The translations under genes were made by a program, and so were the position numbers. Below are positions 1 through 52,813 of a DNA stretch of 52,813 nucleotides, piece after piece. This stretch comes from an uncultured Methanosarcinales archaeon (GTDB taxonomy: Archaea > Nanobdellota > Nanobdellia > Woesearchaeales > GW2011-AR4): positions 1-52,813 of the forward strand of contig CAYVTQ010000003.1 of the NCBI GenBank assembly GCA_964454865.1, written 5' to 3'. The notes below the pieces were generated by a model. It was not told the DNA's origin and did not search any database. It worked only from the letters and a program-made list of their open reading frames with translations. Numbering within the stretch: position 1 is the stretch's first letter; every line of letters starts with the position of its first letter.

Positions 1-840
1 GATAAAACTGCCATCTCCGCGCCAGTAGCCTTTAATGAATTCTGCCTGTTTTTCACAAGACTCAAGCATAAGCCACTTCGGAAGTTTCTTGTTTTTAGCA
101 CCCTTTCCAAATTCCTGCTTGAACAGCCTTGCTGCTAGAGTGCTGCATAACACTAAAGTTACTCCGCCCTTGTATTCCTTATATTCCAGCGGGGCTTTTC
201 CGAATAATTTTTCCAGCAAATCGCTTGCATCCTCAAGATAATCCCTTTCATTTTTGTTAAATGTGAAAGATAAATAATTCTCATTTATTACAGAGCCTTC
301 TGCCATATAATAGCCAACAAGCCTGAAAAAGTCCTTGTCAGTATCAACTTTAAATTCTAAGGTCTTTGACTGATGCCTGCCCCTTCCTATCTTTATTGAG
401 AAAAATCGGCTGTCTTTGGATATTACTGTTCTGTCAATGGGAATCGCAGCATAATCATTTTTGCTTAATTGCGCCGCTTCTATCCATTCAGGCTTAAATT
501 CGCTGTTTTTATAATCTCGGACACAAATATTTGATTGAAAATACTTTGTGTCCTCCTGACATAATGGCGGAATAATTGATTGATTATTTACTTCCGCCAT
601 TATATATTCAGCTTTCTTTCTTTTAACAGCAAGCACCGGATGCCCGCCGGTTATTTTGATTTCCTGCCTTGTATCCCCGTAATAATTGATTGTGCATAAT
701 ATCCCGCTGTGCTTTCTTCTTTGCAGTTCGTAAACTTTTTTGTATGAGCCTGTATGGGTTAATACAATATCCCCAACTGCGACATCTTCAATTTTCTTTG
801 TGCCTTCCAGAGTCTTTACAGGCGCTCCTTTTGTAAAGCA
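1..840 (-). other. Intein 2 in SufB (at least 280 aa, C-terminus outside window) with LAGLIDADG domain
   Basis: Starts CFTKGAPVKTLEG right after extein ...VHYIEG, where SufB normally continues with C-T-A-P. Block B is ITGGHPVL. LAGLIDADG motifs: LVGYYMAEGS and IKGYWRGDGS. No HN/extein junction appears before position 1. Confidence 0.8.
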
Positions 841-2715
841 GCCTTCAATATAATGCACTGAGCTTCCCTCATCGCAGATTATCAATGTCCTTTCAAACTG
901 CCCCATATTCTGGGCGTTGATTCGGAAATACGCCTGCAAAGGCAGGTCCACTTTCACGCCTTTTGGAACGTAAATGAAGCTGCCTCCGCTCCAAACTGCG
1001 CTGTTCAAAGCTGCAAACTTGTTGTCATTATTGGGGATTACAGTGGCAAAATATTTCTTTACAAGCTCAGGATATTCCCTTAATCCGGAGTCCATATCAA
1101 GGAAGAGCACGCCAAGCTTTTCCAGGTCCTCCCTTATCTTGTGGTAGACAACTTCTGAATTATGCACTATTACGCCCTCAGCAACAAAATTATGATAATT
1201 TTCTACTTCAATATCATAGACAGGCTCTGTTCCCATTGGTTTTATGGATTCAATTTTTGCAAAACCTATAAAGTCATTTGCATGCTTTTTAAATGACGTA
1301 TTTTTTGCGCTTTTATAGCTATGATAATATTTCTTCCTGCCTAATCTCAAAAACCTTTTTTCTGATTTACAAGGTATTATATCTGCATTGCCGCTTAACT
1401 GGAGCCTAAAGGCAGTTAACATTCTGCCCTTATCATAGACGTGCTTGGACTGAAATTCATTAATATTAGAAGCAGCAATTCCGCAAAGCATTGCCAGCAT
1501 TCTTGTATCTTCAAGAATTTGCTTATTCACACTCGTAAAAACGATATCATGGTTTTTGGGATGGTCTCTGACATAGCCGTCTGAATCCAAGTAACCTCCT
1601 AAAAACGCTAATATCTGATTTTTTGGCAGTGAAAATAACCATTCTGGAATTTTTTTTGTTTTTGCTTTGCCTCCAAAGCCTATCTTTTCTATAAAGTTTG
1701 ATAAAATACTGGAGTAAATCGTTACCCTATCATTATCAACTACTGAGGCTTCAATGCTGAAAATATTTTGAATGATTCCAGCTAATTCTTCTCGAAGCTG
1801 TTTGTCCTGCATTGGAATTGCTATCTCAATTCTGGCTTTCTTTTTTTCTTTATGTAAAAAGCCATCGCCTAAATATAAGCCAAGAAACCACATCAAGTCT
1901 TCATTAGTATATTCTGGAATTTTTACTTTATTATGCCTATAAGACGCTTTTTCAGGCTCTGGCAATTGATAAGGCTTGCCTTCATAAGGCAATTGTTTAA
2001 CTATAGCAACAAGGTCTCCTACTTTTAAATCTGACAGATAGCGCCATTCTTTTTTGTAGCGGCCCCTTCTTTTTTTCTCTTTTTTGTCGTGCATTAAAGC
2101 CAAAAACGGGTGGTTAATTGTTGTCTTTATTTTTCTAGTTCCTATATTTATCTCAAATACAGGTCTTTCGCCTTTGCACGCCACATCCTTTACTAAAGAA
2201 GGTTTTATCTCTCCGCTAGCTTCATCATAAGCGAAAACCTTGTCTCCTTTTTTTATAGACCTAATATCTTTTGGTCCGGAGGGATTGGTAAACACTTTTG
2301 TATCTCCTGTAAGGCACTCATATTGCGCACCAACTCCTGCCAGAAACTTTCTTTCGGCCTCAGGAATCCCAAGCCTGTCAAATGTCTTCTTGATGTATTC
2401 AGGAACATCATCCCAGTTTTTCTCTGTCTTTTCGCTGGGTTTTATGTAATAATAGATATTGTCAAAATCTATAGTGCTTAAATCCGCGCCCCATGAAGGC
2501 ATTGCCTTTTTCCAGAAAATCTCAAGGCTTTGGAGCCTGAAGTCAAGCATCCATTGCGGCTCATTCTTCATTTTGGAGATTTCCTCAACTATTTCTTTTG
2601 TCAATCCTCTCTTTGACTTGAATATATAGTCCTCTTTATCTGAGAAAGAGTATTTGCTGTAATCTTTTACAAATGCTTCCGCGCTTTCTTCTGTTTTTAG
2701 AATCTGCTCTGCCAT
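1..2715 (-). CDS. sufB: Fe-S cluster assembly protein SufB, N-terminal part only (runs off window start), interrupted by two inteins
   Basis: Manual minus-strand translation from ATG 2713-2715 (AGGAG about 8 nt upstream). Open for all 905 codons down to position 1. Not in the ORF track because there is no stop in the window. Extein motifs: MPSWGADLSTIDFDNIYYY, FLAGVGAQYE, then SEVVYHKIREDL...VWSGGSFIYVPKGVKVDLPLQAYFRINAQNMGQFERTLIICDEGSSVHYIEG. Confidence 0.9.
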   Translation of the reverse strand, partial: MAEQILKTEESAEAFVKDYSKYSFSDKEDYIFKSKRGLTKEIVEEISKMKNEPQWMLDFRLQSLEIFWKKAMPSWGADLSTIDFDNIYYYIKPSEKTEKNWDDVPEYIKKTFDRLGIPEAERKFLAGVGAQYECLTGDTKVFTNPSGPKDIRSIKKGDKVFAYDEASGEIKPSLVKDVACKGERPVFEINIGTRKIKTTINHPFLALMHDKKEKKRRGRYKKEWRYLSDLKVGDLVAIVKQLPYEGKPYQLPEPEKASYRHNKVKIPEYTNEDLMWFLGLYLGDGFLHKEKKKARIEIAIPMQDKQLREELAGIIQNIFSIEASVVDNDRVTIYSSILSNFIEKIGFGGKAKTKKIPEWLFSLPKNQILAFLGGYLDSDGYVRDHPKNHDIVFTSVNKQILEDTRMLAMLCGIAASNINEFQSKHVYDKGRMLTAFRLQLSGNADIIPCKSEKRFLRLGRKKYYHSYKSAKNTSFKKHANDFIGFAKIESIKPMGTEPVYDIEVENYHNFVAEGVIVHNSEVVYHKIREDLEKLGVLFLDMDSGLREYPELVKKYFATVIPNNDNKFAALNSAVWSGGSFIYVPKGVKVDLPLQAYFRINAQNMGQFERTLIICDEGSSVHYIEGCFTKGAPVKTLEGTKKIEDVAVGDIVLTHTGSYKKVYELQRRKHSGILCTINYYGDTRQEIKITGGHPVLAVKRKKAEYIMAEVNNQSIIPPLCQEDTKYFQSNICVRDYKNSEFKPEWIEAAQLSKNDYAAIPIDRTVISKDSRFFSIKIGRGRHQSKTLEFKVDTDKDFFRLVGYYMAEGSVINENYLSFTFNKNERDYLEDASDLLEKLFGKAPLEYKEYKGGVTLVLCSTLAARLFKQEFGKGAKNKKLPKWLMLESCEKQAEFIKGYWRGDGSFI
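512..609. repeat. Structured short repeat, family 1, copy A (two long hairpins), embedded in frame in intein 2
   Basis: Hand alignment gives near-identity to 19108-19209. Hairpins: GGACACAAATATT...AATACTTTGTGTCC and ATAATGGCGGAATAAT...ATTATTTACTTCCGCCATTAT. Confidence 0.8.
1159..2316 (-). other. Intein 1 in SufB (386 aa) with LAGLIDADG homing-endonuclease domain
   Basis: Starts CLTGDTKV directly after extein ...GAQYE. Block B is TINHPFL. Two LAGLIDADG motifs: FLGLYLGDG and FLGGYLDSDG. Ends FVAEGVIVHN, followed by extein S(+1)EVVYH. The length is exactly in frame (1158 nt). Confidence 0.85.
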
Positions 2716-2739
2716 TATAAAACTCCTAGATAGTTTTGA

Positions 2740-3138
2740 TTATTTGCCCGGTAATTGCACAATAAGCCCTTCTTCAAAGCATACATTGCAGTTTTCGAGC
2801 TCTTTTGATTGGCTCCGGTGTATGCCGCAAAGTATCTGCCTCACATCTGTAAGGTTGCAAATCCTGTATATTTCGGCAATCAGCCTCTGCTTTGAATTGT
2901 CATGCATCAGCTTATCAAGAGAATTTCTCATTTCATTCCTTACATCTTCGCTAAAGACCACTTCTTTGGCCCTTTTTGAATTTAGATACTGCGATACTGC
3001 AGCTTCTGTAATGTCAAGCAGCTTTGCAGTCTCTTTCTGCGATTTCTTTTTCTCTTCCACCAGTATTTTTGCAAATTCCCTTCTTATTGCAGGCAGAATA
3101 TACCTTACTTCAATCTCCTGAGGCATGCTTTCAATCAT
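2740..3138 (-). CDS. HTH transcriptional regulator with C-terminal Cys/His-rich tail, immediately upstream of sufB
   Basis: ORF-track protein. HTH-like KSQKETAKLLDITEAAVSQYLNSKR. C-terminal C-x10-C-x-H-x12-C-x2-C. Start placed at the internal Met (MIESMPQEIEV); the start is uncertain. 24-nt gap to sufB. Confidence 0.6.
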   Translation of the reverse strand: MIESMPQEIEVRYILPAIRREFAKILVEEKKKSQKETAKLLDITEAAVSQYLNSKRAKEVVFSEDVRNEMRNSLDKLMHDNSKQRLIAEIYRICNLTDVRQILCGIHRSQSKELENCNVCFEEGLIVQLPGK

Positions 3139-3264
3139 ATACTTAACAATCGTTAACTTATATTTAAATTTTGTTGTTTTTATATACTCCAGAATCAAAA
3201 GTCTTAAATATTACCTTAAAAATATAATTAGTTCACAAAAACTTATGCCAAGGGGGTGAAATGA

Positions 3265-3618
3265 ATGGCAGAGGGAAGCAAATTAGGAGAATGGAGTTTT
3301 ATTGTTGGCACAATAATAGCAGTGCTGATTGGGCTTTTTTCAGGGAGCCTTAGCCAGGGAACACAAGGCTGGCTGGTATTGCTGCTGGTAGTTCTGGGAT
3401 TAGTAGTAGGATTCCTGAATATTACAGAAAAAGAAATGACTCCTTTCCTGGTTGCAGGCATAGCACTTATAGCAACTGGCACAGCGGGCGACACTCTGGG
3501 AGTAATTCCTATGGTGGGAGGCTACGTATCAGGAATTGTCAAGGCGATTGCAGTTTTTGTAACGCCTGCCGCTATAGTGGTTGCATTGAAGGCAATCAAG
3601 TCATTAGCTAAAAACTGA
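3265..3618 (+). CDS. Small integral membrane protein (about 4 TM), function unknown
   Basis: Strong SD-like AGGGGGTGA upstream of the ATG. Hydrophobic Gly/Ala/Val-rich segments. Confidence 0.6.
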   Translation: MAEGSKLGEWSFIVGTIIAVLIGLFSGSLSQGTQGWLVLLLVVLGLVVGFLNITEKEMTPFLVAGIALIATGTAGDTLGVIPMVGGYVSGIVKAIAVFVTPAAIVVALKAIKSLAKN

Positions 3619-3667
3619 ACATACAGAATTTTTTATTTTTTTCTATTTTCTTTATTTTTTTAGAAAA

Positions 3668-4213
3668 TTACTTAGTGTAAAGTTTAGTCAATAGGTCTGA
3701 TTTTGTTATCAATCCCACCAATTTGCCGCTTTCAGACACCAAAACCAAGGGATAGTGCCTGAGAAGAGAAGACACAATATTTATAGAAGACTCTCTTGAA
3801 ATAACAGGAGGGGCTTCCCTCATTACGCTGCTCACATTGCTGTCTTTAGAGTTCAAAATGGCATCAAGCAGAATGGATTCTGAAACAAGGCCGACAGCCT
3901 TATGGTCTTCCACAACAGGCAGCTGGGAAATCTTGTATTTCTTCATCTTTTCGACAGCGCTTTTTATTGATTCATCGGGCTTTGCGCTCACTATCCTGTC
4001 ATTCATTATCTGGAACGCCCTTATTTCCTGCTTTTTCTCCAGATCACCCAAGGCTGTGAATATCTTCATTGCATTGGAATAAGTTGGGTCAAGCCTTCCT
4101 GATTCTATTTTAGCTATCAGTGATTGGGAGACGTTGGCTTTTTTCGCCAGCTCTGTCTGCGTCAATCCAATGTGCTTCCTTATTTTCTTGATTTCGTCTA
4201 GTTCGTAGGACAT
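3668..4213 (-). CDS. XRE-type HTH plus CBS-pair domain regulator
   Basis: HTH is IGLTQTELAKKANVSQSLIAKIESG. It is followed by two CBS-like repeats (...ISQLPVVEDHKAVGLVSE..., ...YPLVLVSESGKLVGLITKSDLL). Confidence 0.85.
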   Translation of the reverse strand: MSYELDEIKKIRKHIGLTQTELAKKANVSQSLIAKIESGRLDPTYSNAMKIFTALGDLEKKQEIRAFQIMNDRIVSAKPDESIKSAVEKMKKYKISQLPVVEDHKAVGLVSESILLDAILNSKDSNVSSVMREAPPVISRESSINIVSSLLRHYPLVLVSESGKLVGLITKSDLLTKLYTK

Positions 4214-4639
4214 TTTAAAATAGGGTTTTTAGACATATTTTTTAAGATTCTTAATTTGTAATAAAATTCATTCCGGGATTCCACTTTAATGCTCATATGT
4301 TCCGCTATTGCGGCATTTGCCGGCCGGCATTGGCTGGAATTTATACTTATGCTGTCGCTTTATAGGAAAAGGCAAGTGCTTCTCGCCCTGTGGATTGTCG
4401 GGCGAGTTCTATGCAATTGCATACCAATAAATGCGAGCCATTGTTGGGCGAGCCTAGACCCAAAGGAAGGAAACACAAAAATGACCAATTAATTGTAATA
4501 TTTTAATATGCAATATAAAAAACTATCTTTTTTAGGAATACTTTAGAGGAATAAATATTCCTATTTGAATATGATAAAAATTGCAAAAAAAACAATTAAA
4601 TATAACCTCTAAATACCAATGGTCTTATAGAAAGGTTGG

Positions 4640-5905
4640 GTGGCACTTATTTTATACAAAACCAGACACGAAGTTTTTAAGGAATTAAGAGTTATTGAGT
4701 TGGGAAATGGCAGAATAGCCCACTGCAGATTTAATATATCTCCGGTAAAGGGGCAAGTTGTCTGGGCTAATAAAGATGTATTGGCTTCTTCTTTGCCATC
4801 GGAAATTGAGAGGCTGGTTCGAGGAGAAGATCCTTCAGATTTTTCTTATTTTGTAAATTACAGGCCAAAGCAAGGAGCAGAAACCAGAACTGCTCACTCT
4901 TTAGTTGCTCATGCCAGAGAAGCAATGCTTACAGAAGTTCCTCCAATTGAATTTCAAGGGGAAACTTATGGATTAACAACAATTAAAGGGATAGGCCATC
5001 CTCAAGCCACGTATATGTGGAGAAATGCTTCGTCTGTATTGCCTATGGACCAGCTTTATGAAGTGCCTGTTCCATGGAGCATTGGCGGAAAAAGGCTTGA
5101 AAAAGACGATGCTGATATGACTCTTGATGAATTCCTTGAAACGCGCCCTGTTGGATTTGGCTATGAATTGCAGATGATTCACGAAATGGAAGGAGTTAAA
5201 TTAGTTTCCCAATACGGCTTGAAGCCAGCTCACCTTCCTCTTGCTGTAATAAGGCTGACTGAAATTTTAGATAATGAAGGAAATAGGGTTAATGTAAGTG
5301 ATTTGCCATTTGACAGGCATGCTCCGGATGGAAAATTGATTTACAGGTTTGTTCCTGCTATTTCAGTCAGATCTTGGGTCGATAACTTAAGGGTTTCTGA
5401 GATGCGGGAGGAAGATTTCCAGAGATTCTATGAAGAGAATAAGGACAGGTATAATTTTAAAGGCATACCTGATTATTTTGCATGGTGGGGCGGAGAAATT
5501 GGATGGCAAACCGCAAGAATGCACAGCGAGGGGATGACTCATGCAAACATAAGCGGCATTAATATAACTCCAGATGCAAGACTGCAGGATTATGCAGATT
5601 CGCAGGCGCCTGGATTTCATCAGCCCTTATCAATTAATGATCTAAGAAACACCGGAGAATTCGCGAAAAGAGTTGCAGAAGATATAGTCTTTGCAGCCCT
5701 ATCATGCTACGATTTGGCATTTGCATATTATAATGCACATCCGCACGATAACAAGGCAAAAGTTAATCCAGCCTTAACTTTAGGAAATAGCATAGCGAGA
5801 GAGTTTATAAAACAATATGAAATTATTAACCAAATAGGAGAACAAGTTGCCGGCCAAATTTCTGGAAAGGATAAATTGGTATTTGACCTTCTTCAAGCTG
5901 CTTAA
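4640..5905 (+). CDS. Hypothetical protein (421 aa), GTG start
   Basis: Long ORF with SD-like AAGGTTGG just upstream of the GTG. No in-frame ATG for about 95 codons. I recognise no family, apart from a weak kinase-like H-x-N...D-Y-A-D stretch. Confidence 0.6.
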   Translation: MALILYKTRHEVFKELRVIELGNGRIAHCRFNISPVKGQVVWANKDVLASSLPSEIERLVRGEDPSDFSYFVNYRPKQGAETRTAHSLVAHAREAMLTEVPPIEFQGETYGLTTIKGIGHPQATYMWRNASSVLPMDQLYEVPVPWSIGGKRLEKDDADMTLDEFLETRPVGFGYELQMIHEMEGVKLVSQYGLKPAHLPLAVIRLTEILDNEGNRVNVSDLPFDRHAPDGKLIYRFVPAISVRSWVDNLRVSEMREEDFQRFYEENKDRYNFKGIPDYFAWWGGEIGWQTARMHSEGMTHANISGINITPDARLQDYADSQAPGFHQPLSINDLRNTGEFAKRVAEDIVFAALSCYDLAFAYYNAHPHDNKAKVNPALTLGNSIAREFIKQYEIINQIGEQVAGQISGKDKLVFDLLQAA

Positions 5906-6023
5906 TTAATACAAAATTATGAATAATATAGTTTACCAATTATTCCTATAAGAATAATTTAAGCAAAAACTTATATAATATGCAGGAATCCCTTTCCTAA
6001 AAACAAAGGGCGAGGTGGTTTAT

Positions 6024-7214
6024 ATGCCAAAAATAGAGTATTTTACATCAGAAAGCGTTACTGAAGGCCATCCTGACAAGATATGCGACCAGATAAGCGA
6101 CGCTATTCTTGACACTTTAATAGTACAGGATCCATATTCAAGGGTTGCTGTTGAATGCCTGACAACTACGGGATTAGTTGTGGTGGCAGGAGAAGTCACA
6201 ACACAGGGCTATGCAGACATACAGGGAATTGCAAGAAGGACATTAAGGGACATTGGATATACAAATCCCGAGTTTGGAATTGATTTCAATGACGCAGGAG
6301 TTTTAGTTAGCATTCACGGACAAAGCGCAGACATTGCGCAGGGCGTAAATGAAGCAACAAACAAGGAGCAGGGAGCCGGCGATCAGGGAATGATGTACGG
6401 CTTTGCGACAAATGAGACTCCTGAGCTTATGCCTTTGCCTATTGTTATGGCGCACAAATTGACAAGGAGGCTGTCGGAAGTAAGGAAAAACGGGGTTGTG
6501 AAAGGGCTTGGCCCTGACGGCAAATCTCAGGTTAGCATTGAATATCACGACGGCAGGCCAAAAAGGATAAGCGCAGTTGTTTTGGCGCAGCAGCATACTG
6601 AGGATATTTCTGAAGAGAAACTGAAAGAAGAGCTGTACGAAAGAGTCATAAAGCCTGTCTGCGGCAGCATGATGGACAACAACACAACTGTTTATATCAA
6701 CGCAACAGGAAAGTTCGTGATTGGAGGCCCTGAAGGGGATTCAGGAGTTACAGGAAGGAAGATCATTGTTGACACTTACGGCGGAATAGGAAGGCACGGA
6801 GGAGGCGCTTTCTCAGGAAAAGACCCTTCGAAAGTCGACAGGAGCGGAGCCTATGCAGCAAGGTATGTTGCAAAGAACATTGTAGCTGCAGGCTTGGCTG
6901 ACAAGTGCGAAGTCCAGATTTCGTATGCAATTGGTGTTGCGAAGCCTACTTCCATAAATGTAGACTGCTTCTCCACAAATAAGATTCCGGAAGCAAAGAT
7001 TGTCGAGCTTGTCCACAAGAACTTCGACTTGAGGCCGAGAGCAGTGATAGAAATGCTGAACTTGAGAAGGCCCATTTACAGAAAAACAGCAGCCTATGGG
7101 CATTTTGGAAGGAACGACCCTGACTTCACATGGGAGAAGACTGACAGGGCTGAGGCTTTGAGGAAAGATGCGGGGCTAAGGCCTATGGAAACTGAAAGGG
7201 AGATTGAGGTTTAG
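6024..7214 (+). CDS. metK: S-adenosylmethionine synthetase, bacterial/eukaryotic MetK type
   Basis: Motifs [29 protein letters not shown] and [28 protein letters not shown] 6 nt upstream of ATG 6024. Confidence 0.95.
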
Positions 7215-7261
7215 AAGCTCTTATTTTTTATTTAATTTATTTTAATTTTAAAATTCATTTA

Positions 7262-7969
7262 TTAGAATTTTATTCCGCTTTTTCCAAGAATAGCTTCAAG
7301 ACTAGGATGCTCTCTAGCAAGCCTCATTTCATCAGCAGATTTTATTGCAGCTTCTTCTGATGCAATGTGATAGTTATCAAGATCTGGCTCACCATCAGTT
7401 TTATGTTCCTCAGTAAATGCAAGGTGTTTTGCTGCATACATAGCGGATGCTCCCTCATATGCCCTTGCCTTTAAATAATGAACTGCTGCCCTTAAATCTT
7501 CGATTTGTTGGTTTTCGTGGTGATTGGACGGCAATTTTCTTTCTAAGGATTCAAGTACTTGAATTGCTTCTCCAAAGCGATTAATGCCAAGAAATCCCAT
7601 TGCTGCATCAACATAAGAAGCGCCATTAATAATAGATTCTCCCATCCATTTTTTCATTTCAATTTCAGCCGATGCCCTATAATCATCGAGATCTGGGTCT
7701 CCGGGGTTTCGGTGCTGAGTATCGGCTAATTTTTCGTATAAATTCATTGCGGCCCCTAAATGAGCCTCCCTAGTAAGCGCACTTATAGGTACACCATTTA
7801 TAGTCTGTATTTCAGAAGGCCTGTCATGTTCAAACAAATCCAGCTCACTAGCCGCTTCGCCAAATCTTCCCATTCTAACTAGCCCATATGCCGCAGTTCC
7901 GCTTGACACTGCCTTTTCATAAATATCTGGGCTAACCACAGCCTTATCTTGAGAATTTCCACCCACCAT
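7262..7969 (-). CDS. Hypothetical protein with internal helical repeats
   Basis: Duplicated modules: GRFGEAASELDLFEH / NRFGEAIQVLESLER, and DPDLDDYRASAEIEMKK / EPDLDNYHIASEEAAIKS. Confidence 0.55.
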   Translation of the reverse strand: MVGGNSQDKAVVSPDIYEKAVSSGTAAYGLVRMGRFGEAASELDLFEHDRPSEIQTINGVPISALTREAHLGAAMNLYEKLADTQHRNPGDPDLDDYRASAEIEMKKWMGESIINGASYVDAAMGFLGINRFGEAIQVLESLERKLPSNHHENQQIEDLRAAVHYLKARAYEGASAMYAAKHLAFTEEHKTDGEPDLDNYHIASEEAAIKSADEMRLAREHPSLEAILGKSGIKF

Positions 7970-8032
7970 TTACTAAACTAATAATTATTAATATATAAAT
8001 CTGTTGGTTTTAACGGCTTGAGATTAACACAA

Positions 8033-9487
8033 CTACAAATTTTTCAGGAATTTCCCGTACGCAACATTACTCTTAATATTAAAAATCAATTTTTCATTTA
8101 ATGATACTGGCTTCGTCATCTCCTCAGGACTCAATATGTTATTCAAATCACCTTCTTCAATCAAGCCATATTTTAGAATAATCTCCTTTATTGTCCTGTT
8201 TTCCCTTATCGCCTCTTTCACAATCTTTGAGACAGCCTGATAGCCAAGATAGGGATTCAATGCAGTTGCTGTTGCAGTGCTTTTCTCCAATAATTCCCTG
8301 CATCTTGCCTCATCTGCCTTTATCCCGTCAATGCAGAATCCCCTGAACATCTTAAAGGTGTTTATGAGAAGGTTCATTGACTGCAGAATGTTGTAGGCAA
8401 TGACAGGACACATTACATTTAATTCCAGAATGCTGTATTGCGCCGCCAGTTCAATGGTCTTGTCTTTTCCCATCACATCATAGCAAACCATAATTACGCA
8501 TTCAGGAATGCTTGGGTTGATTTTGCCCGGCATTATGGAAGAGCCGGGCTCAACATCTGGAAGTGTAATTTCGGCAATACCTCCTTTAGGGCCCGAATTT
8601 AAGATGCTTAAATTGTTGGATATCCTGAACAAGTCTATTGCAAGCATCTTCAATGCGCCTGAGAACGATACAAAGCAGTTGTAGTTTTGGGTTAATTCTA
8701 TCAGGTTATTGGAAGTTTTAAACTCTATATTCAATAATTGGCTTAAATTCTTTACTATCGTATTGTGGAATTCCGGATGGGCAGTTATTCCAGTTCCTAC
8801 TGCTGTTCCCCCTATGCCAAGCTCTTTTAATTCCACTGCAGCATTTGAGATTCTTTCAATGTCTTTTGCAATAGAGACAGCATAGCTTTCAAATTCCTGG
8901 CCTAAAGTGATTGGAACTGCATCTTCCCAGTGAGTCCTGCCGACTTTCAGTATTTCCTTGAATTCATCTGATTTTTTCATTAATGAGCTTTCAAAATTTT
9001 TTGATTCGCTGATTAATTCCTTCAGAAGCAATAAAATGGCGATTCTCGTGGCTGTAGGAATAACATCATTCGTGCTTTGCGCCATGTTGACATGGTTGTT
9101 TGGATTTACAATGTATTGTCCCAGCCTGCCGCCGAGAATTTCTGTCGCCCTGTTTGCAATGACTTCATTCATGCTCATGTTGAATGGAGTTCCTGCCCCT
9201 GCCTGATAGACATCAAGGACAAACTCATTGTCAAATCTGCCTTTGATAACCTCATCAGCGGCATTTATTATCGCGTTTCCGAGCTTTTCGTCCAATTGCC
9301 TTAATTGGATGTTAGCCATGGCAGCTGCTTTTTTAATTGAAGCAAGAGAGAAAAGGAATTCCTTGTGGGCCCTTATTCCGCTTATCTGGAAGTTATCACT
9401 TGCCCTTTGGGTGAAAGCGCCGTAATAGGCGTTTAGGGGGACTTTCACTTCGCCAAGGACGTCTTTTTCGGTTCTGAATTGGTTCAT
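8033..9487 (-). CDS. aspA: Aspartate ammonia-lyase (class II fumarase/aspartase superfamily)
   Basis: Signature GSSIMPGKINP. AspA-like AYYG and VYQAGAGT (FumC has WQTGSGTQ). NPSIPE resembles AspA NPVVPE. Confidence 0.85.
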   Translation of the reverse strand: MNQFRTEKDVLGEVKVPLNAYYGAFTQRASDNFQISGIRAHKEFLFSLASIKKAAAMANIQLRQLDEKLGNAIINAADEVIKGRFDNEFVLDVYQAGAGTPFNMSMNEVIANRATEILGGRLGQYIVNPNNHVNMAQSTNDVIPTATRIAILLLLKELISESKNFESSLMKKSDEFKEILKVGRTHWEDAVPITLGQEFESYAVSIAKDIERISNAAVELKELGIGGTAVGTGITAHPEFHNTIVKNLSQLLNIEFKTSNNLIELTQNYNCFVSFSGALKMLAIDLFRISNNLSILNSGPKGGIAEITLPDVEPGSSIMPGKINPSIPECVIMVCYDVMGKDKTIELAAQYSILELNVMCPVIAYNILQSMNLLINTFKMFRGFCIDGIKADEARCRELLEKSTATATALNPYLGYQAVSKIVKEAIRENRTIKEIILKYGLIEEGDLNNILSPEEMTKPVSLNEKLIFNIKSNVAYGKFLKNL

Positions 9488-9748
9488 AAGGGGAGAAAAG
9501 ATATTAGTTTTAAAAGGGTTTTTGTTGGAGAAGTAAAAAATTTATTATCAGCATACTTTTGGTTACTTAGGTTTAACTAATTTTTAAGATATTTGAGAAA
9601 CAGATTTTATCCATGAATTCCATAAACAAGTATCATAACTATGAATAGTATTATAAATCCAAATATAATTGAGAACAAACCACTTAAGAAAAGAGGTATT
9701 AAAAATGAGAAGATATTTTTTAGAAATTTTTTAAATCTATTTTTAGTT

Positions 9749-10207
9749 CTATTTTTTTCTTAGACTAATAAGTTGGTTTAATAAGAAAGTTATTACCCCA
9801 GTAACTAATGCTAGTGGGTATATAAATTTATTAAAGTGAATAACTTTATCATTACGTATCACATCTGTATCTAAATCGCCATATTCTGCTGAATTACTTA
9901 ATGCATAATGAAAATCAATAAAAATTATCAGTAATGCCCCAATTAAGAAAATAATTGAAACGAGGGAATATGATTTATAAATATCTTCTTCAGAGGCTAA
10001 CAAAATTTTCAATCTCCATAGAAAAAATAAAAATAATAATAGAGTTATTAGAAAAAGCACAATTAGTTCTAAAAATAAATAGCCCGATTCTGAATCAATT
10101 TCAAAATAAACAAAATAAAAATATAAATAAGAATATGCTATAAACAATGATAAAGAAAAAGAAATAGAATTAATACTTCTATTTATTAAAAAATTAGTAT
10201 TTGCCAT
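9749..10207 (-). CDS. Hypothetical membrane protein in a very AT-rich island
   Basis: ORF track. About 4 hydrophobic segments. Low-complexity and AT-rich, so the coding status is uncertain. Confidence 0.4.
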   Translation of the reverse strand: MANTNFLINRSINSISFSLSLFIAYSYLYFYFVYFEIDSESGYLFLELIVLFLITLLLFLFFLWRLKILLASEEDIYKSYSLVSIIFLIGALLIIFIDFHYALSNSAEYGDLDTDVIRNDKVIHFNKFIYPLALVTGVITFLLNQLISLRKK

Positions 10208-10234
10208 GTTTATTAATAATCAGTTATTTAATAT

Positions 10235-11419
10235 TTAAAATTTCCTCACAACCCCGCTCTCAACCGCAGCTTTCCTGACAGCCTCTGCAACTTTAGGCGC
10301 AACGTGGGTTTCAAGGGTATAAGGCAGTATCTTGTCTTTTTTCGGTACAACGCAGCCTGCTAATGCATGAGCCGCAGCTATCTTCATCTCATTGTTTATT
10401 TTTACTGCATTCGCGTCCAATGCTCCCCTGAACACGCCGGGAAAGCCAAGTGAATTATTGACTTGGTTTGGAAAATCGCTCCTTCCGGTTCCTACTATGG
10501 CAGCCACTTTCGAAGCCTCTTCTGGCATTATCTCCGGAACAGGATTGGCCATTGCAAAGACAATTGCATCTTTGTTCATTTTCCTTAAATCATTTGAATT
10601 TAGCAAATTGGCTTTTGAAACTCCTATGAAAACATCAGCGCCTTCCATGGCATCGCTTAATGCGCCTTTTCTTTTCTGCCTGTTCGTGTATCTTGCCAGG
10701 TCTTTCTTGAAGCTGTTCAGGTCGGGCCTGCCGTCATAGATTATGCCCTTGCTGTCGCACAAAACTATTTCTTTTACAGGCGTGCATATGTTTTTGTCAA
10801 CTCCGATGCACATGAGCAGCTTTGAAACAGCTATGCCTGCCGCACCTGCGCCGTTTATCACTATTTTCAGGTCTTCAGGAGCTTTCTTCACGACTTTACA
10901 GGCATTCAGCAGTGCAGCCAGAACAACTATCGCAGTGCCGTGCTGGTCGTCGTGCATTACAGGAATGCCGATGTCAAGCAGCGCTTCCTCAATTGCAAAG
11001 CACCTTGGGGCTGCAATGTCCTCAAGATTGATGCCGCCGAAAACAGGCGTGATGTTCTTCACAATATTGATGATTTCATTGTTATCCTGCGTCTTTATGC
11101 AGATCGGAAATGCGTCTATTCCTGCCAATTCCTTGAAAAGAACGCATTTGCCTTCCATCACCGGAATGGAGGCTTCTGCCCCTATGTTGCCAAGCCCAAG
11201 AACAGCGCTGCCGTCTGTCACAACAGCAACAGAATTGGATTTCATTGTATATTTGTAGATATTGCTTTTGTTTGCGGCAATTTCCCTGCAGACTTCGGCA
11301 ACCCCAGGAGTATAGACAATGCTGAGGTCTTCTTTTGTCTTTACAGGGAATTTGGAGCATACTGCCAGCTTGCCTTTGTTTTCAAGGTGGAGCTTCAGGG
11401 ATTTTTGGTTTAAGTCCAT
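10235..11419 (-). CDS. NAD(P)-dependent malic enzyme
   Basis: Motifs VYTPGVAEVC, VVTDGSAVLGLGNIG and NGAGAAGIAV. Start moved to the internal ATG (MDLNQKSLK), because the longer ORF overlaps the gdh stop region. Confidence 0.9.
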   Translation of the reverse strand: MDLNQKSLKLHLENKGKLAVCSKFPVKTKEDLSIVYTPGVAEVCREIAANKSNIYKYTMKSNSVAVVTDGSAVLGLGNIGAEASIPVMEGKCVLFKELAGIDAFPICIKTQDNNEIINIVKNITPVFGGINLEDIAAPRCFAIEEALLDIGIPVMHDDQHGTAIVVLAALLNACKVVKKAPEDLKIVINGAGAAGIAVSKLLMCIGVDKNICTPVKEIVLCDSKGIIYDGRPDLNSFKKDLARYTNRQKRKGALSDAMEGADVFIGVSKANLLNSNDLRKMNKDAIVFAMANPVPEIMPEEASKVAAIVGTGRSDFPNQVNNSLGFPGVFRGALDANAVKINNEMKIAAAHALAGCVVPKKDKILPYTLETHVAPKVAEAVRKAAVESGVVRKF

Positions 11420-11453
11420 TTTGACTATTTTATAAGAATTCGGGAGATTTATT

Positions 11454-12695
11454 TTAAATCTTCCTCTTCCTCTCAGCCTCAAGCACTTTCTTTATTGCAG
11501 AAATGTACAAAGAATCGCGCATGTTGCAGTCGTAATTATGGCATGATTTTGAAAGCTCCTGGACTGCCTGCTCCATTTTTTCCTTTAATTTTTTGAGGAC
11601 TTCCTTCTCGCTCCACTTCTCATTATTGAGATTTTGAACCCACTCAAAATAGCTTACAATCACTCCGCCTGCATTTGCCAGAATATCAGGAATAACCTTT
11701 ATTTTTTTCTTGAGTAAAATCTCATCTGCTTCAGTTGTTACAGGGCCGTTTGCCATTTCAAGAATTATTCTGGCTTTTATCTTATTGGCATTTTCTTTTG
11801 TGATTACATTTTCCAGCGCAGAAGGTATGATGACATCAGCATCAAGCTCAAGCAATCTCTCGTTGGAAATCTCTTCAGCGCCTTTAAGCTTTGCAACGCT
11901 TCCTGTTTTATTCTTGTGGAATATAACTTCTTTTACATTTAATCCATTTTTATTGTATATTCCGCCTTTTGAATCGCTGACAGCGACTATCTTGTAGCCC
12001 CACTCGTCAAGTATCCTTGCAATATGCATACCCACATTTCCAAATCCCTGGACTGCAACAGCGAGCTTCTTTTTGTCCATCTTCAGGTCTTTAATCACGT
12101 GGTCAAGGACATAAGCGCCGCCGTATGAGGTGGAATATTCCCTTCCCATGCTGCCTCCCAATTCAACTGGCTTCCCTGTGATGATTGCAGGGCATTTTTT
12201 CCCGATTATTTTTTCGTACTCGTCAAGCATCCACCCCATTATCTCCGGGTTTGTGTTTACGTCAGGGGCAGGTATGTCTATTTTAGGGCCTATAAATTTT
12301 GCCAATTCGCGCATGAAAGCCCTGCTTACCCTTTCAATTTCTTTTTTAGAATACTTATGCGGATTTATCACAACTCCGCCTTTGCCGCCGCCATAAGGAA
12401 GATTTCCAACAGCGCATTTTAATGTCATCAGGAAAGCAAGTGTTTTTACTTCCTCCAGATTAAGCTCGGGATGGAACCTTAAGCCCCCTTTTGCAGGTCC
12501 GCGGGCGTCATTAAACTGCACCCTATAGCCTGTAAAGTACCTTATTTTACCTGAGTCAAGCTTTACAGGAAAGCTCAAGATAATGACCTTCTTAGGTATT
12601 GTAAGGATATCTATATCAGCCTCGTCAAGCTTTAGAACCTCTGCAACTTTGTCTATATGCCTGGAGCAGTCTATGCAGATATTGTCTTTTTCCAT
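11454..12695 (-). CDS. gdhA: Glutamate dehydrogenase
   Basis: Motifs GPAKGGLRFHP, KCAVGNLPYGGGKGG and VQGFGNVG. Confidence 0.95.
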   Translation of the reverse strand: MEKDNICIDCSRHIDKVAEVLKLDEADIDILTIPKKVIILSFPVKLDSGKIRYFTGYRVQFNDARGPAKGGLRFHPELNLEEVKTLAFLMTLKCAVGNLPYGGGKGGVVINPHKYSKKEIERVSRAFMRELAKFIGPKIDIPAPDVNTNPEIMGWMLDEYEKIIGKKCPAIITGKPVELGGSMGREYSTSYGGAYVLDHVIKDLKMDKKKLAVAVQGFGNVGMHIARILDEWGYKIVAVSDSKGGIYNKNGLNVKEVIFHKNKTGSVAKLKGAEEISNERLLELDADVIIPSALENVITKENANKIKARIILEMANGPVTTEADEILLKKKIKVIPDILANAGGVIVSYFEWVQNLNNEKWSEKEVLKKLKEKMEQAVQELSKSCHNYDCNMRDSLYISAIKKVLEAERKRKI

Positions 12696-12721
12696 ATAAA
12701 AAAGAAATCTTATTTCCCTTT

Positions 12722-13006
12722 TTAAAGCTTAAGGATTTTTTTCATTCTGGAAGGATTATAGCCCACGATTATCTCTCCATTTATGTCAATTACAGGCACT
12801 CCGAACTGGTGAGATTTTTCAAACATATCCTTTCCTGCTTTTTCGTCAGCGCTGACATTAATGTCCTTAAAAGAAATATTGTTGGCTTTCAGAAACTCTT
12901 TTGCCTTCATGCACCACGGGCATGTTGATGTGCTGTAGACTAAAACTTGGGGCTTTGATGGCCTGCTTTTTTCCTGTTTTTCCTGTTTTGGTTTTTTGGG
13001 CGGCAT
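12722..13006 (-). CDS. Glutaredoxin-like small redox protein (CPWC)
   Basis: Motifs VLVYSTSTCPWCMKAKEFL and GVPVIDINGEIIVGY. Lys/Pro-rich N-terminal tail. Confidence 0.8.
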   Translation of the reverse strand: MPPKKPKQEKQEKSRPSKPQVLVYSTSTCPWCMKAKEFLKANNISFKDINVSADEKAGKDMFEKSHQFGVPVIDINGEIIVGYNPSRMKKILKL

Positions 13007-13105
13007 TTTGGCTTCTTGTTATTGCCTGCTTGCTTAAGGTGAGTTATACATAATTCTTTGTTTTAGCATCAAGATTTATATATCTTTTTAAAATCCATCA
13101 GTATA

Positions 13106-13771
13106 ATGAAAATCGGCTCGATCAAAGATAAAATTCCTGAGGAGTTGTATGAAGCCCTGCTTAGCGAGAAAATAACGGAGATGAGACCTGCCCAGGAAAA
13201 AGCCATCGGTAAAGGCCTTCTGGAAGGAAAGAATCTTCTTGTCTGCACACCAACGGCAAGCGGAAAGACCCTGATTGCGGAGCTGGCGTGCTTCAAGGCT
13301 GTTTTTGAAAAAAGAGGAAAAGCTGTTTACATTGTGCCGCTAAAGGCGCTGGCATCTGAAAAATACAATGATTTCAAAAGAAAATACGGCAATAAGGCAA
13401 AAATTGCGCTGTCAATCGGGGATTCTGACTCTTCGGATTCTTATCTATCTGAATATGATGCAATAATCACCACATCCGAAAAGCTTGATTCCCTGATAAG
13501 GCACAGGATACCATGGCTTGCTGAAGTAAAGGTTGTTGTCGTTGATGAAGTGCATCTTCTCAATGATGCCTCAAGAGGCCCGACATTGGAAATAATCCTG
13601 ACAATACTGATGCAGCTTCTTAAAAAAACCCAGTTTATTGCGCTGTCAGCCACAATAGGCAACCCAAAAGAGCTTGCAGAATGGCTGAATGCGGAATTGG
13701 TCGAGGATGACTGGAGGCCTGTAAAGCTCGAGAAGGGAGTTTATTTCGGAGGGGAGATTGAGTTTCATTAA
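13106..13771 (+). pseudogene. Hel308/Ski2-like helicase, N-terminal RecA1 domain only (truncated)
   Basis: Walker A CTPTASGKT, DEVH box and DWRPVKLEKGVY, then a stop after 221 aa. The roughly 450-500 aa normally following (RecA2, WH and ratchet domains) are absent. A repeat element lies 90 nt downstream. Confidence 0.6.
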
Positions 13772-13860
13772 AGAGCAGCATACCTAATTGGAGTTGCGGC
13801 TAAATAACAAAGGGATTTGGGGCAATAATTCACTATTCTAAATCTTTTTATCGTCAATCC

Positions 13861-14010
13861 TCAATCCGCCTTCGGCATATCTACTGCGAGGCGTCGCTGT
13901 CTGCCACACGCTCCGCCTCGCCATTTATTGAAATCGATTCGAGGCGGAATTTTAATGGCAGTAAAAATTCCGCCGAGTGTATCTTGGTCGCGAGGCGACG
14001 GAATGAATTG
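13861..14010 (+). mobile_element. MITE-like structured repeat, family 2, copy 1 (full length)
   Basis: Aligns by hand to the reverse complement of 23801-23960 and partly to 37036-37137. Imperfect terminal inverted repeat TCAATCCGCC...GACGGAATGA. Internal hairpins GCGAGGCG-N20-CGCCTCGC and GGCGGAATTTT-N9-AAAAATTCCGCC. Confidence 0.7.
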
Positions 14011-14012
14011 AT

Positions 14013-14543
14013 ATGCAACTTCAGAAAGCTAAATCCTTACTTTTCTGCATAATCTTATTAAACGGAGTAATATTAAACGGGTTTATGAATTATTATGGCG
14101 GATTAGGATTGGCAGAGTGTTGTGGTTCCTCAGAATCCCCCACAGGTCCAGAAAGAAGGAGAGGATTTGGCGGCGCTGTGGATGGAATAGAGCTTCTTCT
14201 TGGAATTATCGCTGACGGCATAGTTACAAGCCCCGAAAAGCTTGCGGCTTATGAGCGTGTTGTCAGGAAAAAATACCAATTTATGCTAGATTTTTATTCG
14301 GCTGCTAAATCTGAAATTGCCTATCCATGTGATGAATTATCCCATCCATTATCTGAAACCGGAGATCAGCTGGAAAATCTGTGCCCTGCAATTGATGGTT
14401 TTTTTGCAGAGATAAAAAAGAAGGGCGCAGCTTCCTGGTCAATTGAGGAAAAATTTGGGATTGTCAGCAGGATTTTACAAAAGATAAGGGAGACAGGCAC
14501 TTCTGAATACATTGACAGGATAGGGATTTTGAATCGAGGCTAA
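14013..14543 (+). CDS. Hypothetical protein
   Basis: ORF track only. The ATG sits directly after the repeat element. The stop abuts the pcm stop. Confidence 0.35.
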   Translation: MQLQKAKSLLFCIILLNGVILNGFMNYYGGLGLAECCGSSESPTGPERRRGFGGAVDGIELLLGIIADGIVTSPEKLAAYERVVRKKYQFMLDFYSAAKSEIAYPCDELSHPLSETGDQLENLCPAIDGFFAEIKKKGAASWSIEEKFGIVSRILQKIRETGTSEYIDRIGILNRG

Positions 14544-15197
14544 TCAGTCCTCAAACCCGTATTTCCCGTACATTGGCGTGAATAAAAACTGCCCGAGGAA
14601 TTCTATGTCGAGCTTGCCGTCATTGCGCTTGATGCCTTTCACCATCTCCTGCTCGTTTTGATCGCCGACAGGCCCGACTATTATGCCGCCGGGCTTCAGC
14701 TGCTCCAGCAATTTTTTGGGAAATTCCCTGCAGGCTGCTGTTATTATGATTTTGTCAAAAGGAGCCTCTTTTTCCATTCCGTTTGAGCCGTCCTCCTCAT
14801 GCACAAATGCGTTGATTATGCCCGCCTGCTTCAAATTCTGCCTTGCAAAGCTGACAAGCTCTGGTATCACTTCAGTGGACACCACTTTTCCATCCTGCCC
14901 AACAATCTTCGCTATGATTGCAGACTGAAAGCCTGAGCCTGCTCCTATTTCAAAAACCTTGTCTCCCTTATTCAGCTCCAATGAGTGGGTCATGATCATC
15001 ACTGTGCTCGGCTGGGATATTGTTTTGCCCCTTATCAATGGAAGAGGCCTGTCGCTGTAAGCAGCAGGCTTAAGTTCGGCATGGACAAAATCCTCCCTGT
15101 TTATTTCCTTAAAAGCCTCAATCTCTATATCCCTAAACTTGAAATGCTGGCTCCAGAAGCTTAATAAAATCTCTTTTTGCGCGTACATTTTAATCAT
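14544..15197 (-). CDS. pcm: Protein-L-isoaspartate O-methyltransferase
   Basis: Motifs TISQPSTVMIMTHSLEL and EIGAGSGFQSAIIAKIV. Confidence 0.9.
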   Translation of the reverse strand: MIKMYAQKEILLSFWSQHFKFRDIEIEAFKEINREDFVHAELKPAAYSDRPLPLIRGKTISQPSTVMIMTHSLELNKGDKVFEIGAGSGFQSAIIAKIVGQDGKVVSTEVIPELVSFARQNLKQAGIINAFVHEEDGSNGMEKEAPFDKIIITAACREFPKKLLEQLKPGGIIVGPVGDQNEQEMVKGIKRNDGKLDIEFLGQFLFTPMYGKYGFED

Positions 15198-15274
15198 TTC
15201 CCTTTATGCGTTTCCAATATATAAATCATTCTATGCAAACTTTTATAAATCTCCGCATTTAGCTTATTTTTTTA

Positions 15275-15859
15275 ATGATACTTGGATTAACAGGTTTAAT
15301 AGGCTCCGGCAAAACAACAATAGCTAAATTCTTTTCAGAGCATGGCTTTATTGTGATAGACGCCGACAAGGCAGGGCATGAAATTCTCGAGAATGACGAG
15401 ATAGTGAAAATTGAAGTGATCAATGAATTCGGCGATGATATTCTTGACGGGCTTGGCAATATTGACAGGGAAAAGCTTGGAGACATTGTTTTCGGCAACG
15501 AGCCTATGCTTGAGAAACTTAACAGCCTGCTGCATCCTGTTATCATCAGCAGCATTAAGGGCTCCATCAACAGCTATAAAAAAAACAATAAGACTGATAT
15601 TTTGGTTGAGGCGCCGCTTCTTATCGAGACTGATGCTAAAAATCTAGTTGAAAAAATCATTGTAATAAAATCATCAAAAGAGAATATAATGAAAAGGCTG
15701 CCTGGCAAATATTCAAAAGAAAAGATTGATAAGATAATCAAAAGCCAGATGCCTGTTGAGGAGAAACTGAAGTATGCTGATTTTGTTATTGACAACAACG
15801 GAAGCATAGAGGATGCAAGAAGGCAGGCTGAGGGGATAATTAAAAAATTGGAAAAATGA
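15275..15859 (+). CDS. coaE: Dephospho-CoA kinase, bacterial CoaE type
   Basis: P-loop GLTGLIGSGKTT with typical CoaE length and layout. 4-nt ATGA overlap with carB. Confidence 0.85.
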   Translation: MILGLTGLIGSGKTTIAKFFSEHGFIVIDADKAGHEILENDEIVKIEVINEFGDDILDGLGNIDREKLGDIVFGNEPMLEKLNSLLHPVIISSIKGSINSYKKNNKTDILVEAPLLIETDAKNLVEKIIVIKSSKENIMKRLPGKYSKEKIDKIIKSQMPVEEKLKYADFVIDNNGSIEDARRQAEGIIKKLEK

Positions 15860-18800
15860 CAAAACCAAAGAAAGTTTTAGTTTTAGGAAGCGGAAGCCTG
15901 AAGATAGGACAGGCGGGCGAATTTGACTATTCCGGTTCGCAGTGCCTGAAAGCCCTGAGAGAAGAGGGAATCAAGACAATACTCATCAATCCGAACATCG
16001 CTACTATCCAGACCAGTGAGGGAATGGCCGACAAAATCTATTTTCTTCCCGTAACTCCTTTTTTTGTAGAGAAAGTCATTGAGAAAGAAAAGCCTGACGG
16101 CATAATGCTTTCATTCGGGGGGCAGACTGCGCTTAACTGCGGAGTTGAGCTGGCTGATTCAGGGGCTTTTGAAAAAAATAATGTAAGAGTTTTAGGCACG
16201 CAGATCCAGACAATAAAAGACACGGAAGACAGGGACTTGTTTGTCAAAAAACTCAATGAAGTCAAACTCAAAACTCCTAAAAGCAAGGCTGTTGAAAGCA
16301 TAAATGAGGCGATAAAAACTGCCAGTAATATAGGCTATCCTGTCATGATAAGGGCAGCCTATGCCTTAGGGGGCCAGGGCTCCGGAACTGCTGAAAATGA
16401 GGAAAAGCTCAGAGAGATCGCAAAGAGGGCATTCTCATATTCAAAGCAGATACTTGTCGAGGAGTATCTTGGAGGGTGGAAGGAGATAGAGTATGAAGTT
16501 GTCCGCGATTCTTATGACAACTGCATCACTGTCTGCAACATGGAAAATTTTGACCCGATGGGCATACATACAGGGGAGAGCATTGTTGTTGCGCCTTCGC
16601 AGACTTTGACAAACTCGGAGTACCACAAGCTGAGGGAGATTTCAATAAAAGTCATCAGGCATCTTGGCATAGTGGGGGAGTGCAATATACAATATGCGCT
16701 TGATCCAAATTCCGAAGATTACAGGATTATCGAGGTTAATGCCAGGCTGTCAAGAAGCTCTGCATTGGCGTCAAAGGCAACAGGATACCAGCTGGCTTTT
16801 GTCGCCGCAAAGCTGGCTTTGGGATATTCTCTTGCAGAGCTTGAAAATTCAATCACAAAAGCGACAAAATCGTGCTTTGAGCCCGCGCTTGATTATATCG
16901 TTGTCAAGATGCCAAGATGGGACATGGAGAAATTCAGGAATGTAAGCTTTACAATAGGCAGCGAGATGAAATCTGTCGGAGAGGTAATGGCAATAGGGAG
17001 GAAATTTGAAGAAGCGCTCCAGAAGGCAATAAGGATGCTTGGAATGGGGTTTCACGGGCTGGTTGCCAACAATACAGGTCTCAGCGGTATTGACAATATC
17101 AAAAACGAGCTGAGGAATCCCACTGACAAAAGGCTGCTGGTGATAGTGGATGCGCTTAAGAAAAATTTCAGCGTTGATGAGATTCATGAATTGACAAAGA
17201 TTGACAGGTGGTTCCTGTATAAGATAGAAAATGCCCTTGAAACTGAAAGGGAGCTGAAAAAATATGATATGGGAAGCATTCCAAAAGACGTTCTGAGGAA
17301 TGCCAAAGAGCAGGGATTTTCGGATTTCCAGATTGCAAAGATAACAAGCAGCGAAAAATCAGATTTGCAGAAAAAGGCGCTTGAAGCCAGAAATCTGAGG
17401 AAGAAATACGGCATTTTGCCTTGCATAAAGCAGATTGACACGCTTGCTGCTGAATATCCCGCAAAGACCAACTACCTTTACATGACCTATAACGGCAGCG
17501 GCGATGACATATCATTCGGCAATAAAAAAAGCATAATTGTACTAGGCTCGGGGGCTTACAGGATAGGATCTTCTGTGGAGTTTGACTGGTGCTGCGTAAA
17601 TGCAGCTTCCACAGCAAAGGAGATGGGATACAACTCCATCATGATAAACTGCAATCCTGAAACAGTAAGCACGGATTATGACATCTGCGACAGGCTTTAT
17701 TTTGAAGAATTGACCTTTGAGAGGGTGCTCGATATTTATGAGAAGGAAAATCCTGACGGGATAATCATCTCGATGGGAGGGCAGGTTCCGAATAATCTTG
17801 CAATGAAGCTGCACAGGCAGAATGCCAGGATTCTGGGGACGGGCCCGTTAAGCATTGACAGCGCGGAAGACAGGCATAAGTTTTCAGCTTTGCTGGACAG
17901 ATTGGGAGTGGACCAGCCTGAATGGACAGAAGCCAAGTCAATGAACGAAGCAGAGAAGTTTGCAGATAAAGCAGGATATCCTGTCTTGATAAGGCCGTCT
18001 TATGTGCTCAGCGGAGCTGCAATGAGCGTCGCATCAAACAGGAAAGAGCTGGAAGATTACCTGGAAAAAGCCGCAAAAGTCTCAAAAGAGCATCCTGTCG
18101 TCATTTCGAAATTCATAACAAATGCAAAAGAGATTGAGATAGACGCGGTTGCCGATAAAGGCAGCATTTTAATTTACGCAATATCAGAGCATATCGAGAA
18201 TGCAGGAGTGCATTCAGGCGACGCCACACTGGTTTTGCCGCCGCAATTCACATACATTGAAACGATAAAGCGCATCAAAGGGATTGCAAAAAAAATAGCA
18301 AAATCGCTTGAGATAACAGGCCCTTTCAATATCCAGTTTATTGCAAAACAGAATGACATAAAGGTGATAGAATGCAACCTCCGCGCGTCAAGAAGCTTCC
18401 CGTTTGTTTCGAAAGTCACAAAGCATAATTTCATCGGCATTGCGACGAAGGCAATTATGGGCTCTGCGCCGAAGCAGAAATACAACACCCTGGACTTTGA
18501 TTATGTTGGAGTCAAGTCCCCTCAATTTTCATTCTCAAGGCTCCATGGGGCAGACCCGCTGCTGTCGGTTGAGATGGCGTCGACAGGGGAAGTGGGGTGC
18601 ATGGGAGATGACATTTATGACGCATTTTTGAAATCAATTTTATCAGTTGGGTTCAAGATGCCTAAAAAAACAATCCTGCTTTCGACAGGCCCGATAAAAG
18701 ACAAGGCATACCTCCTGGAAAGCATAAGAAAGCTCTACGAGATGGGATTTGAGCTTTATGCAACAAAGGGGACATCTAAATTTCTTGAGAAAAACGGCAT

Positions 18801-19065
18801 AAAAGCTGCAATGCTGCACTGGCCCCTTCGGAAGAAAGAGCCCAATGCGCTGACATACATACAGGAAGGAAAAATAGATCTGGTGATAAATATCCCGAAA
18901 ACTCTTGAAGAGGCGGAGCTGGAGAATGATTATATAATAAGAAGAAAGGCAGTGGACTTTAATGTGCCATTGCTGACAAATGCGCAGCTTGCCAAATTGT
19001 TTGTCGAGTCCATTTCAAATAAGAAAATTGAGGAGCTGGAGATTAGAAGCTGGGAGGAGTATTAG
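15856..19065 (+). CDS. carB: Carbamoyl-phosphate synthase large subunit
   Basis: GQAGEFDYSGSQ, duplicated ATP-grasp halves and a C-terminal MGS-like domain. 1069 aa. Confidence 0.95.
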   Translation: MTKPKKVLVLGSGSLKIGQAGEFDYSGSQCLKALREEGIKTILINPNIATIQTSEGMADKIYFLPVTPFFVEKVIEKEKPDGIMLSFGGQTALNCGVELADSGAFEKNNVRVLGTQIQTIKDTEDRDLFVKKLNEVKLKTPKSKAVESINEAIKTASNIGYPVMIRAAYALGGQGSGTAENEEKLREIAKRAFSYSKQILVEEYLGGWKEIEYEVVRDSYDNCITVCNMENFDPMGIHTGESIVVAPSQTLTNSEYHKLREISIKVIRHLGIVGECNIQYALDPNSEDYRIIEVNARLSRSSALASKATGYQLAFVAAKLALGYSLAELENSITKATKSCFEPALDYIVVKMPRWDMEKFRNVSFTIGSEMKSVGEVMAIGRKFEEALQKAIRMLGMGFHGLVANNTGLSGIDNIKNELRNPTDKRLLVIVDALKKNFSVDEIHELTKIDRWFLYKIENALETERELKKYDMGSIPKDVLRNAKEQGFSDFQIAKITSSEKSDLQKKALEARNLRKKYGILPCIKQIDTLAAEYPAKTNYLYMTYNGSGDDISFGNKKSIIVLGSGAYRIGSSVEFDWCCVNAASTAKEMGYNSIMINCNPETVSTDYDICDRLYFEELTFERVLDIYEKENPDGIIISMGGQVPNNLAMKLHRQNARILGTGPLSIDSAEDRHKFSALLDRLGVDQPEWTEAKSMNEAEKFADKAGYPVLIRPSYVLSGAAMSVASNRKELEDYLEKAAKVSKEHPVVISKFITNAKEIEIDAVADKGSILIYAISEHIENAGVHSGDATLVLPPQFTYIETIKRIKGIAKKIAKSLEITGPFNIQFIAKQNDIKVIECNLRASRSFPFVSKVTKHNFIGIATKAIMGSAPKQKYNTLDFDYVGVKSPQFSFSRLHGADPLLSVEMASTGEVGCMGDDIYDAFLKSILSVGFKMPKKTILLSTGPIKDKAYLLESIRKLYEMGFELYATKGTSKFLEKNGIKAAMLHWPLRKKEPNALTYIQEGKIDLVINIPKTLEEAELENDYIIRRKAVDFNVPLLTNAQLAKLFVESISNKKIEELEIRSWEEY

Positions 19066-19083
19066 GTAATACAATACTTGTAA

Positions 19084-19112
19084 GATTACAATTTATGAAA
19101 TAAATTGTAATC
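19084..19112. terminator. Perfect 12-bp hairpin downstream of carB
   Basis: GATTACAATTTA-tgaaa-TAAATTGTAATC. Its 3' arm overlaps the first bases of repeat copy B. Confidence 0.4.
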
Positions 19113-19209
19113 TCGGACACAAATAATTGATTGAGAATACTTTGTGTCCTCCTGATATAGTGGCGGAATAATTATTGCTCAATTATTTAGTTCCGCCACT
19201 ATATATTCT
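19108..19209. repeat. Structured short repeat, family 1, copy B
   Basis: About 90 percent identical to 512-609 outside one loop (hand alignment). Supplies the last codons and stop of the 484-aa ORF on the minus strand. Confidence 0.8.
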
Positions 19210-20637
19210 TGTTGGATTGTAAGCAGGAATCGTTAATTTTGAGAGTGAAGATTCATAAAGACTTGGAGGTATTGCTCCAACTAATCTCCTGACCAGACTA
19301 TCACCGGCAAGTTCTTCTTTCCTCCTGCTTACTTCTCTTTTGAATGACCTAGCTTCTTCTTTTCCCAATGGATGAACCTCCATAAGTTTTGCAAGGAAAT
19401 CGTTAGTATCATCTGCGTCATGGCGTGGCTTTTCCAGCCTATTCAACATCAAGTCTGGGTCTATATTAACAATAATAGCCCCATCTTCAGTGGGCTGGTA
19501 ACAATAATGAACAACTTGCCTTTCTTCCTTATCTTCAAATAATCCATATCCTTGTGCAGTTCCAAGATATCTGGCAACCGCCAAGGAATCCAATGGCAAA
19601 TCTCTCAGAGACTTAACCCATGTCCTTAGATAGTATACATCACCATTATCAGTTTCAACTACTTTTAAATTAGGGGTTATCCGAGGTGTACCTTCTAAAT
19701 AAAGATTTTCCAAAGCAGCCAACAAATAAGGTTCCGGTAGGAATAAAAATTTTTTCATATCGATTTCGACGCTTTGGTGGCTGCCTGTCAGCAAGCCCAA
19801 GTAATGATGCTTATTTATATGCCCTCTGTACTTGCTAAGTTGAGGCGCGCTAAATTCCTCGTCATACGTTCTTCCAACCCTCATAACAATAACAAATGAG
19901 TCCTGTATTAGGTAGACTACGTTTGGCTCCTTAGTCATGCCTTTCCGAAAATTGGTCCTGTATTGGACTTCAAAAGGAGTTATTCTGCCATCATCAGTTT
20001 TTGCAACAGCGATAATATCTTTTGGAAGCGCACGCTTATATCTATCCACAACTTCTTCCAATGGTGCTTGCTTCCAAACAAAACTTTCACGAGTAACCCT
20101 GTCATGAGAAGCGTCAAGACCTCCAGTGTTCCAATCAATTAAAAATTTTAAACCATCATATCCTTTAAAAATATCCGCAGGGGATATTGGCTTAGGGCCA
20201 CTAAAAAATCCCATTTCCCTGACAGAGCTGAAAGCATGGCTATCATTAAATTGAGGGTTAAGATTTGTTAAAGAATGGCTTTTAATTGTTTCAGCGATTC
20301 TGCGCACCAATTCATCAGTGTTTTCTGTATTGCCATTGCCGGCATGATATCTTCCAATTATGATACTTGCGTTTGGAGCAATAAATCCGCCATTAAACTG
20401 GATTCCTCCGTTAACCACCAAGTCTGCAGGCTGACCAAATGATGTAGTGTCAACTAGAGTTATCTTTTCTCTAGGCTGAGGCAAAGCTGAAGCTACCTTT
20501 TCTGCCAAATAATCCGGCAAAAATATCCTTACTTCAGTTTTGCCTATACCCATCTTTCCGCCATCAAAGGCGACCCCCACTTCTTCAAAGGTGCGAATCT
20601 TATCCGCAACGCTTGATTCTATAAGTGCTTCCCCCAT
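19183..20637 (-). CDS. Hypothetical protein (484 aa)
   Basis: Long ORF with no family recognised. The C-terminal ...IYSGGTK-stop is encoded by the family-1 repeat. Confidence 0.6.
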   Translation of the reverse strand: MGEALIESSVADKIRTFEEVGVAFDGGKMGIGKTEVRIFLPDYLAEKVASALPQPREKITLVDTTSFGQPADLVVNGGIQFNGGFIAPNASIIIGRYHAGNGNTENTDELVRRIAETIKSHSLTNLNPQFNDSHAFSSVREMGFFSGPKPISPADIFKGYDGLKFLIDWNTGGLDASHDRVTRESFVWKQAPLEEVVDRYKRALPKDIIAVAKTDDGRITPFEVQYRTNFRKGMTKEPNVVYLIQDSFVIVMRVGRTYDEEFSAPQLSKYRGHINKHHYLGLLTGSHQSVEIDMKKFLFLPEPYLLAALENLYLEGTPRITPNLKVVETDNGDVYYLRTWVKSLRDLPLDSLAVARYLGTAQGYGLFEDKEERQVVHYCYQPTEDGAIIVNIDPDLMLNRLEKPRHDADDTNDFLAKLMEVHPLGKEEARSFKREVSRRKEELAGDSLVRRLVGAIPPSLYESSLSKLTIPAYNPTRIYSGGTK

Positions 20638-20752
20638 TTTTAGCCTATTCCTTATAGATTATATAACTAATATTTATTTCTTGCATTTTAAATGCCTATT
20701 TAAACCTTTCTAATTTTTTAACTTTTAAGTAGTAAAATAATTATCCATCACA

Positions 20753-20762
20753 TTTAAATATA
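20753..20762 (+). promoter_or_regulatory. TATA-box candidate upstream of ribD
   Basis: ACATTTAAATATAAC, the same 14-mer core as upstream of ribB. About 60 nt from the ATG. Confidence 0.4.
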
Positions 20763-20822
20763 ACCTTCTCCTGAACAATTCAATTTTGGGGTGGAATTTG
20801 ATTGATATCTCATAAAAAATAC

Positions 20823-21872
20823 ATGGATTTGGCCTTAAAGCTTGCTGAAAAGGGCAGGGGCACTACAAGCCCCAACCCGATGGTCGGCTGCGTTGTTGTG
20901 AAAAGAGGCAAAATAATAGGAAAAGGCCATCATAAGAAAGCCGGAGAGGACCATGCCGAGGTTATAGCTATAAATCAGGCGGGCAAAAAAGCCAACAATG
21001 CCACTTTGTATGTCAATCTGGAGCCGTGCTCGCACTGGGGCAAGACGCCGCCCTGCACTGAGAAGATAGTTGACTCCGGCATAAGGGAAGTCATCATAGG
21101 CTGCCATGACCCAAATCCCCTTGTTGAAGGCTTTAAGGAATTGAAATTCCGCGGAATAAAGTCAAAAATCGGAATTCTTGGAGAGGAAGCTGAAAAGCTG
21201 AATGAAGTGTACATGAAATACATGAAAAAGAAGATACCTTTTGTCACAATAAAGGTAGCCATGAGCGCGGACGGCAGGATTGCAACTTCCACCGGAGATT
21301 CCAGGTATATAACAAGTGTCGAAGCAAGAAAGATTGTGCATAAATTGAGGACTGAAGCTGACGCAATTCTGGTGGGAGTCAACACAGTCATAAGGGACAA
21401 TCCCCAATTGACCCCCAGGTTAGTCGAAGGAAAAAACCCTTTGAAGATAGTTGTCGACAGCACGCTAAAAATGCCGGATAAATGCAACCTGATGAAGGAG
21501 CCTTCAAAGCTCCTTATAGCCACCACTTCCAAGGCGCCTAAGGCAAAGCTCAACAGCCTGCACCAGAAAGGAGTGAGCATTGTTGTGCTGAAGCAAAAGG
21601 ACGGCATGGTTGACCTGAGGCAGCTTATGGAAGAGCTGGGAAAGAGAGAAATCACGAGCGTGATGATTGAAGGCGGAACAGAAGTCAACAGCTCTGCAAT
21701 AAAGGCTGGCATTGCCGACAAGATAATCATCTTTGCAGCGCCGAAGATAATAGGAAACGGCAAGGGCGCAATCGGAAACCTTGGCATAACGAAGATAGAC
21801 AAGGCGATAAAGCTCAAGGATATCAGGACAGAAAAAGCTGGAAACGACCTTATGATTGAGGGGTATCTTTAG
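20823..21872 (+). CDS. ribD: Bifunctional riboflavin biosynthesis protein RibD (deaminase/reductase), bacterial type
   Basis: CDA zinc motif HAEVIAI...PCSHWGKTPPC, then a reductase domain. Start set at the ATG giving MDLALKLAEKG. Confidence 0.9.
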   Translation: MDLALKLAEKGRGTTSPNPMVGCVVVKRGKIIGKGHHKKAGEDHAEVIAINQAGKKANNATLYVNLEPCSHWGKTPPCTEKIVDSGIREVIIGCHDPNPLVEGFKELKFRGIKSKIGILGEEAEKLNEVYMKYMKKKIPFVTIKVAMSADGRIATSTGDSRYITSVEARKIVHKLRTEADAILVGVNTVIRDNPQLTPRLVEGKNPLKIVVDSTLKMPDKCNLMKEPSKLLIATTSKAPKAKLNSLHQKGVSIVVLKQKDGMVDLRQLMEELGKREITSVMIEGGTEVNSSAIKAGIADKIIIFAAPKIIGNGKGAIGNLGITKIDKAIKLKDIRTEKAGNDLMIEGYL

Positions 21873-21920
21873 ATATCCTCACCCACAAAAATAGGTATGT
21901 TACTTGTGGCTTCGGGAATA

Positions 21921-21966
21921 GTCGACAACAAAATTACATAAACCCCAAATTATTTTGTTGGCCGAC
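21921..21966. terminator. Hairpin between convergent ribD and the 169-aa ORF
   Basis: GTCG-a-CAACAAAAT ... ATTTTGTTG-gc-CGAC (9+4 bp). Confidence 0.45.
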
Positions 21967-21983
21967 TACATTCTGGATTATCA

Positions 21984-22493
21984 CTAGCGATAATAATAAA
22001 ATCTTCTGCCTTTTACTCTTGTCTTAGGCTTTACTTCTTTGTCCCTCTCTTTCCTAGTAGAATATGGATTTTCAACAACCATATCAAATTTAGAGGATAT
22101 GTCTTCCACATCTTTTCTTAAGAGATTAGGGTTAAATATCAAAACATTTACATCAACATTTCTTCCCAATAGCTCCTGAGAACTATTATTGCCTGCTCCA
22201 ATATCCGCATTAGGAGTTACCATATGCAAAATTAAGTAGTTGTATACTGATAAAGGTCGTTCCAGAAGATGCACCGGGCGCTCAAATTCATCTGTAAAAT
22301 CCGCTCTAAACCCCTTACTTGCCATTGCTTCAATCGATTTTTGTGAAAAATAAGTTTTGCCATGGTCTGCCGAGTTTAAAGAAATGTTATGCTCAACAGT
22401 AGGAGAATGCACAGCTACAACAATTGGCTTTTGCTTATGTGCATCATAATCATTTAATAATTTCCCTATCCTCCGTTCAATCGTTAGGTACAT
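21984..22493 (-). CDS. Hypothetical protein (169 aa)
   Basis: ORF track. No family recognised. Confidence 0.5.
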   Translation of the reverse strand: MYLTIERRIGKLLNDYDAHKQKPIVVAVHSPTVEHNISLNSADHGKTYFSQKSIEAMASKGFRADFTDEFERPVHLLERPLSVYNYLILHMVTPNADIGAGNNSSQELLGRNVDVNVLIFNPNLLRKDVEDISSKFDMVVENPYSTRKERDKEVKPKTRVKGRRFYYYR

Positions 22494-22603
22494 GGCAGAA
22501 TTAATCCGATGACAACTATTTATTCTTTTCTATTTTTACCACTTTATAATAGCAACAAACCGAAAGCTTTATAAACCATTATCTGCTAAACAACCATAAT
22601 ACA

Positions 22604-22613
22604 TTTAAATATA
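22604..22613 (+). promoter_or_regulatory. TATA-box candidate for ribB (near-leaderless)
   Basis: ACATTTAAATATAAG lies 21-30 nt upstream of ATG 22634. A second BRE/TATA-like site, CCGAAAGCTTTATAAA, is at 22560-22575. Confidence 0.45.
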
Positions 22614-22633
22614 AGCGATTCTGCCATACGCAG

Positions 22634-23305
22634 ATGAACGGCGTATTGCAGTTTTCAACAATAAAGGATGCTATAGCAGACATAAAATCAGGCAAGTTTG
22701 TTATAGTCATCGATGATGAGGGCAGGGAAAACGAGGGGGATTTAGTCATCGCTGCAGATAAAGCAACTCCCGATAAGATAAATTTTATGCTGAAGCACGG
22801 CAGAGGACTTATATGCATGCCGGTCATCGGGAAAAGGCTGGATGAGCTTAAACTGCCTCAAATGGTCATGCCAAATGGGCATACCGGGCATTGCGCATTC
22901 ACAATCTCAATTGATGCCGCGAAGGGCACGACAACAGGTGTGTCTGCCTTTGACAGGGCAGCGACCGTCAAGGCTGTTTTGGATCCAAGGACAATGCCTG
23001 AAGAGCTGAAAAGGCCGGGGCATATGTTCCCTTTAAGATACCAGGATGGCGGAGTGCTGATAAGGCAGGGGCATACAGAAGCATCCGTTGACCTTGCAAT
23101 GCTCGCGGGATTATACCCTGCTGCCGTAATATGCGAGATTTTGGATGAAGACGGCAGGGTTGCTAAATACGGCAGGCTGATGGAGTTTTCAAAAATACAC
23201 AGCATCAGGATTATTTCAGTTAACGACTTGATTGAATACAGGAAAAATGGAGAGCAGAATATCATGGCTGATAGCGGGAATATCGTTGCTGGCAGCGATA
23301 GCTAG
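22634..23305 (+). CDS. ribB: 3,4-dihydroxy-2-butanone 4-phosphate synthase
   Basis: Motifs VIDDEGRENEGDLVIAADK, HGRGLICMP and GHTEASVDL. Confidence 0.9.
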   Translation: MNGVLQFSTIKDAIADIKSGKFVIVIDDEGRENEGDLVIAADKATPDKINFMLKHGRGLICMPVIGKRLDELKLPQMVMPNGHTGHCAFTISIDAAKGTTTGVSAFDRAATVKAVLDPRTMPEELKRPGHMFPLRYQDGGVLIRQGHTEASVDLAMLAGLYPAAVICEILDEDGRVAKYGRLMEFSKIHSIRIISVNDLIEYRKNGEQNIMADSGNIVAGSDS

Positions 23306-23696
23306 CGTTTTGCTCCTACTGGTTTCTAATGGCGATGAGCCTTCACAAGCCTATGCCAAGGCAGCTTCTGATTCAAAGGCGCTTGTTTTTGAAATAAGCG
23401 GAGAGCCTTTGGCTTATGAAATTGACGAGACAAATCCTTCTGATGAAGCATGGCTTGAGGCAAGAAGGGAAAGAATAAACGAGCTTAATGCAATAAGGTA
23501 CGAGTATAATGCGGAGAATGAAGGCGAGCTGATGGAAGACATAAAGAAATCAGAGAACTGGTCGGTTTACATGAACGGCGAGATTATACAGGGCTATGAC
23601 ATCATAAGAATGGAAAGGGGGGATTTTGCCGAGAAAAATGAGCCGAAGAGGGATGAAGCAAGGTCAAGGGCTGCGTTGGCAAGAGGGTATTATTAG
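23247..23696 (+). CDS. Hypothetical N-terminally membrane-anchored protein
   Basis: MESRISWLIAGISLLAAIASVLLLLV, then an acidic soluble part. Overlaps the ribB 3' end by about 59 nt. The start is uncertain. Confidence 0.45.
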   Translation: MESRISWLIAGISLLAAIASVLLLLVSNGDEPSQAYAKAASDSKALVFEISGEPLAYEIDETNPSDEAWLEARRERINELNAIRYEYNAENEGELMEDIKKSENWSVYMNGEIIQGYDIIRMERGDFAEKNEPKRDEARSRAALARGYY

Positions 23697-23800
23697 GGGT
23701 TTTCTATTGATTTATTTGTAATATTTTGATGCTGATTGTTTTATCTCTTAATTTATCACAATTAATAACAGCTGCGCATGCTTAATTTTCTAAGGTGCCA

Positions 23801-23960
23801 TAATTCAATCCGTCGCTTCGCGACAATTCTACACTCGGCGGAATTTTTACTGCCAAGAAAATTCCGCCTCGAATTTATCTCAATGGTTTTAATAAATTCG
23901 CGAGGCGGAGCGTGTGGCAGACAGCGACGCCTCGCACTATAATTGCCGAAGGCGGATTGA
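23801..23960 (-). mobile_element. MITE-like structured repeat, family 2, copy 2 (full length, inverted orientation)
   Basis: The reverse complement aligns end to end with 13861-14010. TIR is TCAATCCGCC...GACGGATTGA (9 of 10). Confidence 0.7.
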
Positions 23961-24061
23961 GAATAGATCCCACTCAAAAGCCCGTTGCCTATTTTTTAAA
24001 CCGCGGCTAAATGAAAGAAATAAAAATAATATTTATAAATAAATAGATTCTAAATGTAATA

Positions 24062-24892
24062 ATGAATATAAAAGAGCTTTTGTTCGGCACTGCCGGAATA
24101 CCATTAAGCGCGAATCCCAGGACAACTATTGACGGGATAAAGCGTGCAAGAAAGCTTGGTTTGGGCGCCATGGAGCTTGAGTTTGTCAGAAGCGTAAACA
24201 TAACAAGGGAAAAAGCTCCCGAAGTCAGGAAAGCTGCCGAAGAGAGCGACATTATCCTTACATGCCATGCGCCTTATTTCATAAACCTTAATTCACTGGA
24301 AAAGGCAAAGGTAAAAGCAAGCATTGGCAGGATTCTTAATTCCGCGAGAATACTGAGCTTGTGCGGAGGCTACAGCGTTTGCTTCCATCCCGGCTTCTAT
24401 ATGGGGCAGGATGCAAGAAAAGCGTATGGCAATGTCAAGGGCAGTCTGAAGGAGATAATCTCGACTTTGAAGGATGAGGGAATCGATGTATGGGTAAGGC
24501 CCGAGACAACCGGAAAGGAAACACAGTTCGGAAATGTTGATGAGATCCTGCAGCTGAGCCAGGAGCTTGACAATGTGATGCCCTGCGTCGATTTCGCGCA
24601 TTTTCATGCAAGGACGAACGGAAAATACAACAGCTACAAGGAGTTTGCAGGCATTCTTGAGGCGATTGAGAAAAAACTGGGCAGGAAAGGCCTGGAGAAT
24701 ATGCATATCCATATCACGGGGATTGCTTACGGCCCTAAAGGGGAGAAGAACCACCTGAATTTAGAGGATTCTGACTTAAAGTATCATGAATTGCTTAAGG
24801 CTTTGAAGGATTTTAAAGTGAAAGGGGTTGCTATTTCTGAAAGCCCCAATATCGAGGGAGATGCCCTGCTGATGCAAAAGGCTTATAAATAA
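24062..24892 (+). CDS. nfo: Endonuclease IV-like AP endonuclease (TIM barrel, family 2)
   Basis: Motifs HAPYFINL, CFHPG, RPETTGK, DFAHFHA and HIHITG, matching the Endo IV metal-ligand pattern. Confidence 0.75.
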   Translation: MNIKELLFGTAGIPLSANPRTTIDGIKRARKLGLGAMELEFVRSVNITREKAPEVRKAAEESDIILTCHAPYFINLNSLEKAKVKASIGRILNSARILSLCGGYSVCFHPGFYMGQDARKAYGNVKGSLKEIISTLKDEGIDVWVRPETTGKETQFGNVDEILQLSQELDNVMPCVDFAHFHARTNGKYNSYKEFAGILEAIEKKLGRKGLENMHIHITGIAYGPKGEKNHLNLEDSDLKYHELLKALKDFKVKGVAISESPNIEGDALLMQKAYK

Positions 24893-24917
24893 CAATATCA
24901 AAGAAGGATAAAAAGAG

Positions 24918-25247
24918 GTGGTTGAAATAGCAAAAGGAAAAGGCAGGCTGGCAAATAAGGCTAAGGCTTTGTTCGATGTCTACAAGGAAAAATTGTGGGA
25001 TTTGATTGCCAATTTTATTGAAGAAGAGGCTGTAAGGGTCGGGAAATGGGCGGCGAATATAGCCCATTTCAAGCAGAAGATAAGAAAGGCTATTGTGGCT
25101 TTCGCGCTTCTATTCAGCGGCACAACGCTGATTTTGATAGGGCTGGCGGACTATCTTGCAAGAGTGATGTACATAAGCACATATGCCGCATTCATATTTG
25201 TGGGATTTGTGGCGATAATTTTCGGAATAATTTATTACAAGGCTTAG
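24918..25247 (+). CDS. Small membrane protein, unknown function (GTG start)
   Basis: AAGAGGTG SD-like context. Two C-terminal hydrophobic helices. Confidence 0.45.
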   Translation: MVEIAKGKGRLANKAKALFDVYKEKLWDLIANFIEEEAVRVGKWAANIAHFKQKIRKAIVAFALLFSGTTLILIGLADYLARVMYISTYAAFIFVGFVAIIFGIIYYKA

Positions 25248-25260
25248 GTTTATTTTAATA

Positions 25261-25278
25261 CCCGCAGCCTACTGCGGG
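25261..25278. terminator. Bidirectional terminator-like hairpin between convergent genes
   Basis: CCCGCAG-ccta-CTGCGGG, followed by a T-rich run. Confidence 0.5.
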
Positions 25279-25286
25279 ATTCTTAT

Positions 25287-26030
25287 TTATTTCTTAATGC
25301 TATAAACAAGCGCAGAAAGATAATAGCGCACCAATGCAATGTAAGACAGCATTATCAAGCTGGAGAACACGATCCAGTATTGGCGGGAGGAAATCGTGTA
25401 TATGCTGCTTAACAAAACCCCAATTAGGACAATCATGGAATAAGGCAGGATTGTATAAGGGATTCCGGAAAAGCCAAGTTTGAGGCTTTCCCTTATTGCA
25501 GAGATTCTCAGGCTTCTTGTGAAAATAGGGTAAAGTATGCCGGAGAAATAGAGTGACGCGGCTAATATTACAGCCAGGAAAATTATTGCAGCGCCCTGCT
25601 CCATTACGACAAAGCCAAGGATTATTACAGCCAGCACTGACACATTCCAAATTAATTTTACCAGTAAAAATTTTAGTAAGTACTGCCCGGTCATTCTTGC
25701 CTGCGCTGTCAGCGCCCAGATTATGGATTTTGAGAGCGACGAGAAAATCAGCAAAGCCAACAGAAATAATCCGAGAGAGTAGAACAGGAAGTAGTACAAA
25801 TCCTGCGCCTGCCTCGACATTATTTCAAGAGTCGCCTCGTCCAGAAGCTCAAGCCCCGAAGCTGCCAGCTCGTATTTCGCCTTGAGCATTCCAAGCCAGA
25901 ATTCAGCGGCAAGGTACGACAACAAGTAAAAAATGTAGTCTGTCAGCACAATAAATATTATGCTTAAATTTATTTTTTTGAAAGCGCTGATAAGAGCTTC
26001 CCTGTTTAATTTTAGGTATTTGCTGCCCAT
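25287..26030 (-). CDS. Polytopic membrane protein (about 6 TM), last gene of the giant-protein operon
   Basis: ORF track with hydrophobic helices throughout. 18-nt gap after the 1462-aa gene. Confidence 0.6.
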   Translation of the reverse strand: MGSKYLKLNREALISAFKKINLSIIFIVLTDYIFYLLSYLAAEFWLGMLKAKYELAASGLELLDEATLEIMSRQAQDLYYFLFYSLGLFLLALLIFSSLSKSIIWALTAQARMTGQYLLKFLLVKLIWNVSVLAVIILGFVVMEQGAAIIFLAVILAASLYFSGILYPIFTRSLRISAIRESLKLGFSGIPYTILPYSMIVLIGVLLSSIYTISSRQYWIVFSSLIMLSYIALVRYYLSALVYSIKK

Positions 26031-26048
26031 TTTGCCGCCTGCAAAGTC

Positions 26049-29000
26049 CTAAATGCCCCCGGAATACCTTGAGTTGACTTTGGTGTCCTGAGGAGCTGCT
26101 TTAGCTTCCTGCCTTGTTTTTTCTGCTTTTTCCTCCTCGATTGACTTTGCTTTGTCCCCGACTTCCCTGAATGCTGTGCATAATGCATAGTATTTCTCAA
26201 TTCCTTTTAAGTTCCCTCCGGTATAGAACGGGACATCGTCAAACAAAATGCAGGCTTCATCATAATCCAAAGTGTCGGCGAATATTATCGGAGCTGGATT
26301 AGGCTCGTTAGGCTTCATACTGGGGCTGCCATACTGCATGTTCCTCTGCAGCTCGGTGAATTTGTCGTTTTCATTCAGCAATAACGGCCTTTGCAGGAGG
26401 TTTTTTGACCTCAAGCCTATATTGACTCCTACAGTCTTTTTTGCAGTAGGGGGATTTGTCTCTGCCATATTTATCTTGAATGAGATTAAATAGAGGTATT
26501 TATCCACATTTTTGCCCTGATCATCAACAGCAGTATAGGGCTGCTTTGTAGCCTTGATGAAAGCGCCGATATTCGGATAGCCATCAGGAGTTGCTGTGAA
26601 GACAAATCCTTCGTCTGAAGGGGGAAGATCTATTTTCGCCAATTCGCATAATTTTGACTCAAACAAATCCTGCTCCAAAACTATTCCCAAAGCGCTGTTC
26701 TTTTCCATTACCTTCATCCATTCCTTCATCACATCATCCCCTAGGAAATAGGAATATGTATCGCTCAGGAACCTTCCGGTTGGGGCTGATTTTCCCAGTA
26801 TGTCGTCCAGAGCAGCAAAGAATTTCTGCGAGTCCCACTGCCCCCTTGTCAGGAAGTTCCTGCCTTCGGCGTATTTGTCGTGAAAGGTATTCCATGCGGA
26901 TTTTTGATTATCAGTCAATTCTGTTAGCTTGCCATCATCACCGAATTTCTTAGGAGGCTTTCCGTAATTTGGACTGCCCGGAATTAATAAAGTTGGATCG
27001 TGCTGTATTCCTGAAATCTTTATTATTTGATGAGCCTCTCCATCTCGAACTGCACTCATAGTCAAAGTAGCCCTTCCATCAGAGCCCAGCTCGTAATTTG
27101 CATATGTGGGGTCAGTTACTAGTGTATTTGTCTCATCAAAAGCTGATCCCTTTGGCAGCCTTACACTTATAGCCGCAACATAATCATTTCCGCTGGCGTC
27201 CCTTTTCACAGTCCTTGCAACAGACTCTTCTGCTAACACAGTATCACTCCAAAAGCCGTTTGCATCCTGCTTTGGAGGGGTGTTTTTTCCGCTGTAAATT
27301 ATTATTGTTTTTCCCTGGTCAGTCATTTGCTTGACAGCTTTCCCACCCATTACCGCTGTTATTTTCCCATTCGCGAGCAAAACATAATCGTCTTTTGAGC
27401 CTATTTTTGAGAATTTCTTTTTATCGTCTGTTTCTGCTGCAGGAGAAGAATCAAAGTTATTTGATGTTACAGATGTTATTCCAAGTTTGGCGGCTTCTCT
27501 CAAAGCGTCGTCTTTAACAAACTCATCGCCGGGCATCTTTGCATACTCGGCTCCATTCATCTTTATTGACCTTAACATGCCTCTGTCGTCTCTGACATTC
27601 AGATCGACACTTTCAATTTTTGAATAATCAGCAGCGTGATAAAATCTTGCTTTGGGACCAGATTCTATAACTTTGTTTACTCCTGGCTTATATACTTCTG
27701 TTTTTCTTCCTATCTCATTGCCGGCAGAATCTCTCCAAATAGTTTCCAAAGTCATTTGGGCTTCGCTTGAGCTTGGATTATTTTCCAAACCTTTGGCGTT
27801 CTTTATTGTTGATATATACTCTCTTCCCTGAGCAATATGCAGAAAGCTTCTTTCTATTATTGTGTCCTTATCTTCGGATGTTAAGATAGAGATTTGGGCT
27901 AATTTTCCTCCGCCAGGCATATCTACATTAGGAATAAGCTGAAGCGTTGCTTTTCCCTCTTTCAATGGAATTTTATTGCTGCTTCCGTCCCAATTATCCT
28001 TATCAATTTCCTCCGGATTAAGAAGCCTTGCGTCATATGCGAATGATGTTTCAGCAGTTCCATCTTTTTTTGTTAATGTCCTAATACCATCCTTATCAGG
28101 CTTTGAAATAGTTATTGAAGTTATTACCGCATTTTGCGCTGTATCCACCGTCAATACATTCGAGCTGAAATCAGGCTGCTCTCCGGGAGGCTGCGCTGCT
28201 CCCACTACTTGGCCTGGCGCTGATGGAGGGAGCCGAATTCCCCTTATATTGGCCTGCAGCTCCTGATAGCTCTTGGCGCTTGCATCAAATATCATGACAT
28301 GGCCTGGCTTTACAGCCTTAAATTGATTTTTTAATTCAGGAAATCTCGAAGCAAGAGACAGGTATTCTGCTTCTGTCAAGGCAGTTCCCTTATTTGCGCC
28401 TTCAAAGCTGTAATAGATTGTGCCTGATGTTGGATTTGCGATGCCATCTTTCCCCCCGACTTTAACCTGCAATTGGCTAAGCACTCCTTTAAGCTCTGCA
28501 GAAGTCTCAATCCCTTGGGGCTGTCTTTGCTTATCTTTTTCCGCTTCCTTTTCCCTGCGCTGCCTGTCGCGCTCTTGCTTTAGATCGTATTCTGCTTTCT
28601 TTTTATCAATATATTCCTGAACTGCATCCGAATCCTTATTTTTTAAATTAATTAATTCTTCCCGCGTTACATATTTCCTTAGCTCCCTAATCCCGTCTTC
28701 TGTATTTTCCTCTGCAACATTCATAGCCACAGCAGCAAAATCGTCCCCGAATTCATTTTCAAGCTGAGCCATTTTGGCATAATCATTTTTATCAATTCCT
28801 ATCCCTCTTATGTAGGCATCATAATCATCAGGGTCAACTTTATTTTCGCCTGCATATAGTTCTACTATGCCTTCTGTTGTTATTTCGCTGTTAATTGCGC
28901 GATACTGCTGTGCTATCTTATCATTAACGCCATTGGATTCTAATTGTTTCTTGTCCAACCCTTTCAAAAGAGGATTGGGCCATTCTTGAATTGGGGCTTG

Positions 29001-30437
29001 GGCTGCTCCTGACGGCGGGGCTGCTGCTCTTTTTGCCAGCAGGGCTTTGTTTATTGCCTTTGCTGTTTTCTCGCCCACTTTTCCGTCACTTGTTAAAGGA
29101 TTGTTCTGCTCATCCTTATTTTTGCTCTGGAAATCCTTAACAGCAGCGCCTATTTTTTCAGGAGTGCTTAAATCAGCATAGCCAAGCTCTTTAAGCGCTT
29201 CAATTAAATTATTATCAGTGGCAGGTATCGTGCCTGCGCCTGACGGGACTGAAAGCTCTACTGCAGGTTTTCCCGCAGGAGCCTGCTGCTTTGCCTTTGC
29301 CTCAGCCAGCGATTTCGTTAAAGCCTGCAAGTCTGGATGGCTTTTTTTTGTTTCAGCATCAAAAAGCCTATCAACGCTTCCGCCAACACTCCTAAATCCT
29401 ACCGGATTATCGCCATTAAAATAAATTATTCTGCCATCGGCACCAGTATAAAACCTGTCATAAGCATTGCCCCCAATGTTTCCCGGCTTAATTGTAAGGG
29501 TGAATTTAGAAGTCGTTGCGCCTATTTGGACATCAACTGATGGTATGTCTGTAATGATAGCTGCGCCGCCTCCCTGCCCCAGTGGCACTCCATCACCTTG
29601 TTTGGTAGTTGCCGGCCCAACAGCTCCAGCAGATCCTTTTGTAATCTCATTGTTAATAGCAGGATCCAAATTTGGGATTAAATTAACATAGCTTAGAGCT
29701 AAGGCATATTTTTGCTTCTTCTGTTCAGGATCTTGAGTTGCTCTTACTTGCTCTAAATATTTGTTAAAATCATGTTCAAGATTAGCTTTTGCATCAATGC
29801 CTCTATCAATCGCCTTTTTGTGATATTCCATTGCTGTTGCATAATCTTCCTTACCCCTGTAACTAACACCTATATAAGGATATACACCAGGATCATCCCT
29901 AATTTTTAAGGCTTTCTTGTAGAATTCTATTGCTTCATCATATTGTCTTGAATTAAATTTAGAAACCCCAGTTCGAAAATTTAAGTCGTAAGCTTCTTGA
30001 ATTGTTAAAGGAGCGGTTTGTGAGCCGAATAGTATCTGGTTAGCTTGCGCTTGTGTTATTGTTTTGCCATTTATAGAAGCCCTTCCAGATTTAGTTACTT
30101 CAGAGATTTTTTGTGTCAATTCAGCGGGCGATTTCGCAGCCAGCAGACTTTGAATGAGCTTTACATCTTCATCATAAATTCTATCATCACCTTTGAATTC
30201 CGAAGTCCAATCTTTCCTACCTGATTCGCTATTAGGGTACACCTTTACTTCTGGTTTTTCTTTCTCATAATTCCATTGTAAAAATACTTCATCATCAATA
30301 CCCCAGTTACTAAAAACCAGCTTTACAATATCTGAAGCGCCTGTAGTTGTTGTTACTTGTCCACTTGTTGTCTGAGAATATACACTAATCATAATAATAA
30401 AAATACATGCCATAATCGCCAAAATCTTCTTTATCAT
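26049..30437 (-). CDS. Giant secreted protein (1462 aa): Sec signal, TPR, PG-binding-like module, coiled coil
   Basis: N-terminal signal MIKKILAIMACIFIIMISVYS/QT. TPR-like YDEAIEFYKKALKIRDD...YATAMEYHKKAIDRG. LGY...AVKDFQ...DGKVGEKT pattern. KE/RQ-rich coiled coil. Confidence 0.8.
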   Translation of the reverse strand: MIKKILAIMACIFIIMISVYSQTTSGQVTTTTGASDIVKLVFSNWGIDDEVFLQWNYEKEKPEVKVYPNSESGRKDWTSEFKGDDRIYDEDVKLIQSLLAAKSPAELTQKISEVTKSGRASINGKTITQAQANQILFGSQTAPLTIQEAYDLNFRTGVSKFNSRQYDEAIEFYKKALKIRDDPGVYPYIGVSYRGKEDYATAMEYHKKAIDRGIDAKANLEHDFNKYLEQVRATQDPEQKKQKYALALSYVNLIPNLDPAINNEITKGSAGAVGPATTKQGDGVPLGQGGGAAIITDIPSVDVQIGATTSKFTLTIKPGNIGGNAYDRFYTGADGRIIYFNGDNPVGFRSVGGSVDRLFDAETKKSHPDLQALTKSLAEAKAKQQAPAGKPAVELSVPSGAGTIPATDNNLIEALKELGYADLSTPEKIGAAVKDFQSKNKDEQNNPLTSDGKVGEKTAKAINKALLAKRAAAPPSGAAQAPIQEWPNPLLKGLDKKQLESNGVNDKIAQQYRAINSEITTEGIVELYAGENKVDPDDYDAYIRGIGIDKNDYAKMAQLENEFGDDFAAVAMNVAEENTEDGIRELRKYVTREELINLKNKDSDAVQEYIDKKKAEYDLKQERDRQRREKEAEKDKQRQPQGIETSAELKGVLSQLQVKVGGKDGIANPTSGTIYYSFEGANKGTALTEAEYLSLASRFPELKNQFKAVKPGHVMIFDASAKSYQELQANIRGIRLPPSAPGQVVGAAQPPGEQPDFSSNVLTVDTAQNAVITSITISKPDKDGIRTLTKKDGTAETSFAYDARLLNPEEIDKDNWDGSSNKIPLKEGKATLQLIPNVDMPGGGKLAQISILTSEDKDTIIERSFLHIAQGREYISTIKNAKGLENNPSSSEAQMTLETIWRDSAGNEIGRKTEVYKPGVNKVIESGPKARFYHAADYSKIESVDLNVRDDRGMLRSIKMNGAEYAKMPGDEFVKDDALREAAKLGITSVTSNNFDSSPAAETDDKKKFSKIGSKDDYVLLANGKITAVMGGKAVKQMTDQGKTIIIYSGKNTPPKQDANGFWSDTVLAEESVARTVKRDASGNDYVAAISVRLPKGSAFDETNTLVTDPTYANYELGSDGRATLTMSAVRDGEAHQIIKISGIQHDPTLLIPGSPNYGKPPKKFGDDGKLTELTDNQKSAWNTFHDKYAEGRNFLTRGQWDSQKFFAALDDILGKSAPTGRFLSDTYSYFLGDDVMKEWMKVMEKNSALGIVLEQDLFESKLCELAKIDLPPSDEGFVFTATPDGYPNIGAFIKATKQPYTAVDDQGKNVDKYLYLISFKINMAETNPPTAKKTVGVNIGLRSKNLLQRPLLLNENDKFTELQRNMQYGSPSMKPNEPNPAPIIFADTLDYDEACILFDDVPFYTGGNLKGIEKYYALCTAFREVGDKAKSIEEEKAEKTRQEAKAAPQDTKVNSRYSGGI

Positions 30438-30488
30438 GCCGAATGCAGCTCCAAAATTATTGCTTTTTTTCTCATTTTCCTTCCCATC

Positions 30489-33400
30489 TCATTCCTCCAA
30501 AATGCCAAGCTGCCTGCAGGGCTCCTGGCTGACCTGCTTGTTCAAGTCACCGAAATTCTGGACCTGTGATTTTGCAAGAGCCGTTGTAGCCGAAATTTTT
30601 GACACAAGCTCCAATGTGAGCTTTATCTGGCATCCGTAATATGCAAAGCCGTGCTCCATGCTCGGGTTGGTGCAGTACTGCCTGCATTGGGAGCGGGATA
30701 TAAGTTCAACTCCGACGTATCCCAACGCAAAAGGATTGAGCAGCACCTGCCTTATCAGCTCCTGATAATGCTTCCAAATCTGGTAGTGGGGCAGCCAGAA
30801 AAATACTTCTCCGACAACATATTTGCATACCTGCTGGTTCTTTATCTGCTCGCAGACAGCAGGATCCATTCCCTGCGCAACATACTGCTCAAGGCATGAG
30901 ACGTATCTGCATTTTAGCTGCATGAACTTGTCTGCATTATATACAATGCCGGGCAGGCAGCCAAACATCATTGAGCCGAGCAGGCTGTTCTGGGGATTCA
31001 TGTACCTGGCAAGGCTGTTGGGAGGATTGACTGTCATTCCCCTTGCTTCTGCTGATTGCTTTTGGGCATCCTTCTGCTCCTGCGTAGCCGGGGTGCACGG
31101 CTCATCAGAGCCTATTATTTTTCCGCCAACACAAATATCAAGCTTATCCAGTTTCATATCCACGGATGCCATATGGGATGCCAGCGGCAATTCATCCAGA
31201 ACATCCAGAATCTTGTTGCCCCAAAGCGTCTTGTCGCATGTCAGGTAAGCGCAGAATTTGCCGAATGTTTTCATTAAGCCGTGGCCCACATCCTGCCCTG
31301 TCTGCTCTGAATGGCATACTGCATTTCTAATAGTCCCTATTTTTTCTTCCAGAGGTATTCCTAAAATCTTGGCTATTCTTGCAGCAGCCGCTTTCGCGTT
31401 TAAGATTTTGGCTATAGTCAATAATGTCTCCATAACCTTGTAGAATGTATTAAACCAAGCGCAGATTTTTTGCGCAAAGAGCATCAGCTTCTTGAACGAT
31501 TCAAGCTTCTTGTTCCACTTCACAATGGAATCCTTTTCCTTCTCAATCTTTTCCCTCATTGCCTTTGCGGGGTCAGGAAGCTCAAACAGGCCCATCTTAA
31601 ACACAACAGCCTCCTCTTCAGGAATACTGTTTACAACATAAGCCTTTGATTGAGTGTCAAGAATTCTGGATTGAATGTTAAGCGTGCACACAATATCCAT
31701 ATATTCAGTTTCAGGCATCTCCATCTTGTTGAAGGTAAGAACAACAACAGGCTCTATGGTGCCGGGCGTGTCTCTTATAACAACTGCATTGCTTACATAG
31801 CTTTGCGTTCCTGAAGCAGAGCATTTAGGATCCTTTACCTTGATTGAAACAGTCTTCAAGGTGCCTGCGTCTTTTGTGGCATCCGCCAGAAGATTGCCAT
31901 TAGGCTCAAGCTTTACTGTGCAGTAAGACTTCATGCCGTTTGGAATGACCAAAACTGCTCCCCTGTCAATATTTTCCGGAGAGCATTTTTTCTCCTTAAT
32001 CTTCCAATAATCAACCTGCCCCGAAACTGCCCCACTAACTGAAATTTCTTTTTCAGCTATTCCTGCATTTCCAGCCGCGTCAGTAAATTTAAATTCAATG
32101 GTGTGTTGTTCGCCAGGATTGCTGAAGGAAATATCCCACTTGCACAGCTTATAGCCGATATAATCCTTCTCCTGGGCATCTGAGCATGTTATAGTTCTCT
32201 TATCATTTGCAAACGGGGTGAAATCGGCTTCTGCTGTCAGGGGATTTTCATCCTTGACATAAGCTATAACATTCACTGTGCCTGTCTTGATGAATCCTGC
32301 TTCTGCGCCGGTGTTTTTTATTATTATATCATTATCAGATTCAACGATTGGACTGACAGTGTCAATTACTACATTCACTTCCTTATTGCCAGTTAGTGGG
32401 TTTCCAAGAATGTCTTTTGTGCCGGAATCCAGCGTCAATTTTCCAGGGATTAATACAACATCCTGCCATACGCATTCAAACTTCTGATCTTTTTTAGCGC
32501 ATGCCGGCGCCTGGGTTATCTGGGGCTGGTTCAGCTTGATTTCAGAGCCTGCCAATCCTGTCGCCTCAGTGAAAATAATCTTTATATTGTTAGAGGAAGA
32601 TTTTGCGTATTGTTTTGCCTGATCCTGCTGATTATTTATTGAAATTGAATCAACTGCCAATTCCTTGTCTTCCTGGGCAAGGCTTAATGACAATTCCTTG
32701 AATCCTTTGCCCGCATCTTCCAGCTTGTTGCCGTATTTATCCTCTGCCTTTATGGAAAATTTTAACGGGCTGCTCCATTGCGTTATTGCTATGCCTTCCC
32801 ATTTGCAGAGAGTGTTGCTTCCAGATGCGGAGCATTCATTCGGCGCTCTTTCATCGGCAATTGAAGGGTTAATGTCCTTGAATATTCCCTTTACAGTGTC
32901 TGCCTTTACATCTTCGTCTTTTGTCCCTGAAAATTCAACATGGATTGAAAGCCCCGCCACTTCCCTGCCGGCAGGCGGCCTTTGCTTGATCTCTATGCCT
33001 CCTTTAAAAATTTTAAATGTTCCAACTACAGAAGGAGGATTTCTGTCCACGTTAATAGGAATTCGCTCAGTTACAGTGTGGCCGACCCAGTCTGACAAGA
33101 CTACAATTATTGCATTTGGGCCGTTGCTCAAGGTTTCTTTATCCCCTCCAAATTTTTCAGGCAGCTCATAAGGGTCCGATTTTGCTTCTGCGCATGCTCC
33201 AAGATCTGAAAGCTTCACTTCTCCAATCAGATTTTCGGGCCTAGCTGCATCATCCTTGAAAAATAAAATATTTTTCAGCCCCGAGCATTTTCCTCTGAAT
33301 TTGGCACAATCTTCCGGCTTTGTGCTGCCCGGGCATGGATTGTCTATTGCCTCATAAGATATCCTGTATTTTTTATTTGCAATCTCGGATATTGCAGCGG

Positions 33401-33863
33401 GCTTTTTTACGAATTCGGGCCTGTTAATGTCGAATGTGTATTCTTTTTCCTCCCTACCAGCCTCTTGTTTCCTGTCTTTATCCTTGTAAAGGACTGCAGT
33501 TGCCTCATGGGTTGCTAATGCAGCACTTTCCCAGACATATGCTGCTCCGGCAGCGGCTCCTTCGGGATAAGTATATGTGCATTGGGAATTTGTTGTTGGA
33601 AAATCCTTGCATTCTGTAAATCCCTTGTTTGAATTGAGCATTGACACCCTGTCCTTAAGGTCAGCAACAGGAGCAAAATCCAGCAAAACAACAAAAACTA
33701 TCCTTTCGTTTTCCGCAAGATAATTTTCAACGCCGCTTTTCTCTCCCTTGGCATAAAATTTTGTTATGCTTTCAGCATAGACGCTGAGAGAGTTTAGAGG
33801 CAGCATTAACACTAACAGAATCATGAAGCATGCGATTGTCTTCAAATATATTTTTTCTGTCAT
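30489..33863 (-). CDS. Giant secreted protein (1124 aa): Sec signal, Ig-like beta-rich region, Cys-rich helical C-terminal module
   Basis: Signal ...LPLNSLSVYA/ES. Paired cysteines throughout. About 15 Cys in the last roughly 340 aa. ATGA overlap with the upstream gene. Confidence 0.8.
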   Translation of the reverse strand: MTEKIYLKTIACFMILLVLMLPLNSLSVYAESITKFYAKGEKSGVENYLAENERIVFVVLLDFAPVADLKDRVSMLNSNKGFTECKDFPTTNSQCTYTYPEGAAAGAAYVWESAALATHEATAVLYKDKDRKQEAGREEKEYTFDINRPEFVKKPAAISEIANKKYRISYEAIDNPCPGSTKPEDCAKFRGKCSGLKNILFFKDDAARPENLIGEVKLSDLGACAEAKSDPYELPEKFGGDKETLSNGPNAIIVVLSDWVGHTVTERIPINVDRNPPSVVGTFKIFKGGIEIKQRPPAGREVAGLSIHVEFSGTKDEDVKADTVKGIFKDINPSIADERAPNECSASGSNTLCKWEGIAITQWSSPLKFSIKAEDKYGNKLEDAGKGFKELSLSLAQEDKELAVDSISINNQQDQAKQYAKSSSNNIKIIFTEATGLAGSEIKLNQPQITQAPACAKKDQKFECVWQDVVLIPGKLTLDSGTKDILGNPLTGNKEVNVVIDTVSPIVESDNDIIIKNTGAEAGFIKTGTVNVIAYVKDENPLTAEADFTPFANDKRTITCSDAQEKDYIGYKLCKWDISFSNPGEQHTIEFKFTDAAGNAGIAEKEISVSGAVSGQVDYWKIKEKKCSPENIDRGAVLVIPNGMKSYCTVKLEPNGNLLADATKDAGTLKTVSIKVKDPKCSASGTQSYVSNAVVIRDTPGTIEPVVVLTFNKMEMPETEYMDIVCTLNIQSRILDTQSKAYVVNSIPEEEAVVFKMGLFELPDPAKAMREKIEKEKDSIVKWNKKLESFKKLMLFAQKICAWFNTFYKVMETLLTIAKILNAKAAAARIAKILGIPLEEKIGTIRNAVCHSEQTGQDVGHGLMKTFGKFCAYLTCDKTLWGNKILDVLDELPLASHMASVDMKLDKLDICVGGKIIGSDEPCTPATQEQKDAQKQSAEARGMTVNPPNSLARYMNPQNSLLGSMMFGCLPGIVYNADKFMQLKCRYVSCLEQYVAQGMDPAVCEQIKNQQVCKYVVGEVFFWLPHYQIWKHYQELIRQVLLNPFALGYVGVELISRSQCRQYCTNPSMEHGFAYYGCQIKLTLELVSKISATTALAKSQVQNFGDLNKQVSQEPCRQLGILEE

Positions 33864-36619
33864 TTTATGTCTGGCGTGAAATAGCTCCTGTAAAACCTTG
33901 AATACTCGTCCAGCTTCTCAAGCTGGTTTAGATGGTCAATATCTTTAGGGCTGTTCACATCGTCATCTATGCCAAGGTCGATTGCATAAAATATTATATC
34001 TCCCTGCTGGTAAAGCGCAGGATTTGTGAAAAACACATTTTCAATGTTAACTCCACCTTCAGGAAAAATGGCGTCTTTAGCCTCTCCAAGAGGCTTATAG
34101 CTGCGCTCATCGGCATCTTGATCCTGGATAATCTCGCCGTACATGCAGCTTGTCGGCTTGTTTGTCTGAGCTGCGATAAATGCCTCATCGCCTGAAAATG
34201 AGGAAGGGCTCATTATAGCAGCGGAAAAATCCTCCTTGTCATCAGCATTGAAATCATTTGTTCTCAACGCCACAAGCTGCTCTACCCATTTTCCATCGGC
34301 GCCGAGGCACCTTACAGAGTAATCATAAGAATTGGGTATTCCGGGTATGCCGCTAGTTAAATGGGTGTATCCTTCCTCCGGAAATGGAATATAGCTGCCG
34401 TCGACAGTTCTTGATGCCAGCTTGTACTCGCATTTGGTTTTCGCATTTGTTTCTATTGCAAGGTAGCCCTGCTTTGTCCTGAAGCTTACAGGAGTTTTTG
34501 AGGATACAACTAAGTTTCCGGGCGCAGGCTGGGCTGAGGAAATGTCCATAGGGCCTATTTCAATATACTCCTGCTTCTTCGGATCAAGGCATTTCACGCT
34601 GTATTTATGGCTGCCCGGCTGCAGGCCTTTAAGCTTGCCCGCATGCACCAATGCAGAAGCGTCTTCGCCAAAATCTATGGCAGGAATTGTTATTTTTTTG
34701 CTGAAGCCTGAAAAGAGATTTAAAGAAGGCACTTCCATCTTGCTTTCAGGAATTACAACGCGGTCGTTCAAAAGCAGATTTATTGTTAAGTCATATGTGC
34801 CGTGCGCAAGAGTAATATTCGGAGGATTTGAGTAGTCTTTGCCTGTAAAAATTCCGAATGCGGTAAAAGGCTCCTCCCCAGCGTCCCCTTTTCTTGTAAG
34901 CGACAAAATTGCCTGCTCTTTCTCATTCAGCTCTTCTGCCTTGTACTTGTCAAAATCCCAGTAATCGCCGTATTTGGATTTTATAAAGAGTTTTTTATAC
35001 ACCTTGAATCTTTTCTCGACCAGTGGCTCAAGCCTGAATTCAATTTCGGCCCCGGGATTGGAGTCGGCATCATAATTCTTGGTCAGTCCGAGAAACCTCT
35101 CTGATTTGACTGTGACAGTGCCGCCGAAAGTGCCGTGGGGAAACTTATATTTTAAAATGCCGTTTTCATCTGTCGAGCCAATCGCGCAGCTTATCTCTGT
35201 TACAGTGTAGTATATTTCGGCAGAAGGAATGGGATTATTAGGGTATGTTGCATTGGCTACTTTTATTTCAACTTCGGGCCCGTCTCCTTCCGCGCTGCAT
35301 AAAGTCAGCCCTTCAAAAAAGCCTGATTCCCGGGAGTAGGCATCTGCAACGGCAGCTCCTGTCGGAATTGTCGGAGGCACTCTGATGCCAAGATGCTCCG
35401 GCACGTTGTCGACAATTTTGCTTTGCAGAAAGAAATTGAAGATGTATCCTTCATCGCCGAAAATAAATGCTGACGGATCGGTTATTGTGACTAAAACAGG
35501 ATACTGCACATCATAGGGATATTCTGATTTTTTTATTGGGAAGCCGGGGATTATGCTTGTTATTGATTCCTCCCTGCAGACAGGCTTGTTTCCCTTGCAA
35601 ACTTCAAATTGGAAAGGCTGCCTTGGATTCAGGTCATCCGGAAAATACCCGAACCTCACTTCATAATTTTCAACAGAAGCCGAGGTTATAGGCAAGGTAG
35701 TAAGCTTGTCATGGATTCCTTTTTCAATTTGGTCTTCAGTATCTAGGAGTTCATATCTTTTTGAATCCAACACCTGAAGAGCTTGAACATAAGAGCTTAA
35801 TATTTTTTTAAACTGCTGTTTTGCTGTTTCTTTGATTGTTATATCTGAGCCAAAGCCAAATTTAAGGGAATTCACAGGAGGCATAATTTTATCGGACGAA
35901 TAAACTGTAATCAAAGTCCTTGTGTATTTCTCAAGATACCTGTGGTCGGATTGGTTTTTTGCTATTGCAAACGCCAAATCATACATTTTTTTGATGCTGA
36001 AAGGCACCCTGACAAAAAATTTCCCAATCTCGAATTTTTGCCCCCCTCTTTCTGCCTTTATTGGATAGCCCACTTCAATGATTGTGTCCTCGTCAGTAAT
36101 GGTGACTTTTGGCGCCGGCTTTTCTTTTGCTTCTATAATAAACCCCTGCCTGGAGAATTCGTCAAAATCATTAATGCAGACATTTATCTTTTCTGCAATG
36201 TAATCTTCCAGCTCGCCCCCTATAGTTTTAAACCCGCGCCTTGAATCAAGTCCTGGCATTTGAAGGCGTGGCTGGCTGCCTCCTGCATAAAACCAGTATG
36301 CGACTTTGTGCTGCACTGAGTTTGGAAAAAATTCAAATGGATCAGGAGGAGTTATATATCCTCCGTTCCAGCCTATTTCCTCATAGCCCATTACAGCAGT
36401 ATCGTAAATGCACCTGTCAACAAAGTCCTGTATCGGGTTGAATTCAGCGGGAATTTCCTGCGCTTCAATTATGCTTTCTTCTATTTTTATTCCTGTCTGC
36501 ACTTTTGTTGTTGTGTAGAAATAAAATCCCCCTATAGCTATTATGAGGATGCCGACAATCAGGAATAGTGATGTTGCCTGCGCTTTTCTTGAAATTTTAT
36601 GCACTGCAATATTACTCAT
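33860..36619 (-). CDS. Large surface protein (919 aa) with type IV pilin-like (class III) N-terminal signal/anchor
   Basis: N-terminus MSNIAVHKISRKA/QATSLFLIVGILIIAIGGFYFY. CarboxypepD_reg-like stretch AIGSTDENGILKYKFPHGTFGGTVTVKSERF. Start is 2 nt after the RHH stop. Confidence 0.8.
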   Translation of the reverse strand: MSNIAVHKISRKAQATSLFLIVGILIIAIGGFYFYTTTKVQTGIKIEESIIEAQEIPAEFNPIQDFVDRCIYDTAVMGYEEIGWNGGYITPPDPFEFFPNSVQHKVAYWFYAGGSQPRLQMPGLDSRRGFKTIGGELEDYIAEKINVCINDFDEFSRQGFIIEAKEKPAPKVTITDEDTIIEVGYPIKAERGGQKFEIGKFFVRVPFSIKKMYDLAFAIAKNQSDHRYLEKYTRTLITVYSSDKIMPPVNSLKFGFGSDITIKETAKQQFKKILSSYVQALQVLDSKRYELLDTEDQIEKGIHDKLTTLPITSASVENYEVRFGYFPDDLNPRQPFQFEVCKGNKPVCREESITSIIPGFPIKKSEYPYDVQYPVLVTITDPSAFIFGDEGYIFNFFLQSKIVDNVPEHLGIRVPPTIPTGAAVADAYSRESGFFEGLTLCSAEGDGPEVEIKVANATYPNNPIPSAEIYYTVTEISCAIGSTDENGILKYKFPHGTFGGTVTVKSERFLGLTKNYDADSNPGAEIEFRLEPLVEKRFKVYKKLFIKSKYGDYWDFDKYKAEELNEKEQAILSLTRKGDAGEEPFTAFGIFTGKDYSNPPNITLAHGTYDLTINLLLNDRVVIPESKMEVPSLNLFSGFSKKITIPAIDFGEDASALVHAGKLKGLQPGSHKYSVKCLDPKKQEYIEIGPMDISSAQPAPGNLVVSSKTPVSFRTKQGYLAIETNAKTKCEYKLASRTVDGSYIPFPEEGYTHLTSGIPGIPNSYDYSVRCLGADGKWVEQLVALRTNDFNADDKEDFSAAIMSPSSFSGDEAFIAAQTNKPTSCMYGEIIQDQDADERSYKPLGEAKDAIFPEGGVNIENVFFTNPALYQQGDIIFYAIDLGIDDDVNSPKDIDHLNQLEKLDEYSRFYRSYFTPDIK

Positions 36620-36621
36620 TT

Positions 36622-36786
36622 TTATTTCTCCTTGTTCAGCTCTTTTTGTATTAATTCAAGATCATAGAGCTTCTGCTCCATCAGCTCACGAGCCAGCATG
36701 GACTTTTTCTTTCCAAGCCGGGCAGAAATTTTCTCCAGCAATTCATTAATTTCCTTAGATACAGTTATCCTTATTTGAATGCTCAT
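36622..36786 (-). CDS. Ribbon-helix-helix (CopG/Arc/MetJ-like) DNA-binding protein, 54 aa
   Basis: Manual translation, below the ORF-track size cut-off: MSIQIRITVSKEINELLEKISARLGKKKSMLARELMEQKLYDLELIQKELNKEK. Beta-strand then two helices. GGAG 6 nt upstream. Confidence 0.7.
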   Translation of the reverse strand: MSIQIRITVSKEINELLEKISARLGKKKSMLARELMEQKLYDLELIQKELNKEK

Positions 36787-36807
36787 TTAGTCTCCAATAT
36801 AACTAAA

Positions 36808-36884
36808 TTTATGCTTAATTATGTATACTTTAAGTACTACTATATAAAATTTGTTATTTAAAAGTTAGAATTTTATGCTTAATT
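36808..36884 (-). promoter_or_regulatory. Promoter/operator region of the RHH operon: two identical 13-mers flanking a TATA-like box
   Basis: TTTATGCTTAATT occurs at 36808-36820 and 36872-36884. The second is part of the inverted repeat TTTTATGCT..AGCATAAAA. TATA-like TTTTATATAGT on the minus strand lies at about 36838-36848. Confidence 0.35.
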
Positions 36885-37035
36885 TAGCATAAAAAAAGTA
36901 TTTTTTAGGTATAAAATTGAGACTAAAAATTTATAAATATACTTTATTTATACTGAAAAATGGATAAATATTTACCGGATATTTTGCCAAAATCAATTCA
37001 AGAGATAAATATTGTATAAGGGATTTAGCTGGCTT

Positions 37036-37137
37036 TAATCCTCCTTGCCGTTGATTGAAATAAATTCGAGGCGGAATTTTAATGGCAGTAAAAATTCCGC
37101 CGAGTGTTTCTTGGCCGCGAAGCGACGGAAAGAATTG
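37036..37137 (+). mobile_element. MITE-like structured repeat, family 2, copy 3 (internally deleted)
   Basis: Retains the left end (TAATCCTCCTTGCCG), the GGCGGAATTTT-N9-AAAAATTCCGCC hairpin and the right end. Lacks the GCGAGGCG...CGCCTCGC hairpin. Confidence 0.6.
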
Positions 37138-37389
37138 CAGCAACTTCAAAGATCTAAAAGTCCCTGTGCAGCAAAGAAGTTACTCATGGAAGGGAATACA
37201 TTGTAATAGCCTCCAGATAAATATAAATCCCAATAATATCCAAGAATTAAATAAATTCAAATCCGCAAGCTTTATAAAGTAGTGATTAATTCCAAATTGA
37301 ATGTATAAGTATCCTTCTTTAGATAAAGCACTATAAATTTATAGAATCTTTATACTAGGGAGGGATAACTATGCCTTTTCACGCTAAAT

Positions 37390-37596
37390 GCCCTGGTAGT
37401 GTAGCCTGGAACAGCGGAAAAGGACGTGATGCTGCAGGAACCATCATGGAGCCCTGTCAACAACTTTGGCAGACCGGCTCCGACTCGGGTTCAAAACAAC
37501 CTTTTCTTTCGCCTCCTCTGCGAGTCGGCAAAGAAAAGCTTGACAAAAAATAAGGATTTGCTGCGCAAATCGTTGGTGGAAGTCCCGACCAGGGCG
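37390..37596 (+). tRNA. tRNA-Asp(GUC) with three introns (D-loop about 30 nt, anticodon loop 15 nt, T-loop about 87 nt)
   Basis: Acceptor GCCCTGG/CCAGGGC plus discriminator G. D-stem GTGT/TCAT. Anticodon stem GAGCC/GGCTC with loop CTGTCAA, interrupted after the loop (37461-37475). T-stem TCGGG (37485-89) and CCCGA (37584-88) separated by TTCAAA plus a long insert. Exon sequence resembles archaeal tRNA-Asp. Intron borders are approximate. Confidence 0.7.
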
Positions 37597-37614
37597 CTCT
37601 TGCTCAATCATCAC

Positions 37615-37737
37615 GGGCCGGTAGCTCAGCCTGGTAAAATTTGCCTTTGGGCAATAGAGCATCTGTCGGGAATATACAAATATTCACGGGTGTGACTTTT
37701 AATCAGGTGGTCGCGAGTTCGAATCTCGTCCGGCCCA
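37615..37737 (+). tRNA. tRNA-Lys(UUU) with two non-canonical introns (D-loop 20 nt, anticodon-stem 29 nt)
   Basis: Removing 37637-37656 and 37666-37694 gives a canonical 74-nt cloverleaf: GGGCCGG TA GCTC AGCCTGGTA GAGC A TCTGA CTTTTAA TCAGG TGGTC GCGAG TTCGAAT CTCGT CCGGCCC A. No encoded CCA. Confidence 0.85.
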
Positions 37738-37752
37738 TTAATAAAGACAAAG

Positions 37753-37998
37753 ATGACAAAGAAAAAATTCAAGGTCGATAAGCATATATTGACGCCTAAG
37801 CACGCAAAAATCAGCGATAAGGAAAAAGCGCAGATTTTGGAGAAGTACGGCATAACTGAAAAGGAAATGCCAAAAATACTAAAAACTGATTCTGCTATTG
37901 CCGGCCTTGACATTAAAGCATGGGAGATTATTAAGATCACAAGAAAAAGCCAGACTGCGGGCGAGGCTCTGTTTTACAGGGTGGTGGTTGATGTATAA
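37753..37998 (+). CDS. rpoH: DNA-directed RNA polymerase subunit H (Rpo5)
   Basis: HILTPKHAKISDKEKAQILEKYGI...LPKI...ITRKSQTAGEALFYRVVV. Starts 15 nt after tRNA-Lys. Confidence 0.9.
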   Translation: MTKKKFKVDKHILTPKHAKISDKEKAQILEKYGITEKEMPKILKTDSAIAGLDIKAWEIIKITRKSQTAGEALFYRVVVDV

Positions 37999-39475
37999 GT
38001 ACGGCAAAATTCTCATCCAAAAATATTTTGAGGAGCAGAGCTTTGTAGATTCAGATATAGAGTCTTTCAATTATTTTGTTGACAAGGAGCTGCAGAAAAT
38101 AGTCGAAGAGAACAAGGAAATTATTCCGACCATCATCCCCCACAACATTGACGATTTCAAGATAAAGCTGGACAAGATATGGGTTACAAAGCCGGAGATA
38201 ACAGAAGCTGACGGCAGCAAGAGAAAAATTTTCCCGATTGAAGCAAGGCTGAGAAAAATAACTTATTCTTCGCCTATTTTCATCAGTGTAAGCGCCCATA
38301 TAAATGGCGTGCAGAGGGAAAGCTTTGAGACACAGATCGGAAATCTTCCGATAATGCTGAAGAGCAAATGGTGCCATCTGCACAAGATGAGGAGGGAAGA
38401 GCTTATACAAAAAGGGGAGGATCCTGACGAGCCCGGCGGATATTTTATCATCAATGGAACCGAAAAGGTCCTGATTAAGATTGAAGACCTCGCATCAAAC
38501 AAAATGCTTATTGATAAAGACGCCACAACAGGGCAGTTCGCAGGCAAATTGTTCTCTGAATACGGCTCATTCAAAATCCCCCATACCATGGACAAGCAGA
38601 AAGATGGGATTTTTTACCTGACCTTCACAAGAGTAAGGAAGATACCGGTTGTTGTATTGATTAAAGCGCTTGGGATACTCAAAGATGAGGAGATAACAAG
38701 GCTTATTTCTTCAACAAAGACTTATGATGAGGTTCTGATAAATCTTCTTGAGTTTGTTTCAATAAAGACGCAGGAGGAGTCGCTGGATTATATCGCAAAG
38801 AGAATCGGAATCACCCAGTCCAAGGAAGTGAGGGTGGAAAGGACAAAGGAGATACTTGACAAATATTTAATGCCCAATCTTGGAATTGACGAGGCAAGCA
38901 GAATCAGAAAGGCTTACAGCATCTGCAAAATGCTGAAGAGGTACCTGGGCGCCCTGAATGGGGAAATAGGCGTTGACGATAAAGACCACTACATGAACAA
39001 AAGGCTCAAGATGAGCGGAGACCTGCTTGCCGACCTGATAAGGCTGAATCTTAAGGTGCTTATAGGTGATTTGCTGTACAATTTCCAAAGGACTGTCAAG
39101 AGGGGAAAATTCCCATCAATAAAGAATATGATCAGGGACAAGCTGCTTACGCAAAGGATATATTCTTCGATGGCAACAGGAGTATGGGTCGGCGGCAGAA
39201 AAGGGATAAGCCAGAGAATCCAAAGGCTGAATCACCTTGAGACATTATCCCACCTTCAGAGAGTAGTAAGCCCGCTGAGCGCTGAGCAGGAGAACTTTGA
39301 GGCCCGAGAGCTGCATCCGACACATTTGGGAAGGCTATGCCCTATTGAGACTCCTGAAGGTACAAATATCGGATTGAGGAAGAACCTGTCATTGCTATGC
39401 ACAATCTCCGACGAATCGAACAGGGACGATGTAATCAAGTCGCTGAAAAACATGGGGCTTAGGCTGGTGGCTTAA
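37991..39475 (+). CDS. rpoB2: DNA-directed RNA polymerase subunit B'' (N-terminal half of Rpo2)
   Basis: GGYFIINGTEKVLI and others. Start set at ATG 37991, overlapping the rpoH stop. The longer track ORF (37898) is an upstream read-through. Confidence 0.95.
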   Translation: MYKYGKILIQKYFEEQSFVDSDIESFNYFVDKELQKIVEENKEIIPTIIPHNIDDFKIKLDKIWVTKPEITEADGSKRKIFPIEARLRKITYSSPIFISVSAHINGVQRESFETQIGNLPIMLKSKWCHLHKMRREELIQKGEDPDEPGGYFIINGTEKVLIKIEDLASNKMLIDKDATTGQFAGKLFSEYGSFKIPHTMDKQKDGIFYLTFTRVRKIPVVVLIKALGILKDEEITRLISSTKTYDEVLINLLEFVSIKTQEESLDYIAKRIGITQSKEVRVERTKEILDKYLMPNLGIDEASRIRKAYSICKMLKRYLGALNGEIGVDDKDHYMNKRLKMSGDLLADLIRLNLKVLIGDLLYNFQRTVKRGKFPSIKNMIRDKLLTQRIYSSMATGVWVGGRKGISQRIQRLNHLETLSHLQRVVSPLSAEQENFEARELHPTHLGRLCPIETPEGTNIGLRKNLSLLCTISDESNRDDVIKSLKNMGLRLVA

Positions 39476-39476
39476 A

Positions 39477-41282
39477 ATGGAAGCTGAAGTATACCTGAAC
39501 AACGAATTTATCGGGACTGTTGACAATCCGGCAGAGTTTGTAAGCAGAGTAAAGGAAGAAAGGAGGCTCGGCAGCCTGACAAATAATCTTAATGTATCTT
39601 ATTTTCAGAAAACAAATGAAGTGTACATAGAATGCAGCAAGGGAAGGGCAAGGAGGCCATTGATAGTTGTGAAAGACGGCTTGCCTTTGCTGACTGAAAA
39701 GCATATCAAGCAGCTTGAAAAGAATGAGATTTCATGGTCGGATCTTGTAAAACAGGGTATCATCGAGTATCTTGATGCAAGAGAAGAGGAGGATGTGCTG
39801 ATAGCATTTTTTGAGAATGAACTGACCCCAAATCACACCCATCTTGAAATAATGCCTTTGGCAATGCTGGGCTATTGCTCCTCTCTCGTCCCATACGGCA
39901 ACTTCAACCAGTCAACAAGGCTCAATGCCGGCTCAAAAAACCAGAAGCAGGCATTAGGCTTCTACGCTTCCAATTTCTCCGTAAGGATGGATATGGACGT
40001 AAATCTTCTTCATTACTCCCAAAATCCTGTTGTGCAGACGATAATGCACAACATTTCAGATTATGGCAAGCATCCTGCCGGGCAGAATATTGTAGTTGCA
40101 ATAATGAGCTATAAAGGATACAACATGGAGGATGCAGTAATCCTCAACAGAGGCTCGATAGAAAGAGGATTTGGAAGGTCCACATATTACAGGCCAAGCA
40201 TAGCTGAAGAATTGAGATATGCCGGCGGCTTAATCGATGAAGTATGCACTCCGAACAAGGATGTCAAGGGATACAAAAGTGAAAAGGATTACAGATTGCT
40301 TGAGGAAGACGGAGTTATATATACAGAAGCAAAAGTAAAGGAAGGCGATGTAGTGATAGGAAAGACATCCCCGCCAAGGTTCCTAAGCTCAATGGAGGAT
40401 TACAGCCTTGCTTCAAATGTAAGAAGGGAAAGCTCGATAGCATTGCAGCATGGAGAAGAAGGGGTCATTGATTTTGTATTGCTTACAGAAAATGAAGAGG
40501 GCAACAAGCTTTTTGAAGTTAGGATAAGGGACCAGAGAATTCCTGAGATAGGGGATAAGTTTACAAGCAGGCACGGGCAGAAAGGAATTGTCGGATTGAT
40601 TGTCCCCCAGGCAGACATGCCGTTTACAGCATCAGGCATCATGCCGGATTTGATATTCTCGCCGCATGGAATACCTTCAAGAATGACCATTGCGCATTTG
40701 ATTGAGATGGTGGCAGGGAAAACAGGGGCGCTGGCTGGAAGATATATCAATGGAACTACTTTTGATGCGGAGCCTGAAGAGATGCTGAGAAAAGAGCTTT
40801 TGGGCTTGGGATTCAATGAAAGCGGCGTTGAAACTATGTATAACGGAGAGACAGGAGAGGAATACCAAGCCAAGATATACATCGGAAATATGTATTATCT
40901 AAAGCTCAAGCATATGGTGGCAAATAAGATACATTCAAGGGCACGCGGCCCGATACAGCTGCTTACAAGGCAGCCTACTGAAGGAAGGGCAAAAGAAGGG
41001 GGCCTGAGGCTTGGAGAAATGGAGAAAGATACTTTTGTAGCGCATGGCGCATCTTTATTGCTTAAAGAGAGGTTTGACAGCGACAGGACGATAGTCCCTG
41101 TATGCGAAAGCTGCGGAATTATCGCTATAAAGGATGAATACAGAAACAAGGCCTACTGCCAGATCTGCGGAGAGAACACAACGATAAGTGAGATAGATAT
41201 GAGCTACGCGTTCAAGCTTATGCTGGACGAGCTTAAGTCACTAGGGGTCTATCCAAAGCTGGAATTGAAAAGCAAATATTAG
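39477..41282 (+). CDS. rpoB1: DNA-directed RNA polymerase subunit B' (C-terminal half of Rpo2)
   Basis: GDKFTSRHGQKG, GYNMEDAV, and C-terminal zinc motif CESCG...CQICG. 1-nt gap after B''. Confidence 0.95.
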   Translation: MEAEVYLNNEFIGTVDNPAEFVSRVKEERRLGSLTNNLNVSYFQKTNEVYIECSKGRARRPLIVVKDGLPLLTEKHIKQLEKNEISWSDLVKQGIIEYLDAREEEDVLIAFFENELTPNHTHLEIMPLAMLGYCSSLVPYGNFNQSTRLNAGSKNQKQALGFYASNFSVRMDMDVNLLHYSQNPVVQTIMHNISDYGKHPAGQNIVVAIMSYKGYNMEDAVILNRGSIERGFGRSTYYRPSIAEELRYAGGLIDEVCTPNKDVKGYKSEKDYRLLEEDGVIYTEAKVKEGDVVIGKTSPPRFLSSMEDYSLASNVRRESSIALQHGEEGVIDFVLLTENEEGNKLFEVRIRDQRIPEIGDKFTSRHGQKGIVGLIVPQADMPFTASGIMPDLIFSPHGIPSRMTIAHLIEMVAGKTGALAGRYINGTTFDAEPEEMLRKELLGLGFNESGVETMYNGETGEEYQAKIYIGNMYYLKLKHMVANKIHSRARGPIQLLTRQPTEGRAKEGGLRLGEMEKDTFVAHGASLLLKERFDSDRTIVPVCESCGIIAIKDEYRNKAYCQICGENTTISEIDMSYAFKLMLDELKSLGVYPKLELKSKY

Positions 41283-41435
41283 GGAGTGTCAGGATATAGT
41301 AAAAGGCTAAAAATTTGAGCAATAAATTGCCTTTTACTCATACTCATTCCATTCGTAGCTTACAACAAGTTGTAAGTATTAGGAACGGACAACTATTGCT
41401 CAATAGATTTTGTCCGTGAGTATAGTTATCATAGG
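41283..41435 (+). other. 153-nt hairpin-rich spacer between rpoB' and rpoA' (possible degenerate family-1-related insertion or ncRNA)
   Basis: Three strong hairpins. AGTAAAAGGC...GCCTTTTACT (41298-41338). CTTACAA-caag-TTGTAAG (41359-41376). ACGGACAA-CTATT..AATAG-TTGTCCGT (41385-41417). Confidence 0.5.
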
Positions 41436-44156
41436 ATGGGTGATTTTGTAAAAATGCCAAAAGAAGCTGAAGCAAAGGAAGTCAAGGAAGAAGAGAAAAA
41501 GGCTCCTGAAAAGGAAGAGAAGGAAGCAAAGAAAGAAATTGAAAGGATTGAGCCTGATGAGCATTATATTTACAAGCAAGTGAAGAGCATCGTGTTTTCT
41601 GTCTTATCTCCGAAGATGATAAAGAAAATGGCGTCTGCGAAAGTGGTTACGCCTGAGCTTTATGACAAGGAAGGGTATCCCGTTGACGGCGGATTGATGG
41701 ATATAAGATTGGGAGTTATCGATCCCGGATTGAGATGCAAGACGTGCGGATTAAAGCTGAAGGAATGCATCGGGCATTTTGGATATATCGAGCTTGCAAG
41801 GCCAATCATCCACATTAAATTTGTAGGAATCATCCTGACACTCCTGAAATGCTCCTGCAGAGACTGCGGCAGGATACTTATTCCGGAAAACAAGATAAGC
41901 AAAATAAAGGAAGTTCTTGATGCCGTTGAGAAAGAAGGAAGCATTGAAGACAGAAGAAGGAAGATAAAAGAGATAATCGCCAACTTAAAGACTGTGAATA
42001 AATGCCCACACTGCAAGGCAAAGCAGCTTAAGGTGTCGCTTGAGAAGCCTACAACTTTCCTTGAAGATGACAACAGGATAAGCCCGATAGAAGTGAGGGC
42101 AAGGCTTGAGAAAATACCTGACGGGGATGCCGAGCTTTTTGGATTGAAAGTGCCGCATATAAGGCCGGAGTGGATGGTAATGACGCTGCTGCCAATCCCG
42201 CCTGTGACAATGCGCCCAAGCATAACTCTTGAATCCGGAGAAAGAAGCGAGGATGATTTGACGCACAAGATGGGGGATATTGTAAGGATCAACCAAAGAT
42301 TGTTCGAGAATATTAATGCAGGAGCGCCTGAAATCATAGTAGAGGACTTATGGGATTTGCTCCAGTACCACATCACAACTTACTTTGACAACAGCGTTGC
42401 GCAGCTGCCTCCTGCAAGGCACAGAAGCGGGCAGCCCTTGAAGACGCTGACAGAGAGAATAAAGAGCAAGGAAGGGAGAATCAGGCATAACCTGGCAGGA
42501 AAGAGGACAAATTTCTCTGCAAGGACCGTAATAAGCCCGGATCCGATGATTGAGCTGAATGAGGTAGGCATCCCATTGGTAATTGCAATGAAGCTTACTG
42601 TGCCTGAAAGGGCAAATGAGTGGAACATGGCATACTTGAAGAAGTTCGTGGAGAATGGACCTGACAAATATCCCGGCGCTAACTATATCATAAGGCCTGA
42701 CGGCAAAAAGAAAAAGATAACTGACGAGACCAAAGAGGCTTCTTTGGAAGAGCTGCAGCCGGGCTATCTGATTGAAAGGCACCTGATGGACGGCGATGTA
42801 ACAATATTCAACAGGCAGCCAAGCCTGCACAGGATGTCAATGATGTGCCATAGGGCAAAGATACTGCCTGGCAAGACCTTAAGGCTAAATCCTGCTGTAT
42901 GCAACCCATACAATGCTGATTTTGATGGGGACGAGATGAACCTGCACGTGCCTCAGACAGAGGAGGCAAGGATAGAAGCCGAGATTTTGATGGAAGTGCA
43001 GACCCAGCTTATTTCATTAAGGTATGGGCTGAGTGTTATAGGATGCATGCAGGACTCAATATCCGGAAATTACCTACTGACAAAAGACTTAAACCTTACA
43101 AGGCAGGAAGCTATAGACCTGCTGAGCGCTGTCGGGCTCACTGAATTTTCAAAGCTGCCGAGAAAAAGTATGATGAGCGGAAAGGAAGTTTTCAGCATGC
43201 TTCTCCCCGAGGATTTTAATTATGAAGGAAATTCGAGATTATTTGACCCGTCCAAGCAGGATAATGAAAAGGATGCTTTTGTCGTCATAGAAAATGGAAA
43301 GATTATAAGCGGGGTTATGGATAGGTCAAGCTTGGGCGAGGAGTCGGGGCTGCTTTTGAGAAGGCTGCACCAGAAATATGGAAAGGATTTCACGATAAAA
43401 TTGCTTGGAAAAATTTTTAGGCTGGGCATCGAAGTCCTGCTAAGGACAGGATTTACAGCAGCATTGGCCGACACCGACATGCCTCCAGACGCAAAGATGA
43501 AGCTGAAAGAAGTGATTGGCAATGCTGAAAAGGATGTAACAAAGCTCATAAATGACTATAATGAGGGCAGGCTTGAAACCTTTCCCGGAAAGAGCCCTAT
43601 GGAAACTCTGGAGCTGAGAATACTTGAAGTTCTGAACAAGGCAAGAAACGAAACAGGCAGTGTTGTTGCAAAGTATGCCGACCAAAACTCAAACACTATG
43701 ATTATGGCAAAATCAGGGGCAAGGGGCAATTTGCTTAATCTTGCCCAGATGGCTGCCTGCGTCGGACAGCAGGCTATGAGGGGCAAAAGAATAGATAAGG
43801 GGTATGAAGGCAGAACTTTGTCATGCTTTTCAAGGGGGGATTTAAGCCCTGTTGCAAGGGGATTCATAGCGAATGGGTTCAAGACAGGGCTGACGCCGCA
43901 GGAATTTTTCTTCGGCTCAATGACAGGAAGGGACTCATTGATGGATACTGCATTAAGAACGCCTAAAAGCGGCTATCTGTACAGAAGGCTCGCCAATGCA
44001 ATGCAGGACCTGAGGATAGAGTACGACAATACTGTCAGGGACGCATCGTCTAAAATAGTGCAGTTTGCATATGGGGAAGACGGCATTGATGTCTCAAAAT
44101 CAGAAAATGGCTATGTGAATATCAAAAGGATAATCAAATCCAATCTGCAGGGGTAA
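41436..44156 (+). CDS. rpoA1: DNA-directed RNA polymerase subunit A' (Rpo1N) with Lys/Glu-rich N-terminal extension
   Basis: Zinc motif CKTCG...CIGHFGYIEL and catalytic NADFDGDEMNLH. The conserved core begins near KQVKSIVFSVLSP, after about 45 KE-rich residues. Confidence 0.95.
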   Translation: MGDFVKMPKEAEAKEVKEEEKKAPEKEEKEAKKEIERIEPDEHYIYKQVKSIVFSVLSPKMIKKMASAKVVTPELYDKEGYPVDGGLMDIRLGVIDPGLRCKTCGLKLKECIGHFGYIELARPIIHIKFVGIILTLLKCSCRDCGRILIPENKISKIKEVLDAVEKEGSIEDRRRKIKEIIANLKTVNKCPHCKAKQLKVSLEKPTTFLEDDNRISPIEVRARLEKIPDGDAELFGLKVPHIRPEWMVMTLLPIPPVTMRPSITLESGERSEDDLTHKMGDIVRINQRLFENINAGAPEIIVEDLWDLLQYHITTYFDNSVAQLPPARHRSGQPLKTLTERIKSKEGRIRHNLAGKRTNFSARTVISPDPMIELNEVGIPLVIAMKLTVPERANEWNMAYLKKFVENGPDKYPGANYIIRPDGKKKKITDETKEASLEELQPGYLIERHLMDGDVTIFNRQPSLHRMSMMCHRAKILPGKTLRLNPAVCNPYNADFDGDEMNLHVPQTEEARIEAEILMEVQTQLISLRYGLSVIGCMQDSISGNYLLTKDLNLTRQEAIDLLSAVGLTEFSKLPRKSMMSGKEVFSMLLPEDFNYEGNSRLFDPSKQDNEKDAFVVIENGKIISGVMDRSSLGEESGLLLRRLHQKYGKDFTIKLLGKIFRLGIEVLLRTGFTAALADTDMPPDAKMKLKEVIGNAEKDVTKLINDYNEGRLETFPGKSPMETLELRILEVLNKARNETGSVVAKYADQNSNTMIMAKSGARGNLLNLAQMAACVGQQAMRGKRIDKGYEGRTLSCFSRGDLSPVARGFIANGFKTGLTPQEFFFGSMTGRDSLMDTALRTPKSGYLYRRLANAMQDLRIEYDNTVRDASSKIVQFAYGEDGIDVSKSENGYVNIKRIIKSNLQG

Positions 44157-44159
44157 AAA

Positions 44160-45308
44160 ATGGAAGGAATATACAAAGAATATGAGGACAAGCTTCCGAA
44201 GAAGATGCTGGATGAAGTTGCGGAGAATGTTCCGAAGAATATAAGCCAGGCAAAGCTTAAGAAGATACTTGAAGAGGCTTTTGAGGAATATACCAATGCA
44301 CAGGTCAACCCGGGAGAGGCGGTCGGCGTGATTTCAGCAGAATCAATAGGGGAGCCGGGCACGCAGATGACATTAAATACATTCCACTTCGCCGGCGTTG
44401 CCGAAATGAACGTAACAATGGGCCTGCCAAGAATCATTGAGATCCTTGACGGCAGGAAAGAGCTTGACACTCCTATGATGGAGATTTACCTGAATAAGGA
44501 CATGGCAAAGGGGAAGGACATCGCAGAATTGAGAAAATTTGCGCTTTCTATAAAAGAAACCAGGCTGCAGGACATTGTTTCCGAGTTTTCAATCAACATC
44601 ACTGATTTGACAGTGATAGCAAAGCTTGACAAGGAAAAGATGAAAGACATAGGAATTACAAATGCAAAAGCGGTTGAGGCTATAACAAAGCAGACAAAAG
44701 GGCTTAACATCAAAGATGACGGCGATTCATTAGTCATAAAAAGCAAATCAAAGGAAGAGACTTTTAATGAAGTTTACAAAATAAAGGAAAAGATAAGGGG
44801 ATTGACTGTAAAAGGCGTAAAAGGAATACGCCAGGTGCTGCCGGTCAAAAGGGGAGAAGAGTTCATCATAATAACAGCAGGCTCGAATCTTGCAGAAGTC
44901 CTTCAGCTCGAGGAAGTTGACAGCTACAGGACAACGACAAACAACATTTTTGAGATTGAGCAGGTGCTTGGAATAGAAGCTGCAAGAGAATCAATAATAA
45001 GGGAAGTCTATAAAGTTATAGAGAGCCAGGGGCTGAATGTGGATATAAGACATATCATGCTTGTGGCTGACACCATGTGCGTGTCCGGCAGCGTTAAGGG
45101 AATCACCAGATATGGTGTTGTAAGCGAAAAGTCAAGCGTATTGGCAAGGGCATCATTTGAGACCCCTATAAAGAATATAATCAATGCTGCATTGGTTGGC
45201 GAGGTAGACGAGCTTAATTCTGTCGTAGAGAATGTCATGATAAACCAGGTAGTGCCCATAGGGACAGGACTGCCGAGCCTGTACATGAAATCAATGGGCA
45301 AAAAATAA
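44160..45308 (+). CDS. rpoA2: DNA-directed RNA polymerase subunit A'' (Rpo1C)
   Basis: Conserved order, with [28 protein letters not shown]. 3-nt gap after A'. Confidence 0.95.
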
Positions 45309-45416
45309 AATAAAAATCCATCACCGCAAGCGGTGGGGTATTTTAGTGTTTGCTGGGAACAGCAGACACTAAACAAGTGAGGCGCCCAAAGGGGCGGGTA
45401 TCAACCCAGCAAACAA
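45309..45416 (+). promoter_or_regulatory. 108-nt structured leader upstream of rpl30e
   Basis: 14-bp hairpin with GGAA tetraloop (45342-45373), plus smaller hairpins CACCG-caag-CGGTG and CGCCC-aaag-GGGCG. TGCTGGG (45351-57) can alternatively pair with CCCAGCA (45405-11) next to the start codon. Confidence 0.4.
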
Positions 45417-45689
45417 ATGAAAACAGTAACTACAGCGGAAATAAAGAAAATTGTCCAGGCAGGAAATATAACAATAGGCACAGAGAGGACTTTAAATGGC
45501 CTGAAGCTTGGAAAAATAAAGAGAGTGCTTATGTCTTCCAACTGCCCTGAAAGAGTTGAGAAAGGCATACTGTATTATTCAGCGCTGAGCAGCGCAGAAG
45601 CTGTAAAGCTAAAATATCCAAATGATGAGCTTGGAGTCATCTGCAAGAAGCCATTTTCTATTTCTGTATTAGGAGTGCTCAAGGATTAA
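45417..45689 (+). CDS. rpl30e: Ribosomal protein L30e
   Basis: Size, operon position and ...NCPERVEKGILYYSALS...ELGVICKKPFSISVLGV. Confidence 0.9.
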   Translation: MKTVTTAEIKKIVQAGNITIGTERTLNGLKLGKIKRVLMSSNCPERVEKGILYYSALSSAEAVKLKYPNDELGVICKKPFSISVLGVLKD

Positions 45690-46103
45690 ATGACAAAGAT
45701 AAAATATGATCTTGAGCTTATCAAGATAATGCCATTGTTTGAATCCGTGACTGGGGCAAAGCTGAAGGATGCAATATCAGGCGACAGCCTCATTTTCATT
45801 GTGCAGGAAAATGAGATAGGGAAAGCAATAGGGAAGAACGGCGCCAATGTCCGGAGAGTTGAGAATATGCTGAAAAAGAATGTGAAGATTGTCGAATTCA
45901 GGAATGATGTCGCGCAGTTTGCAAGAAATGTGGCTTTTCCCTTTGAGCTGAAGAATGTTGAGCAGAAAGATGGCGTGCTCTACCTTCAATGCGGAGACAC
46001 AAAAACAAGAGGGATGCTGATCGGAAGGGACAGGAAGAATATCAATTTCATCGGAGGCATCATCAAGAGATATTTTGATGTCAAGGAGATAAAGGTTGTG
46101 TAG
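45690..46103 (+). CDS. nusA: Archaeal NusA-like KH-domain termination factor
   Basis: KH GXXG motif IGKAIGKNGANVRRVE. Conserved position between rpl30e and rps12. Confidence 0.85.
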   Translation: MTKIKYDLELIKIMPLFESVTGAKLKDAISGDSLIFIVQENEIGKAIGKNGANVRRVENMLKKNVKIVEFRNDVAQFARNVAFPFELKNVEQKDGVLYLQCGDTKTRGMLIGRDRKNINFIGGIIKRYFDVKEIKVV

Positions 46104-46211
46104 AGTACATGATGCCATTAAACCAAAGACTTAGTTTTATTTCTTTCGCATAAAAATTGCCCTCGTCTGCCGAGCTGCGCCCTCGTATGGCTGAAATTCC
46201 AAATGAGAAAC

Positions 46212-46220
46212 ATTTAAAAA
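46212..46220 (+). promoter_or_regulatory. Internal TATA-box candidate for rps12-rps7
   Basis: CATTTAAAAACC lies about 30 nt upstream of ATG 46247. Confidence 0.4.
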
Positions 46221-46246
46221 CCATATACATATCCTTTTTATATCAA

Positions 46247-46684
46247 ATGGGAAAGAAGACAACGGGACTGAATGCCGCCAAGAGACTGAGGGACAGGAGG
46301 ACTTTCGGCAAATGGCATTCCAAGAAGTACATCAAGAGAGTTCTGAATCTTAAGGAGAAGTCCGACCCGCTGAAGGGCGCGTCGCAGGCAAGGGGCATTG
46401 TGCTTGAGAAAGTGCAGATGGAGGCGAAACAGCCTAATTCTGCAATGAGAAAATGCGTCCGCGTCCAGCTGATAAAAAACGGCAGGCAGGTTACTGCTTT
46501 TGCGCCCGGAAACAACGCGATAAAGATGATAGACGAACATGATGAGATAATAATAGAATGCATTGGCGGCGCAATGGGAAAGTCAAAAGGAGACATTCCG
46601 GGAGTCAGGTGGCAGGTTATCAAAGTCAACAACCAGAGCCTTGACGCACTGTTAAAAGGGATCATTGAAAAGGCAAGGAAGTAA
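46247..46684 (+). CDS. rps12: Ribosomal protein S12 (uS12)
   Basis: [19 protein letters not shown]. Start set at the internal ATG (MGKKTTGL). Confidence 0.95.
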
Positions 46685-46691
46685 TTACAAA

Positions 46692-47291
46692 ATGGCAGAC
46701 ATAAGGATATTCAACAAATGGGGCATGGAAGGCATTAAAGTAGATGACGCCGGCCTGCAGAAGTACATCACGTTGAATCCTAGAATTGTGCCCAAAACAG
46801 GGGCAAGATACGCCCAGAACAGGTTCCACAAAAGCAAGGTGTTTGTAGTTGAAAGGCTGATAAATAAGCTGATGGTGCCGGGGCATAAGAGCAAAAAGCA
46901 TTTCAAGACGAGCTACCACATTACGGGAAAAGCAGCAACTGCCTACTCGATTGTGGAGGACACGTTTAAGCTGATTGAAAGCACAGTCAAGGAAAATCCT
47001 GTAAAAGTTTTTGTGAAAGCGCTTGAGAATGCGGCGCAGAGGGAAGAGATAATCACAATTGAATACGGCGGAGCCAGATATCCGAAAGCTGTTGAATGCA
47101 GCCCGCAGAGAAGGATTGACCAGGCTTTGAAGAATATGGTGCAGGGCTCTTATCAAAAGTCATTCAACTCAAAAAAATCAATAGTGCAGTGCCTGACTGA
47201 CGAGCTGATTAATGCCTACAGGCTGAGCAATGCGTCAAACGCAATCGCAAAGAAGCTTGAGATAGAAAGGCAGGCTGATTCTTCCAGATAA
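46692..47291 (+). CDS. rps7: Ribosomal protein S7 (uS7)
   Basis: Conserved position. Start at the ATG giving MADIRIFNKW. C-terminal ...AIAKKLEIERQADSSR. Confidence 0.95.
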   Translation: MADIRIFNKWGMEGIKVDDAGLQKYITLNPRIVPKTGARYAQNRFHKSKVFVVERLINKLMVPGHKSKKHFKTSYHITGKAATAYSIVEDTFKLIESTVKENPVKVFVKALENAAQREEIITIEYGGARYPKAVECSPQRRIDQALKNMVQGSYQKSFNSKKSIVQCLTDELINAYRLSNASNAIAKKLEIERQADSSR

Positions 47292-47403
47292 ATTCTTGGA
47301 TTGTGTTTTTTTAAGCGGCTTTGAGGCAAAAATCCAGCCCCATCTCATTTTTATATAAATTATATAAATCCGCCACTTCTTTAGGGTAGTACAAAACCGA
47401 AAC

Positions 47404-47412
47404 CTTTAAATA
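47404..47412 (+). promoter_or_regulatory. BRE/TATA candidate for the dockerin-like protein gene (leaderless)
   Basis: CCGAAACCTTTAAATA. The TATA lies about 28-36 nt upstream of ATG 47440. Same motif class as 22560-22575 and 52123-52131. Confidence 0.45.
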
Positions 47413-47439
47413 GCCATTTACCTACTTGGAGTAGTGAAA

Positions 47440-48822
47440 ATGGCAGAAACACTAGATCAAGAAATAGATGATAGTATGCAATTTGGGGGAAATTACCAGC
47501 CTGAAGTAGCTGATTTTATAGGACCGTCACAGCACAGTGCACCTTCAAGATGGAAGCGAGCTATGTGGGATGCAGGAGCTATAATAGGAATTCCATCTAT
47601 AATAACTATTTTAGGGTTAGGATGTGGACATAATACTCCTTTAGCCCCTTCAAACGGAGCCACAGACGACGGCAGGCCTAAAAGCGGATATGTACAGCCG
47701 CCAAAGCATTTTGGGCAGAAAGATGGAGTTAATAATGTAGGTTATGGGGCTCCGCCTGACAATGGCTTAGCTGAAATTGTGCAGAAGATTGTACAGCCTA
47801 TGGGAATAAACTTCGGCTCAGACGGCAGAGGGCAGTATATTGATTTTAAGGGAAATAAAATTTATGACAATGCAACTGACGCTGAAAGGGCGGCATTTGC
47901 CAAAACAAAAGGGTTGATGAAGCCTGTAGCTGCAGATCAAGACAATCTTCAGGTTATAGCAGATGATATGGCAAATAAGCTGGGAATGAGATGGCTGCCT
48001 TATGATTTTGACCAGAACAGGAGAGTTGATTTGGAAGACTTCTTTGCATTTGCATTGGCGTTTGGATTAAAAAAAGGCCAAGAGAAAGAGGGTTATAACC
48101 CAAGATTAGACTTAAACAAAAATGATGCCGTAGATTTAGAGGATTTTTTTGCATTTGCATTGGGATTTGCAAAAGGGGGACAGAGATATATGCAAGGTGT
48201 TAAGTTTTCTCCAACAATAGGTGGCGTAGGGGAGTTCGAATTTCCGACCGTTGCCGGGGATACTTATACTTCCGGATTGTATGATGCAAATGGCAATCCG
48301 CTGATAGGCTCTGACGGCAACCCTATTTCTCTCCAGCAGAGGGCATCCAAAAATGCTGTAGCCCAGGACAATAGAGTTTCATTTGACTTGAGCAAAATGC
48401 AAGGCCAGAGGATATATGCGGGAGTTGTTAGGACTGACAAAGATGGGGATGATATTGAAGGCAGAATGGAAGGGATGGTGGCGCCGGTGTTTTATGGCGA
48501 TGCGTCACTACAAAAAATACAAAAGGATGGTGAGGGTTGGTATCAATTTACAATAAATATTCCCAAAAAAACTCGTGTGTTTGCTTATGTTGAAACTGAA
48601 GATAGGGATGATATTAAATTTAGGATTGAAGATAATGGAATAACCCATATAGCTGGGGGTACTAAGCGTATACAGGATAGGAATGGAGATAGGAGGCTTT
48701 ACAGATTAGATATTACAGACTATGTTAAGGAAGGAACGTCAACTGTGAAATTTCGAGAAGAAGTAGGAAGATCGTTTTCAGTGACATACGCCAGTTCAGA
48801 GAACATAAGACTTTCAAGGTAA
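47440..48822 (+). CDS. Membrane-anchored extracellular protein with dockerin-like duplicated Ca-binding segment
   Basis: TM and lipobox-like AIIGIPSIITILGLGCG. DFDQNRRVDLEDFFAFALAFG and DLNKNDAVDLEDFFAFALGFA fit D-x-[DN]-x-N-x-x-V-D-x-x-D. Start taken as the ATG rather than the track GTG at 47434. Confidence 0.7.
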   Translation: MAETLDQEIDDSMQFGGNYQPEVADFIGPSQHSAPSRWKRAMWDAGAIIGIPSIITILGLGCGHNTPLAPSNGATDDGRPKSGYVQPPKHFGQKDGVNNVGYGAPPDNGLAEIVQKIVQPMGINFGSDGRGQYIDFKGNKIYDNATDAERAAFAKTKGLMKPVAADQDNLQVIADDMANKLGMRWLPYDFDQNRRVDLEDFFAFALAFGLKKGQEKEGYNPRLDLNKNDAVDLEDFFAFALGFAKGGQRYMQGVKFSPTIGGVGEFEFPTVAGDTYTSGLYDANGNPLIGSDGNPISLQQRASKNAVAQDNRVSFDLSKMQGQRIYAGVVRTDKDGDDIEGRMEGMVAPVFYGDASLQKIQKDGEGWYQFTINIPKKTRVFAYVETEDRDDIKFRIEDNGITHIAGGTKRIQDRNGDRRLYRLDITDYVKEGTSTVKFREEVGRSFSVTYASSENIRLSR

Positions 48823-48825
48823 CAG

Positions 48826-50439
48826 TTAAGTTTTTATCACTATAATTTCAAATGTATCTCCTCCTATCATTCCGCCTGAATCAGTTACAGATACTTTAAA
48901 AGTTGCTCTAACTCCTTCTTGAGCACTTGATATTCCATCACAGGTAACAAATCCATTATTAATATCACATCTTATAGAGGTCGAAGTTGTTTCTGTAAGC
49001 TTATCAACTCTGTATATCATTCTTTCAGGTCTATCCTCTCTATCATTAGCAAATTCCCATATTTTCTTAATTAATAAATTAGTATCATCAGAGTCTAATG
49101 TAAACTTGTCTTGATTCCCAAAGTCAATCCTCGGCGCCGTATTCCCTCCAGGCTGTATCTGCCCAGCTTTTCTTGCCTTATGTTCTTCTTTATCGCCTAA
49201 TTGCCTTATCAGCCTTTGGTTTGTTGCAGGGTCTTCATCGCCTACTTCCATTCTCTTTCCTTTCAAGTCTCCGGGTATTTTTTGAATGTCGTCAGGCAAT
49301 GGCTCTCCGCGTTTGCCGTCATCCTGCTCAAGCCTTTTAGGATGATCCTTGCCGGTCTTTATTGAGGCTCCGCCTGTAGTTGTAATCAGTCTCGGAACGG
49401 CAACTGCCTTCAGCTGCTTCCTGCACTTGTCGTCTATTATCTTGGCAAGCTGGTAAGCCACCCTTTTCTCTTCGCTTAAGGCGTTAAAACTCCAGACAAG
49501 CATTGGATCTGACTTGACAAGCACATCCGTGTCGGCATCGCCGCCTTCAACCTTCTCAAGATACTGGCTCAAGTCATTAAAGCAGTCTGTCTTGCTTAAG
49601 GTTTCTATGAACTTGACTTCCTTCGCCTCTATGCCATTCTTTGGCTTTATGAAGAACTCAACTTTTGTGGTTTCCGGGAAGCATGTGCTTACCCTGAGCC
49701 TTACTTCAATGTTGCTCTTTCCCTCAGCATCTTTCTCCTGCGCATTTTGTATATTCTCCCTTTCCTTTACATGGCAGTCATCGTCTTGCTTTTGAGTGCC
49801 GCAGGCAATATTCAATAATTCATCCAAATCATCTCCCTGCACTATCTCAGGCACAGTGGTGCATTCCACCTGCTCGCAATAAGGGATTATGTTTACCCCA
49901 TCTTTTCCCAATCCTTCCATCTCTATCTTTACAGTCCTGCTGGAGCTTGTATCAAAGCAGAGATTGTATGGGTAATCCACGCTTAAGCCCTGAAGATTGT
50001 ATGCGGCAGCCATTTTGCCGCCGTTCATCACAAAGAAATTCTTGCCTGTGTTGGATTCAATTTCGCTTTTTATTAGGGGCTCGTCTTTTAAGGAATCAAA
50101 AATGATTTTTTTAGCTTCTGCATCTGTCTTTATCTTGTTTAAGTTCACAAAATAAGCCCGGTCTCCGCATGGGACTTTAAAGGTAAACTTATCCCTTGAC
50201 TTGTAGCCCTGCGGGCCGGCCAACAACGAAAGCCTGTTCGGCAGATCCCCCATGAATTCTATATTCTTCAGGTCGCAGGAGCCTTCTCCAAAGAAGGAAG
50301 TTGTTTTGGCGAAGAAATAGAACAATGAGCCTATGACTAAAACTGCCATTATGACTATAACGAGGAAAGAAGGGGCTATTTCAAGGGCTTTTCTGCTAAG
50401 TTTTTTAATCATTCTTCCGGAGTTTACTATTTTATGCAT
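48826..50439 (-). CDS. Surface protein (537 aa) with type IV pilin-like N-terminus and C-terminal cadherin/Ig-like domain
   Basis: N-terminus ...MIKKLSRKA/LEIAPSFLVIVIMAVLVIGSLFYFF. C-terminal ...GVRATFKVSVTDSGGMIGGDTFEIIVI. The start may instead be the internal Met at 50412. Confidence 0.7.
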   Translation of the reverse strand: MHKIVNSGRMIKKLSRKALEIAPSFLVIVIMAVLVIGSLFYFFAKTTSFFGEGSCDLKNIEFMGDLPNRLSLLAGPQGYKSRDKFTFKVPCGDRAYFVNLNKIKTDAEAKKIIFDSLKDEPLIKSEIESNTGKNFFVMNGGKMAAAYNLQGLSVDYPYNLCFDTSSSRTVKIEMEGLGKDGVNIIPYCEQVECTTVPEIVQGDDLDELLNIACGTQKQDDDCHVKERENIQNAQEKDAEGKSNIEVRLRVSTCFPETTKVEFFIKPKNGIEAKEVKFIETLSKTDCFNDLSQYLEKVEGGDADTDVLVKSDPMLVWSFNALSEEKRVAYQLAKIIDDKCRKQLKAVAVPRLITTTGGASIKTGKDHPKRLEQDDGKRGEPLPDDIQKIPGDLKGKRMEVGDEDPATNQRLIRQLGDKEEHKARKAGQIQPGGNTAPRIDFGNQDKFTLDSDDTNLLIKKIWEFANDREDRPERMIYRVDKLTETTSTSIRCDINNGFVTCDGISSAQEGVRATFKVSVTDSGGMIGGDTFEIIVIKT

Positions 50440-50468
50440 TCTATTTAAGTTTTTCTAAAAACAACCTT

Positions 50469-52076
50469 TCATCCATCATGCCTGACAATTTTAGCGACTT
50501 TCTTCTCTGCCTTTCTTATCTTTGAAACAGCCCTGACAAGCTCCTCGTCTATCGGGTCGGACCATTTTCTCCTGTGATATTCCATTATCAGCTCGTAAAC
50601 AAACATCAGGTAGCCGCCTACGTAGAAAACGATGGAGATGAGGAGTATAATTGCCAATATGGCCGCAATAAAAATATGGGGGGTTTTTATTAGGAAGATT
50701 ATGCTGGAATAAAGATATTCAGCCAGGCTTAGACAAAAAAGATAAATATACTTTGCATAGAATAGGACTCCTATCAAAATAGACAATGCGTACAGCTCTC
50801 TTTTTGCCCTTTTATTCCCGCTTAGAAAATAAACAATAATTCCAACGGCTAATGATAAGACTGCCACTAAGATTACTACTGAAGCTTGATCCTGAATCAG
50901 CATTGATAATATCGAGGGAGATTTCATCAAGGAATTTGACACTATATCAATTCCTGCAATTCCAGCTTCCTTTATTTGCCTTATGGAGTAGGCAGGAAGA
51001 AGGAAGAATGCAGCCAGGGAAGAATATATTAGAGGAAGGTATATCCTTCTGAAATGAAGCTCTTTCTGGTAAAATATCCTGAACCATGCTGCAACAGGTA
51101 TTATTAATAGTATTATGAAAGAGAGTGTATTTAAGACATAATTTATTATGAGGCTTAGTTTTGCAAATGCAGCCCCATTTTGAAGCAAACTCAAATCCTC
51201 TAAGTAACGTCCGTAGAAAGAAATATGCTCGCTGCCCAGCTTATCTATGTAAATGTTTTCTTTTCCAGTTGTCAATGAAAAAACAAAAACACCTATATCA
51301 GTCAGGGCATGGAGAATTATCAATCCCGATATTGCAAGAGGCACCGTATGCTTATAATGAAGAATACGCACAAACCTGCTGTACAAGTTTTCCGAAAACT
51401 CCCCTATCCTAAACACAAAGTCATCTTTGTGGAATTTGACCCTGTGCTTGGATATCTTAGTGATGAAAAATAATATCCCTATGAAGATTATTGGGTCATC
51501 AAGCGTAAACTCAAGCCATTCGAGTATCGCGTTGTACACAAAAAAATAAAACCATAGCAGGAGTGTTAATATAGAAAGGAATTTTAATGCCTTGCTCCTG
51601 AAAGGCTTCTGCTTAATTGCAGCCAAAAAGCTTCTCTGCCCCGTATCAAATTTTCCTGCTATGCATATGCTGGCAATAATCAGCCCCAGTATGCCAAGGT
51701 AAAAAGTAAGCAAAACCGAGATTTCGGGATTGTTCCTGAAAAAGATATAAAAATAATCAACAAATTTTATTGCCACAAATTTGTATGCGGCTGCTTCCGT
51801 ATAGGCTATTACATCCTTAAAAAAAAGAACAAAAAATGAGATTATGATAAGTAAATCTATTTTCTTATTTTTATGGCCAAATAAAATAGAAGTTATTCCA
51901 AGATGGTAAAATAAAGCAGAGAATATAAAAAAGCTTATGGTGTGATCAAGCCATTCGACATCAGCTGGAACATGGTAGAAATATCCGATAAGCCCCACAA
52001 ACATGAGAAGCCCAACTAGGAATTCCAGAAGCCCAAGCTCCAGCTTTTTTATTATCTCCCTTGTTTTCTTAATCAT
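50469..52076 (-). CDS. Large polytopic membrane protein (535 aa, more than 10 TM), unknown function
   Basis: ORF track. Hydrophobic helices throughout and a basic C-terminal tail. Confidence 0.7.
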   Translation of the reverse strand: MIKKTREIIKKLELGLLEFLVGLLMFVGLIGYFYHVPADVEWLDHTISFFIFSALFYHLGITSILFGHKNKKIDLLIIISFFVLFFKDVIAYTEAAAYKFVAIKFVDYFYIFFRNNPEISVLLTFYLGILGLIIASICIAGKFDTGQRSFLAAIKQKPFRSKALKFLSILTLLLWFYFFVYNAILEWLEFTLDDPIIFIGILFFITKISKHRVKFHKDDFVFRIGEFSENLYSRFVRILHYKHTVPLAISGLIILHALTDIGVFVFSLTTGKENIYIDKLGSEHISFYGRYLEDLSLLQNGAAFAKLSLIINYVLNTLSFIILLIIPVAAWFRIFYQKELHFRRIYLPLIYSSLAAFFLLPAYSIRQIKEAGIAGIDIVSNSLMKSPSILSMLIQDQASVVILVAVLSLAVGIIVYFLSGNKRAKRELYALSILIGVLFYAKYIYLFCLSLAEYLYSSIIFLIKTPHIFIAAILAIILLISIVFYVGGYLMFVYELIMEYHRRKWSDPIDEELVRAVSKIRKAEKKVAKIVRHDG

Positions 52077-52122
52077 TATGCATTCTCTCCAACAATGCTT
52101 ATTTAAAATTTGCCATATAAAC

Positions 52123-52131
52123 CTTTAAAAA
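52123..52131 (+). promoter_or_regulatory. TATA-box candidate for dph2 (leaderless)
   Basis: AACCTTTAAAAACC lies about 25-30 nt upstream of ATG 52154. Confidence 0.4.
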
Positions 52132-52153
52132 CCATCAAAATTACTATAAGATT

Positions 52154-52813
52154 ATGAAAATAATGATGGTTGAAGGCAGGTATCAGGGGGGAATCGACTT
52201 GTCTAGCCTGGATGCGGGCATTTTGCCTGAGAAAATAGGCTATGTTACGACAGTGCAGTTTCTTGATTATAATGATGAAATAAGGGCATTTCTGGAAAGC
52301 AGGGGCAAAAAAGTTTTTATGGGGAAGGAAAGGCAGATTTATGACACCCAACTGCTGGGGTGCGACCAGGGCGGGGCTGAAAAAGTAAGCAAGGAAGCCG
52401 ATGCTTTTATCTACATTGGAACAGGAAAATTCCATCCCTTGGGAGTTGCCCTGAAAACGAGCAAGGAAGTGTTCTGCTATGATCCCATCCATGCGATAAT
52501 GTCAAAAATAGACATGAAGGAAGTTGAAAGGTATAATAAGCAGAGAAAATCAGCTTATCTGAAGTTTCTGCATGCAAAAGAAATAGGGCTCCTTGTTTCG
52601 CTAAAGCCCGGGCAGAATAATTTCAAGAAGGCAGTTGAATTGAAACAACAATTAAAAGACAAGAACTGCTATCTTTTTGCTTTTGACACTTTGGAATTCA
52701 ACCAGGCTGAGAATTTTCCTTTTATTGAATGCTGGGTTAATACAGCCTGCAGCAGGATTCTTGATGACTATGGGAAATTTCCGAAGCCTTTGATTGACTT
52801 GGCTGATTTGGAG
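52154..52813 (+). CDS. dph2: Diphthamide biosynthesis radical-SAM enzyme Dph2 (3' end outside window)
   Basis: Manual translation of 220 open codons to the window end. Motifs LLGCDQGG, YIGTGKFHPLG and ECWVNTACSRI. Not in the ORF track because there is no stop. Confidence 0.8.
   Translation, partial: MKIMMVEGRYQGGIDLSSLDAGILPEKIGYVTTVQFLDYNDEIRAFLESRGKKVFMGKERQIYDTQLLGCDQGGAEKVSKEADAFIYIGTGKFHPLGVALKTSKEVFCYDPIHAIMSKIDMKEVERYNKQRKSAYLKFLHAKEIGLLVSLKPGQNNFKKAVELKQQLKDKNCYLFAFDTLEFNQAENFPFIECWVNTACSRILDDYGKFPKPLIDLADLE

Follow-up and report, generated by a model that had tools for sequence, protein, structure and literature searches.

We found that a repeat of about 100 nt, read in frame inside an intein of an archaeal sufB gene, belongs to a dispersed family of short elements. 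The repeat is very probably a non-coding, non-autonomous DNA transposon, 91 nt long (94 nt in a second subtype), that inhabits Woesearchaeota-like DPANN archaea, with the intein copy carried along as a tolerated passenger. The family is found in multiple copies with sharp common ends, terminal inverted repeats and flanking TA dinucleotides, and comparison with orthologous inteins identifies the copy in sufB as a true insertion of 93 nt in a permissive loop. These features bear out the suggestion, made originally from the sequence alone, that the repeat is a mobile element of the MITE type.

The window, by which we mean the whole contig of 52,813 nt, is archaeal, has a G+C content of 39-44%, and encodes a split RpoB, RpoA´, RpoA´´, ribosomal protein S7 and housekeeping enzymes; no tRNA, Rfam match or transposase was detected in it. 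The partial sufB gene covers positions 1..2715 on the minus strand as a single open frame of 904 codons, running from 2715 down to 1, and carries two inteins (slashes mark junctions here and below). SufB intein 1 (1159-2316, minus strand) extends from the Cys after GAQYE to ...VIVHN/SEVV. The partial SufB intein 2 (1..840, minus strand) starts with the Cys after HYIEG (HYIEG/CFTKG), is of the LAGLIDADG type and runs off the end of the contig, leaving its Hint fold incomplete.

Copy A of the repeat, which we call family 1, lies within intein 2 at 512..602 on the plus strand (91 nt, TAATCTCGGAC...TTCCGCCATTA; nhmmer score 93.5, E = 4e-27). It is bordered by the left (510..511) and right (603..604) copies of a duplicated TA target dinucleotide. 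Boundaries were taken as the points where likeness among 14 distinct copies ends. By this measure the original prediction had located the copy correctly at 512-609 and set its right end 5-7 nt too far, because the shared TATTC beyond the TA is flanking sequence; the TTC of this flank is the GAA codon of a Glu conserved in orthologous inteins. Read on the minus strand, the element contributes codons at 511..603 that stay in frame with the intein and encode the peptide IMAEVNNQSIIPPLCQEDTKYFQSNICVRDY, directly following intein block B, ITGGHPVLAVKR. The in-frame position after block B is thus as first described, and the size, given earlier as about 32 codons, is 31.

Orthologous inteins were compared across this site using as anchors 22 residues upstream and 24 residues downstream of the inserted 31. 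A word-indexed search supplied four SufB inteins spanning the site, and an exhaustive HMMER search supplied more. Whereas the window intein has 31 extra residues, none of the 14 SufB-hosted orthologs (P0001, P0003, P0006, P0007, P0011, P0013, P0014, P0015, P0017, P0020, P0021, P0022, P0025 and P0028) has any, and one is a residue shorter; a typical ortholog reads KRTKAEY/KNTEWKPEW across the site. At the DNA level, the ortholog L038 has AAA TTT GAA TCT AAA AAT where the window, after removal of 93 nt, has AAA GCT GAA TAT AAA AAC. The orthologs in this comparison of filled and empty sites are 57-61% identical to the window intein at the protein level, and the intein alignment runs on through both flanks of copy A without loss of residues. 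With a homologous peptide absent from 14/14 SufB inteins, the 31 codons are a true insertion. In a comparison of loop lengths that covered 150 homologs, inteins that are more distant and reside in other host proteins differed in this loop by -9 to +34 residues, often owing to a Cys-rich insert of 20-34 residues. Given that the loop is naturally variable in distant inteins, copy A entered a permissive site, as an in-frame MITE insertion in a surface loop of the sufB intein that tolerates such additions.

The second copy in the window, copy B, occupies 19108..19201 on the plus strand (94 nt), with a degenerate TG (19106-19107) on its left and TA (19202-19203) on its right. It lies between two convergent genes, a carB-like gene (15856-19065, plus strand) and an ORF of 484 aa (19183-20637, minus strand), and closes the latter with the final codons (Y)SGGTK and a stop (19183..19203, minus strand) in a frame that differs from that of copy A, in agreement with the original description of an intergenic copy that ends a neighbouring ORF. 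Without the element this ORF would terminate as ...NPTRI(QFIS). The single, partial homolog found for it extends 6 residues beyond the aligned YNPAK and shows no more than that the C-terminus is not grossly truncated. Assemblies of four sequencing runs break within copy B, where four Logan contigs end.

Likeness in the window covers 509-612 and 19105-19212. The two elements there, copies A and B, are 88% identical (84/95 in a gapped alignment), close to the roughly 90 percent estimated by hand outside one loop, and a core pattern that occurs twice in the window was found in none of 100 shuffled sequences. The family extends well beyond this contig, as an outcome of the search for further copies: about 20 copies or derivatives were collected overall, at unrelated loci, from the window, two other Woesearchaeota MAGs and several metagenomes. 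The MAG copies came from a genome scan (JACPJQ01 and JACOZO01, our loci L015 and L002), and a scan of metagenomes returned 22 loci, 15 of them real. In all, about 17 copies are in metagenome contigs. A profile search of the collected sequences gave 21 strong matches, only two of which are in the window. In viral contigs, scanned with two patterns, no copies and only chance matches were detected, one of these being an unrelated operator-like palindrome (L049).

Full copies have the same sharp ends, TA/TAATSTCGGAC...TTCCGCCAYTA/TA: likeness stops abruptly at TATAAT on the left and at AYTATA on the right, and the flanks are unrelated. The main subtypes are 91 and 94 nt long, or 93 and 96 nt when counted with TA, both multiples of three; lengths of 90, 92 and 83 nt occur as variants. 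Identical elements are present at two loci (L021 and L024) that have different flanks, and the genes neighbouring the copies are archaeal core genes. We also noted several derivatives. Contig L022 carries one with an internal deletion (10440-10495), one consisting of the first hairpin only (8246-8300) and one in which 51 nt are inserted into the loop of that hairpin (11774-11924), while in L036 (1710-1935) the right half of the element is fused to a repeat of a second family. Such derivatives are typical of transposon decay.

The ends of copy A form imperfect terminal inverted repeats of 22 nt each, the left at 512..533 and the right at 581..602 on the plus strand. In all 14 distinct copies, 14-17 of the 22 terminal positions match the reverse complement of the other end, compared with 6.2 ± 2.1 in shuffled sequences, where 16 matches were reached in 0/5000. 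TA precedes the element in 17/18 copies and follows it in 18/18, the exception to flanking on both sides being copy B with its TG.

At the intein insertion the sufB frame continues on both sides, so that the length gained has to be divisible by three, and the 93 nt fixed by the orthologs, being 91 + 2, imply that one TA was duplicated; a 95-nt element inserted without duplication would shift the frame. Duplication of TAT (3 bp) or TATA (4 bp) instead would be compatible with only about half of the copies. The TA duplication is shown by this single comparison of a filled with an empty site, since elsewhere the flanking TA could formally belong to the element, and an all-against-all comparison of the loci yielded no second empty site. 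The right flank is also biased, with nWTC after the TA in 9/18 copies and no bias on the left, and this one-sidedness is not predicted by a symmetric TA target.

Taken together, the elements have the properties of MITEs: they are short (83-94 nt), have no capacity to encode a transposase (the open frame spans only 31 codons), occupy multiple unrelated sites, and display terminal inverted repeats and, at the single filled and empty site, target duplication. Insertion at TA with duplication of the TA, as seen at the one empty site, is the signature of IS630/Tc1-mariner-type transposases and matches the RUP and Correia elements, and by analogy it would point to an enzyme of this type. Pfam scans of 30 proteins from the window and of 10 neighbours of the copies found in two metagenome contigs (L020 and L022) revealed no transposase. 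We also detected no autonomous element or transposase with matching ends in the window or among the neighbours examined, and no solo ends flanking a gene. Because no autonomous partner was found, the attribution to IS630/Tc1 draws on two features only, the TA duplication and the inverted repeats.

We also considered whether residence in coding sequence is a habit of the family, as the original prediction had raised by suggesting an element that tolerates, or exploits, coding contexts. Copy A is the only one of about 18 copies inside a long ORF. The remaining copies are intergenic and often close to a gene end, at a distance of tens of nucleotides; they adopt either orientation and adjoin starts as well as stops, and in a few cases, such as copy B, they run into the final codons of a gene. 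Of the six reading frames, five contain stops; the sixth, which is open in the 91-nt subtype alone (4/14 distinct copies), is the one used in the intein, and it is lost in 10/14 copies. Among 5.8 billion proteins, none has as many as three 5-residue words in common with the element peptide, and no other in-frame copy was thereby detected. These counts do not support exploitation of coding contexts, and on the same grounds (1/~18 copies intragenic, the peptide in no other protein, the frame lost in 10/14) we rejected a 'coding' repeat of the RPE kind. With one intragenic copy in about 18 and one stop-free frame in six, the in-frame copy is a rare survivor and not a family habit; its presence is better explained by survival under selection on sufB than by a property that the family exploits.

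The element is highly structured. In copy A, hairpin 1 (519..553, plus strand) has a stem of GGACACAAA (519-527) with TTTGTGTCC (545-553), and hairpin 2 (560..604, plus strand) has a stem of TATAATGGCGGAA (560-572) with TTCCGCCATTATA (592-604), the 3´ arm of which is the right end of the element. Each hairpin consists of one terminal repeat and an internal inverted copy of the same repeat. Both copies in the window fold into the GGACACAAA/TTTGTGTCC and TATARTGGCGGAA/TTCCGCCAYTATA hairpins that had been proposed, as RNA and as DNA, with z scores against shuffled sequences of -6.3 to -7.3 for RNA on either strand and -7.2 to -8.6 for DNA. Hairpin 2 by itself resembles a minimal TA-flanked foldback.

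Evidence for maintenance of these stems was sought in the pattern of substitutions. The A/G difference noted earlier at the base of hairpin 2 is indeed matched by T/C on the opposite arm, giving A-T in copy A and G-C in copy B. Among the 14 copies, 6 have G-C and 5 have A-U at the corresponding pair (alignment columns 55/94), which is unpaired in the other 3, with both states spread over the subtypes, and pair 57/92 has one compensated A-U. Hairpin 1 is paired in 98% of cells in the 14 copies and does not vary, an invariance that is uninformative because its 3´ arm belonged to the search pattern; in the derivative at L022 8246-8300, which is independent of the selection by pattern, hairpin 1 is GAACACAAA/TTTGTGTTC, a compensated change. 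The overall covariation score was 0.071 compared with 0.048 in shuffled alignments (13/500 of which reached 0.071) and exceeded most slid controls. The hairpins thus retain support from some compensatory changes, and pairing within each hairpin seems to be maintained. The earlier claim of stem covariation was nevertheless overstated: the signal is weak, is confined to two or three pairs that may reflect few events, and does not separate DNA from RNA pairing. On this thin evidence, the pairing could stem from selection or from homogenisation of the palindromes, at the level of RNA or DNA. Long-range pairing of the two ends of the element was rejected as a maintained structure, there being no compensated changes, and column 94 covarying with 55 and not with column 5.

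Collectively, the ends, flanks and insertion size suggest the following scheme. A transposase acting in trans would bind the inverted repeats and, presumably by cut and paste, insert the element at a TA dinucleotide, which becomes duplicated; this enzyme would most likely be a DDE transposase of the IS630/Tc1-mariner kind. For copy A, the insertion point would have been the TA in the codons ...GAA TA/T AAA... of the second SufB intein, where three coincidences would have made the event survivable: 91 + 2 gives 93 nt, a multiple of three; the orientation and frame were the only ones in which the element lacks stops; and the insertion fell in a polar loop between block B and the next strand that is naturally variable in length. 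As a result of these three coincidences, sufB would have stayed open and the insertion would have been kept as 31 passenger residues in an intein that presumably continues to splice. Copy B, in turn, would be an ordinary intergenic insertion that by chance replaced the last few codons of the neighbouring gene. The compensated changes in the hairpins are not required by this plain model of inverted repeats and a DDE enzyme, and hint at maintained pairing.

Several of these observations could also be accommodated by an element of the IS200/IS605 type, comparable to the palindrome-associated PATEs of haloarchaea, which would be moved as single-stranded DNA by a Y1/HUH transposase via two subterminal hairpins and inserted beside a short target that stays unduplicated. 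Such an element would account for the strong hairpin in each half, which folds well as DNA, for the pairing kept by compensated changes and for the one-sided nWTC bias after the right TA in 9/18 copies; moreover, the length of the intein insertion would be explained just as well by a 93-nt element, TAAT...ATTATA, that entered 3´ of a TA without duplicating it. We nonetheless consider it unlikely. The two stems are unrelated (GGACACAAA versus TGGCGGAA), although a single transposase would be expected to recognise hairpins that are alike at left and right, and hairpin 2 extends to the very end of the element rather than lying 10-20 nt inside. The ends form a 22-nt inverted repeat with TA placed symmetrically on both sides, which is the DDE/TA signature, and no TnpA or TnpB gene is present near any copy examined. 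Members of the IS200/IS605 family such as IS608 and ISDra2 have targets of 4-5 nt, and the sole conserved 5´ pattern here, TA, is shorter than that.

A broader version of this idea, to which we give slightly less credence still, is that the hairpin pairing is under selection and the element moves or acts as a folded single strand, through hairpin-guided transposition or a role as RNA, with its size in multiples of three and its open frame being adaptations for colonising coding sequence, as in the RPEs. Under such a reading the intein copy could be an early stage in the gain of a loop domain, comparable to the Cys-rich inserts found at the same place.

Less likely again is a functional structured RNA or DNA module, such as a stabilising or terminating pair of hairpins, a small RNA or an intervening sequence of the mRNA, the intein copy of which would be removed or useful. 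The very stable folds on both strands, the stem compensation beyond that of most shuffled alignments, and the many copies within tens of nucleotides of gene 3´ ends are in line with such a module, but the copies are found in both orientations and beside gene starts as well as ends, and the covariation extends to two or three pairs that perhaps reflect few events. Rfam 15 gave no match in the window at gathering thresholds, and with permissive thresholds (E up to 10) the two copies matched only chance hairpins, the best being SNORA36 at 21.8 bits compared with a gathering threshold of 43. Box C/D and H/ACA RNAs were considered and rejected, since the putative boxes vary among copies. We likewise rejected an archaeal intron of 93 nt with a bulge-helix-bulge motif, defined as two 3-nt bulges separated by a 4-bp helix, with flanking helices and junctions 93 nt apart; an exhaustive scan of the pre-mRNA gave only a UAUA/UAUA central helix with flanking helices of 1 bp. 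As the ORF stays open through the element, which is translated without a stop, excision is not needed, and the proposal of an element excised at the RNA level, lacking both this motif and an Rfam family, is not supported.

An assembly artefact, in which the repeat was wrongly threaded into the sufB contig, is barely credible: the element does break assemblies, as in the Logan contigs ending inside copy B, and three contigs (L019, L036 and L037) have swapped flanks around one copy, but a misjoin would not yield the same gene and frame on both sides, exactly 93 extra bases and TA at each side, with the intein alignment resuming across both flanks and no residues lost.

Viewed as a TA-targeting MITE, family 1 has clear counterparts in bacteria. 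MITEs of this kind include RUP of Streptococcus pneumoniae, which is mobilised by IS630-Spn1 (PMC10969869, PMC2229807). Like family 1, RUP and the Correia/NEMIS elements of Neisseria are about 100 nt long, non-coding, multicopy and mostly intergenic, have terminal inverted repeats, terminal TA and duplication of a TA target, give transcripts with long stem-loops, and exist as size variants that differ by internal segments (PMC2229807). They share no sequence similarity with family 1 and reside in bacteria, in contrast to the archaeal host here. The ends of RUP and Correia elements form one long stem, whereas each end of family 1 forms a hairpin with an internal inverted copy, and RUP has a partner transposase, IS630-Spn1, while none was found for family 1. 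The CIR repeats of Caulobacter and Brucella likewise have terminal TA and 5´ and 3´ halves that are independent stem-loops (PMC2229807), but these bacterial repeats are without terminal inverted repeats and carry a methyltransferase site.

The closest parallels for an insertion in coding sequence are the RPEs of Rickettsia, palindromic elements of about 100-150 nt that are found in frame in genes and whose translated segments are compatible with the fold of the host protein (PMC10969869). Members of several RPE families insert in frame in genes as a rule, nearly half of the copies being so placed, compared with 1/~18 for family 1; family 1 has stops in five of the six frames, the host lineages are unrelated, and TA duplication, shown at one site for family 1, is uncertain for the RPEs (PMC2229807). 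In-frame insertions are also known for the 107-bp form of Correia, ERIC and YPAL (PMC10969869, PMC2229807); the 107-bp Correia form contains open frames and occurs fused in frame to ORFs (PMC2229807).

In archaea, the SM1-SM4 MITEs of Sulfolobus and the PATEs of Haloquadratum are similarly short, non-autonomous elements mobilised in trans by the transposases of resident IS elements (PMC10969869). They differ in having no sequence relationship to family 1 and in being from another phylum than the DPANN archaea (Woesearchaeota) in which family 1 is found. The PATEs, being of the IS200/IS605 type, also do not have the inverted terminal repeats of family 1. SM1 was reportedly linked by Redder et al. 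in 2001 to ISC1048, of the IS630 family, and to TA.

In-frame insertion of a MITE is an already known kind of event, of which copy A is a tidy example. The searchable literature yielded no previous description of a MITE within an intein, and a full-text search returned no paper that, judged by its title and abstract, describes a MITE family in DPANN archaea. In the reviews consulted, archaeal MITEs are listed for Sulfolobus, haloarchaea and a few other lineages only (PMC10969869), and a MITE family is now documented in Woesearchaeota-like DPANN archaea. The element disrupts short-read assemblies of these genomes and could be misread as a structured RNA or as an insertion in a protein that is specific to a lineage. 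The loop after intein block B accepts insertions of about 30 residues, which may be of interest for intein engineering. At the sufB locus, three selfish or passenger layers are nested, a MITE in an intein in a probably essential gene for Fe-S assembly, an arrangement that is curious but establishes no new principle.

In family 1, the two-hairpin MITE, the TA flanking the right-hand end is directly followed by nWTC in half of the copies (9/18; for example, TATC, CATC, AATC and ATTC). No mirror-image bias was seen in the left flanks. The right-flank bias may represent an asymmetric target preference or, alternatively, the leftover of a longer right end. For copy A, inserted in the SufB intein, the TTC following the TA is the intein's codon for a conserved Glu and thus, at this site, was part of the target.

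We also noted a second, modular repeat family (family 2). This family, hairpin-rich and longer than family 1, is represented in the window at positions 13825-14030 (plus strand), 23785-23967 (minus strand) and 37039-37153 (plus strand), and outside the window in four other contigs (L016 794-902, L019 671-777, L037 82-188 and L036 1790-1935). Its left (..ATCCGCCTTCGGCA..GCGAGGCGTCGC..CGCCTCGC..) and right (GAGGCGGAATTTTAATGGCAGTAAAAATTCCGCCGAG..TCGCGAAGCGACGGAATGAATT) modules are found jointly or each alone, and a tail, ACTTCAGAAAGCTAAAT, is recurrent. The hairpin GGCGGAAT/ATTCCGCC is common to both families, and some family-2 copies directly adjoin, or are fused with, family-1 copies.

Four family-1 forms were found on a single 13.7-kb contig (L022), including a full copy whose hairpin-1 loop carries a 51-nt twin-hairpin insert (11774-11924), an internally deleted copy (10440-10495), and a mini form consisting only of hairpin 1 with a compensated stem change (8246-8300). 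The junction between family 1 and foreign sequence falls at the identical point in L022 and in L036 (1710-1935), just 5´ of GATTGAAAATAC, a possible hotspot of insertion or recombination. Alternative flanks on one element were observed in L019, L036 and L037, indicating either that the assemblies are chimeric or that copies have recombined with one another. The repeat does break assemblies, given that four independent short-read Logan assemblies of the same organism (L039-L042, from SRR12113385, SRR12113431, SRR12113383 and SRR12113424; 99.9-100% identity to window positions 19177-22638) all stop 27 nt inside copy B, the intergenic family-1 copy.

The family-2 repeat at 13825-14030 begins ~55 nt downstream of the stop codon of a 221-aa DEAD/Hel308-like helicase ORF that has the DEAD domain only (13106-13771, plus strand). 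The next ORF on this strand (176 aa, 14013-14543), for which a Pfam scan gave no match, starts inside the tail of the repeat, and family 2 may have truncated or split the helicase gene. Elsewhere, two 40-nt direct repeats on the plus strand (48025-48064 and 48130-48169; 83% identical, 105 nt apart) lie inside ORF 47434-48822, also without a match in a Pfam scan, and probably reflect an internal protein repeat. On the minus strand, at 26049-36619 and 48826-52076, three very large ORFs in succession (1462, 1124 and 919 aa) and a further two, each ~535 aa, gave essentially no Pfam match, the sole exception being a short TPR match in the 1462-aa ORF.

The sufB gene carries two inteins, the MITE-bearing intein 2 and intein 1, a 386-aa LAGLIDADG-type element (CLTGD...VIVHN; 1159-2316, minus strand). 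Intein 1 is absent from the ortholog P0007, and an intein occupies its position in P0012 and P0015. Many relatives of intein 2 hosted by other proteins (including P0026, P0032, P0043, P0045, P0048, P0051, P0054, P0121 and P0159) have a Cys-rich insert of 20-34 residues at exactly the loop after intein block B where copy A inserted. Several CxxC-like spacings are found in these inserts, which are possibly metal-binding.

Follow-up and report, generated by a model that had tools for sequence, protein, structure and literature searches.

A conserved gene cluster for predicted giant surface proteins, headed by a putative ribbon-helix-helix regulator, in a Woesearchaeota-type archaeon

Gene organization and genomic setting

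The window analysed here, a stretch of 52,813 nucleotides, carries five co-directional minus-strand genes at positions 25287-36786, which encode, in gene order, proteins of 54, 919, 1124, 1462 and 247 aa and are spaced by a 2-nt gap, a 4-nt ATGA overlap, a 51-nt gap and an 18-nt gap. This layout had been described in an earlier reading made without database searches (the sequence-only reading), and its coordinates and spacings proved exact. The first gene (36622-36786; this and all features below lie on the minus strand unless stated otherwise) codes for a protein of the ribbon-helix-helix (RHH) type, predicted to be an operon autoregulator. It is followed by genes for a large pilin-like surface protein of the class III signal peptide type (33860-36619), a putatively secreted protein of Ig repeats that ends in a Cys-rich helical region, as judged from relatives, AlphaFold and Foldseek (30489-33863), a putatively secreted protein with a variable N-terminal region and a conserved C-terminal domain (26049-30437), and a polytopic membrane protein with about six transmembrane segments (25287-26030). 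Because of their length in DNA of 42% G+C, and because each has homologues elsewhere, the five open reading frames are not chance occurrences. The 39-nt convergent spacer after the last stop codon contains a G+C-rich hairpin, CCCGCAG-TAGG-CTGCGGG (25261-25278), possibly a terminator.

A Pfam scan of the window ORFs detected split rpoB and rpoA genes, indicating that the window is archaeal; the relatives of the 1124-aa protein occur in Woesearchaeota/Nanoarchaeota MAGs. Housekeeping genes adjoin the cluster on both flanks, which argues that it is not a mobile element, and no integrase was found among the window ORFs scanned. In the close relative L007 the cluster occupies the same position, beside rpoH and rpoB.

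The small RHH protein and its upstream region

The 54-aa protein had no Pfam or PDB match, and its NCBIfam match to a RelB-like antitoxin (E=2.9e-6, 27.4 bits) fell below the cut-off of 50. The RHH identity proposed earlier thus lacks an above-threshold model but is backed by this weaker match, by a beta-helix-G-x-S-helix sequence pattern and by operator-like palindromes, for which reasons the label is kept. Of the 76 sequences examined, the window among them, 34 carry this gene, in every case immediately before a 919-like gene, and the L007 copy is 89% identical to that of the window. A type II toxin-antitoxin (RelBE-like) system was considered and rejected, since the adjacent small toxin gene was not found: in the window, as in each of the 33 other loci that bear an RHH gene, the next gene is 919-like.

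An operator-like palindrome, TATGCT-N6-AGCATA (36874-36891, no strand assigned), precedes the start codon of the RHH gene by about 105 nt. A TATA-box-like element, TTTTATATA on the coding strand (36841-36849), is located about 55-63 nt upstream of the ATG, and between it and the start codon is a second copy of the operator half-site, AATTAAGCATAAA (36808-36820), recorded in the repeat analysis as direct repeat D1 and inverted repeat I2. An alignment of the regions upstream of related loci shows both elements to be kept: CTTTAAATA or CTTTATATA is found at the same distance as the TATA-like element of the window and a similar second palindrome is present at about -42. The TATA-like element would represent an archaeal promoter. 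Matches to TATRCT-N(5-7)-AGYATA numbered 18 in 1.2 Mb, with 17 of them at most about 260 nt upstream of RHH starts, mostly at -96. TATRCT-N6-AGYATA is a putative RHH operator that, judged by this distribution, is almost exclusive to RHH promoters.

The large proteins

The 919-aa protein begins with a prepilin-type segment (aa 1-38; 36506-36619) composed of a basic stretch, KA/Q (the slash marking the predicted cleavage site) and a hydrophobic helix. The prepilin-like N-terminus noticed before is supported by the motif of the window protein, RKA/QATSLFLIVGILIIAIGGFYFY, and by a family consensus of [KR][GAS]-Q-x-[TSA]-[ILV]-F; the motif is kept in all listed 919-like N-termini (86 to about 100 homologues), and in a 60-sequence alignment F19 (+5) is invariant and Q15 (+1) at least 90% conserved. 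The protein had no Pfam or NCBIfam match at E<=0.1, including the Class_III_signal and archaellin/pilin N-terminal models, and 60 members of the family, whose sizes range from 630 to 950 aa, matched no curated N-terminal model at E<=0.01. Its structure model, poor overall (pLDDT 51.5), contains a long N-terminal helix (aa 11-40). In Foldseek searches this model matched carboxypeptidase D domain II (83 columns, rmsd 3.0 A), in agreement with the CarboxypepD_reg-like sandwich suggested earlier, and SlaB (8qox_B), with TM-scores of 0.1-0.2. Pfam scans of the window ORFs revealed neither a prepilin peptidase (peptidase A24) gene nor a secretion ATPase, and no T2SSE/FlaI-type Walker A protein of at least 300 aa was found within +/-10 kb in the window and 75 loci, the sole Walker A motif match near the clusters being SRP/FtsY-like, as judged from the motif alone.

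In the 1124-aa protein, AlphaFold predicted about 7-8 Ig-like beta-sandwich domains at aa 33-760 (31584-33767; pLDDT mostly 70-90), each with a conserved Cys pair, followed by a long helical hairpin and a Cys-rich helical C-terminal domain at aa 766-1124 (30492-31568), modelled with low confidence. Within the latter, aa 951-1050 are the most conserved part of the family. Conservation reaches at least 74% at 26 of the 32 Cys residues, and is complete at 16, against an overall identity of about 25%, so that AlphaFold, Foldseek and Cys conservation all uphold the Ig-like array and Cys-rich C-terminus read from the sequence. The best Foldseek matches were the S-layer proteins EA1, SbsB and SbsC and other Ig strings; with TM-scores of only 0.1-0.2, this likeness is generic Ig similarity. 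The protein itself has no Pfam or NCBIfam model, and a Big_3_3 match was found in 8 of 28 family members. Its relatives in a representative protein library numbered 971 at E<=1e-3, 539 at E<=1e-10 and 93 at E<=1e-30, and nearly all of 150 listed ones are about 1000-1100 aa in size.

The 1462-aa protein, like the 1124-aa protein, has one N-terminal hydrophobic signal-like segment, as expected of the putative Sec-type N-termini assigned to both. The predicted TPR repeats were recovered at aa 153-211 (29805-29981) by Pfam TPR_1 (32.7 bits, above the cut-off), and this region matches designed TPR proteins in the PDB. The PG-binding-like module, also predicted, was matched by PG_binding_1 on the isolated segment aa 413-462 (29052-29201; E=1.1e-3), but at 19.6 bits it stays below the cut-off of 23. 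The sole part common to species is a conserved C-terminal domain (aa 1189-1430; 26148-26873), which an iterated HMM search located in 55 loci, at the C-terminus of proteins 316-2227 aa long, and which had no PDB or Pfam match. N-terminal parts in the family are hypervariable and unrelated between species. The 1462-aa protein as a conserved component therefore holds for the C-terminal ~240 aa, to which conservation is confined, but not for its N-terminal part, which is lineage-specific. For example, SLT (lytic transglycosylase) domains occur in the corresponding slot of at least two species, in a 2227-aa protein of locus L020 (best Pfam E=2.6e-25) and in a protein of more than 2994 aa in L021; no SLT (GH23) domain was found in the 1462-aa protein of the window, even at E<=10 on segments. 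The 247-aa protein has about six hydrophobic segments, consistent with its earlier description as polytopic, and no Pfam, NCBIfam or PDB match.

Conservation and divergence among relatives

The cluster was found at 65 loci of MAGs that represent species and are labelled Woesearchaeota, Nanoarchaeota or Nanoarchaeia. Where the flanking sequence sufficed, the order was nearly always 919-like, 1124-like, 1462-type C-terminal domain and 247-like: the gene immediately upstream of the 1124-like one was 919-like in 44 of 45 loci, a protein with the 1462-type C-terminal domain was encoded downstream of the 1124-like gene in 29 of 30, and a 247-like gene came next after it in 25 of 30. Dozens of species keep this order, with protein identities of 22-45%, and many genomes contain a second paralogous pair consisting of a 919' gene and a giant (15 loci). 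Judged from its synteny, the cluster is a conserved unit and no chance run. Our comparison shows the 919-like and 1124-like genes to behave as an obligate pair, and the RHH gene, its promoter-specific palindrome and the 919-like gene to travel together wherever a putative RHH gene occurs.

Gene order in relatives had been put forward as a check on the idea of one regulated unit of extracytoplasmic proteins, and its conservation supports that idea. The proposal of a single operon fared less evenly: the order is conserved, but many relatives have unrelated toxin-antitoxin or defence genes in the stretch separating the 1124-like from the 1462-like gene. One transcript spanning all five genes is thus not universal, and the 919/1124 and 1462/247 halves may be separate transcription units in many of these relatives.

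Between the window and L007, RNA polymerase subunits are 87-91% identical, whereas identity is 40% for the 919-aa, 33-38% for the 1124-aa and 26% for the 1462-aa protein. This very fast divergence of the giants relative to RNA polymerase supports a probable surface role, as do the conserved Cys pairs of the 1124 family. N-x-S/T sequons are depleted 7-fold in the 1462 family (56 observed versus 406 expected, ratio 0.14), whereas the reverse motif is found as often as expected (409 versus 406). The window proteins of 1462 and 1124 aa have no sequons, versus 9.2 and 6.4 expected, respectively; in the 1124 family the ratio of 0.85 is lineage-dependent and near expectation in most species. As sequon loss makes sense for exported proteins alone, it speaks for a place outside the cytoplasm, as do the prepilin-type motif of the 919 family and the signal-like segments of the 1124- and 1462-aa proteins.

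Proposed function and alternative explanations

We consider the locus to be a chromosomal, lineage-wide envelope/surface module of Woesearchaeota-type DPANN archaea, encoding a regulated complex by which the cell surface contacts other cells, and give this reading a probability of roughly 0.55. No component of the cluster has an experimentally characterised homologue, and it is from gene order alone that we infer physical interaction among the four proteins. In the model, the promoter would be under the control of the cluster's own RHH protein, a dimer of which would bind the palindromes flanking the TATA element and throttle the operon. The 919-aa protein would enter the membrane via its prepilin-type N-terminal helix, perhaps with cleavage by a prepilin peptidase whose gene lies elsewhere, and present a conserved alpha/beta head and beta-sandwiches. 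The 1124-aa protein would be a disulfide-braced stalk of Ig-like domains, with its conserved Cys-rich helical C-terminus as assembly interface, and the 6-TM protein may represent the membrane base. The conserved C-terminal domain of the 1462-aa protein would serve as docking part, holding outward a fast-changing, deliberately unglycosylated N-terminal "business end", whose cargo would be TPR repeats and a PG-binding-like module in the window and a peptidoglycan-cleaving SLT domain in other species. The purpose would be recognising and adhering to another cell, with a bacterial cell wall as the probable target. Binding to bacterial walls has been proposed for the large extracellular murein transglycosylases that only Woesearchaeota/Pacearchaeota possess (PMC8204110, PMC9723730), and the SLT domains in the 1462 slot, together with the PG_binding_1-like module of the window, the low identity of the giants to those of L007 and the unrelated N-terminal parts of the 1462 family, would be points in favour of host contact. 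The "attachment machine" that the sequence-only reading had thought plausible would fit these features; the cluster, previously uncharacterised, would then be a candidate structure by which tiny archaea touch other cells.

An S-layer or structural envelope operon that builds an ordinary cell wall, with no contact device, seems to us the main rival but a less probable account of the same proteins, with perhaps one chance in several; the 1124-aa protein would then be the lattice subunit, the 919-aa protein a SlaB-analogous membrane anchor and the other two envelope accessories. The structural matches to EA1, SbsB, SbsC and SlaB suggest it, but their TM-scores reflect generic Ig likeness, and no sequence or profile match to any S-layer family was found in Pfam, NCBIfam or the PDB. 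Archaeal S-layer glycoproteins have abundant sequons, the opposite of depletion; the near-expected ratio in most species of the 1124 family is compatible with glycoproteins, but the sequon-free window proteins and the depleted 1462 family are not what such a wall predicts. The 1124 family occurs very widely in the lineage and has a housekeeping setting, fast divergence is typical of S-layer proteins too, and candidate DPANN S-layer proteins are multi-Ig proteins of about 1000 aa without known homologues (10.1101/2023.10.27.564410). Against this stand the second paralogous pairs, the SLT domains in the 1462 slot, and a dedicated repressor-type regulator with conserved operators, which would be unusual for a constitutive wall protein.

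We regard it as improbable that the cluster is an accessory locus of a type IV filament, with the 919-aa protein as a minor pilin or tip adhesin assembled onto a pilus, the giants as pilus-associated adhesins, and the ATPase, platform protein and prepilin peptidase needed for assembly encoded elsewhere. The conserved prepilin-type N-terminus and the long N-terminal helix of the 919-aa model fit this account, archaeal filament loci often hold large Ig-rich adhesin-like proteins (10.64898/2026.04.22.720090), and type IV pili drive episymbiosis in Saccharibacteria (PMC9894109). However, the 75 loci and the window are free of secretion-ATPase-type Walker A proteins over 10 kb on either side, the 919 family is far above the size of filament-forming pilins and the 919-aa protein lacks a match to the class III signal or archaellin N-terminal models, and its constant partner is a 1124-like protein rather than other pilins. 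That the genes are unrelated surface genes brought together by chance, or the cargo of an integrated mobile or defence element, with the RHH protein as an orphan antitoxin, is very hard to credit: the weak RelB-antitoxin-like match, and the toxin-antitoxin and defence genes within the cluster in relatives, speak for it, but it is contradicted by the synteny maintained across dozens of diverged species, no toxin gene adjoins the RHH gene, no integrase was found among the window ORFs scanned, housekeeping genes lie on both flanks, and the L007 cluster also lies beside rpoH and rpoB.

Comparison with known systems

The contact complex that we favour has partial counterparts. The giant lytic transglycosylase proteins (PMC8204110; Vigneron et al. 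2022, PMC9723730) come from the same lineage, are secreted and reach about 3000 aa; they resemble the cluster in the SLT domains of the L020 and L021 proteins, and a wall-binding role is proposed for both. However, they are single proteins recognised by the SLT domain, which the 1462-aa protein of the window lacks, and those papers do not describe a shared C-terminal domain, an obligate gene cluster that includes pilin-like, Ig-repeat and 6-TM proteins, RHH control or sequon depletion; the comparison between fam00969 and the 1462 family is one by description.

The SlaA/SlaB operon of the Sulfolobales likewise places the gene for a large multi-Ig outer protein next to that for a membrane-anchored partner, and shares fast sequence divergence and the Foldseek similarity to S-layer proteins and SlaB. 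Unlike the cluster, with which it has no sequence homology, it is anchored by a C-terminal TM helix after a coiled coil rather than by an N-terminal prepilin-type helix; the cluster also differs in having two further conserved partners and an RHH regulator, window proteins of 1124 and 1462 aa that lack sequons, and a Cys-rich helical C-terminus in the 1124 family.

The sugar-binding proteins of the Sulfolobus "bindosome" (general knowledge and PMC6098224) have a class III signal peptide but are not filament subunits, and offer a precedent for a prepilin-type N-terminus on a large extracellular protein of non-pilin size, for membrane-proximal assembly; there, however, the Bas ATPase and membrane protein are encoded nearby, whereas none is near the cluster, and the globular parts are unrelated. 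With the type IV pili of episymbiotic Saccharibacteria (PMC9894109, PMC11623550) the analogy is functional, that of an ultrasmall episymbiont with pilin-type surface proteins holding its host, although these belong to another domain of life and have complete pilus machinery, whereas no filament is predicted for the cluster.

Autorepressors of the CopG/Arc/MetJ type resemble the 54-aa protein in being encoded by the first gene of an operon, in their size of about 50 aa, and in having palindromes up- and downstream of the promoter. The cluster's RHH protein, with DNA binding only predicted, differs in falling below the threshold of every curated RHH model, and in its predicted targets, which are genes for giant surface proteins in place of plasmid copy number or a toxin.

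Organization and genomic setting of the gene cluster

The five ORFs of the cluster lie on the minus strand between 25287 and 36786 and encode, in order, a 54-aa ribbon-helix-helix (RHH)-type protein (36622-36786), a 919-aa protein (33860-36619), a 1124-aa protein (30489-33863), a 1462-aa protein (26049-30437) and a predicted 247-aa membrane protein (25287-26030). The first two ORFs are 2 nt apart, the second and third overlap by 4 nt (ATGA), and the remaining two gaps measure 51 and 18 nt; coordinates and spacings agree exactly with those described in the sequence-only reading. No T-runs of 7 nt or more were found on the coding strand within the five-gene unit, and a G+C-rich hairpin is situated directly 3' of the last stop codon. 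One flank contains intron-containing tRNA-like genes, rpoH, a split rpoB and a split rpoA, divergent from the cluster, and the other an AP-endonuclease-family gene and riboflavin genes. More distant parts of the window carry genes for carB, SAM synthetase, fumarase, malic enzyme, glutamate dehydrogenase, nusA, S12 and S7. The locus belongs to the chromosomal core of an archaeon, not to an island; a provirus or mobile element was rejected on this housekeeping context.

The two tRNA-like genes, located between the RHH promoter and rpoH (37400-37740, plus strand), have non-canonical introns and gave no match with default ARAGORN or Rfam. The intron mode of ARAGORN reported a tRNA-Asp(GTC) at 37615-37737, for which the anticodon loop, read by eye, suggests Lys(UUU) instead. 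Both elements are kept in L007, a related locus from a close relative.

Conservation of gene order in related archaea

A word-indexed homologue search with the 1124-aa protein alone recovered only the query itself, and a search of the same kind with a 28-sequence profile recovered the query and one unrelated protein covering 2% of it. An exhaustive scan of representative proteins returned 971 relatives at E<=1e-3, 539 at E<=1e-10 and 93 at E<=1e-30, with nearly all of the best 150 of the 971 being 1000-1100 aa long; the apparent orphan status of this protein is therefore overturned. For the 919-aa protein, a first search gave four distant relatives, the contigs of which encode, in order, a 919-like protein, a 1124-like protein, a protein that matches the C-terminal end of the 1462-aa protein, and a 247-like protein.

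Scanning one genome per species with a 10-sequence alignment as the query yielded 65 loci, in which ORFs were predicted with a simple custom caller and compared with HMMs seeded from the window proteins and then iterated. The taxon labels, taken as given in the sequence records, were mostly Candidatus Woesearchaeota, Nanoarchaeota or Nanoarchaeia, with one Aenigmatarchaeota and a set of automatically binned MAGs labelled 'uncultured Methanosarcinales'. The 1124-like gene was full-length in 53 loci. A 919-like gene lay directly upstream of it in 44 of the 45 loci whose upstream sequence reaches 2.6 kb or more. Of the 30 loci with 8 kb or more of sequence downstream, 29 encode a protein carrying the 1462-type C-terminal domain within the next eight genes, and in 25 of these 29 a 247-like membrane protein comes next. 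Conservation of the gene order in relatives, a point raised in the sequence-only reading, is supported, as is its proposal of one unit rather than a random run of surface genes, with the order kept across species and the RHH gene, where present, always before the 919-like gene. We regard as established that the cluster is a conserved module, headed by the RHH gene, that encodes extracytoplasmic proteins and is specific to this DPANN lineage; the alternative of a chance neighbourhood or a mobile element is contradicted.

A second, paralogous pair follows the 247-like gene in 15 of the 25 loci (e.g. L013, L014, L026, L028, L040 and L047), made up of a ~640-aa protein of the 919' type, which shares the prepilin motif, and a giant of 870-1900 aa; no such pair is found after the 247-aa gene in the window. 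Insertions recur at the junction of the 1124-like and 1462-like genes (L007, L010, L034, L037, L038, L058, L063, L069 and L071), and the inserts include PIN-like, HEPN/nucleotidyltransferase, Schlafen/AlbA_2-like and nuclease-like genes; in L007, for example, ~5 kb of toxin-antitoxin or defence genes (13428-18480) separate the two. These small genes were rejected as conserved components, being heterogeneous toxin-antitoxin and defence genes.

In ~23 loci (L011-L049), a conserved ~405-aa membrane protein is encoded directly upstream of the RHH gene on the opposite strand and is its usual divergent neighbour. This protein combines a helical N-domain on the cytoplasmic side with a single TM helix, an extracellular region that appears by eye to be beta-rich, and Cys-rich repeats. 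It is missing from the window and L007, in which tRNA genes and rpoH occupy its place.

The RHH gene and its putative promoter

A six-frame HMM search of 76 sequences (the window and 75 loci) detected the 54-aa protein in 34, in all of which its gene is directly ahead of a 919-like gene; the two genes touch or overlap in about two-thirds of these and are at most ~190 nt apart in the others. The RHH core is strikingly conserved (QIRITVSKEINxLLExVSKKLGKKKSMLARELMEQKLYDL); NCBIfam gave a RelB-like match below threshold, and the PDB gave no match with this protein as the query. Alignment of the RHH upstream regions revealed a palindrome at about -96 and a second, palindrome-like element at about -42, with a TATA-like CTTTAAATA between them at about -55. 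The strict pattern TATRCT-N(5-7)-AGYATA had 18 matches in the 1.2 Mb of sequence examined, 17 of them at RHH promoters; the window copy, with a 6-nt spacer, is at 36874-36891. The RHH protein and the palindromes look like an autoregulating RHH repressor and its sites, to which we infer that the protein binds.

Properties of the large proteins

The modules assigned to the three giants by the sequence-only reading, namely a prepilin-like N-terminus and a CarboxypepD_reg-like beta domain in the 919-aa protein, Ig-like domains and a Cys-rich helical region in the 1124-aa protein, and TPR and a peptidoglycan-binding-like module in the 1462-aa protein, were all recovered, the last only below threshold. 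Every listed member of the 919 family begins with a basic stretch, the motif [KR][GAS]-Q-x-[TSA]-[ILV]-F and a hydrophobic helix, which on these features is a predicted class III (prepilin-type) signal whose +1 residue is Gln. The structural model of the 919-aa protein, built from five sequences, is weak (pLDDT 51.5). In it, a long helix at the N-terminus is followed by an alpha/beta region (aa 130-400) and by beta-sandwiches (aa 449-617), one of which superposes in Foldseek on the transthyretin-like domain of carboxypeptidase D.

In the model of the 1124-aa protein (pLDDT 71), a signal-like helix precedes ~7-8 Ig-like sandwiches (aa 33-760); a long helical hairpin (aa 766-874) then leads to a helical C-terminus that is rich in Cys and modelled at low confidence. 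Across the family, conservation is 74% or higher for 26 of its 32 Cys residues and complete for 16, at an overall identity of ~25%; the Cys residues are arranged as pairs inside each sandwich and as a cluster in the C-terminal domain, and the best-conserved stretch spans residues 951-1050. Foldseek with this model returned only generic Ig strings with TM-scores of at most 0.2, and matches of the 919 and 1124 models to SlaB, EA1 and the grappling-hook protein GhpA were generic beta-sandwich strings that we do not read as homology.

Among the cluster proteins, Pfam detected only the TPR repeats of the 1462-aa protein. When isolated, its segment aa 413-462 matched PG_binding_1 below threshold (E=1.1e-3). 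PDB sequence and profile searches with every family gave nothing beyond designed TPR proteins. The only part of the 1462-aa protein common to other species is its C-terminal domain (aa 1189-1430), which caps proteins of 316-2227 aa with unrelated N-terminal parts. Giants in this position carry a lytic transglycosylase (SLT) domain in L020, where it is bona fide and lies in the N-terminal part (13422-20105; best Pfam E=2.6e-25), and in L021 (>2994 aa; 9150-18131). SLT-bearing giants were treated as isolated proteins in earlier papers (PMC8204110, PMC9723730). In two further species, smaller proteins encoded upstream of the cluster, at a distance of a few kb, also have an SLT domain (L019, 4692-6083; L039, 1-1284).

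Loss of N-glycosylation sequons and divergence from a close relative

In the window, the 1462-aa and 1124-aa proteins contain no N-x-S/T sequons (9.2 and 6.4 expected, respectively), compared with 55 in the rest of the window (53.7 expected). Over 55 distinct proteins of the 1462 family, 56 were observed against 406 expected (ratio 0.14), and 24 against 313 in the variable N-terminal parts; the 1124 family had 599 against 702 (0.85), and other genes in the loci 524 against 735 (0.71). The reverse motif, S/T-x-N, occurs ten times in each of the two window proteins and 409 times in the 1462 family (406 expected), and control motifs gave ratios of 0.86-1.07, excluding amino-acid composition as the cause of the depletion. 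Selection against sequons would be expected only of a protein that meets the oligosaccharyltransferase outside the cell and has to stay unglycosylated, and the sequon loss supports export. Such strong and specific avoidance in the outer protein is an unusual evolutionary signal.

In L007, from a JGI metagenome, the cluster is kept beside rpoH and rpoB, as in the window. Identities between the two are 87-91% for the RNA polymerase subunits, 89% for RHH, 40% for the 919-aa protein, 33-38% for the 1124-aa protein and 26% for the 1462-aa protein.

Possible function

The most economical mechanism would be a membrane-anchored surface complex, in which the proteins are proposed to interact and to be joined by conserved domains: the head of the 919-aa protein, the C-terminus of the 1124-aa protein, the C-terminal domain of the 1462-aa protein and the 6-TM protein. 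The outer parts of the complex, which are variable, fast-evolving and unglycosylated and in several species bear peptidoglycan-directed modules, would face another cell. Tentatively, with a probability of roughly 0.3, we suggest a previously unrecognised attachment or feeding apparatus of Woesearchaeota/Pacearchaeota: a surface machine free of type IV filament ATPase, pilin-anchored, with a disulfide-braced Ig stalk and a 6-TM base, that would present to a bacterial host interchangeable, non-glycosylated heads sharing one docking domain and binding or cleaving peptidoglycan, depending on the species.

The chief alternative is that the 919 and 1124 pair has an S-layer-like structural role, and the sequon loss argues against a classical S-layer glycoprotein role for the 1462 component. 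A pilus-accessory role, to which a prepilin-type signal would be suited, is less likely; no filament ATPase-type protein was found within 10 kb at any locus. The putative secretion system described by Makarova et al. in 2015, with its hallmarks arCOG01314, MoxR ATPase and vWA proteins (PMC5898192), was rejected because none of these components is present at the locus. No description of this cluster was found in the literature searched.

Few uncultured archaea are as widespread as Woesearchaeota and their relatives, and we know of no host or attachment molecule for any of them. The locus offers experimental handles, including a defined four-to-five gene set across the lineage, a recognisable regulator and operator, a pilin-type anchor, and a modular outer protein with a variable head that in some species is a peptidoglycan-cleaving enzyme. 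The host-attachment or feeding reading, if true, would imply that many Woesearchaeota/Pacearchaeota live on bacteria; for a contact apparatus, the docking domain and Ig-stalk family could be markers for detecting and comparing symbiosis loci in metagenomes, and the variable heads could predict host type. If the proteins form an S-layer instead, the cluster would point to the wall proteins of one of the major groups of archaea.

Other features of the window

Another prepilin-type N-terminus was observed in a 537-aa protein starting ...SRKALEIAPSFLVIVIMAVLVIG, the gene for which lies directly 3' of a co-directional gene encoding a 535-aa polytopic membrane protein (48826-52076, minus strand). 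Neither had a Pfam match, iterated HMMs placed both outside the 919 and 247 families, and the pair may represent a second surface module. At the edge of the window (1-2715, minus strand), the end of a partial 905-aa ORF resembles a homing-endonuclease/intein insertion (..GYWRGDGSFI).

Follow-up and report, generated by a model that had tools for sequence, protein, structure and literature searches.

The window, by which we mean the whole stretch of 52,813 nucleotides that was analysed, encodes two large proteins of 919 and 537 aa whose N-termini the original prediction had described as prepilin-like. Both ORFs and both N-termini proved to be real. When the six frames were scanned for [KR][GA] ahead of a hydrophobic run of 18 residues there were six matches, and only in the 919-aa and 537-aa proteins was the match at the N-terminus of a large ORF. 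The genes and features, with positions counted from the first nucleotide of the window, are as follows.

33860-36619, minus strand: ORF of the 919-aa protein, N-terminus MSNIAVHKISRKA followed by QATSLFLIVGILIIAIGGFYFY
36581..36619, minus strand: leader of the 919-aa protein, MSNIAVHKISRKA, with predicted class III cleavage after Ala13 and basic residues at -2 and -3
36506..36580, minus strand: hydrophobic N-terminal helix of the predicted mature 919-aa protein, QATSLFLIVGILIIAIGGFYFYTTT
35390..36448, minus strand: aa 58-410 of the 919-aa protein, its conserved ectodomain, pLDDT about 90 (AlphaFold)
33860..35389, minus strand: C-terminal part of the 919-aa protein
36625..36786, minus strand: 54-aa ribbon-helix-helix (RHH)-like ORF, the RHH assignment being from sequence pattern only
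30489..33863, minus strand: 1124-aa partner with a Sec-type signal (ending LNSLSVYA, then ES) and 32 Cys
26049..30437, minus strand: 1462-aa secreted protein that has two TPR repeats (aa ~155-221) and a Sec-type signal; its gene is the third large one in the cassette
25287..26030, minus strand: 247-aa polytopic membrane protein, last gene of the cassette
48826-50439, minus strand: ORF of the 537-aa protein, N-terminus MHKIVNSGRMIKKLSRKA followed by LEIAPSFLVIVIMAVLVIGSLFYFF
50386..50439, minus strand: leader of the 537-aa protein, MHKIVNSGRMIKKLSRKA, 9 or 18 aa, ending RK
48826..50385, minus strand: predicted mature 537-aa protein, with the hydrophobic helix LEIAPSFLVIVIMAVLVIGSLFYFF, a short linker, a Cys-rich alpha/beta region and beta-sandwich domains
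47434..48822, plus strand: 462-aa neighbour that has two dockerin/EF-hand-like DxNxDxxVDxxDFF repeats and whose gene is convergent with the 537-aa gene

The 919-aa gene lies in a cassette whose order is the RHH-like ORF, 919, 1124, 1462 and the 247-aa membrane protein. The stop of the 54-aa ORF is 3 nt ahead of the 919-aa gene start, which makes this ORF a candidate regulator and the first cassette gene. It was also called as a gene in two further assemblies. A homologue lies immediately upstream of a 919-family gene at another locus (L054; phmmer E=1.8e-19), and a Pfam search with the 54-aa sequence gave no match. The 919-aa and 1124-aa genes overlap by 4 nt, and for 74 of the 96 evaluable 919-family genes the gene that follows, at a median overlap of 3 nt, encodes a large protein whose N-terminus is hydrophobic and Sec-like. 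Related cassettes repeatedly contain homologues of the 1124-aa protein, downstream of 919-family genes (L001, L007, L014, L015, L027, L030 and others), and of the 247-aa protein, at the cassette end, which is just before the next cassette, at 15 or more loci. The 247-aa protein has no invariant polar residue and is therefore probably structural and not enzymatic. In its C-terminal part the 1462-aa protein has a weak match (E=1.6e-5) to gene three of the cassette in L001. Genomes carry several paralogous cassettes and a PCNA-linked core copy.

It had been claimed that the two N-termini resemble each other beyond the generic class III pattern, through SRKA followed by a hydrophobic helix ending in FYF, but this likeness was not borne out. 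BLASTP of the 919-aa against the 537-aa protein aligned only the 40-residue N-terminus, as a single pair with E=0.016, and the profile-profile comparison of the two families (hhalign) gave no match. The Ser of SRKA, at -4, and FYF vary inside each family, and triple-aromatic runs occur in 5 of the 35 hydrophobic segments of the window's proteins, one of which is the first helix of a neighbouring protein of 535 aa. SRKA plus FYF as a shared module was rejected because these residues are variable within the families and the families are unrelated past the first 40 residues. All of this makes it quite probable that the two proteins share nothing specific and that the resemblance is a coincidence between independent membrane-targeting N-termini in a Lys/Phe/Tyr-rich proteome. 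What does not fit coincidence is that both families, independently, conserve basic-basic-small directly before the helix, and this argues for a common signal class, if not for common ancestry.

The family of the 919-aa protein is without any Pfam or NCBIfam model and comprises 8,519, 5,850 and 1,675 clusters (50% identity) at E<=1e-3, 1e-10 and 1e-30, respectively. A DNA motif scan of GTDB genomes found at least 120 loci, almost all of them in Woesearchaeota or Nanoarchaeia. Such proteins had been thought to be unusual cargo, which found no support, as the 919-aa type is one among thousands in Woesearchaeota. The start of the family is tightly conserved as [KR][KR]-[G/A/S] and, after the predicted site, Q-[IVL]-[T/S]-x-[F/Y]-x3-G. 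Among 148 distant relatives, clustered at 50% identity, G/A/S is found at -1 in 147 (G89/A45/S13), K/R at -3 in 131 and at -2 in 141, T/S at +3 in 143, F/Y at +5 in 144 and G at +9 in 137. A separate alignment made with MAFFT (A3) has Gln at +1 without exception. The leader of the 919-aa protein is 13 aa long, against a family median of 7 aa (range 3-33), and compared to the family consensus Q-I-T-I-F-I-I-I-G the 919-aa helix has one residue extra between Gln +1 and the conserved Phe. This start pattern is, judging from its conservation, under selection and not a product of chance. The small residue at -1, the basic leader and the invariant Gln at +1 are kept family-wide, as a prepilin-peptidase site predicts and as a plain anchor explains poorly. 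The FlaFind-type rule that was used ([KRDE][GA][ALIFQMVED][ILMVTAS]x3), attributed to Szabo et al. (2007), is also passed by the 919-aa protein and, in its family, by 129 members of 153. In M. maripaludis, Gln at +1 is essential to EppA processing (PMC4390842). The 919-aa protein thus likely carries a class III signal with a putative cleavage site.

The 537-aa protein has few homologues, and its true start may be Met10 (MIKKLSRKA), as among these homologues. Before the helix, [KR]K-G is present in 8 of 8 homologues with an intact start, the 537-aa protein itself having Ala at -1, and the basic-Gly leader is absent from the homologue in L127. The residue at +1 is Leu (F/I/L across the family) and because +2 is E/Q in the family none of its 11 members, nor the 537-aa protein, passes the FlaFind-type rule. 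A short charged leader and a hydrophobic stretch of about 20 residues right after the predicted site (hydropathy, AlphaFold helices) are nevertheless present in both the 919-aa and the 537-aa proteins. The class III pattern that had been assigned to both is supported for the 919-aa protein, with its conserved leader, -1 residue and Gln +1, and is weaker for the 537-aa protein, in which a class III signal with a putative cleavage site is possible. In the 462-aa neighbour the dockerin similarity is below the Pfam threshold, and the same pairing occurs in another organism (L005), where a 502-aa protein is convergent with one of 295 aa (E=1e-31).

The observation that no assembly ATPase, platform protein or prepilin peptidase is visible in the window was confirmed, as a search of the 52.8 kb found no A24 peptidase, secretion ATPase or platform gene. 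The A24 peptidase and the pilus machinery are present in the lineage. A Nanoarchaeia MAG (L044) has a Peptidase_A24 (40 bits, cut-off 26.5; 'A24 family peptidase' at NCBI) 2.5 kb from a short 919-family member. A Woesearchaeota MAG (L121) has a T2SSE ATPase, two T2SSF platform genes and a 162-aa pilin (MFRRKGQ, then AAMEFLMTYGW), and about 1 kb downstream of these genes, on the same strand, a 919-family member (MKKKGQ, then VTFFIIIG). Among about 120 919-family loci this is the only one near pilus machinery and only one is near a peptidase; 1 of about 120 is about the chance level for 8-kb blocks in ~1-Mb genomes, and hence there is no genomic linkage to pilus genes. PF04021 Class_IIIsignal, PF07790 Pilin_N and the NCBIfam archaeal pilin/flagellin models matched neither protein, and not the isolated N-termini at E<=10 either, but these models also missed the L121 pilin that served as the control, so that their silence carries little weight.

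This absence of pilus gene linkage is what would be expected if the N-termini were uncleaved signal-anchors of type II topology that require no prepilin peptidase, and if in the 919-aa family the conserved T/F/G served to pack the helix in the membrane, for instance against the 247-aa protein. The basic residues would then be the ordinary positive-inside signal, and the small residue and Gln would cap the helix. The conserved polytopic membrane partner in the cassette, the failure of the 537-aa family under the FlaFind-type rule and the plain helix and linker in the models are all in keeping with such an anchor, and so is the family-specific helix motif, as the exact QITIFIIIG is tied to one ectodomain family in 101 of 122 motif ORFs. 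However, the limit to G/A/S at -1 and the invariant Gln at +1, kept by relatives that are ~25% identical, would be superfluous to an anchor, the bona fide pilin of the same lineage has the same KGQ junction, and the unrelated 537-aa family keeps a basic-basic-Gly junction. We consider uncleaved anchors rather unlikely.

In the AlphaFold model of the 919-aa protein a helix (residues 11-41) is followed by a low-confidence linker (residues 42-57) and then by globular domains. The conserved ectodomain had no PDB match by fold or by sequence; its first ~200 aa form the family-defining N-domain, which is also found in stand-alone relatives of ~250 aa, and C70, G87, C148, E230 and Y369 are invariant. 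Further on, aa ~445-650 are prealbumin/CnaB-like beta-sandwiches, aa 654-847 are a window-specific insert modelled with low confidence, and the C-terminal tail is conserved. The model of the 537-aa protein (pLDDT 70.6) has a helix at 22-49 and low-confidence linker residues at 45-53, and Foldseek gave generic beta-sandwich matches only. Among the ectodomain features are Cys pairs that are conserved and beta-sandwiches of adhesin or Ig type. Modelling of the N-terminal helix, which had been suggested as a check, thus gave a helix in both proteins and, instead of a pilin head on a long alpha-1, a flexible tether.

The original prediction had preferred true type IV filament components, that is, minor or tip pilins with the helix inside the pilus, and on this account the 1124-aa protein would be a PilY1-like tip adhesin. 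The bacterial minor-pilin/PilY1 tip complex pairs a pilin-like protein with a large Sec-dependent partner, which is what the 919-aa and 1124-aa proteins resemble. Archaeal clade 1 loci also encode large PilY-like proteins (PMC4858521). The class III-type junction and the L121 family member downstream of ATPase, platform and pilin genes point in the same direction, and in the model the order after the 919-aa linker, of a helix, a loop with a helix and a four-stranded sheet, together with the Cys70-Cys148 pair, is compatible with a pilin-like head. On the other hand, the predicted helix is of ~30 residues and leads into a low-confidence, sequence-variable linker, and is not a continuous ~50-residue alpha-1 on a head; no pilin or pseudopilin was among the top 50 Foldseek PDB matches; and the L121 adjacency to machinery is at chance level, while several paralogous cassettes per genome and a core copy beside PCNA do not fit a filament subunit. 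It is therefore quite unlikely that these are filament components. A helix of this length, a flexible linker and globular domains, as modelled, suggest tethered cargo and not fibre subunits.

The explanation that we prefer, with a probability of about 0.55, is that both proteins sit on the surface of a tiny, Woesearchaeota-like DPANN archaeon, use class III (type IV prepilin-like) export and are cargo or anchors and not fibre-forming pilins. The conserved junction, the family, its cassette and the A24 peptidase and pilus machinery of the lineage are directly seen in the sequences, and cleavage, topology, physical interaction with the partner and function are inferred, as follows. The short basic leader would remain cytoplasmic and an A24-family peptidase of the PibD/EppA type would cut after the small residue, between RKA and Q in the 919-aa protein and between RKA and L in the 537-aa protein. 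The ~25-residue hydrophobic helix and the flexible linker would then keep the large ectodomain at the membrane, and the helix may also pass the protein to a type IV filament machine. The 919-aa protein is one of the long members of a DPANN-specific family of very large size, defined by the KGQ signal and the ~200-aa conserved N-domain, and the family would act as a unit with the translationally coupled Sec-exported protein (1124 aa, then 1462 aa) and the 247-aa membrane protein. We interpret the 919-aa protein as a membrane-tethered adaptor that would display its giant secreted partner, probably in the service of adhesion or contact with a host. As the family is nearly always paired with such a partner, a host-attachment module is more plausible than a pilus fibre subunit. 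A broader idea, which we put forward tentatively and hold to be doubtful, is that this is an undescribed surface system of Woesearchaeota/Nanoarchaeia in which an EppA-type (KGQ) prepilin-like protein that has a conserved N-domain of its own is coupled, gene by gene, to giant Sec-exported and small polytopic membrane proteins. If so, the type IV filament machine, or only its peptidase, would have been re-used for mounting giant adhesins or envelope proteins, the cassettes would be fast-diverging tandem copies with one core copy beside PCNA, and the system would be the attachment apparatus of host-dependent archaea.

Compared to known systems, the 919-aa protein is like the EppA substrates (the Epd pilins of M. 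maripaludis, DUF361) in its basic leader, Gly/Ala at -1, Gln at +1, Ser/Thr at +3 and hydrophobic helix, and a canonical EppA-type pilin (RKGQ, then AAMEF) lies in L121 beside an ATPase and two platform genes. Unlike these substrates (Q-x-S-x-E-x-x-x-L), the 919-aa family has Phe/Tyr in place of Glu at +5 and conserves Gly at +9, and its members are of 250-1000 aa and outside pilus loci whereas Epd pilins are of 60-160 aa; the 537-aa family differs in having F/I/L at +1 and E/Q at +2. Minor-pilin/PilY1 systems and modular pilins (GspK, Streptococcus sanguinis PilB/PilC) also combine a pilin-type N-terminus with extra domains and have a Sec-dependent partner of >1000 aa, but no fold or sequence similarity to them was found, the predicted linker breaks the alpha-1/head unit, and linkage to an assembly machine is absent. 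The SlaA/SlaB S-layers, too, are encoded by an operon for a membrane-anchored protein and a very large secreted, beta-sandwich-rich protein, and one 919 subfamily, a gene pair present in single copy, keeps a conserved place among housekeeping genes beside PCNA. They differ in that they are anchored by a C-terminal helix, whereas the anchor here, an N-terminal helix, has a prepilin-like junction; each genome has several divergent tandem cassettes of the 919-aa family, and the sequences showed no similarity. In the Sulfolobus bindosome, large non-pilin proteins are known to bear class III signals (10.64898/2026.04.22.720090; PMC4858521). Unlike in the bindosome, the partners here are a giant protein exported by Sec and a small membrane protein that is polytopic, the archaea belong to DPANN and not to Thermoproteota, and neither a substrate-binding-protein fold (Pfam, PDB, Foldseek) nor an ABC transporter beside either gene was found. 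Like the PibD-processed bindosome cargo of Sulfolobales (GlcS, AraS, TreS), however, these proteins combine a putative class III signal, a helix, a linker and a large non-pilin ectodomain, and their genes lie apart from the filament machinery and beside those of functional partners.

Both large ORFs and their prepilin-like N-termini were found, by ORF reading and by a six-frame scan of the window, as the original prediction had described them:

33860-36619, minus strand: 919-aa protein, N-terminus MSNIAVHKISRKA/QATSLFLIVGILIIAIGGFYFY (slash, predicted cleavage)
48826-50439, minus strand: 537-aa protein, N-terminus MHKIVNSGRMIKKLSRKA/LEIAPSFLVIVIMAVLVIGSLFYFF (slash, predicted cleavage)

The pattern of [KR][GA] and then a hydrophobic stretch was matched 6 times in the scan, and only in these two cases at the start of a large ORF. 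Between the two loci lie the genes for rpoH, split rpoB, rpoA'/A'', nusA-KH, S12 and S7; the window, with a GC content of ~42%, is archaeal core chromosome, and homologues are named Woesearchaeota or Nanoarchaeia, which places the source among the DPANN archaea of that group. Logan assemblies of SRR12113431 and SRR12113385 carry the same genes. An Rfam search of the whole window gave no match. At 1-2739 (minus strand) a SufB/SufD-type FeS-assembly gene, the ORF of which extends past the window start, is broken by intein sequence with a LAGLIDADG homing endonuclease and has two Hint-type regions.

When the 919-aa protein was used in a word-indexed search only four relatives were found. Against 1.84 billion cluster representatives a profile search gave 8,519 matches (E<=1e-3), of which 5,850 reached E<=1e-10 and 1,675 reached E<=1e-30; most matches were 650-800 aa long and the alignment starts at residue 2-4. 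The leader of this family has a median of 7 residues among 148 representatives taken from the profile search.

N-terminal logo of the 919-aa family (148 representatives, anchored on Gln +1)
Position -3: K/R in 131/148
Position -2: K/R in 141/148
Position -1: G in 89, A in 45 and S in 13 of 148
Position +3: T/S in 143/148
Position +5: F/Y in 144/148
Position +9: G in 137/148
Position +21: Y in 94/148

In an independent MAFFT alignment of 45 members with ~25% identity no more than six columns are invariant, and Gln +1 is one of these. A homology search started from a 45-sequence alignment added no further proteins. The window protein has one residue more between Gln and the conserved Phe (QATSLF versus QITIF in the family), and this spacing is normal in its closest relative, P0091 (42% identity). 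A scan of GTDB, with each species represented by a single genome, for the degenerate DNA pattern G-Q-[IV]-T-x-F-I-I-x-G gave at least 120 loci where ~5 chance matches were estimated from the information content of the pattern, and nearly all of these loci were in Woesearchaeota, Nanoarchaeia or Pacearchaeota MAGs. Many motif loci carry TPA titles that read 'uncultured Methanosarcinales archaeon', and their gene content suggests that these labels are wrong or placeholders. A viral origin of the family was rejected, the viral scan having given one chance match, inside a phage terminase gene.

Ten relatives of the 537-aa protein were found, at 37-51% identity, and residues 150-345 form a conserved core rich in Cys. 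Where the start is intact, in eight homologues, the sequence is always [KR]K-G, then F/I, then E/Q and then a hydrophobic stretch, and in none of these eight does an AxA-type Sec cleavage site follow; at +2 the family does not pass the FlaFind-type rule. The metagenome scan gave only 3 loci for this family, and the single homologue with an N-terminus (L127) has no basic-Gly leader and no clear start. In the predicted model (pLDDT 70.6) a helix at residues 22-49 is followed by a linker of low confidence, then by an alpha/beta region and beta-sandwiches, and Foldseek against the PDB gave generic beta-sandwich matches only. The gene has two neighbours:

47434-48822, plus strand: 462-aa protein, gene tail-to-tail (convergent) with the 537-aa gene
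50469-52076, minus strand: 535-aa protein with at least 12 transmembrane segments, gene on the same strand as the 537-aa gene and ending 29 nt before it

The 462-aa protein has two DxNxDxxVDxxDFFxFA repeats, a dockerin/EF-hand-like pair that lies below Pfam's threshold. The tail-to-tail pairing is kept in a locus of another organism, L005 (partner at 11512-12399, minus strand), and this conserved pairing hints at a cohesin-dockerin-like contact. Around the 537 homologue L005 (1-18482) carries an integrase, a 1649-aa NACHT NTPase, an N6/N4 methyltransferase, HTH regulators, NADAR and PRTase-CE, a setting that looks like a defence or mobile island in contrast to the core chromosome of the window. 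The 535-aa membrane protein was considered as a platform protein or peptidase and rejected, as Pfam gave nothing and it is not kept beside the 537-aa homologues.

It had been proposed that the two N-termini represent one common module running from SRKA to FYF, and this did not hold. BLASTP aligned residues 2-38 of the 919-aa protein with residues 7-46 of the 537-aa protein only, with E=0.016 in a single comparison; hhalign of the profiles of the two families gave no match; and neither the Ser of SRKA nor the FYF at the end is constant inside either family. Triple-aromatic runs occur in 5/35 hydrophobic segments of the window proteins, among them the first helix of the 535-aa protein next to the 537-aa gene. 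The 919-aa and 537-aa proteins thus have a signal class in common and no module, and the practical outcome for this pair is the correction of the shared-module reading.

A search of the genes of the window confirmed that an assembly ATPase, a platform protein and a peptidase are absent from it. In L044, a 509-kb contig of a Nanoarchaeia MAG, there is a Peptidase_A24 match (E=5.8e-10, 40 bits against a cut-off of 26.5) with the motifs DIKTKEVPN and GGADTK, named 'A24 family peptidase' by NCBI; 2.5 kb away is a short family member, the start of which is MSKRGQ followed by VTLFIIIG. L121 (1-8000 of PKTL01000080.1, Woesearchaeota BM511) has a T2SSE ATPase (E=1.3e-33), two T2SSF platform proteins and a 162-aa pilin, annotated as hypothetical by NCBI, which starts with MFRRKGQ followed by AAMEFLMTYGWAILVV and has the classical Glu at +5; downstream of the pilin come first Memo and next a family member at least 1019 aa long, which starts with MKKKGQ followed by VTFFIIIG, all genes being on one strand. 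L121 is a compact type IV filament locus. 'System 1' filaments with two platform genes and EppA have been described in some DPANN (10.64898/2026.04.22.720090), and Gln at +1 is essential for cleavage by EppA (PMC4390842). A phmmer re-screen of the related loci gave no ATPase or peptidase copies beyond those in L121 and L044, and one peptidase and one machinery adjacency in ~120 blocks of 8 kb is about the chance expectation for ~1-Mb genomes. These two loci show that the enzymes exist in the lineage and that the KGQ junction is identical; genetic linkage to the family is not demonstrated by them.

The occurrence of G, A or S at -1 together with an invariant Gln at +1 over very deep divergence is, as read from the sequences, a peptidase recognition signature. 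Because of this conservation, and because the same junction is present in a true pilin of the lineage, it is likely that the 919-aa protein carries a class III signal with predicted cleavage (probability about 0.65), and it is possible, at slightly less than even odds, that the 537-aa protein does so too. The main rival explanation is that the N-terminus is an uncleaved anchor and that the helix motif serves membrane packing; given the conservation at -1 and +1 we consider this rather unlikely.

Among motif-bearing ORFs 101/122 match the 919-family profile at >60 bits, and their sizes group at about 250-300, 320-450, 620-725 and 775-850 aa. Profile positions 3-240 are all that the short forms match, and therefore the constant part is the signal, the helix and a ~200-aa ectodomain (N-domain), extended by C-terminal domains in the long forms.

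AlphaFold model of the 919-aa protein (pLDDT 74.8, built with 45 sequences)
Residues 11-41: helix
Residues 42-57: low-confidence linker
Residues 58-400: confident alpha/beta region
Residues 445-650: beta-sandwiches
Residues 654-847: low-confidence insert, found only in the 919-aa protein

Foldseek of the full model against the PDB matched beta-sandwiches only (carboxypeptidase regulatory domain, CnaB and BcpA; best E=3e-4), with no match over the N-domain. A PDB sequence search gave none for the 919-aa family, the 537-aa family or the 1124-aa protein encoded downstream, and Pfam and NCBIfam gave nothing relevant for the 919-aa and 537-aa proteins, their partners or the isolated N-termini.

The 919-aa gene belongs to a cassette that begins with a small ORF:

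36786-36625, minus strand: RHH-like ORF of 54 aa, abutting the 919-aa gene start and also gene-called in two further assemblies

The order in the window is the RHH-like ORF, the 919-aa, 1124-aa and 1462-aa proteins and a 247-aa polytopic membrane protein. The 1124-aa gene overlaps the 919-aa gene by 4 nt and its product has a Sec-type signal and 32 Cys; the 1462-aa protein has a Sec-type signal and two TPR repeats, and the PDB sequence search matched only these repeats. Between the RHH-like ORF and rpoH (36790-37690) there is ~0.9 kb with no convincing ORF, tRNA or Rfam match, which is unusually long for a compact DPANN genome. The cassette order is the same, with homologous partners, in L001 (tandem copies) and L002, and in L054 a homologue of the RHH-like ORF (E=1.8e-19) is directly upstream of a family member 30% identical to the 919-aa protein. 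Of the family genes in the 120 loci 96 could be evaluated, and 74 of these have a large ORF with a hydrophobic N-terminus within 200 nt downstream (median -3 nt); the median size of these ORFs is at least 777 aa, as many run into the locus end, and 37 of them belong to the 1124-aa family. A 247-like membrane protein is present in 21 loci. No polar residue is invariant among twelve members of the 247-aa family, so it is not an obvious enzyme, and for this reason it was rejected as the peptidase. In at least 13 Woesearchaeota MAG loci (including L012, L023, L025, L026, L029, L034, L047, L066, L074, L093, L116 and L125) there is a fixed synteny of PCNA, a short form of ~250 aa and a ~1280-aa multi-spanning protein, and a second short-form subfamily sits after the gene for PAC2 (proteasome assembly chaperone). 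This fixed context makes part of the family a core, vertically inherited gene pair, and the PCNA-linked arrangement suggests a single-copy version of the pair.

DPANN archaea are believed to live attached to other cells, and the large surface proteins of Woesearchaeota are mostly annotated 'hypothetical'. No description of the 919-aa family, the N-domain or the cassette was found in the literature searched, and there is no Pfam or NCBIfam model. The family provides a marker, with thousands of clusters recognisable by one motif (KGQ-ITIFIIIG plus the N-domain), and leads to its own partner genes and thereby to a list of candidate attachment or envelope proteins with a putative link to the prepilin peptidase. 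For some nanoarchaeal pilus ATPases an earlier census reported that the pilins 'could not be identified' (PMC4858521). The 919-aa family may provide these missing pilin-like substrates.

A giant Sec-exported partner coupled this tightly suggests that the two may form an adaptor-plus-adhesin or envelope pair, a scheme in which we infer the predicted cleavage, the topology, the partner binding and the function. A reading of the 919-aa and 537-aa proteins as tip pilins is improbable: the predicted helix is short, the linker is variable and the assembly genes are unlinked. For these same reasons we favour, from the models, tethered cargo over fibre-forming pilins, and the unusual pilus cargo of the original prediction becomes a pair of common cargo-type proteins. 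Class III signals on large non-pilin proteins are already known, and the likeness to the Sulfolobus bindosome is that of a large, tethered, non-pilin cargo on a class III signal, which here is a predicted one.

Follow-up and report, generated by a model that had tools for sequence, protein, structure and literature searches.

The adjacent tRNA-Asp(GUC) and tRNA-Lys(UUU) genes in the window (the whole 52,813-nucleotide stretch of DNA analysed here) are, with a probability of about 0.9, functional, co-oriented genes whose archaeal introns would be removed by protein enzymes. Support for this reading comes from four independent lines: the canonical tRNAs obtained when the inserts are removed, bulge-helix-bulge (BHB) motifs at all five of them, conservation and covariation confined to the exons, and the presence of the predicted junctions in orthologues lacking the respective intron. 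The host is a Woesearchaeote (DPANN) with a split rpoB operon, and the relatives used for comparison are all Woesearchaeota/Nanoarchaeia. The initial annotation had associated such genes mainly with Thermoproteales and a few small-genome archaea; the latter holds here, as the host is a small-genome DPANN archaeon, and the former does not. The features of the locus are as follows.

37263..37279, + strand: candidate BRE and TATA box, ccgcaagcTTTATAAAg, kept as TCCGCAAGCTTTATAAATAA in more than 25 orthologous loci
37310..37368, + strand: leader hairpin, in which TATCCTTCTTTAG (37310-37322) pairs with CTAGGGAGGGATA (37356-37368) around a loop of about 33 nt
37390..37596, + strand: tRNA-Asp(GTC) with three introns, from ARAGORN on the spliced sequence, a structural anchor scan and orthologues in about 72 loci
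37411..37440, + strand: Asp intron 1, 30 nt, D-loop, after A20; relaxed BHB
37460..37474, + strand: Asp intron 2, 15 nt, canonical position 37/38; strict hBHBh'
37496..37582, + strand: Asp intron 3, 87 nt, T-loop position 59/60; two internal hairpins
37597..37614, + strand: spacer between tRNA-Asp and tRNA-Lys, 18 nt
37615..37737, + strand: tRNA-Lys(TTT) with two introns, from ARAGORN on the spliced sequence, with the same borders by ARAGORN -i
37635..37654, + strand: Lys intron 1, 20 nt, D-loop, after G19 in BHB register; two equivalent junctions
37666..37694, + strand: Lys intron 2, 29 nt, position 30/31 in the 5' strand of the anticodon stem; strict hBHBh'
37753..37998, + strand: rpoH (RNA polymerase subunit H/Rpb5), from the ORF map and a match to Pfam RNA_pol_Rpb5_C (E = 1e-24)

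The tandem and its five inserts are present where the initial annotation had placed them and have the sizes it gave (30, 15 and 87 nt; 20 and 29 nt), and its claim that cloverleaves appear only upon removal of the inserts is borne out: from the hand-spliced sequences ARAGORN returns a tRNA-Asp(gtc) of 75 nt and a tRNA-Lys(ttt) of 74 nt, both with complete cloverleaves. The mature tRNA-Asp, assembled from exons 37390-37410, 37441-37459, 37475-37495 and 37583-37596 (21+19+21+14 = 75 nt), includes discriminator G73 and the further expected features G10-U25 and C38; tRNA-Lys, from exons 37615-37634, 37655-37665 and 37695-37737 (20+11+43 = 74 nt), includes discriminator A73. The whole unspliced window gives zero tRNA matches with either ARAGORN at default settings or Rfam at the gathering threshold. 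With its intron search ARAGORN does pick up a tRNA-like shape whose borders are exactly 37615-37737, but parses it wrongly, and the extra matches it gives elsewhere in the window under relaxed settings are spurious, having 'introns' of 475-1988 nt that overlap ORFs. A search anchored on the T-arm and acceptor, and allowing for a 59/60 intron, found just tRNA-Asp and tRNA-Lys and no further hidden tRNAs in the window, and the window holds no intact intron-less copy of either gene.

A BHB-like motif was found at every proposed junction. Each of the five inserts forms a central helix with four of four pairs, flanked by two 3-nt bulges and in BHB register, at the junctions that the cloverleaf requires; given a background rate for a helix in this register of about 0.02 per junction, the joint chance of five such motifs is about 6.5e-8, with equivalent junctions allowed for. 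The border ambiguity of which the initial annotation had warned is real, with one to three equivalent junctions for three of the inserts, and is resolved by the BHB register. When BHBs were sought by a scan blind to the cloverleaf, two of the five inserts (Asp 37/38 and Lys 30/31) were recovered with unchanged borders. Both flanking helices (h and h') are strong in these same two, and the other three motifs each have one weak flanking helix (the outer helix at the Asp D-loop, the inner helix at the Asp T-loop, and the Lys D-loop helix with an A.A mismatch), placing them with the relaxed HBh'/hBH-like kind, so that an enzyme tolerant of relaxed motifs would be needed. Three of the five BHBs are dominant predicted conformers. 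Examples of the predicted spliced junction sequences are TGTAGCCTGGA joined to CCATCATGGAG, and TCGGGTTCAAA joined to TCCCGACCAGG.

At the Asp D-loop the BHB has the central helix CCTG/CAGG, bulges GA-a and aa-C (the boundary is at the hyphen), an inner helix of 5 bp and a weak outer helix, and the central helix has a pair probability of about 0.9-0.97 on local folding of the D-arm or once the other introns have been taken out. In one relative (L005) the spliced Asp D-arm is identical to that of the window, and an unrelated intron of 25 nt occupies the same site. The Asp D-loop intron of the window contains a C-box-like GTGATGC, which is too short for a C/D guide RNA. The 37/38 intron is the best match of the cloverleaf-blind scan; its BHB, with an outer helix of 7 bp and the central helix CTGT/GCAG, has a pair probability of about 1.0 in the full precursor fold, and in L006, L007 and L008 the junction is uninterrupted DNA. 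The T-loop intron sits at a published non-canonical site, 59/60 (PMC4090602), and has the central helix TTCA/TGGA, bulges AA-a and ag-T, an outer helix that is the T-stem itself (5 bp) and a weak inner helix, CAAC/GTTG with a 1-nt slip. In silico this BHB is a minor conformer (p of about 0.2); among the orthologous Asp T-loop introns, 52 of 60 have the four-of-four helix in the window's register, and the 59/60 junction is contiguous in L045 and L057. Both hairpins previously pointed out in the 87-nt insert (CTTTTCTTT...AAAGAAAAG and GATTTGC-tgc-GCAAATC) are present in the minimum-free-energy fold. Its size, which had been thought unusual for a T-loop intron, is not so in this lineage, as the validated 59/60 introns of Asp orthologues range from 15 to 161 nt.

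In tRNA-Lys the D-loop BHB consists of the central helix GCCT/GGGC, bulges GG-t and aa-T, an inner helix of three A-U pairs and, beyond the A.A mismatch that adjoins the bulge, the D-stem as outer helix. It too is a minor conformer in silico (p of about 0.06); 38 of 42 orthologous Lys D-loop introns have all four pairs in register, and the exact junction is contiguous DNA in five loci. The 30/31 intron has the central helix CATC/GGTG, an outer helix of 4 bp and an inner helix with seven of eight pairs, its exact borders are those returned by the cloverleaf-blind scan, and the BHB has a pair probability of about 0.97 in the full precursor fold. Orthologous 30/31 introns are in register in 26 of 27 cases, and L008, L037 and L066 have an uninterrupted junction.

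About 74 of 80 related genomes have the Asp-Lys tandem 5' of rpoH, and it is interrupted in nearly all of them, at the same four sites (D-loop 19-21, 30/31, 37/38 and 59/60) and by introns unrelated in sequence. The relatives are distant, with RpoB'' just 71-81% identical across the approximately 70 genomes in which both genes are interrupted, and many studies have yielded independent MAGs and single-cell genomes with this architecture. Placement of every intron by a strict BHB, together with an ARAGORN-valid product having the right anticodon, was obtained for 56 of 72 Asp and 56 of 76 Lys orthologues, the automatic strict four-of-four criterion leaving about a quarter unresolved. When junctions were assigned blind to BHBs, 180 of 276 introns were in register, as opposed to 0-50 of 276 in slid controls. 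Mature Lys sequences have a mean column identity of 95%, and among 27 distinct spliced Lys orthologues 10 of the 21 cloverleaf pairs show compensatory changes, including four of the five in the stem interrupted at 30/31; 99.8% of cloverleaf cells are paired, a figure that, unlike the compensatory changes, is inflated by ARAGORN pre-selection. The intron bodies are mostly unique (171 of 202 are singletons), and the window's five have no homologue among them. For four of the five introns, the predicted junction was found as contiguous DNA in relatives without that intron. The load at this locus is 1.7-1.9 introns per gene across orthologues from about 56 genomes. Interruption also affects at least two thirds of the remaining tRNA-like genes within 810 kb of sequence from relatives, an estimate that uses number and length distribution alone with a decoy control, the anticodon calls for these genes being mostly ambiguous.

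It is very unlikely that the two genes are decaying tRNA pseudogenes with random insertions, the real Asp and Lys tRNAs being encoded elsewhere in the genome. Both genes are missed by standard detectors and other copies may lie beyond the visible 52.8 kb, but about 70 genomes, at the RpoB'' divergence given above, have kept the same interrupted pair in the same place, its exons are conserved and covary, as under purifying selection, whereas the inserts turn over, and the inserts are confined to BHB-competent sites. DPANN archaea, moreover, have only about 35 tRNA genes in total, which leaves little scope for redundant copies (bioRxiv 10.64898/2026.05.13.725050). That the inserts are insertions of a small MITE-like mobile element bounded by terminal inverted repeats, or an artefact of assembly, has a minimal probability. 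The inserts do form hairpins, and one pair of homologous introns was found in different tRNA genes of different genomes, which shows some mobility. However, the core of the 87-nt intron occurs just once in the window and lacks any homologue among 202 orthologous introns or in 810 kb of relatives, which rules it out as a repeated mobile element; genuine archaeal tRNA introns are documented to move between BHB sites (PMC4090602), so mobility is no argument against introns, and the recurrence of the architecture in independent genomes also speaks against this reading.

A further reading takes tRNA-Asp as a split gene: its 5' part and its 14-nt 3' part would be separate transcripts, with a promoter lying within the A/T-rich 87-nt insert, and would be joined in trans in the manner of Nanoarchaeum equitans. 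The A-rich stretch CTTGACAAAAAATAAGG in that insert is compatible with this, split tRNAs are known in related DPANN, and 30/31 is the split site of the N. equitans tRNA-Lys(CUU) (PMC4090602). We regard it as highly improbable: the arrangement is not that of split or permuted genes, all exons being colinear and contiguous within 207 and 123 nt, orthologous 59/60 introns are as short as 15-30 nt, too short for a promoter, and the orthologous introns contain no conserved promoter-like block, the strongly conserved probable promoter lying 5' of the whole gene. Could the inserts instead be retained, giving enlarged tRNA-like molecules or some other structured RNA in the rpoH leader? The locus is directly 5' of the RNA polymerase operon, with which it is probably co-transcribed, and a conserved leader hairpin precedes it. 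Against retention, inserts in the D- and T-loops would break the D/T tertiary interaction, neither their sequence nor their length is conserved, the geometry at the junctions is exactly that of an EndA substrate, and intron-less orthologues have plain tRNA sequence, all of which makes it extremely unlikely. Nor do the inserts resemble group I or group II introns, for which there is no Rfam match at the gathering threshold and which exceed about 200 nt, as compared with 15-87 nt here; the sole match to a self-splicing intron is a group-II fragment at chance level (E = 0.49, 16 bits against a 49-bit threshold). No Rfam family matches an RNA within the introns, either in the window or in nine relatives whose T-loop introns are long.

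Protein-spliced introns are the preferred reading, and the proposed route to the mature tRNAs is as follows. Most likely, one precursor would start from the BRE/TATA promoter at about 37263-37279 and possibly run on into rpoH. A BHB with a 4-bp helix and 3-nt bulges on opposite strands would form at each exon-intron boundary, the archaeal splicing endonuclease, EndA, would cut after the second bulge nucleotide on both strands, and an RtcB-type ligase would join the exons and the introns would be released. In other archaea excised introns are released as circles. RNase P, RNase Z and the CCA-adding enzyme would complete the ends, the last being needed because CCA is not encoded. Neither EndA nor RtcB is among the ORFs of the 52.8-kb window. 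The BHBs at the Asp D-loop, anticodon loop and T-loop merely extend a cloverleaf arm. That at Lys 30/31 involves an alternative pairing of the 3' strand of the D-stem with the anticodon loop, which excludes a coexisting Lys D-loop BHB and so implies ordered splicing of the two Lys introns.

The 18-nt spacer between the two tRNA genes is matched by spacers of 2-50 nt in most orthologues, and tRNA-Asp and tRNA-Lys are probably co-transcribed as a dicistronic precursor. From its agreement with the consensus and its spacing, ccgcaagcTTTATAAAg at 37263..37279 is probably the archaeal promoter of the transcript carrying both; an initiator-like ATG at 37301-37303, about 24 nt 3' of it, is conserved. 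Between this candidate promoter and tRNA-Asp lies the conserved leader hairpin, which has no Rfam family match. Its 14-bp helix is 89.6% paired among 31 distinct sequences, compared with 41-64% with the partner slid, and its variation is wobble-compatible for the + strand only; RNAalifold gave just six weak pairs, and the full 14 bp were set by hand and then held up. The rpoH gene starts 16 nt past tRNA-Lys (the spacer has a median of about 38 nt over 71 loci) and is the first gene of an rpoH-rpoB''-rpoB'-rpoA'-rpoA'' operon; it has no SD, which is normal in this genome, where most genes lack one. A conserved SD-like/ATG block is present at 37360-37376. Excision of the tRNA pair as a whole from the mRNA leader at a BHB, joining this block to rpoH, was considered and ruled out, since the four-of-four matches are all of low complexity with poor flanks. 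Elsewhere in the window, the ORFs of 535 and 537 aa at 48826-52076 were compared and show no paralogy.

The kind of gene interruption described here is already known and is typical of the lineage: the positions, three introns per gene and increased tRNA disruption in DPANN have all been published. There is precedent for sites 20/21, 30/31 and 59/60 and for up to three introns per gene (PMC4090602, PMC8450103, PMC4033280, PMC5829648). The Thermoproteales Pyrobaculum calidifontis and Thermofilum pendens likewise have up to three per gene (PMC4090602, PMC8450103, PMC4033280), as well as introns common to different tRNA genes, implying transposition; these features are also present in the window or in its host's relatives. 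They differ in being hyperthermophilic crenarchaea rather than A/T-rich, small-genome DPANN of mesophilic type, and in having an (alpha-beta)2 endonuclease with a crenarchaeal loop, whereas from the literature an alpha4 EndA with an L3 loop is to be expected here (PMC5829648); the latter has been described in DPANN, including one Woesearchaeote, and tied to increased tRNA disruption (PMC5829648). The published Thermoproteales genome average is 0.84 introns per gene, below the load at our locus, although this sets whole genomes against two genes. ARMAN-1/2 (Micrarchaeota) and the Woesearchaeota and Pacearchaeota surveyed by Kaneta et al. 2018 belong to the same superphylum and have multiple and non-canonical tRNA introns, and incomplete tRNA sets have been attributed to undetected disrupted genes (PMC5829648, PMC3239211, PMC4033280). 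The ARMAN EndA is of the epsilon2 type, which is not expected in the window's host, and the Kaneta et al. 2018 survey covers one Woesearchaeota genome, with proportions only, in contrast to the locus-level view over about 70 genomes here. That locus-level picture, in which four sites recur, intron bodies turn over and the arrangement is kept in some 70 genomes, was not found in the literature searched. The split tRNA-Lys(CUU) of Nanoarchaeum equitans and Staphylothermus is of the same family, divided at the same 30/31 site with a relaxed BHB at the junction (PMC4090602), but in the window the parts are contiguous rather than at separate loci, the intron is a 29-nt cis intron and the isoacceptor is UUU. 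The nucleus of Cyanidioschyzon merolae and cryptophyte nucleomorphs also have D- and T-arm introns, up to three per gene and BHB-dependent in C. merolae (PMC3728597, PMC4090602), but with eukaryotic hosts and enzymes, nucleomorph introns often of 3-24 nt, and some permuted genes.

These observations leave the accepted view of archaeal tRNA splicing unchanged. General tools (ARAGORN and the Rfam/Infernal tRNA model) detect neither of the two genes in the window and one of 18 in nine related loci. Multi-intron genes that escape detection can therefore falsify tRNA counts for Woesearchaeota and other DPANN, or inferences of 'missing' or 'split' tRNAs. In 2026 a survey of 208 complete Nanobdellota genomes reported order-level 'missing' tRNAs and proposed split genes as a possible cause. 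With more than 200 introns at four sites and both strict and relaxed BHBs, the locus is a natural substrate panel for the question of broad specificity in the DPANN alpha4 EndA with its L3 loop. Intron positions persist across an order as their sequences turn over, one intron is clearly shared by two different tRNA genes, and a cis intron lies at 30/31, where the N. equitans tRNA-Lys is split; all of this bears on the relations among introns, transposition and split genes. More tentatively, it is possible, given the loads at this locus and in the other tRNA-like genes of relatives, that the Woesearchaeales as a whole are more heavily loaded with tRNA introns than any other known lineage. The introns, at four fixed hot spots, with bodies that turn over completely and occasional jumps between genes, would all be served by an alpha4-type endonuclease long thought strict, and tRNA processing by RNase P/Z and EndA would release the rpoH mRNA. 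If this doubtful extension were true, the Asp-Lys pair, which follows a conserved hairpin within the leader of the RNA polymerase operon, would couple tRNA maturation to polymerase expression.

Two tRNA-like genes, dissected by hand, lie in tandem on the forward strand at 37390-37737, with inserts named here by tRNA and canonical position:

37390-37596, forward strand: tRNA-Asp(GTC), exons 37390-37410, 37441-37459, 37475-37495 and 37583-37596
37411-37440, forward strand: Asp D-loop insert, 30 nt, after A20
37460-37474, forward strand: Asp 37/38 insert, 15 nt
37496-37582, forward strand: Asp T-loop 59/60 insert, 87 nt
37615-37737, forward strand: tRNA-Lys(TTT), exons 37615-37634, 37655-37665 and 37695-37737
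37635-37654, forward strand: Lys D-loop insert, 20 nt
37666-37694, forward strand: Lys anticodon stem 30/31 insert, 29 nt

The insert sizes and positions in the initial annotation agree exactly with this dissection. ARAGORN folds the hand-spliced Asp sequence into a complete 75-nt cloverleaf with the expected G73, G10-U25 and C38, and the hand-spliced Lys into one of 74 nt with the expected A73; CCA is absent from both gene sequences.

Bulge-helix-bulge (BHB) motifs, cut by the archaeal splicing endonuclease (EndA), were sought in 37385-37740 using a custom, cloverleaf-blind scanner for a 4-bp helix with a 3-nt bulge 3' of each strand, cut after bulge nucleotide 2. The top match is the Asp 37/38 insert, and the Lys 30/31 insert is also recovered, with borders exactly as the cloverleaf requires. 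On individual inspection the central helix is a perfect 4/4, and the bulges are 3 nt long, at the cloverleaf-restoring junctions of all five inserts, so that BHB geometry, named in the initial annotation as a check, is present at 5/5 proposed junctions. Asp 37/38 and Lys 30/31 have the strict form with both flanking helices (hBHBh'), and the Asp D-loop, Asp T-loop and Lys D-loop inserts a relaxed form with one weak flanking helix each. About 2% of randomly chosen position pairs across the window show a 4/4 helix in BHB register, and the joint chance of all five is about 6.5e-8, allowing for 1-3 equivalent junctions per insert.

Thermodynamic folding of the full precursors gives the central helices of Asp 37/38 and Lys 30/31 pair probabilities of 0.97-1.0. 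For the Asp D-loop BHB the value rises to about 0.9 with the other introns removed or the arm folded alone. The Asp T-loop (about 0.2) and Lys D-loop (about 0.06) BHBs are minor conformers, an in silico weakness that the comparative data address. The outer helix of the Lys 30/31 BHB takes in the D-stem 3' strand, which makes this BHB incompatible with that of the Lys D-loop, and the mutual exclusion in the modelled structures implies that splicing of the Lys introns would be ordered.

Directly downstream of tRNA-Lys is rpoH (37753-37998, Pfam Rpb5_C), followed by a split rpoB (B'', B'), rpoA', rpoA'', and then NusA, S12 and S7; the rpoH-rpoB''-rpoB'-rpoA'-rpoA'' block is the archaeal RNA polymerase operon. 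An RpoB'' protein search, with one genome per species, yielded 80 loci (71-81% identity), all from Woesearchaeota/Nanoarchaeia (DPANN), a few with plainly wrong taxon labels. Many public genome bins with this Woesearchaeal rpoB/tRNA locus bear the names 'Methanosarcinales', 'Parcubacteria group bacterium', 'Aminicenantes bacterium' or 'Syntrophales bacterium' (loci L001, L002, L004, L048, L076, L077 and others), which likely reflects taxonomic mislabels or contaminating contigs in bins.

Mature Asp and Lys were mapped on the 1.3 kb upstream of rpoB'' at each locus with a custom spliced aligner. The Asp-Lys tandem is found in about 74 of the 80 loci, that is, wherever upstream DNA suffices, and nearly all copies are interrupted. 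The inserts recur at four positions: in the D-loop (19-21), the Lys anticodon stem (30/31), the anticodon loop (37/38) and the T-loop (59/60). Insert presence, absence and length vary freely among orthologues. The 87-nt T-loop intron, previously singled out as unusual, is ordinary in this lineage, where Asp T-loop introns range from 15 to 161 nt. Genes carry a mean of 1.73 (Asp) or 1.88 (Lys) introns and at most three, and only two Asp and two Lys genes lack introns altogether. Strict BHB register for all introns together with an ARAGORN-valid product bearing the expected anticodon is seen in 56/72 Asp and 56/76 Lys genes. When the aligner alone sets the junctions, blind to BHBs, a 4/4 helix is in register in 180 of 276 introns, compared with 0-50 when the 3' partner is slid by 1-3 nt. 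By site, 26/27 introns are in register at Lys 30/31, 38/42 in the Lys D-loop and 52/60 in the Asp T-loop; aligner errors at exon mismatches account for the low values of Asp D-loop and Asp 37/38, and a refined analysis recovers the introns missed there.

Could the genes be pseudogenes, the inserts assembly artefacts, or the inserts expansions retained in the RNA? The intron bodies are unrelated (171/202 lack a detectable relative, as do all five in the window, where the 87-nt intron core occurs once), whereas the mature sequences are conserved, with 95% mean column identity for Lys across orthologues. Spliced Lys orthologues show compensatory changes in 10 of 21 cloverleaf pairs, compared with 0-2 in slid controls, and in four of the five anticodon-stem pairs broken by the 30/31 intron; pre-selection with ARAGORN inflates the percentage paired in this test, not the double changes. 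Four of the five window splice junctions exist as uninterrupted DNA in relatives lacking that intron (0-2 mismatches in 22 nt), and for the fifth, Asp D-loop, the spliced D-arm of the related locus L005 is identical and is interrupted at that position by a 25-nt intron of its own. Geometry, conservation, covariation and contiguous junctions together exclude all three alternatives, leaving spliced introns as, on sequence evidence, the only reasonable reading of the five inserts. The anatomy and the selection acting on it are shown by the sequences, and cloverleaves, BHB geometry and orthologues all uphold the original proposal of tandem tRNA genes with introns. We put the probability that the interrupted genes are real and functional at about 0.9.

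Heavy tRNA disruption is not confined to the Asp-Lys locus. A T-arm/acceptor structural anchor located another 29 tRNA-like genes in 810 kb of DNA from relatives (for example L065:2553-2670, L025:3739-3841 and L068:3801-3993), of which 21 span 100-205 nt and are interrupted, and only 3-4 are of uninterrupted length; decoy anchors gave 2-4 matches, all >350 nt. In this DNA, ARAGORN reported no more than 10 uninterrupted tRNAs other than Asp and Lys. Clean examples of the interrupted genes, both with a 59/60 intron, are a tRNA-Pro(GGG) in L065 and a tRNA-Asp in L025; the anticodon is ambiguous for most of the others. One intron pair is clearly homologous, over about 80 nt: the Lys T-loop (59/60) intron of L034 (583-716) and the Asp T-loop intron of L038 (5463-5546), which share a hairpin with compensatory changes (GCGGGAT...ATCCCGC vs GTGAGGT...ACCTCAC). 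The match is evidence that an intron has passed from one tRNA gene to another while keeping its position.

The approximately 140 nt directly 5' of tRNA-Asp (37250-37389, forward strand) are 70-78% conserved in >30 Woesearchaeal genomes, far above any intron, and match no Rfam family. The block contains:

37263-37279, forward strand: predicted BRE/TATA promoter of textbook archaeal type
37301-37303, forward strand: probable initiator, a conserved initiator-like ATG
37310-37322 with 37356-37368, forward strand: 14-bp hairpin, pairing conserved on this strand only, 5' strand invariant
37370-37376, forward strand: conserved CTATGCC

The hairpin 3' strand and ATG resemble an SD-plus-start, though the genome mostly lacks SDs. 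In the window the rpoH start codon is 16 nt from the end of tRNA-Lys, and the intervening 37738-37752 has no terminator and no room for a separate promoter; in 71 loci the spacer has a median of about 38 nt and is <=25 nt in about a third, and some relatives have a TATA-like box directly after tRNA-Lys. The short spacer points to read-through, such that the RNA polymerase operon is probably transcribed through both tRNA genes, at least in the window, and its transcript probably released by tRNA processing.

Upstream of the leader, 36620-37250 is an A/T-rich stretch of about 630 nt with no ORF and no conservation. Three consecutive large ORFs at 26049-36619 (reverse strand; 1462, 1124 and 919 aa), ending about 770 nt upstream of tRNA-Asp, have N-terminal hydrophobic segments and nearly no Pfam matches (one TPR repeat, in the first only), and probably encode proteins of the cell surface or of host interaction. 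At 48826-52076 (reverse strand) lie two neighbouring ORFs (537 and 535 aa) that have several hydrophobic segments but match no Pfam family. Although of equal size, they are not paralogous (BLASTP E > 1). An ORF at 6015-7214 (forward strand) has three S-AdoMet_synt Pfam domains (C-terminal domain E = 1e-70) and presumably encodes an S-adenosylmethionine synthetase of the bacterial/eukaryotic type. In an archaeon, such a gene is a candidate for horizontal transfer, a common event in DPANN. The genes of the 52.8-kb window include neither a splicing endonuclease nor an RNA ligase.

By analogy with the established steps of archaeal tRNA splicing (PMC4090602, PMC7714728), we infer that in this organism the conserved BRE/TATA at 37263-37279 probably drives transcription of the precursor, that each intron would form a BHB, that EndA would cleave inside the bulges and an RtcB-type ligase join the exons, and that RNase P, RNase Z and the CCA-adding enzyme would finish the ends. 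Sites 20/21, 30/31 and 59/60 are published non-canonical archaeal intron positions, and published tRNA genes have at most three introns (PMC4090602, PMC8450103, PMC4033280). The N. equitans tRNA-Lys(CUU) is split at 30/31 (PMC4090602), whereas the tRNA-Lys described here has a cis intron at the same site. This kind of gene interruption is therefore already known, and the two genes add to it. The survey of DPANN genomes by Kaneta et al. 2018 included a single Woesearchaeota genome (PMC5829648); the lineage-wide picture of recurrent sites and intron turnover across relatives was not found in the literature searched.

Standard tools largely miss these genes. ARAGORN with default settings reports no tRNA in the full 52.8-kb window, Rfam at the gathering threshold has no match in it, and a permissive Rfam search of 37000-38100 gives chance-level matches only. 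With intron search, ARAGORN finds a tRNA-shaped object at exactly 37615-37737, but forces a single intron and miscalls it. At nine related loci (L001, L003, L010, L016, L019, L034, L037, L038 and L039), the Rfam tRNA model at the gathering threshold recovered one of 18 Asp/Lys genes, the single-intron Lys of L003. Routine Infernal/Rfam annotation will lead to a severe under-count of tRNAs in the Woesearchaeal lineage. The value of the finding is practical rather than conceptual: it helps in annotating the tRNAs of DPANN genomes, and its introns can serve as a substrate panel for the endonucleases of these archaea.
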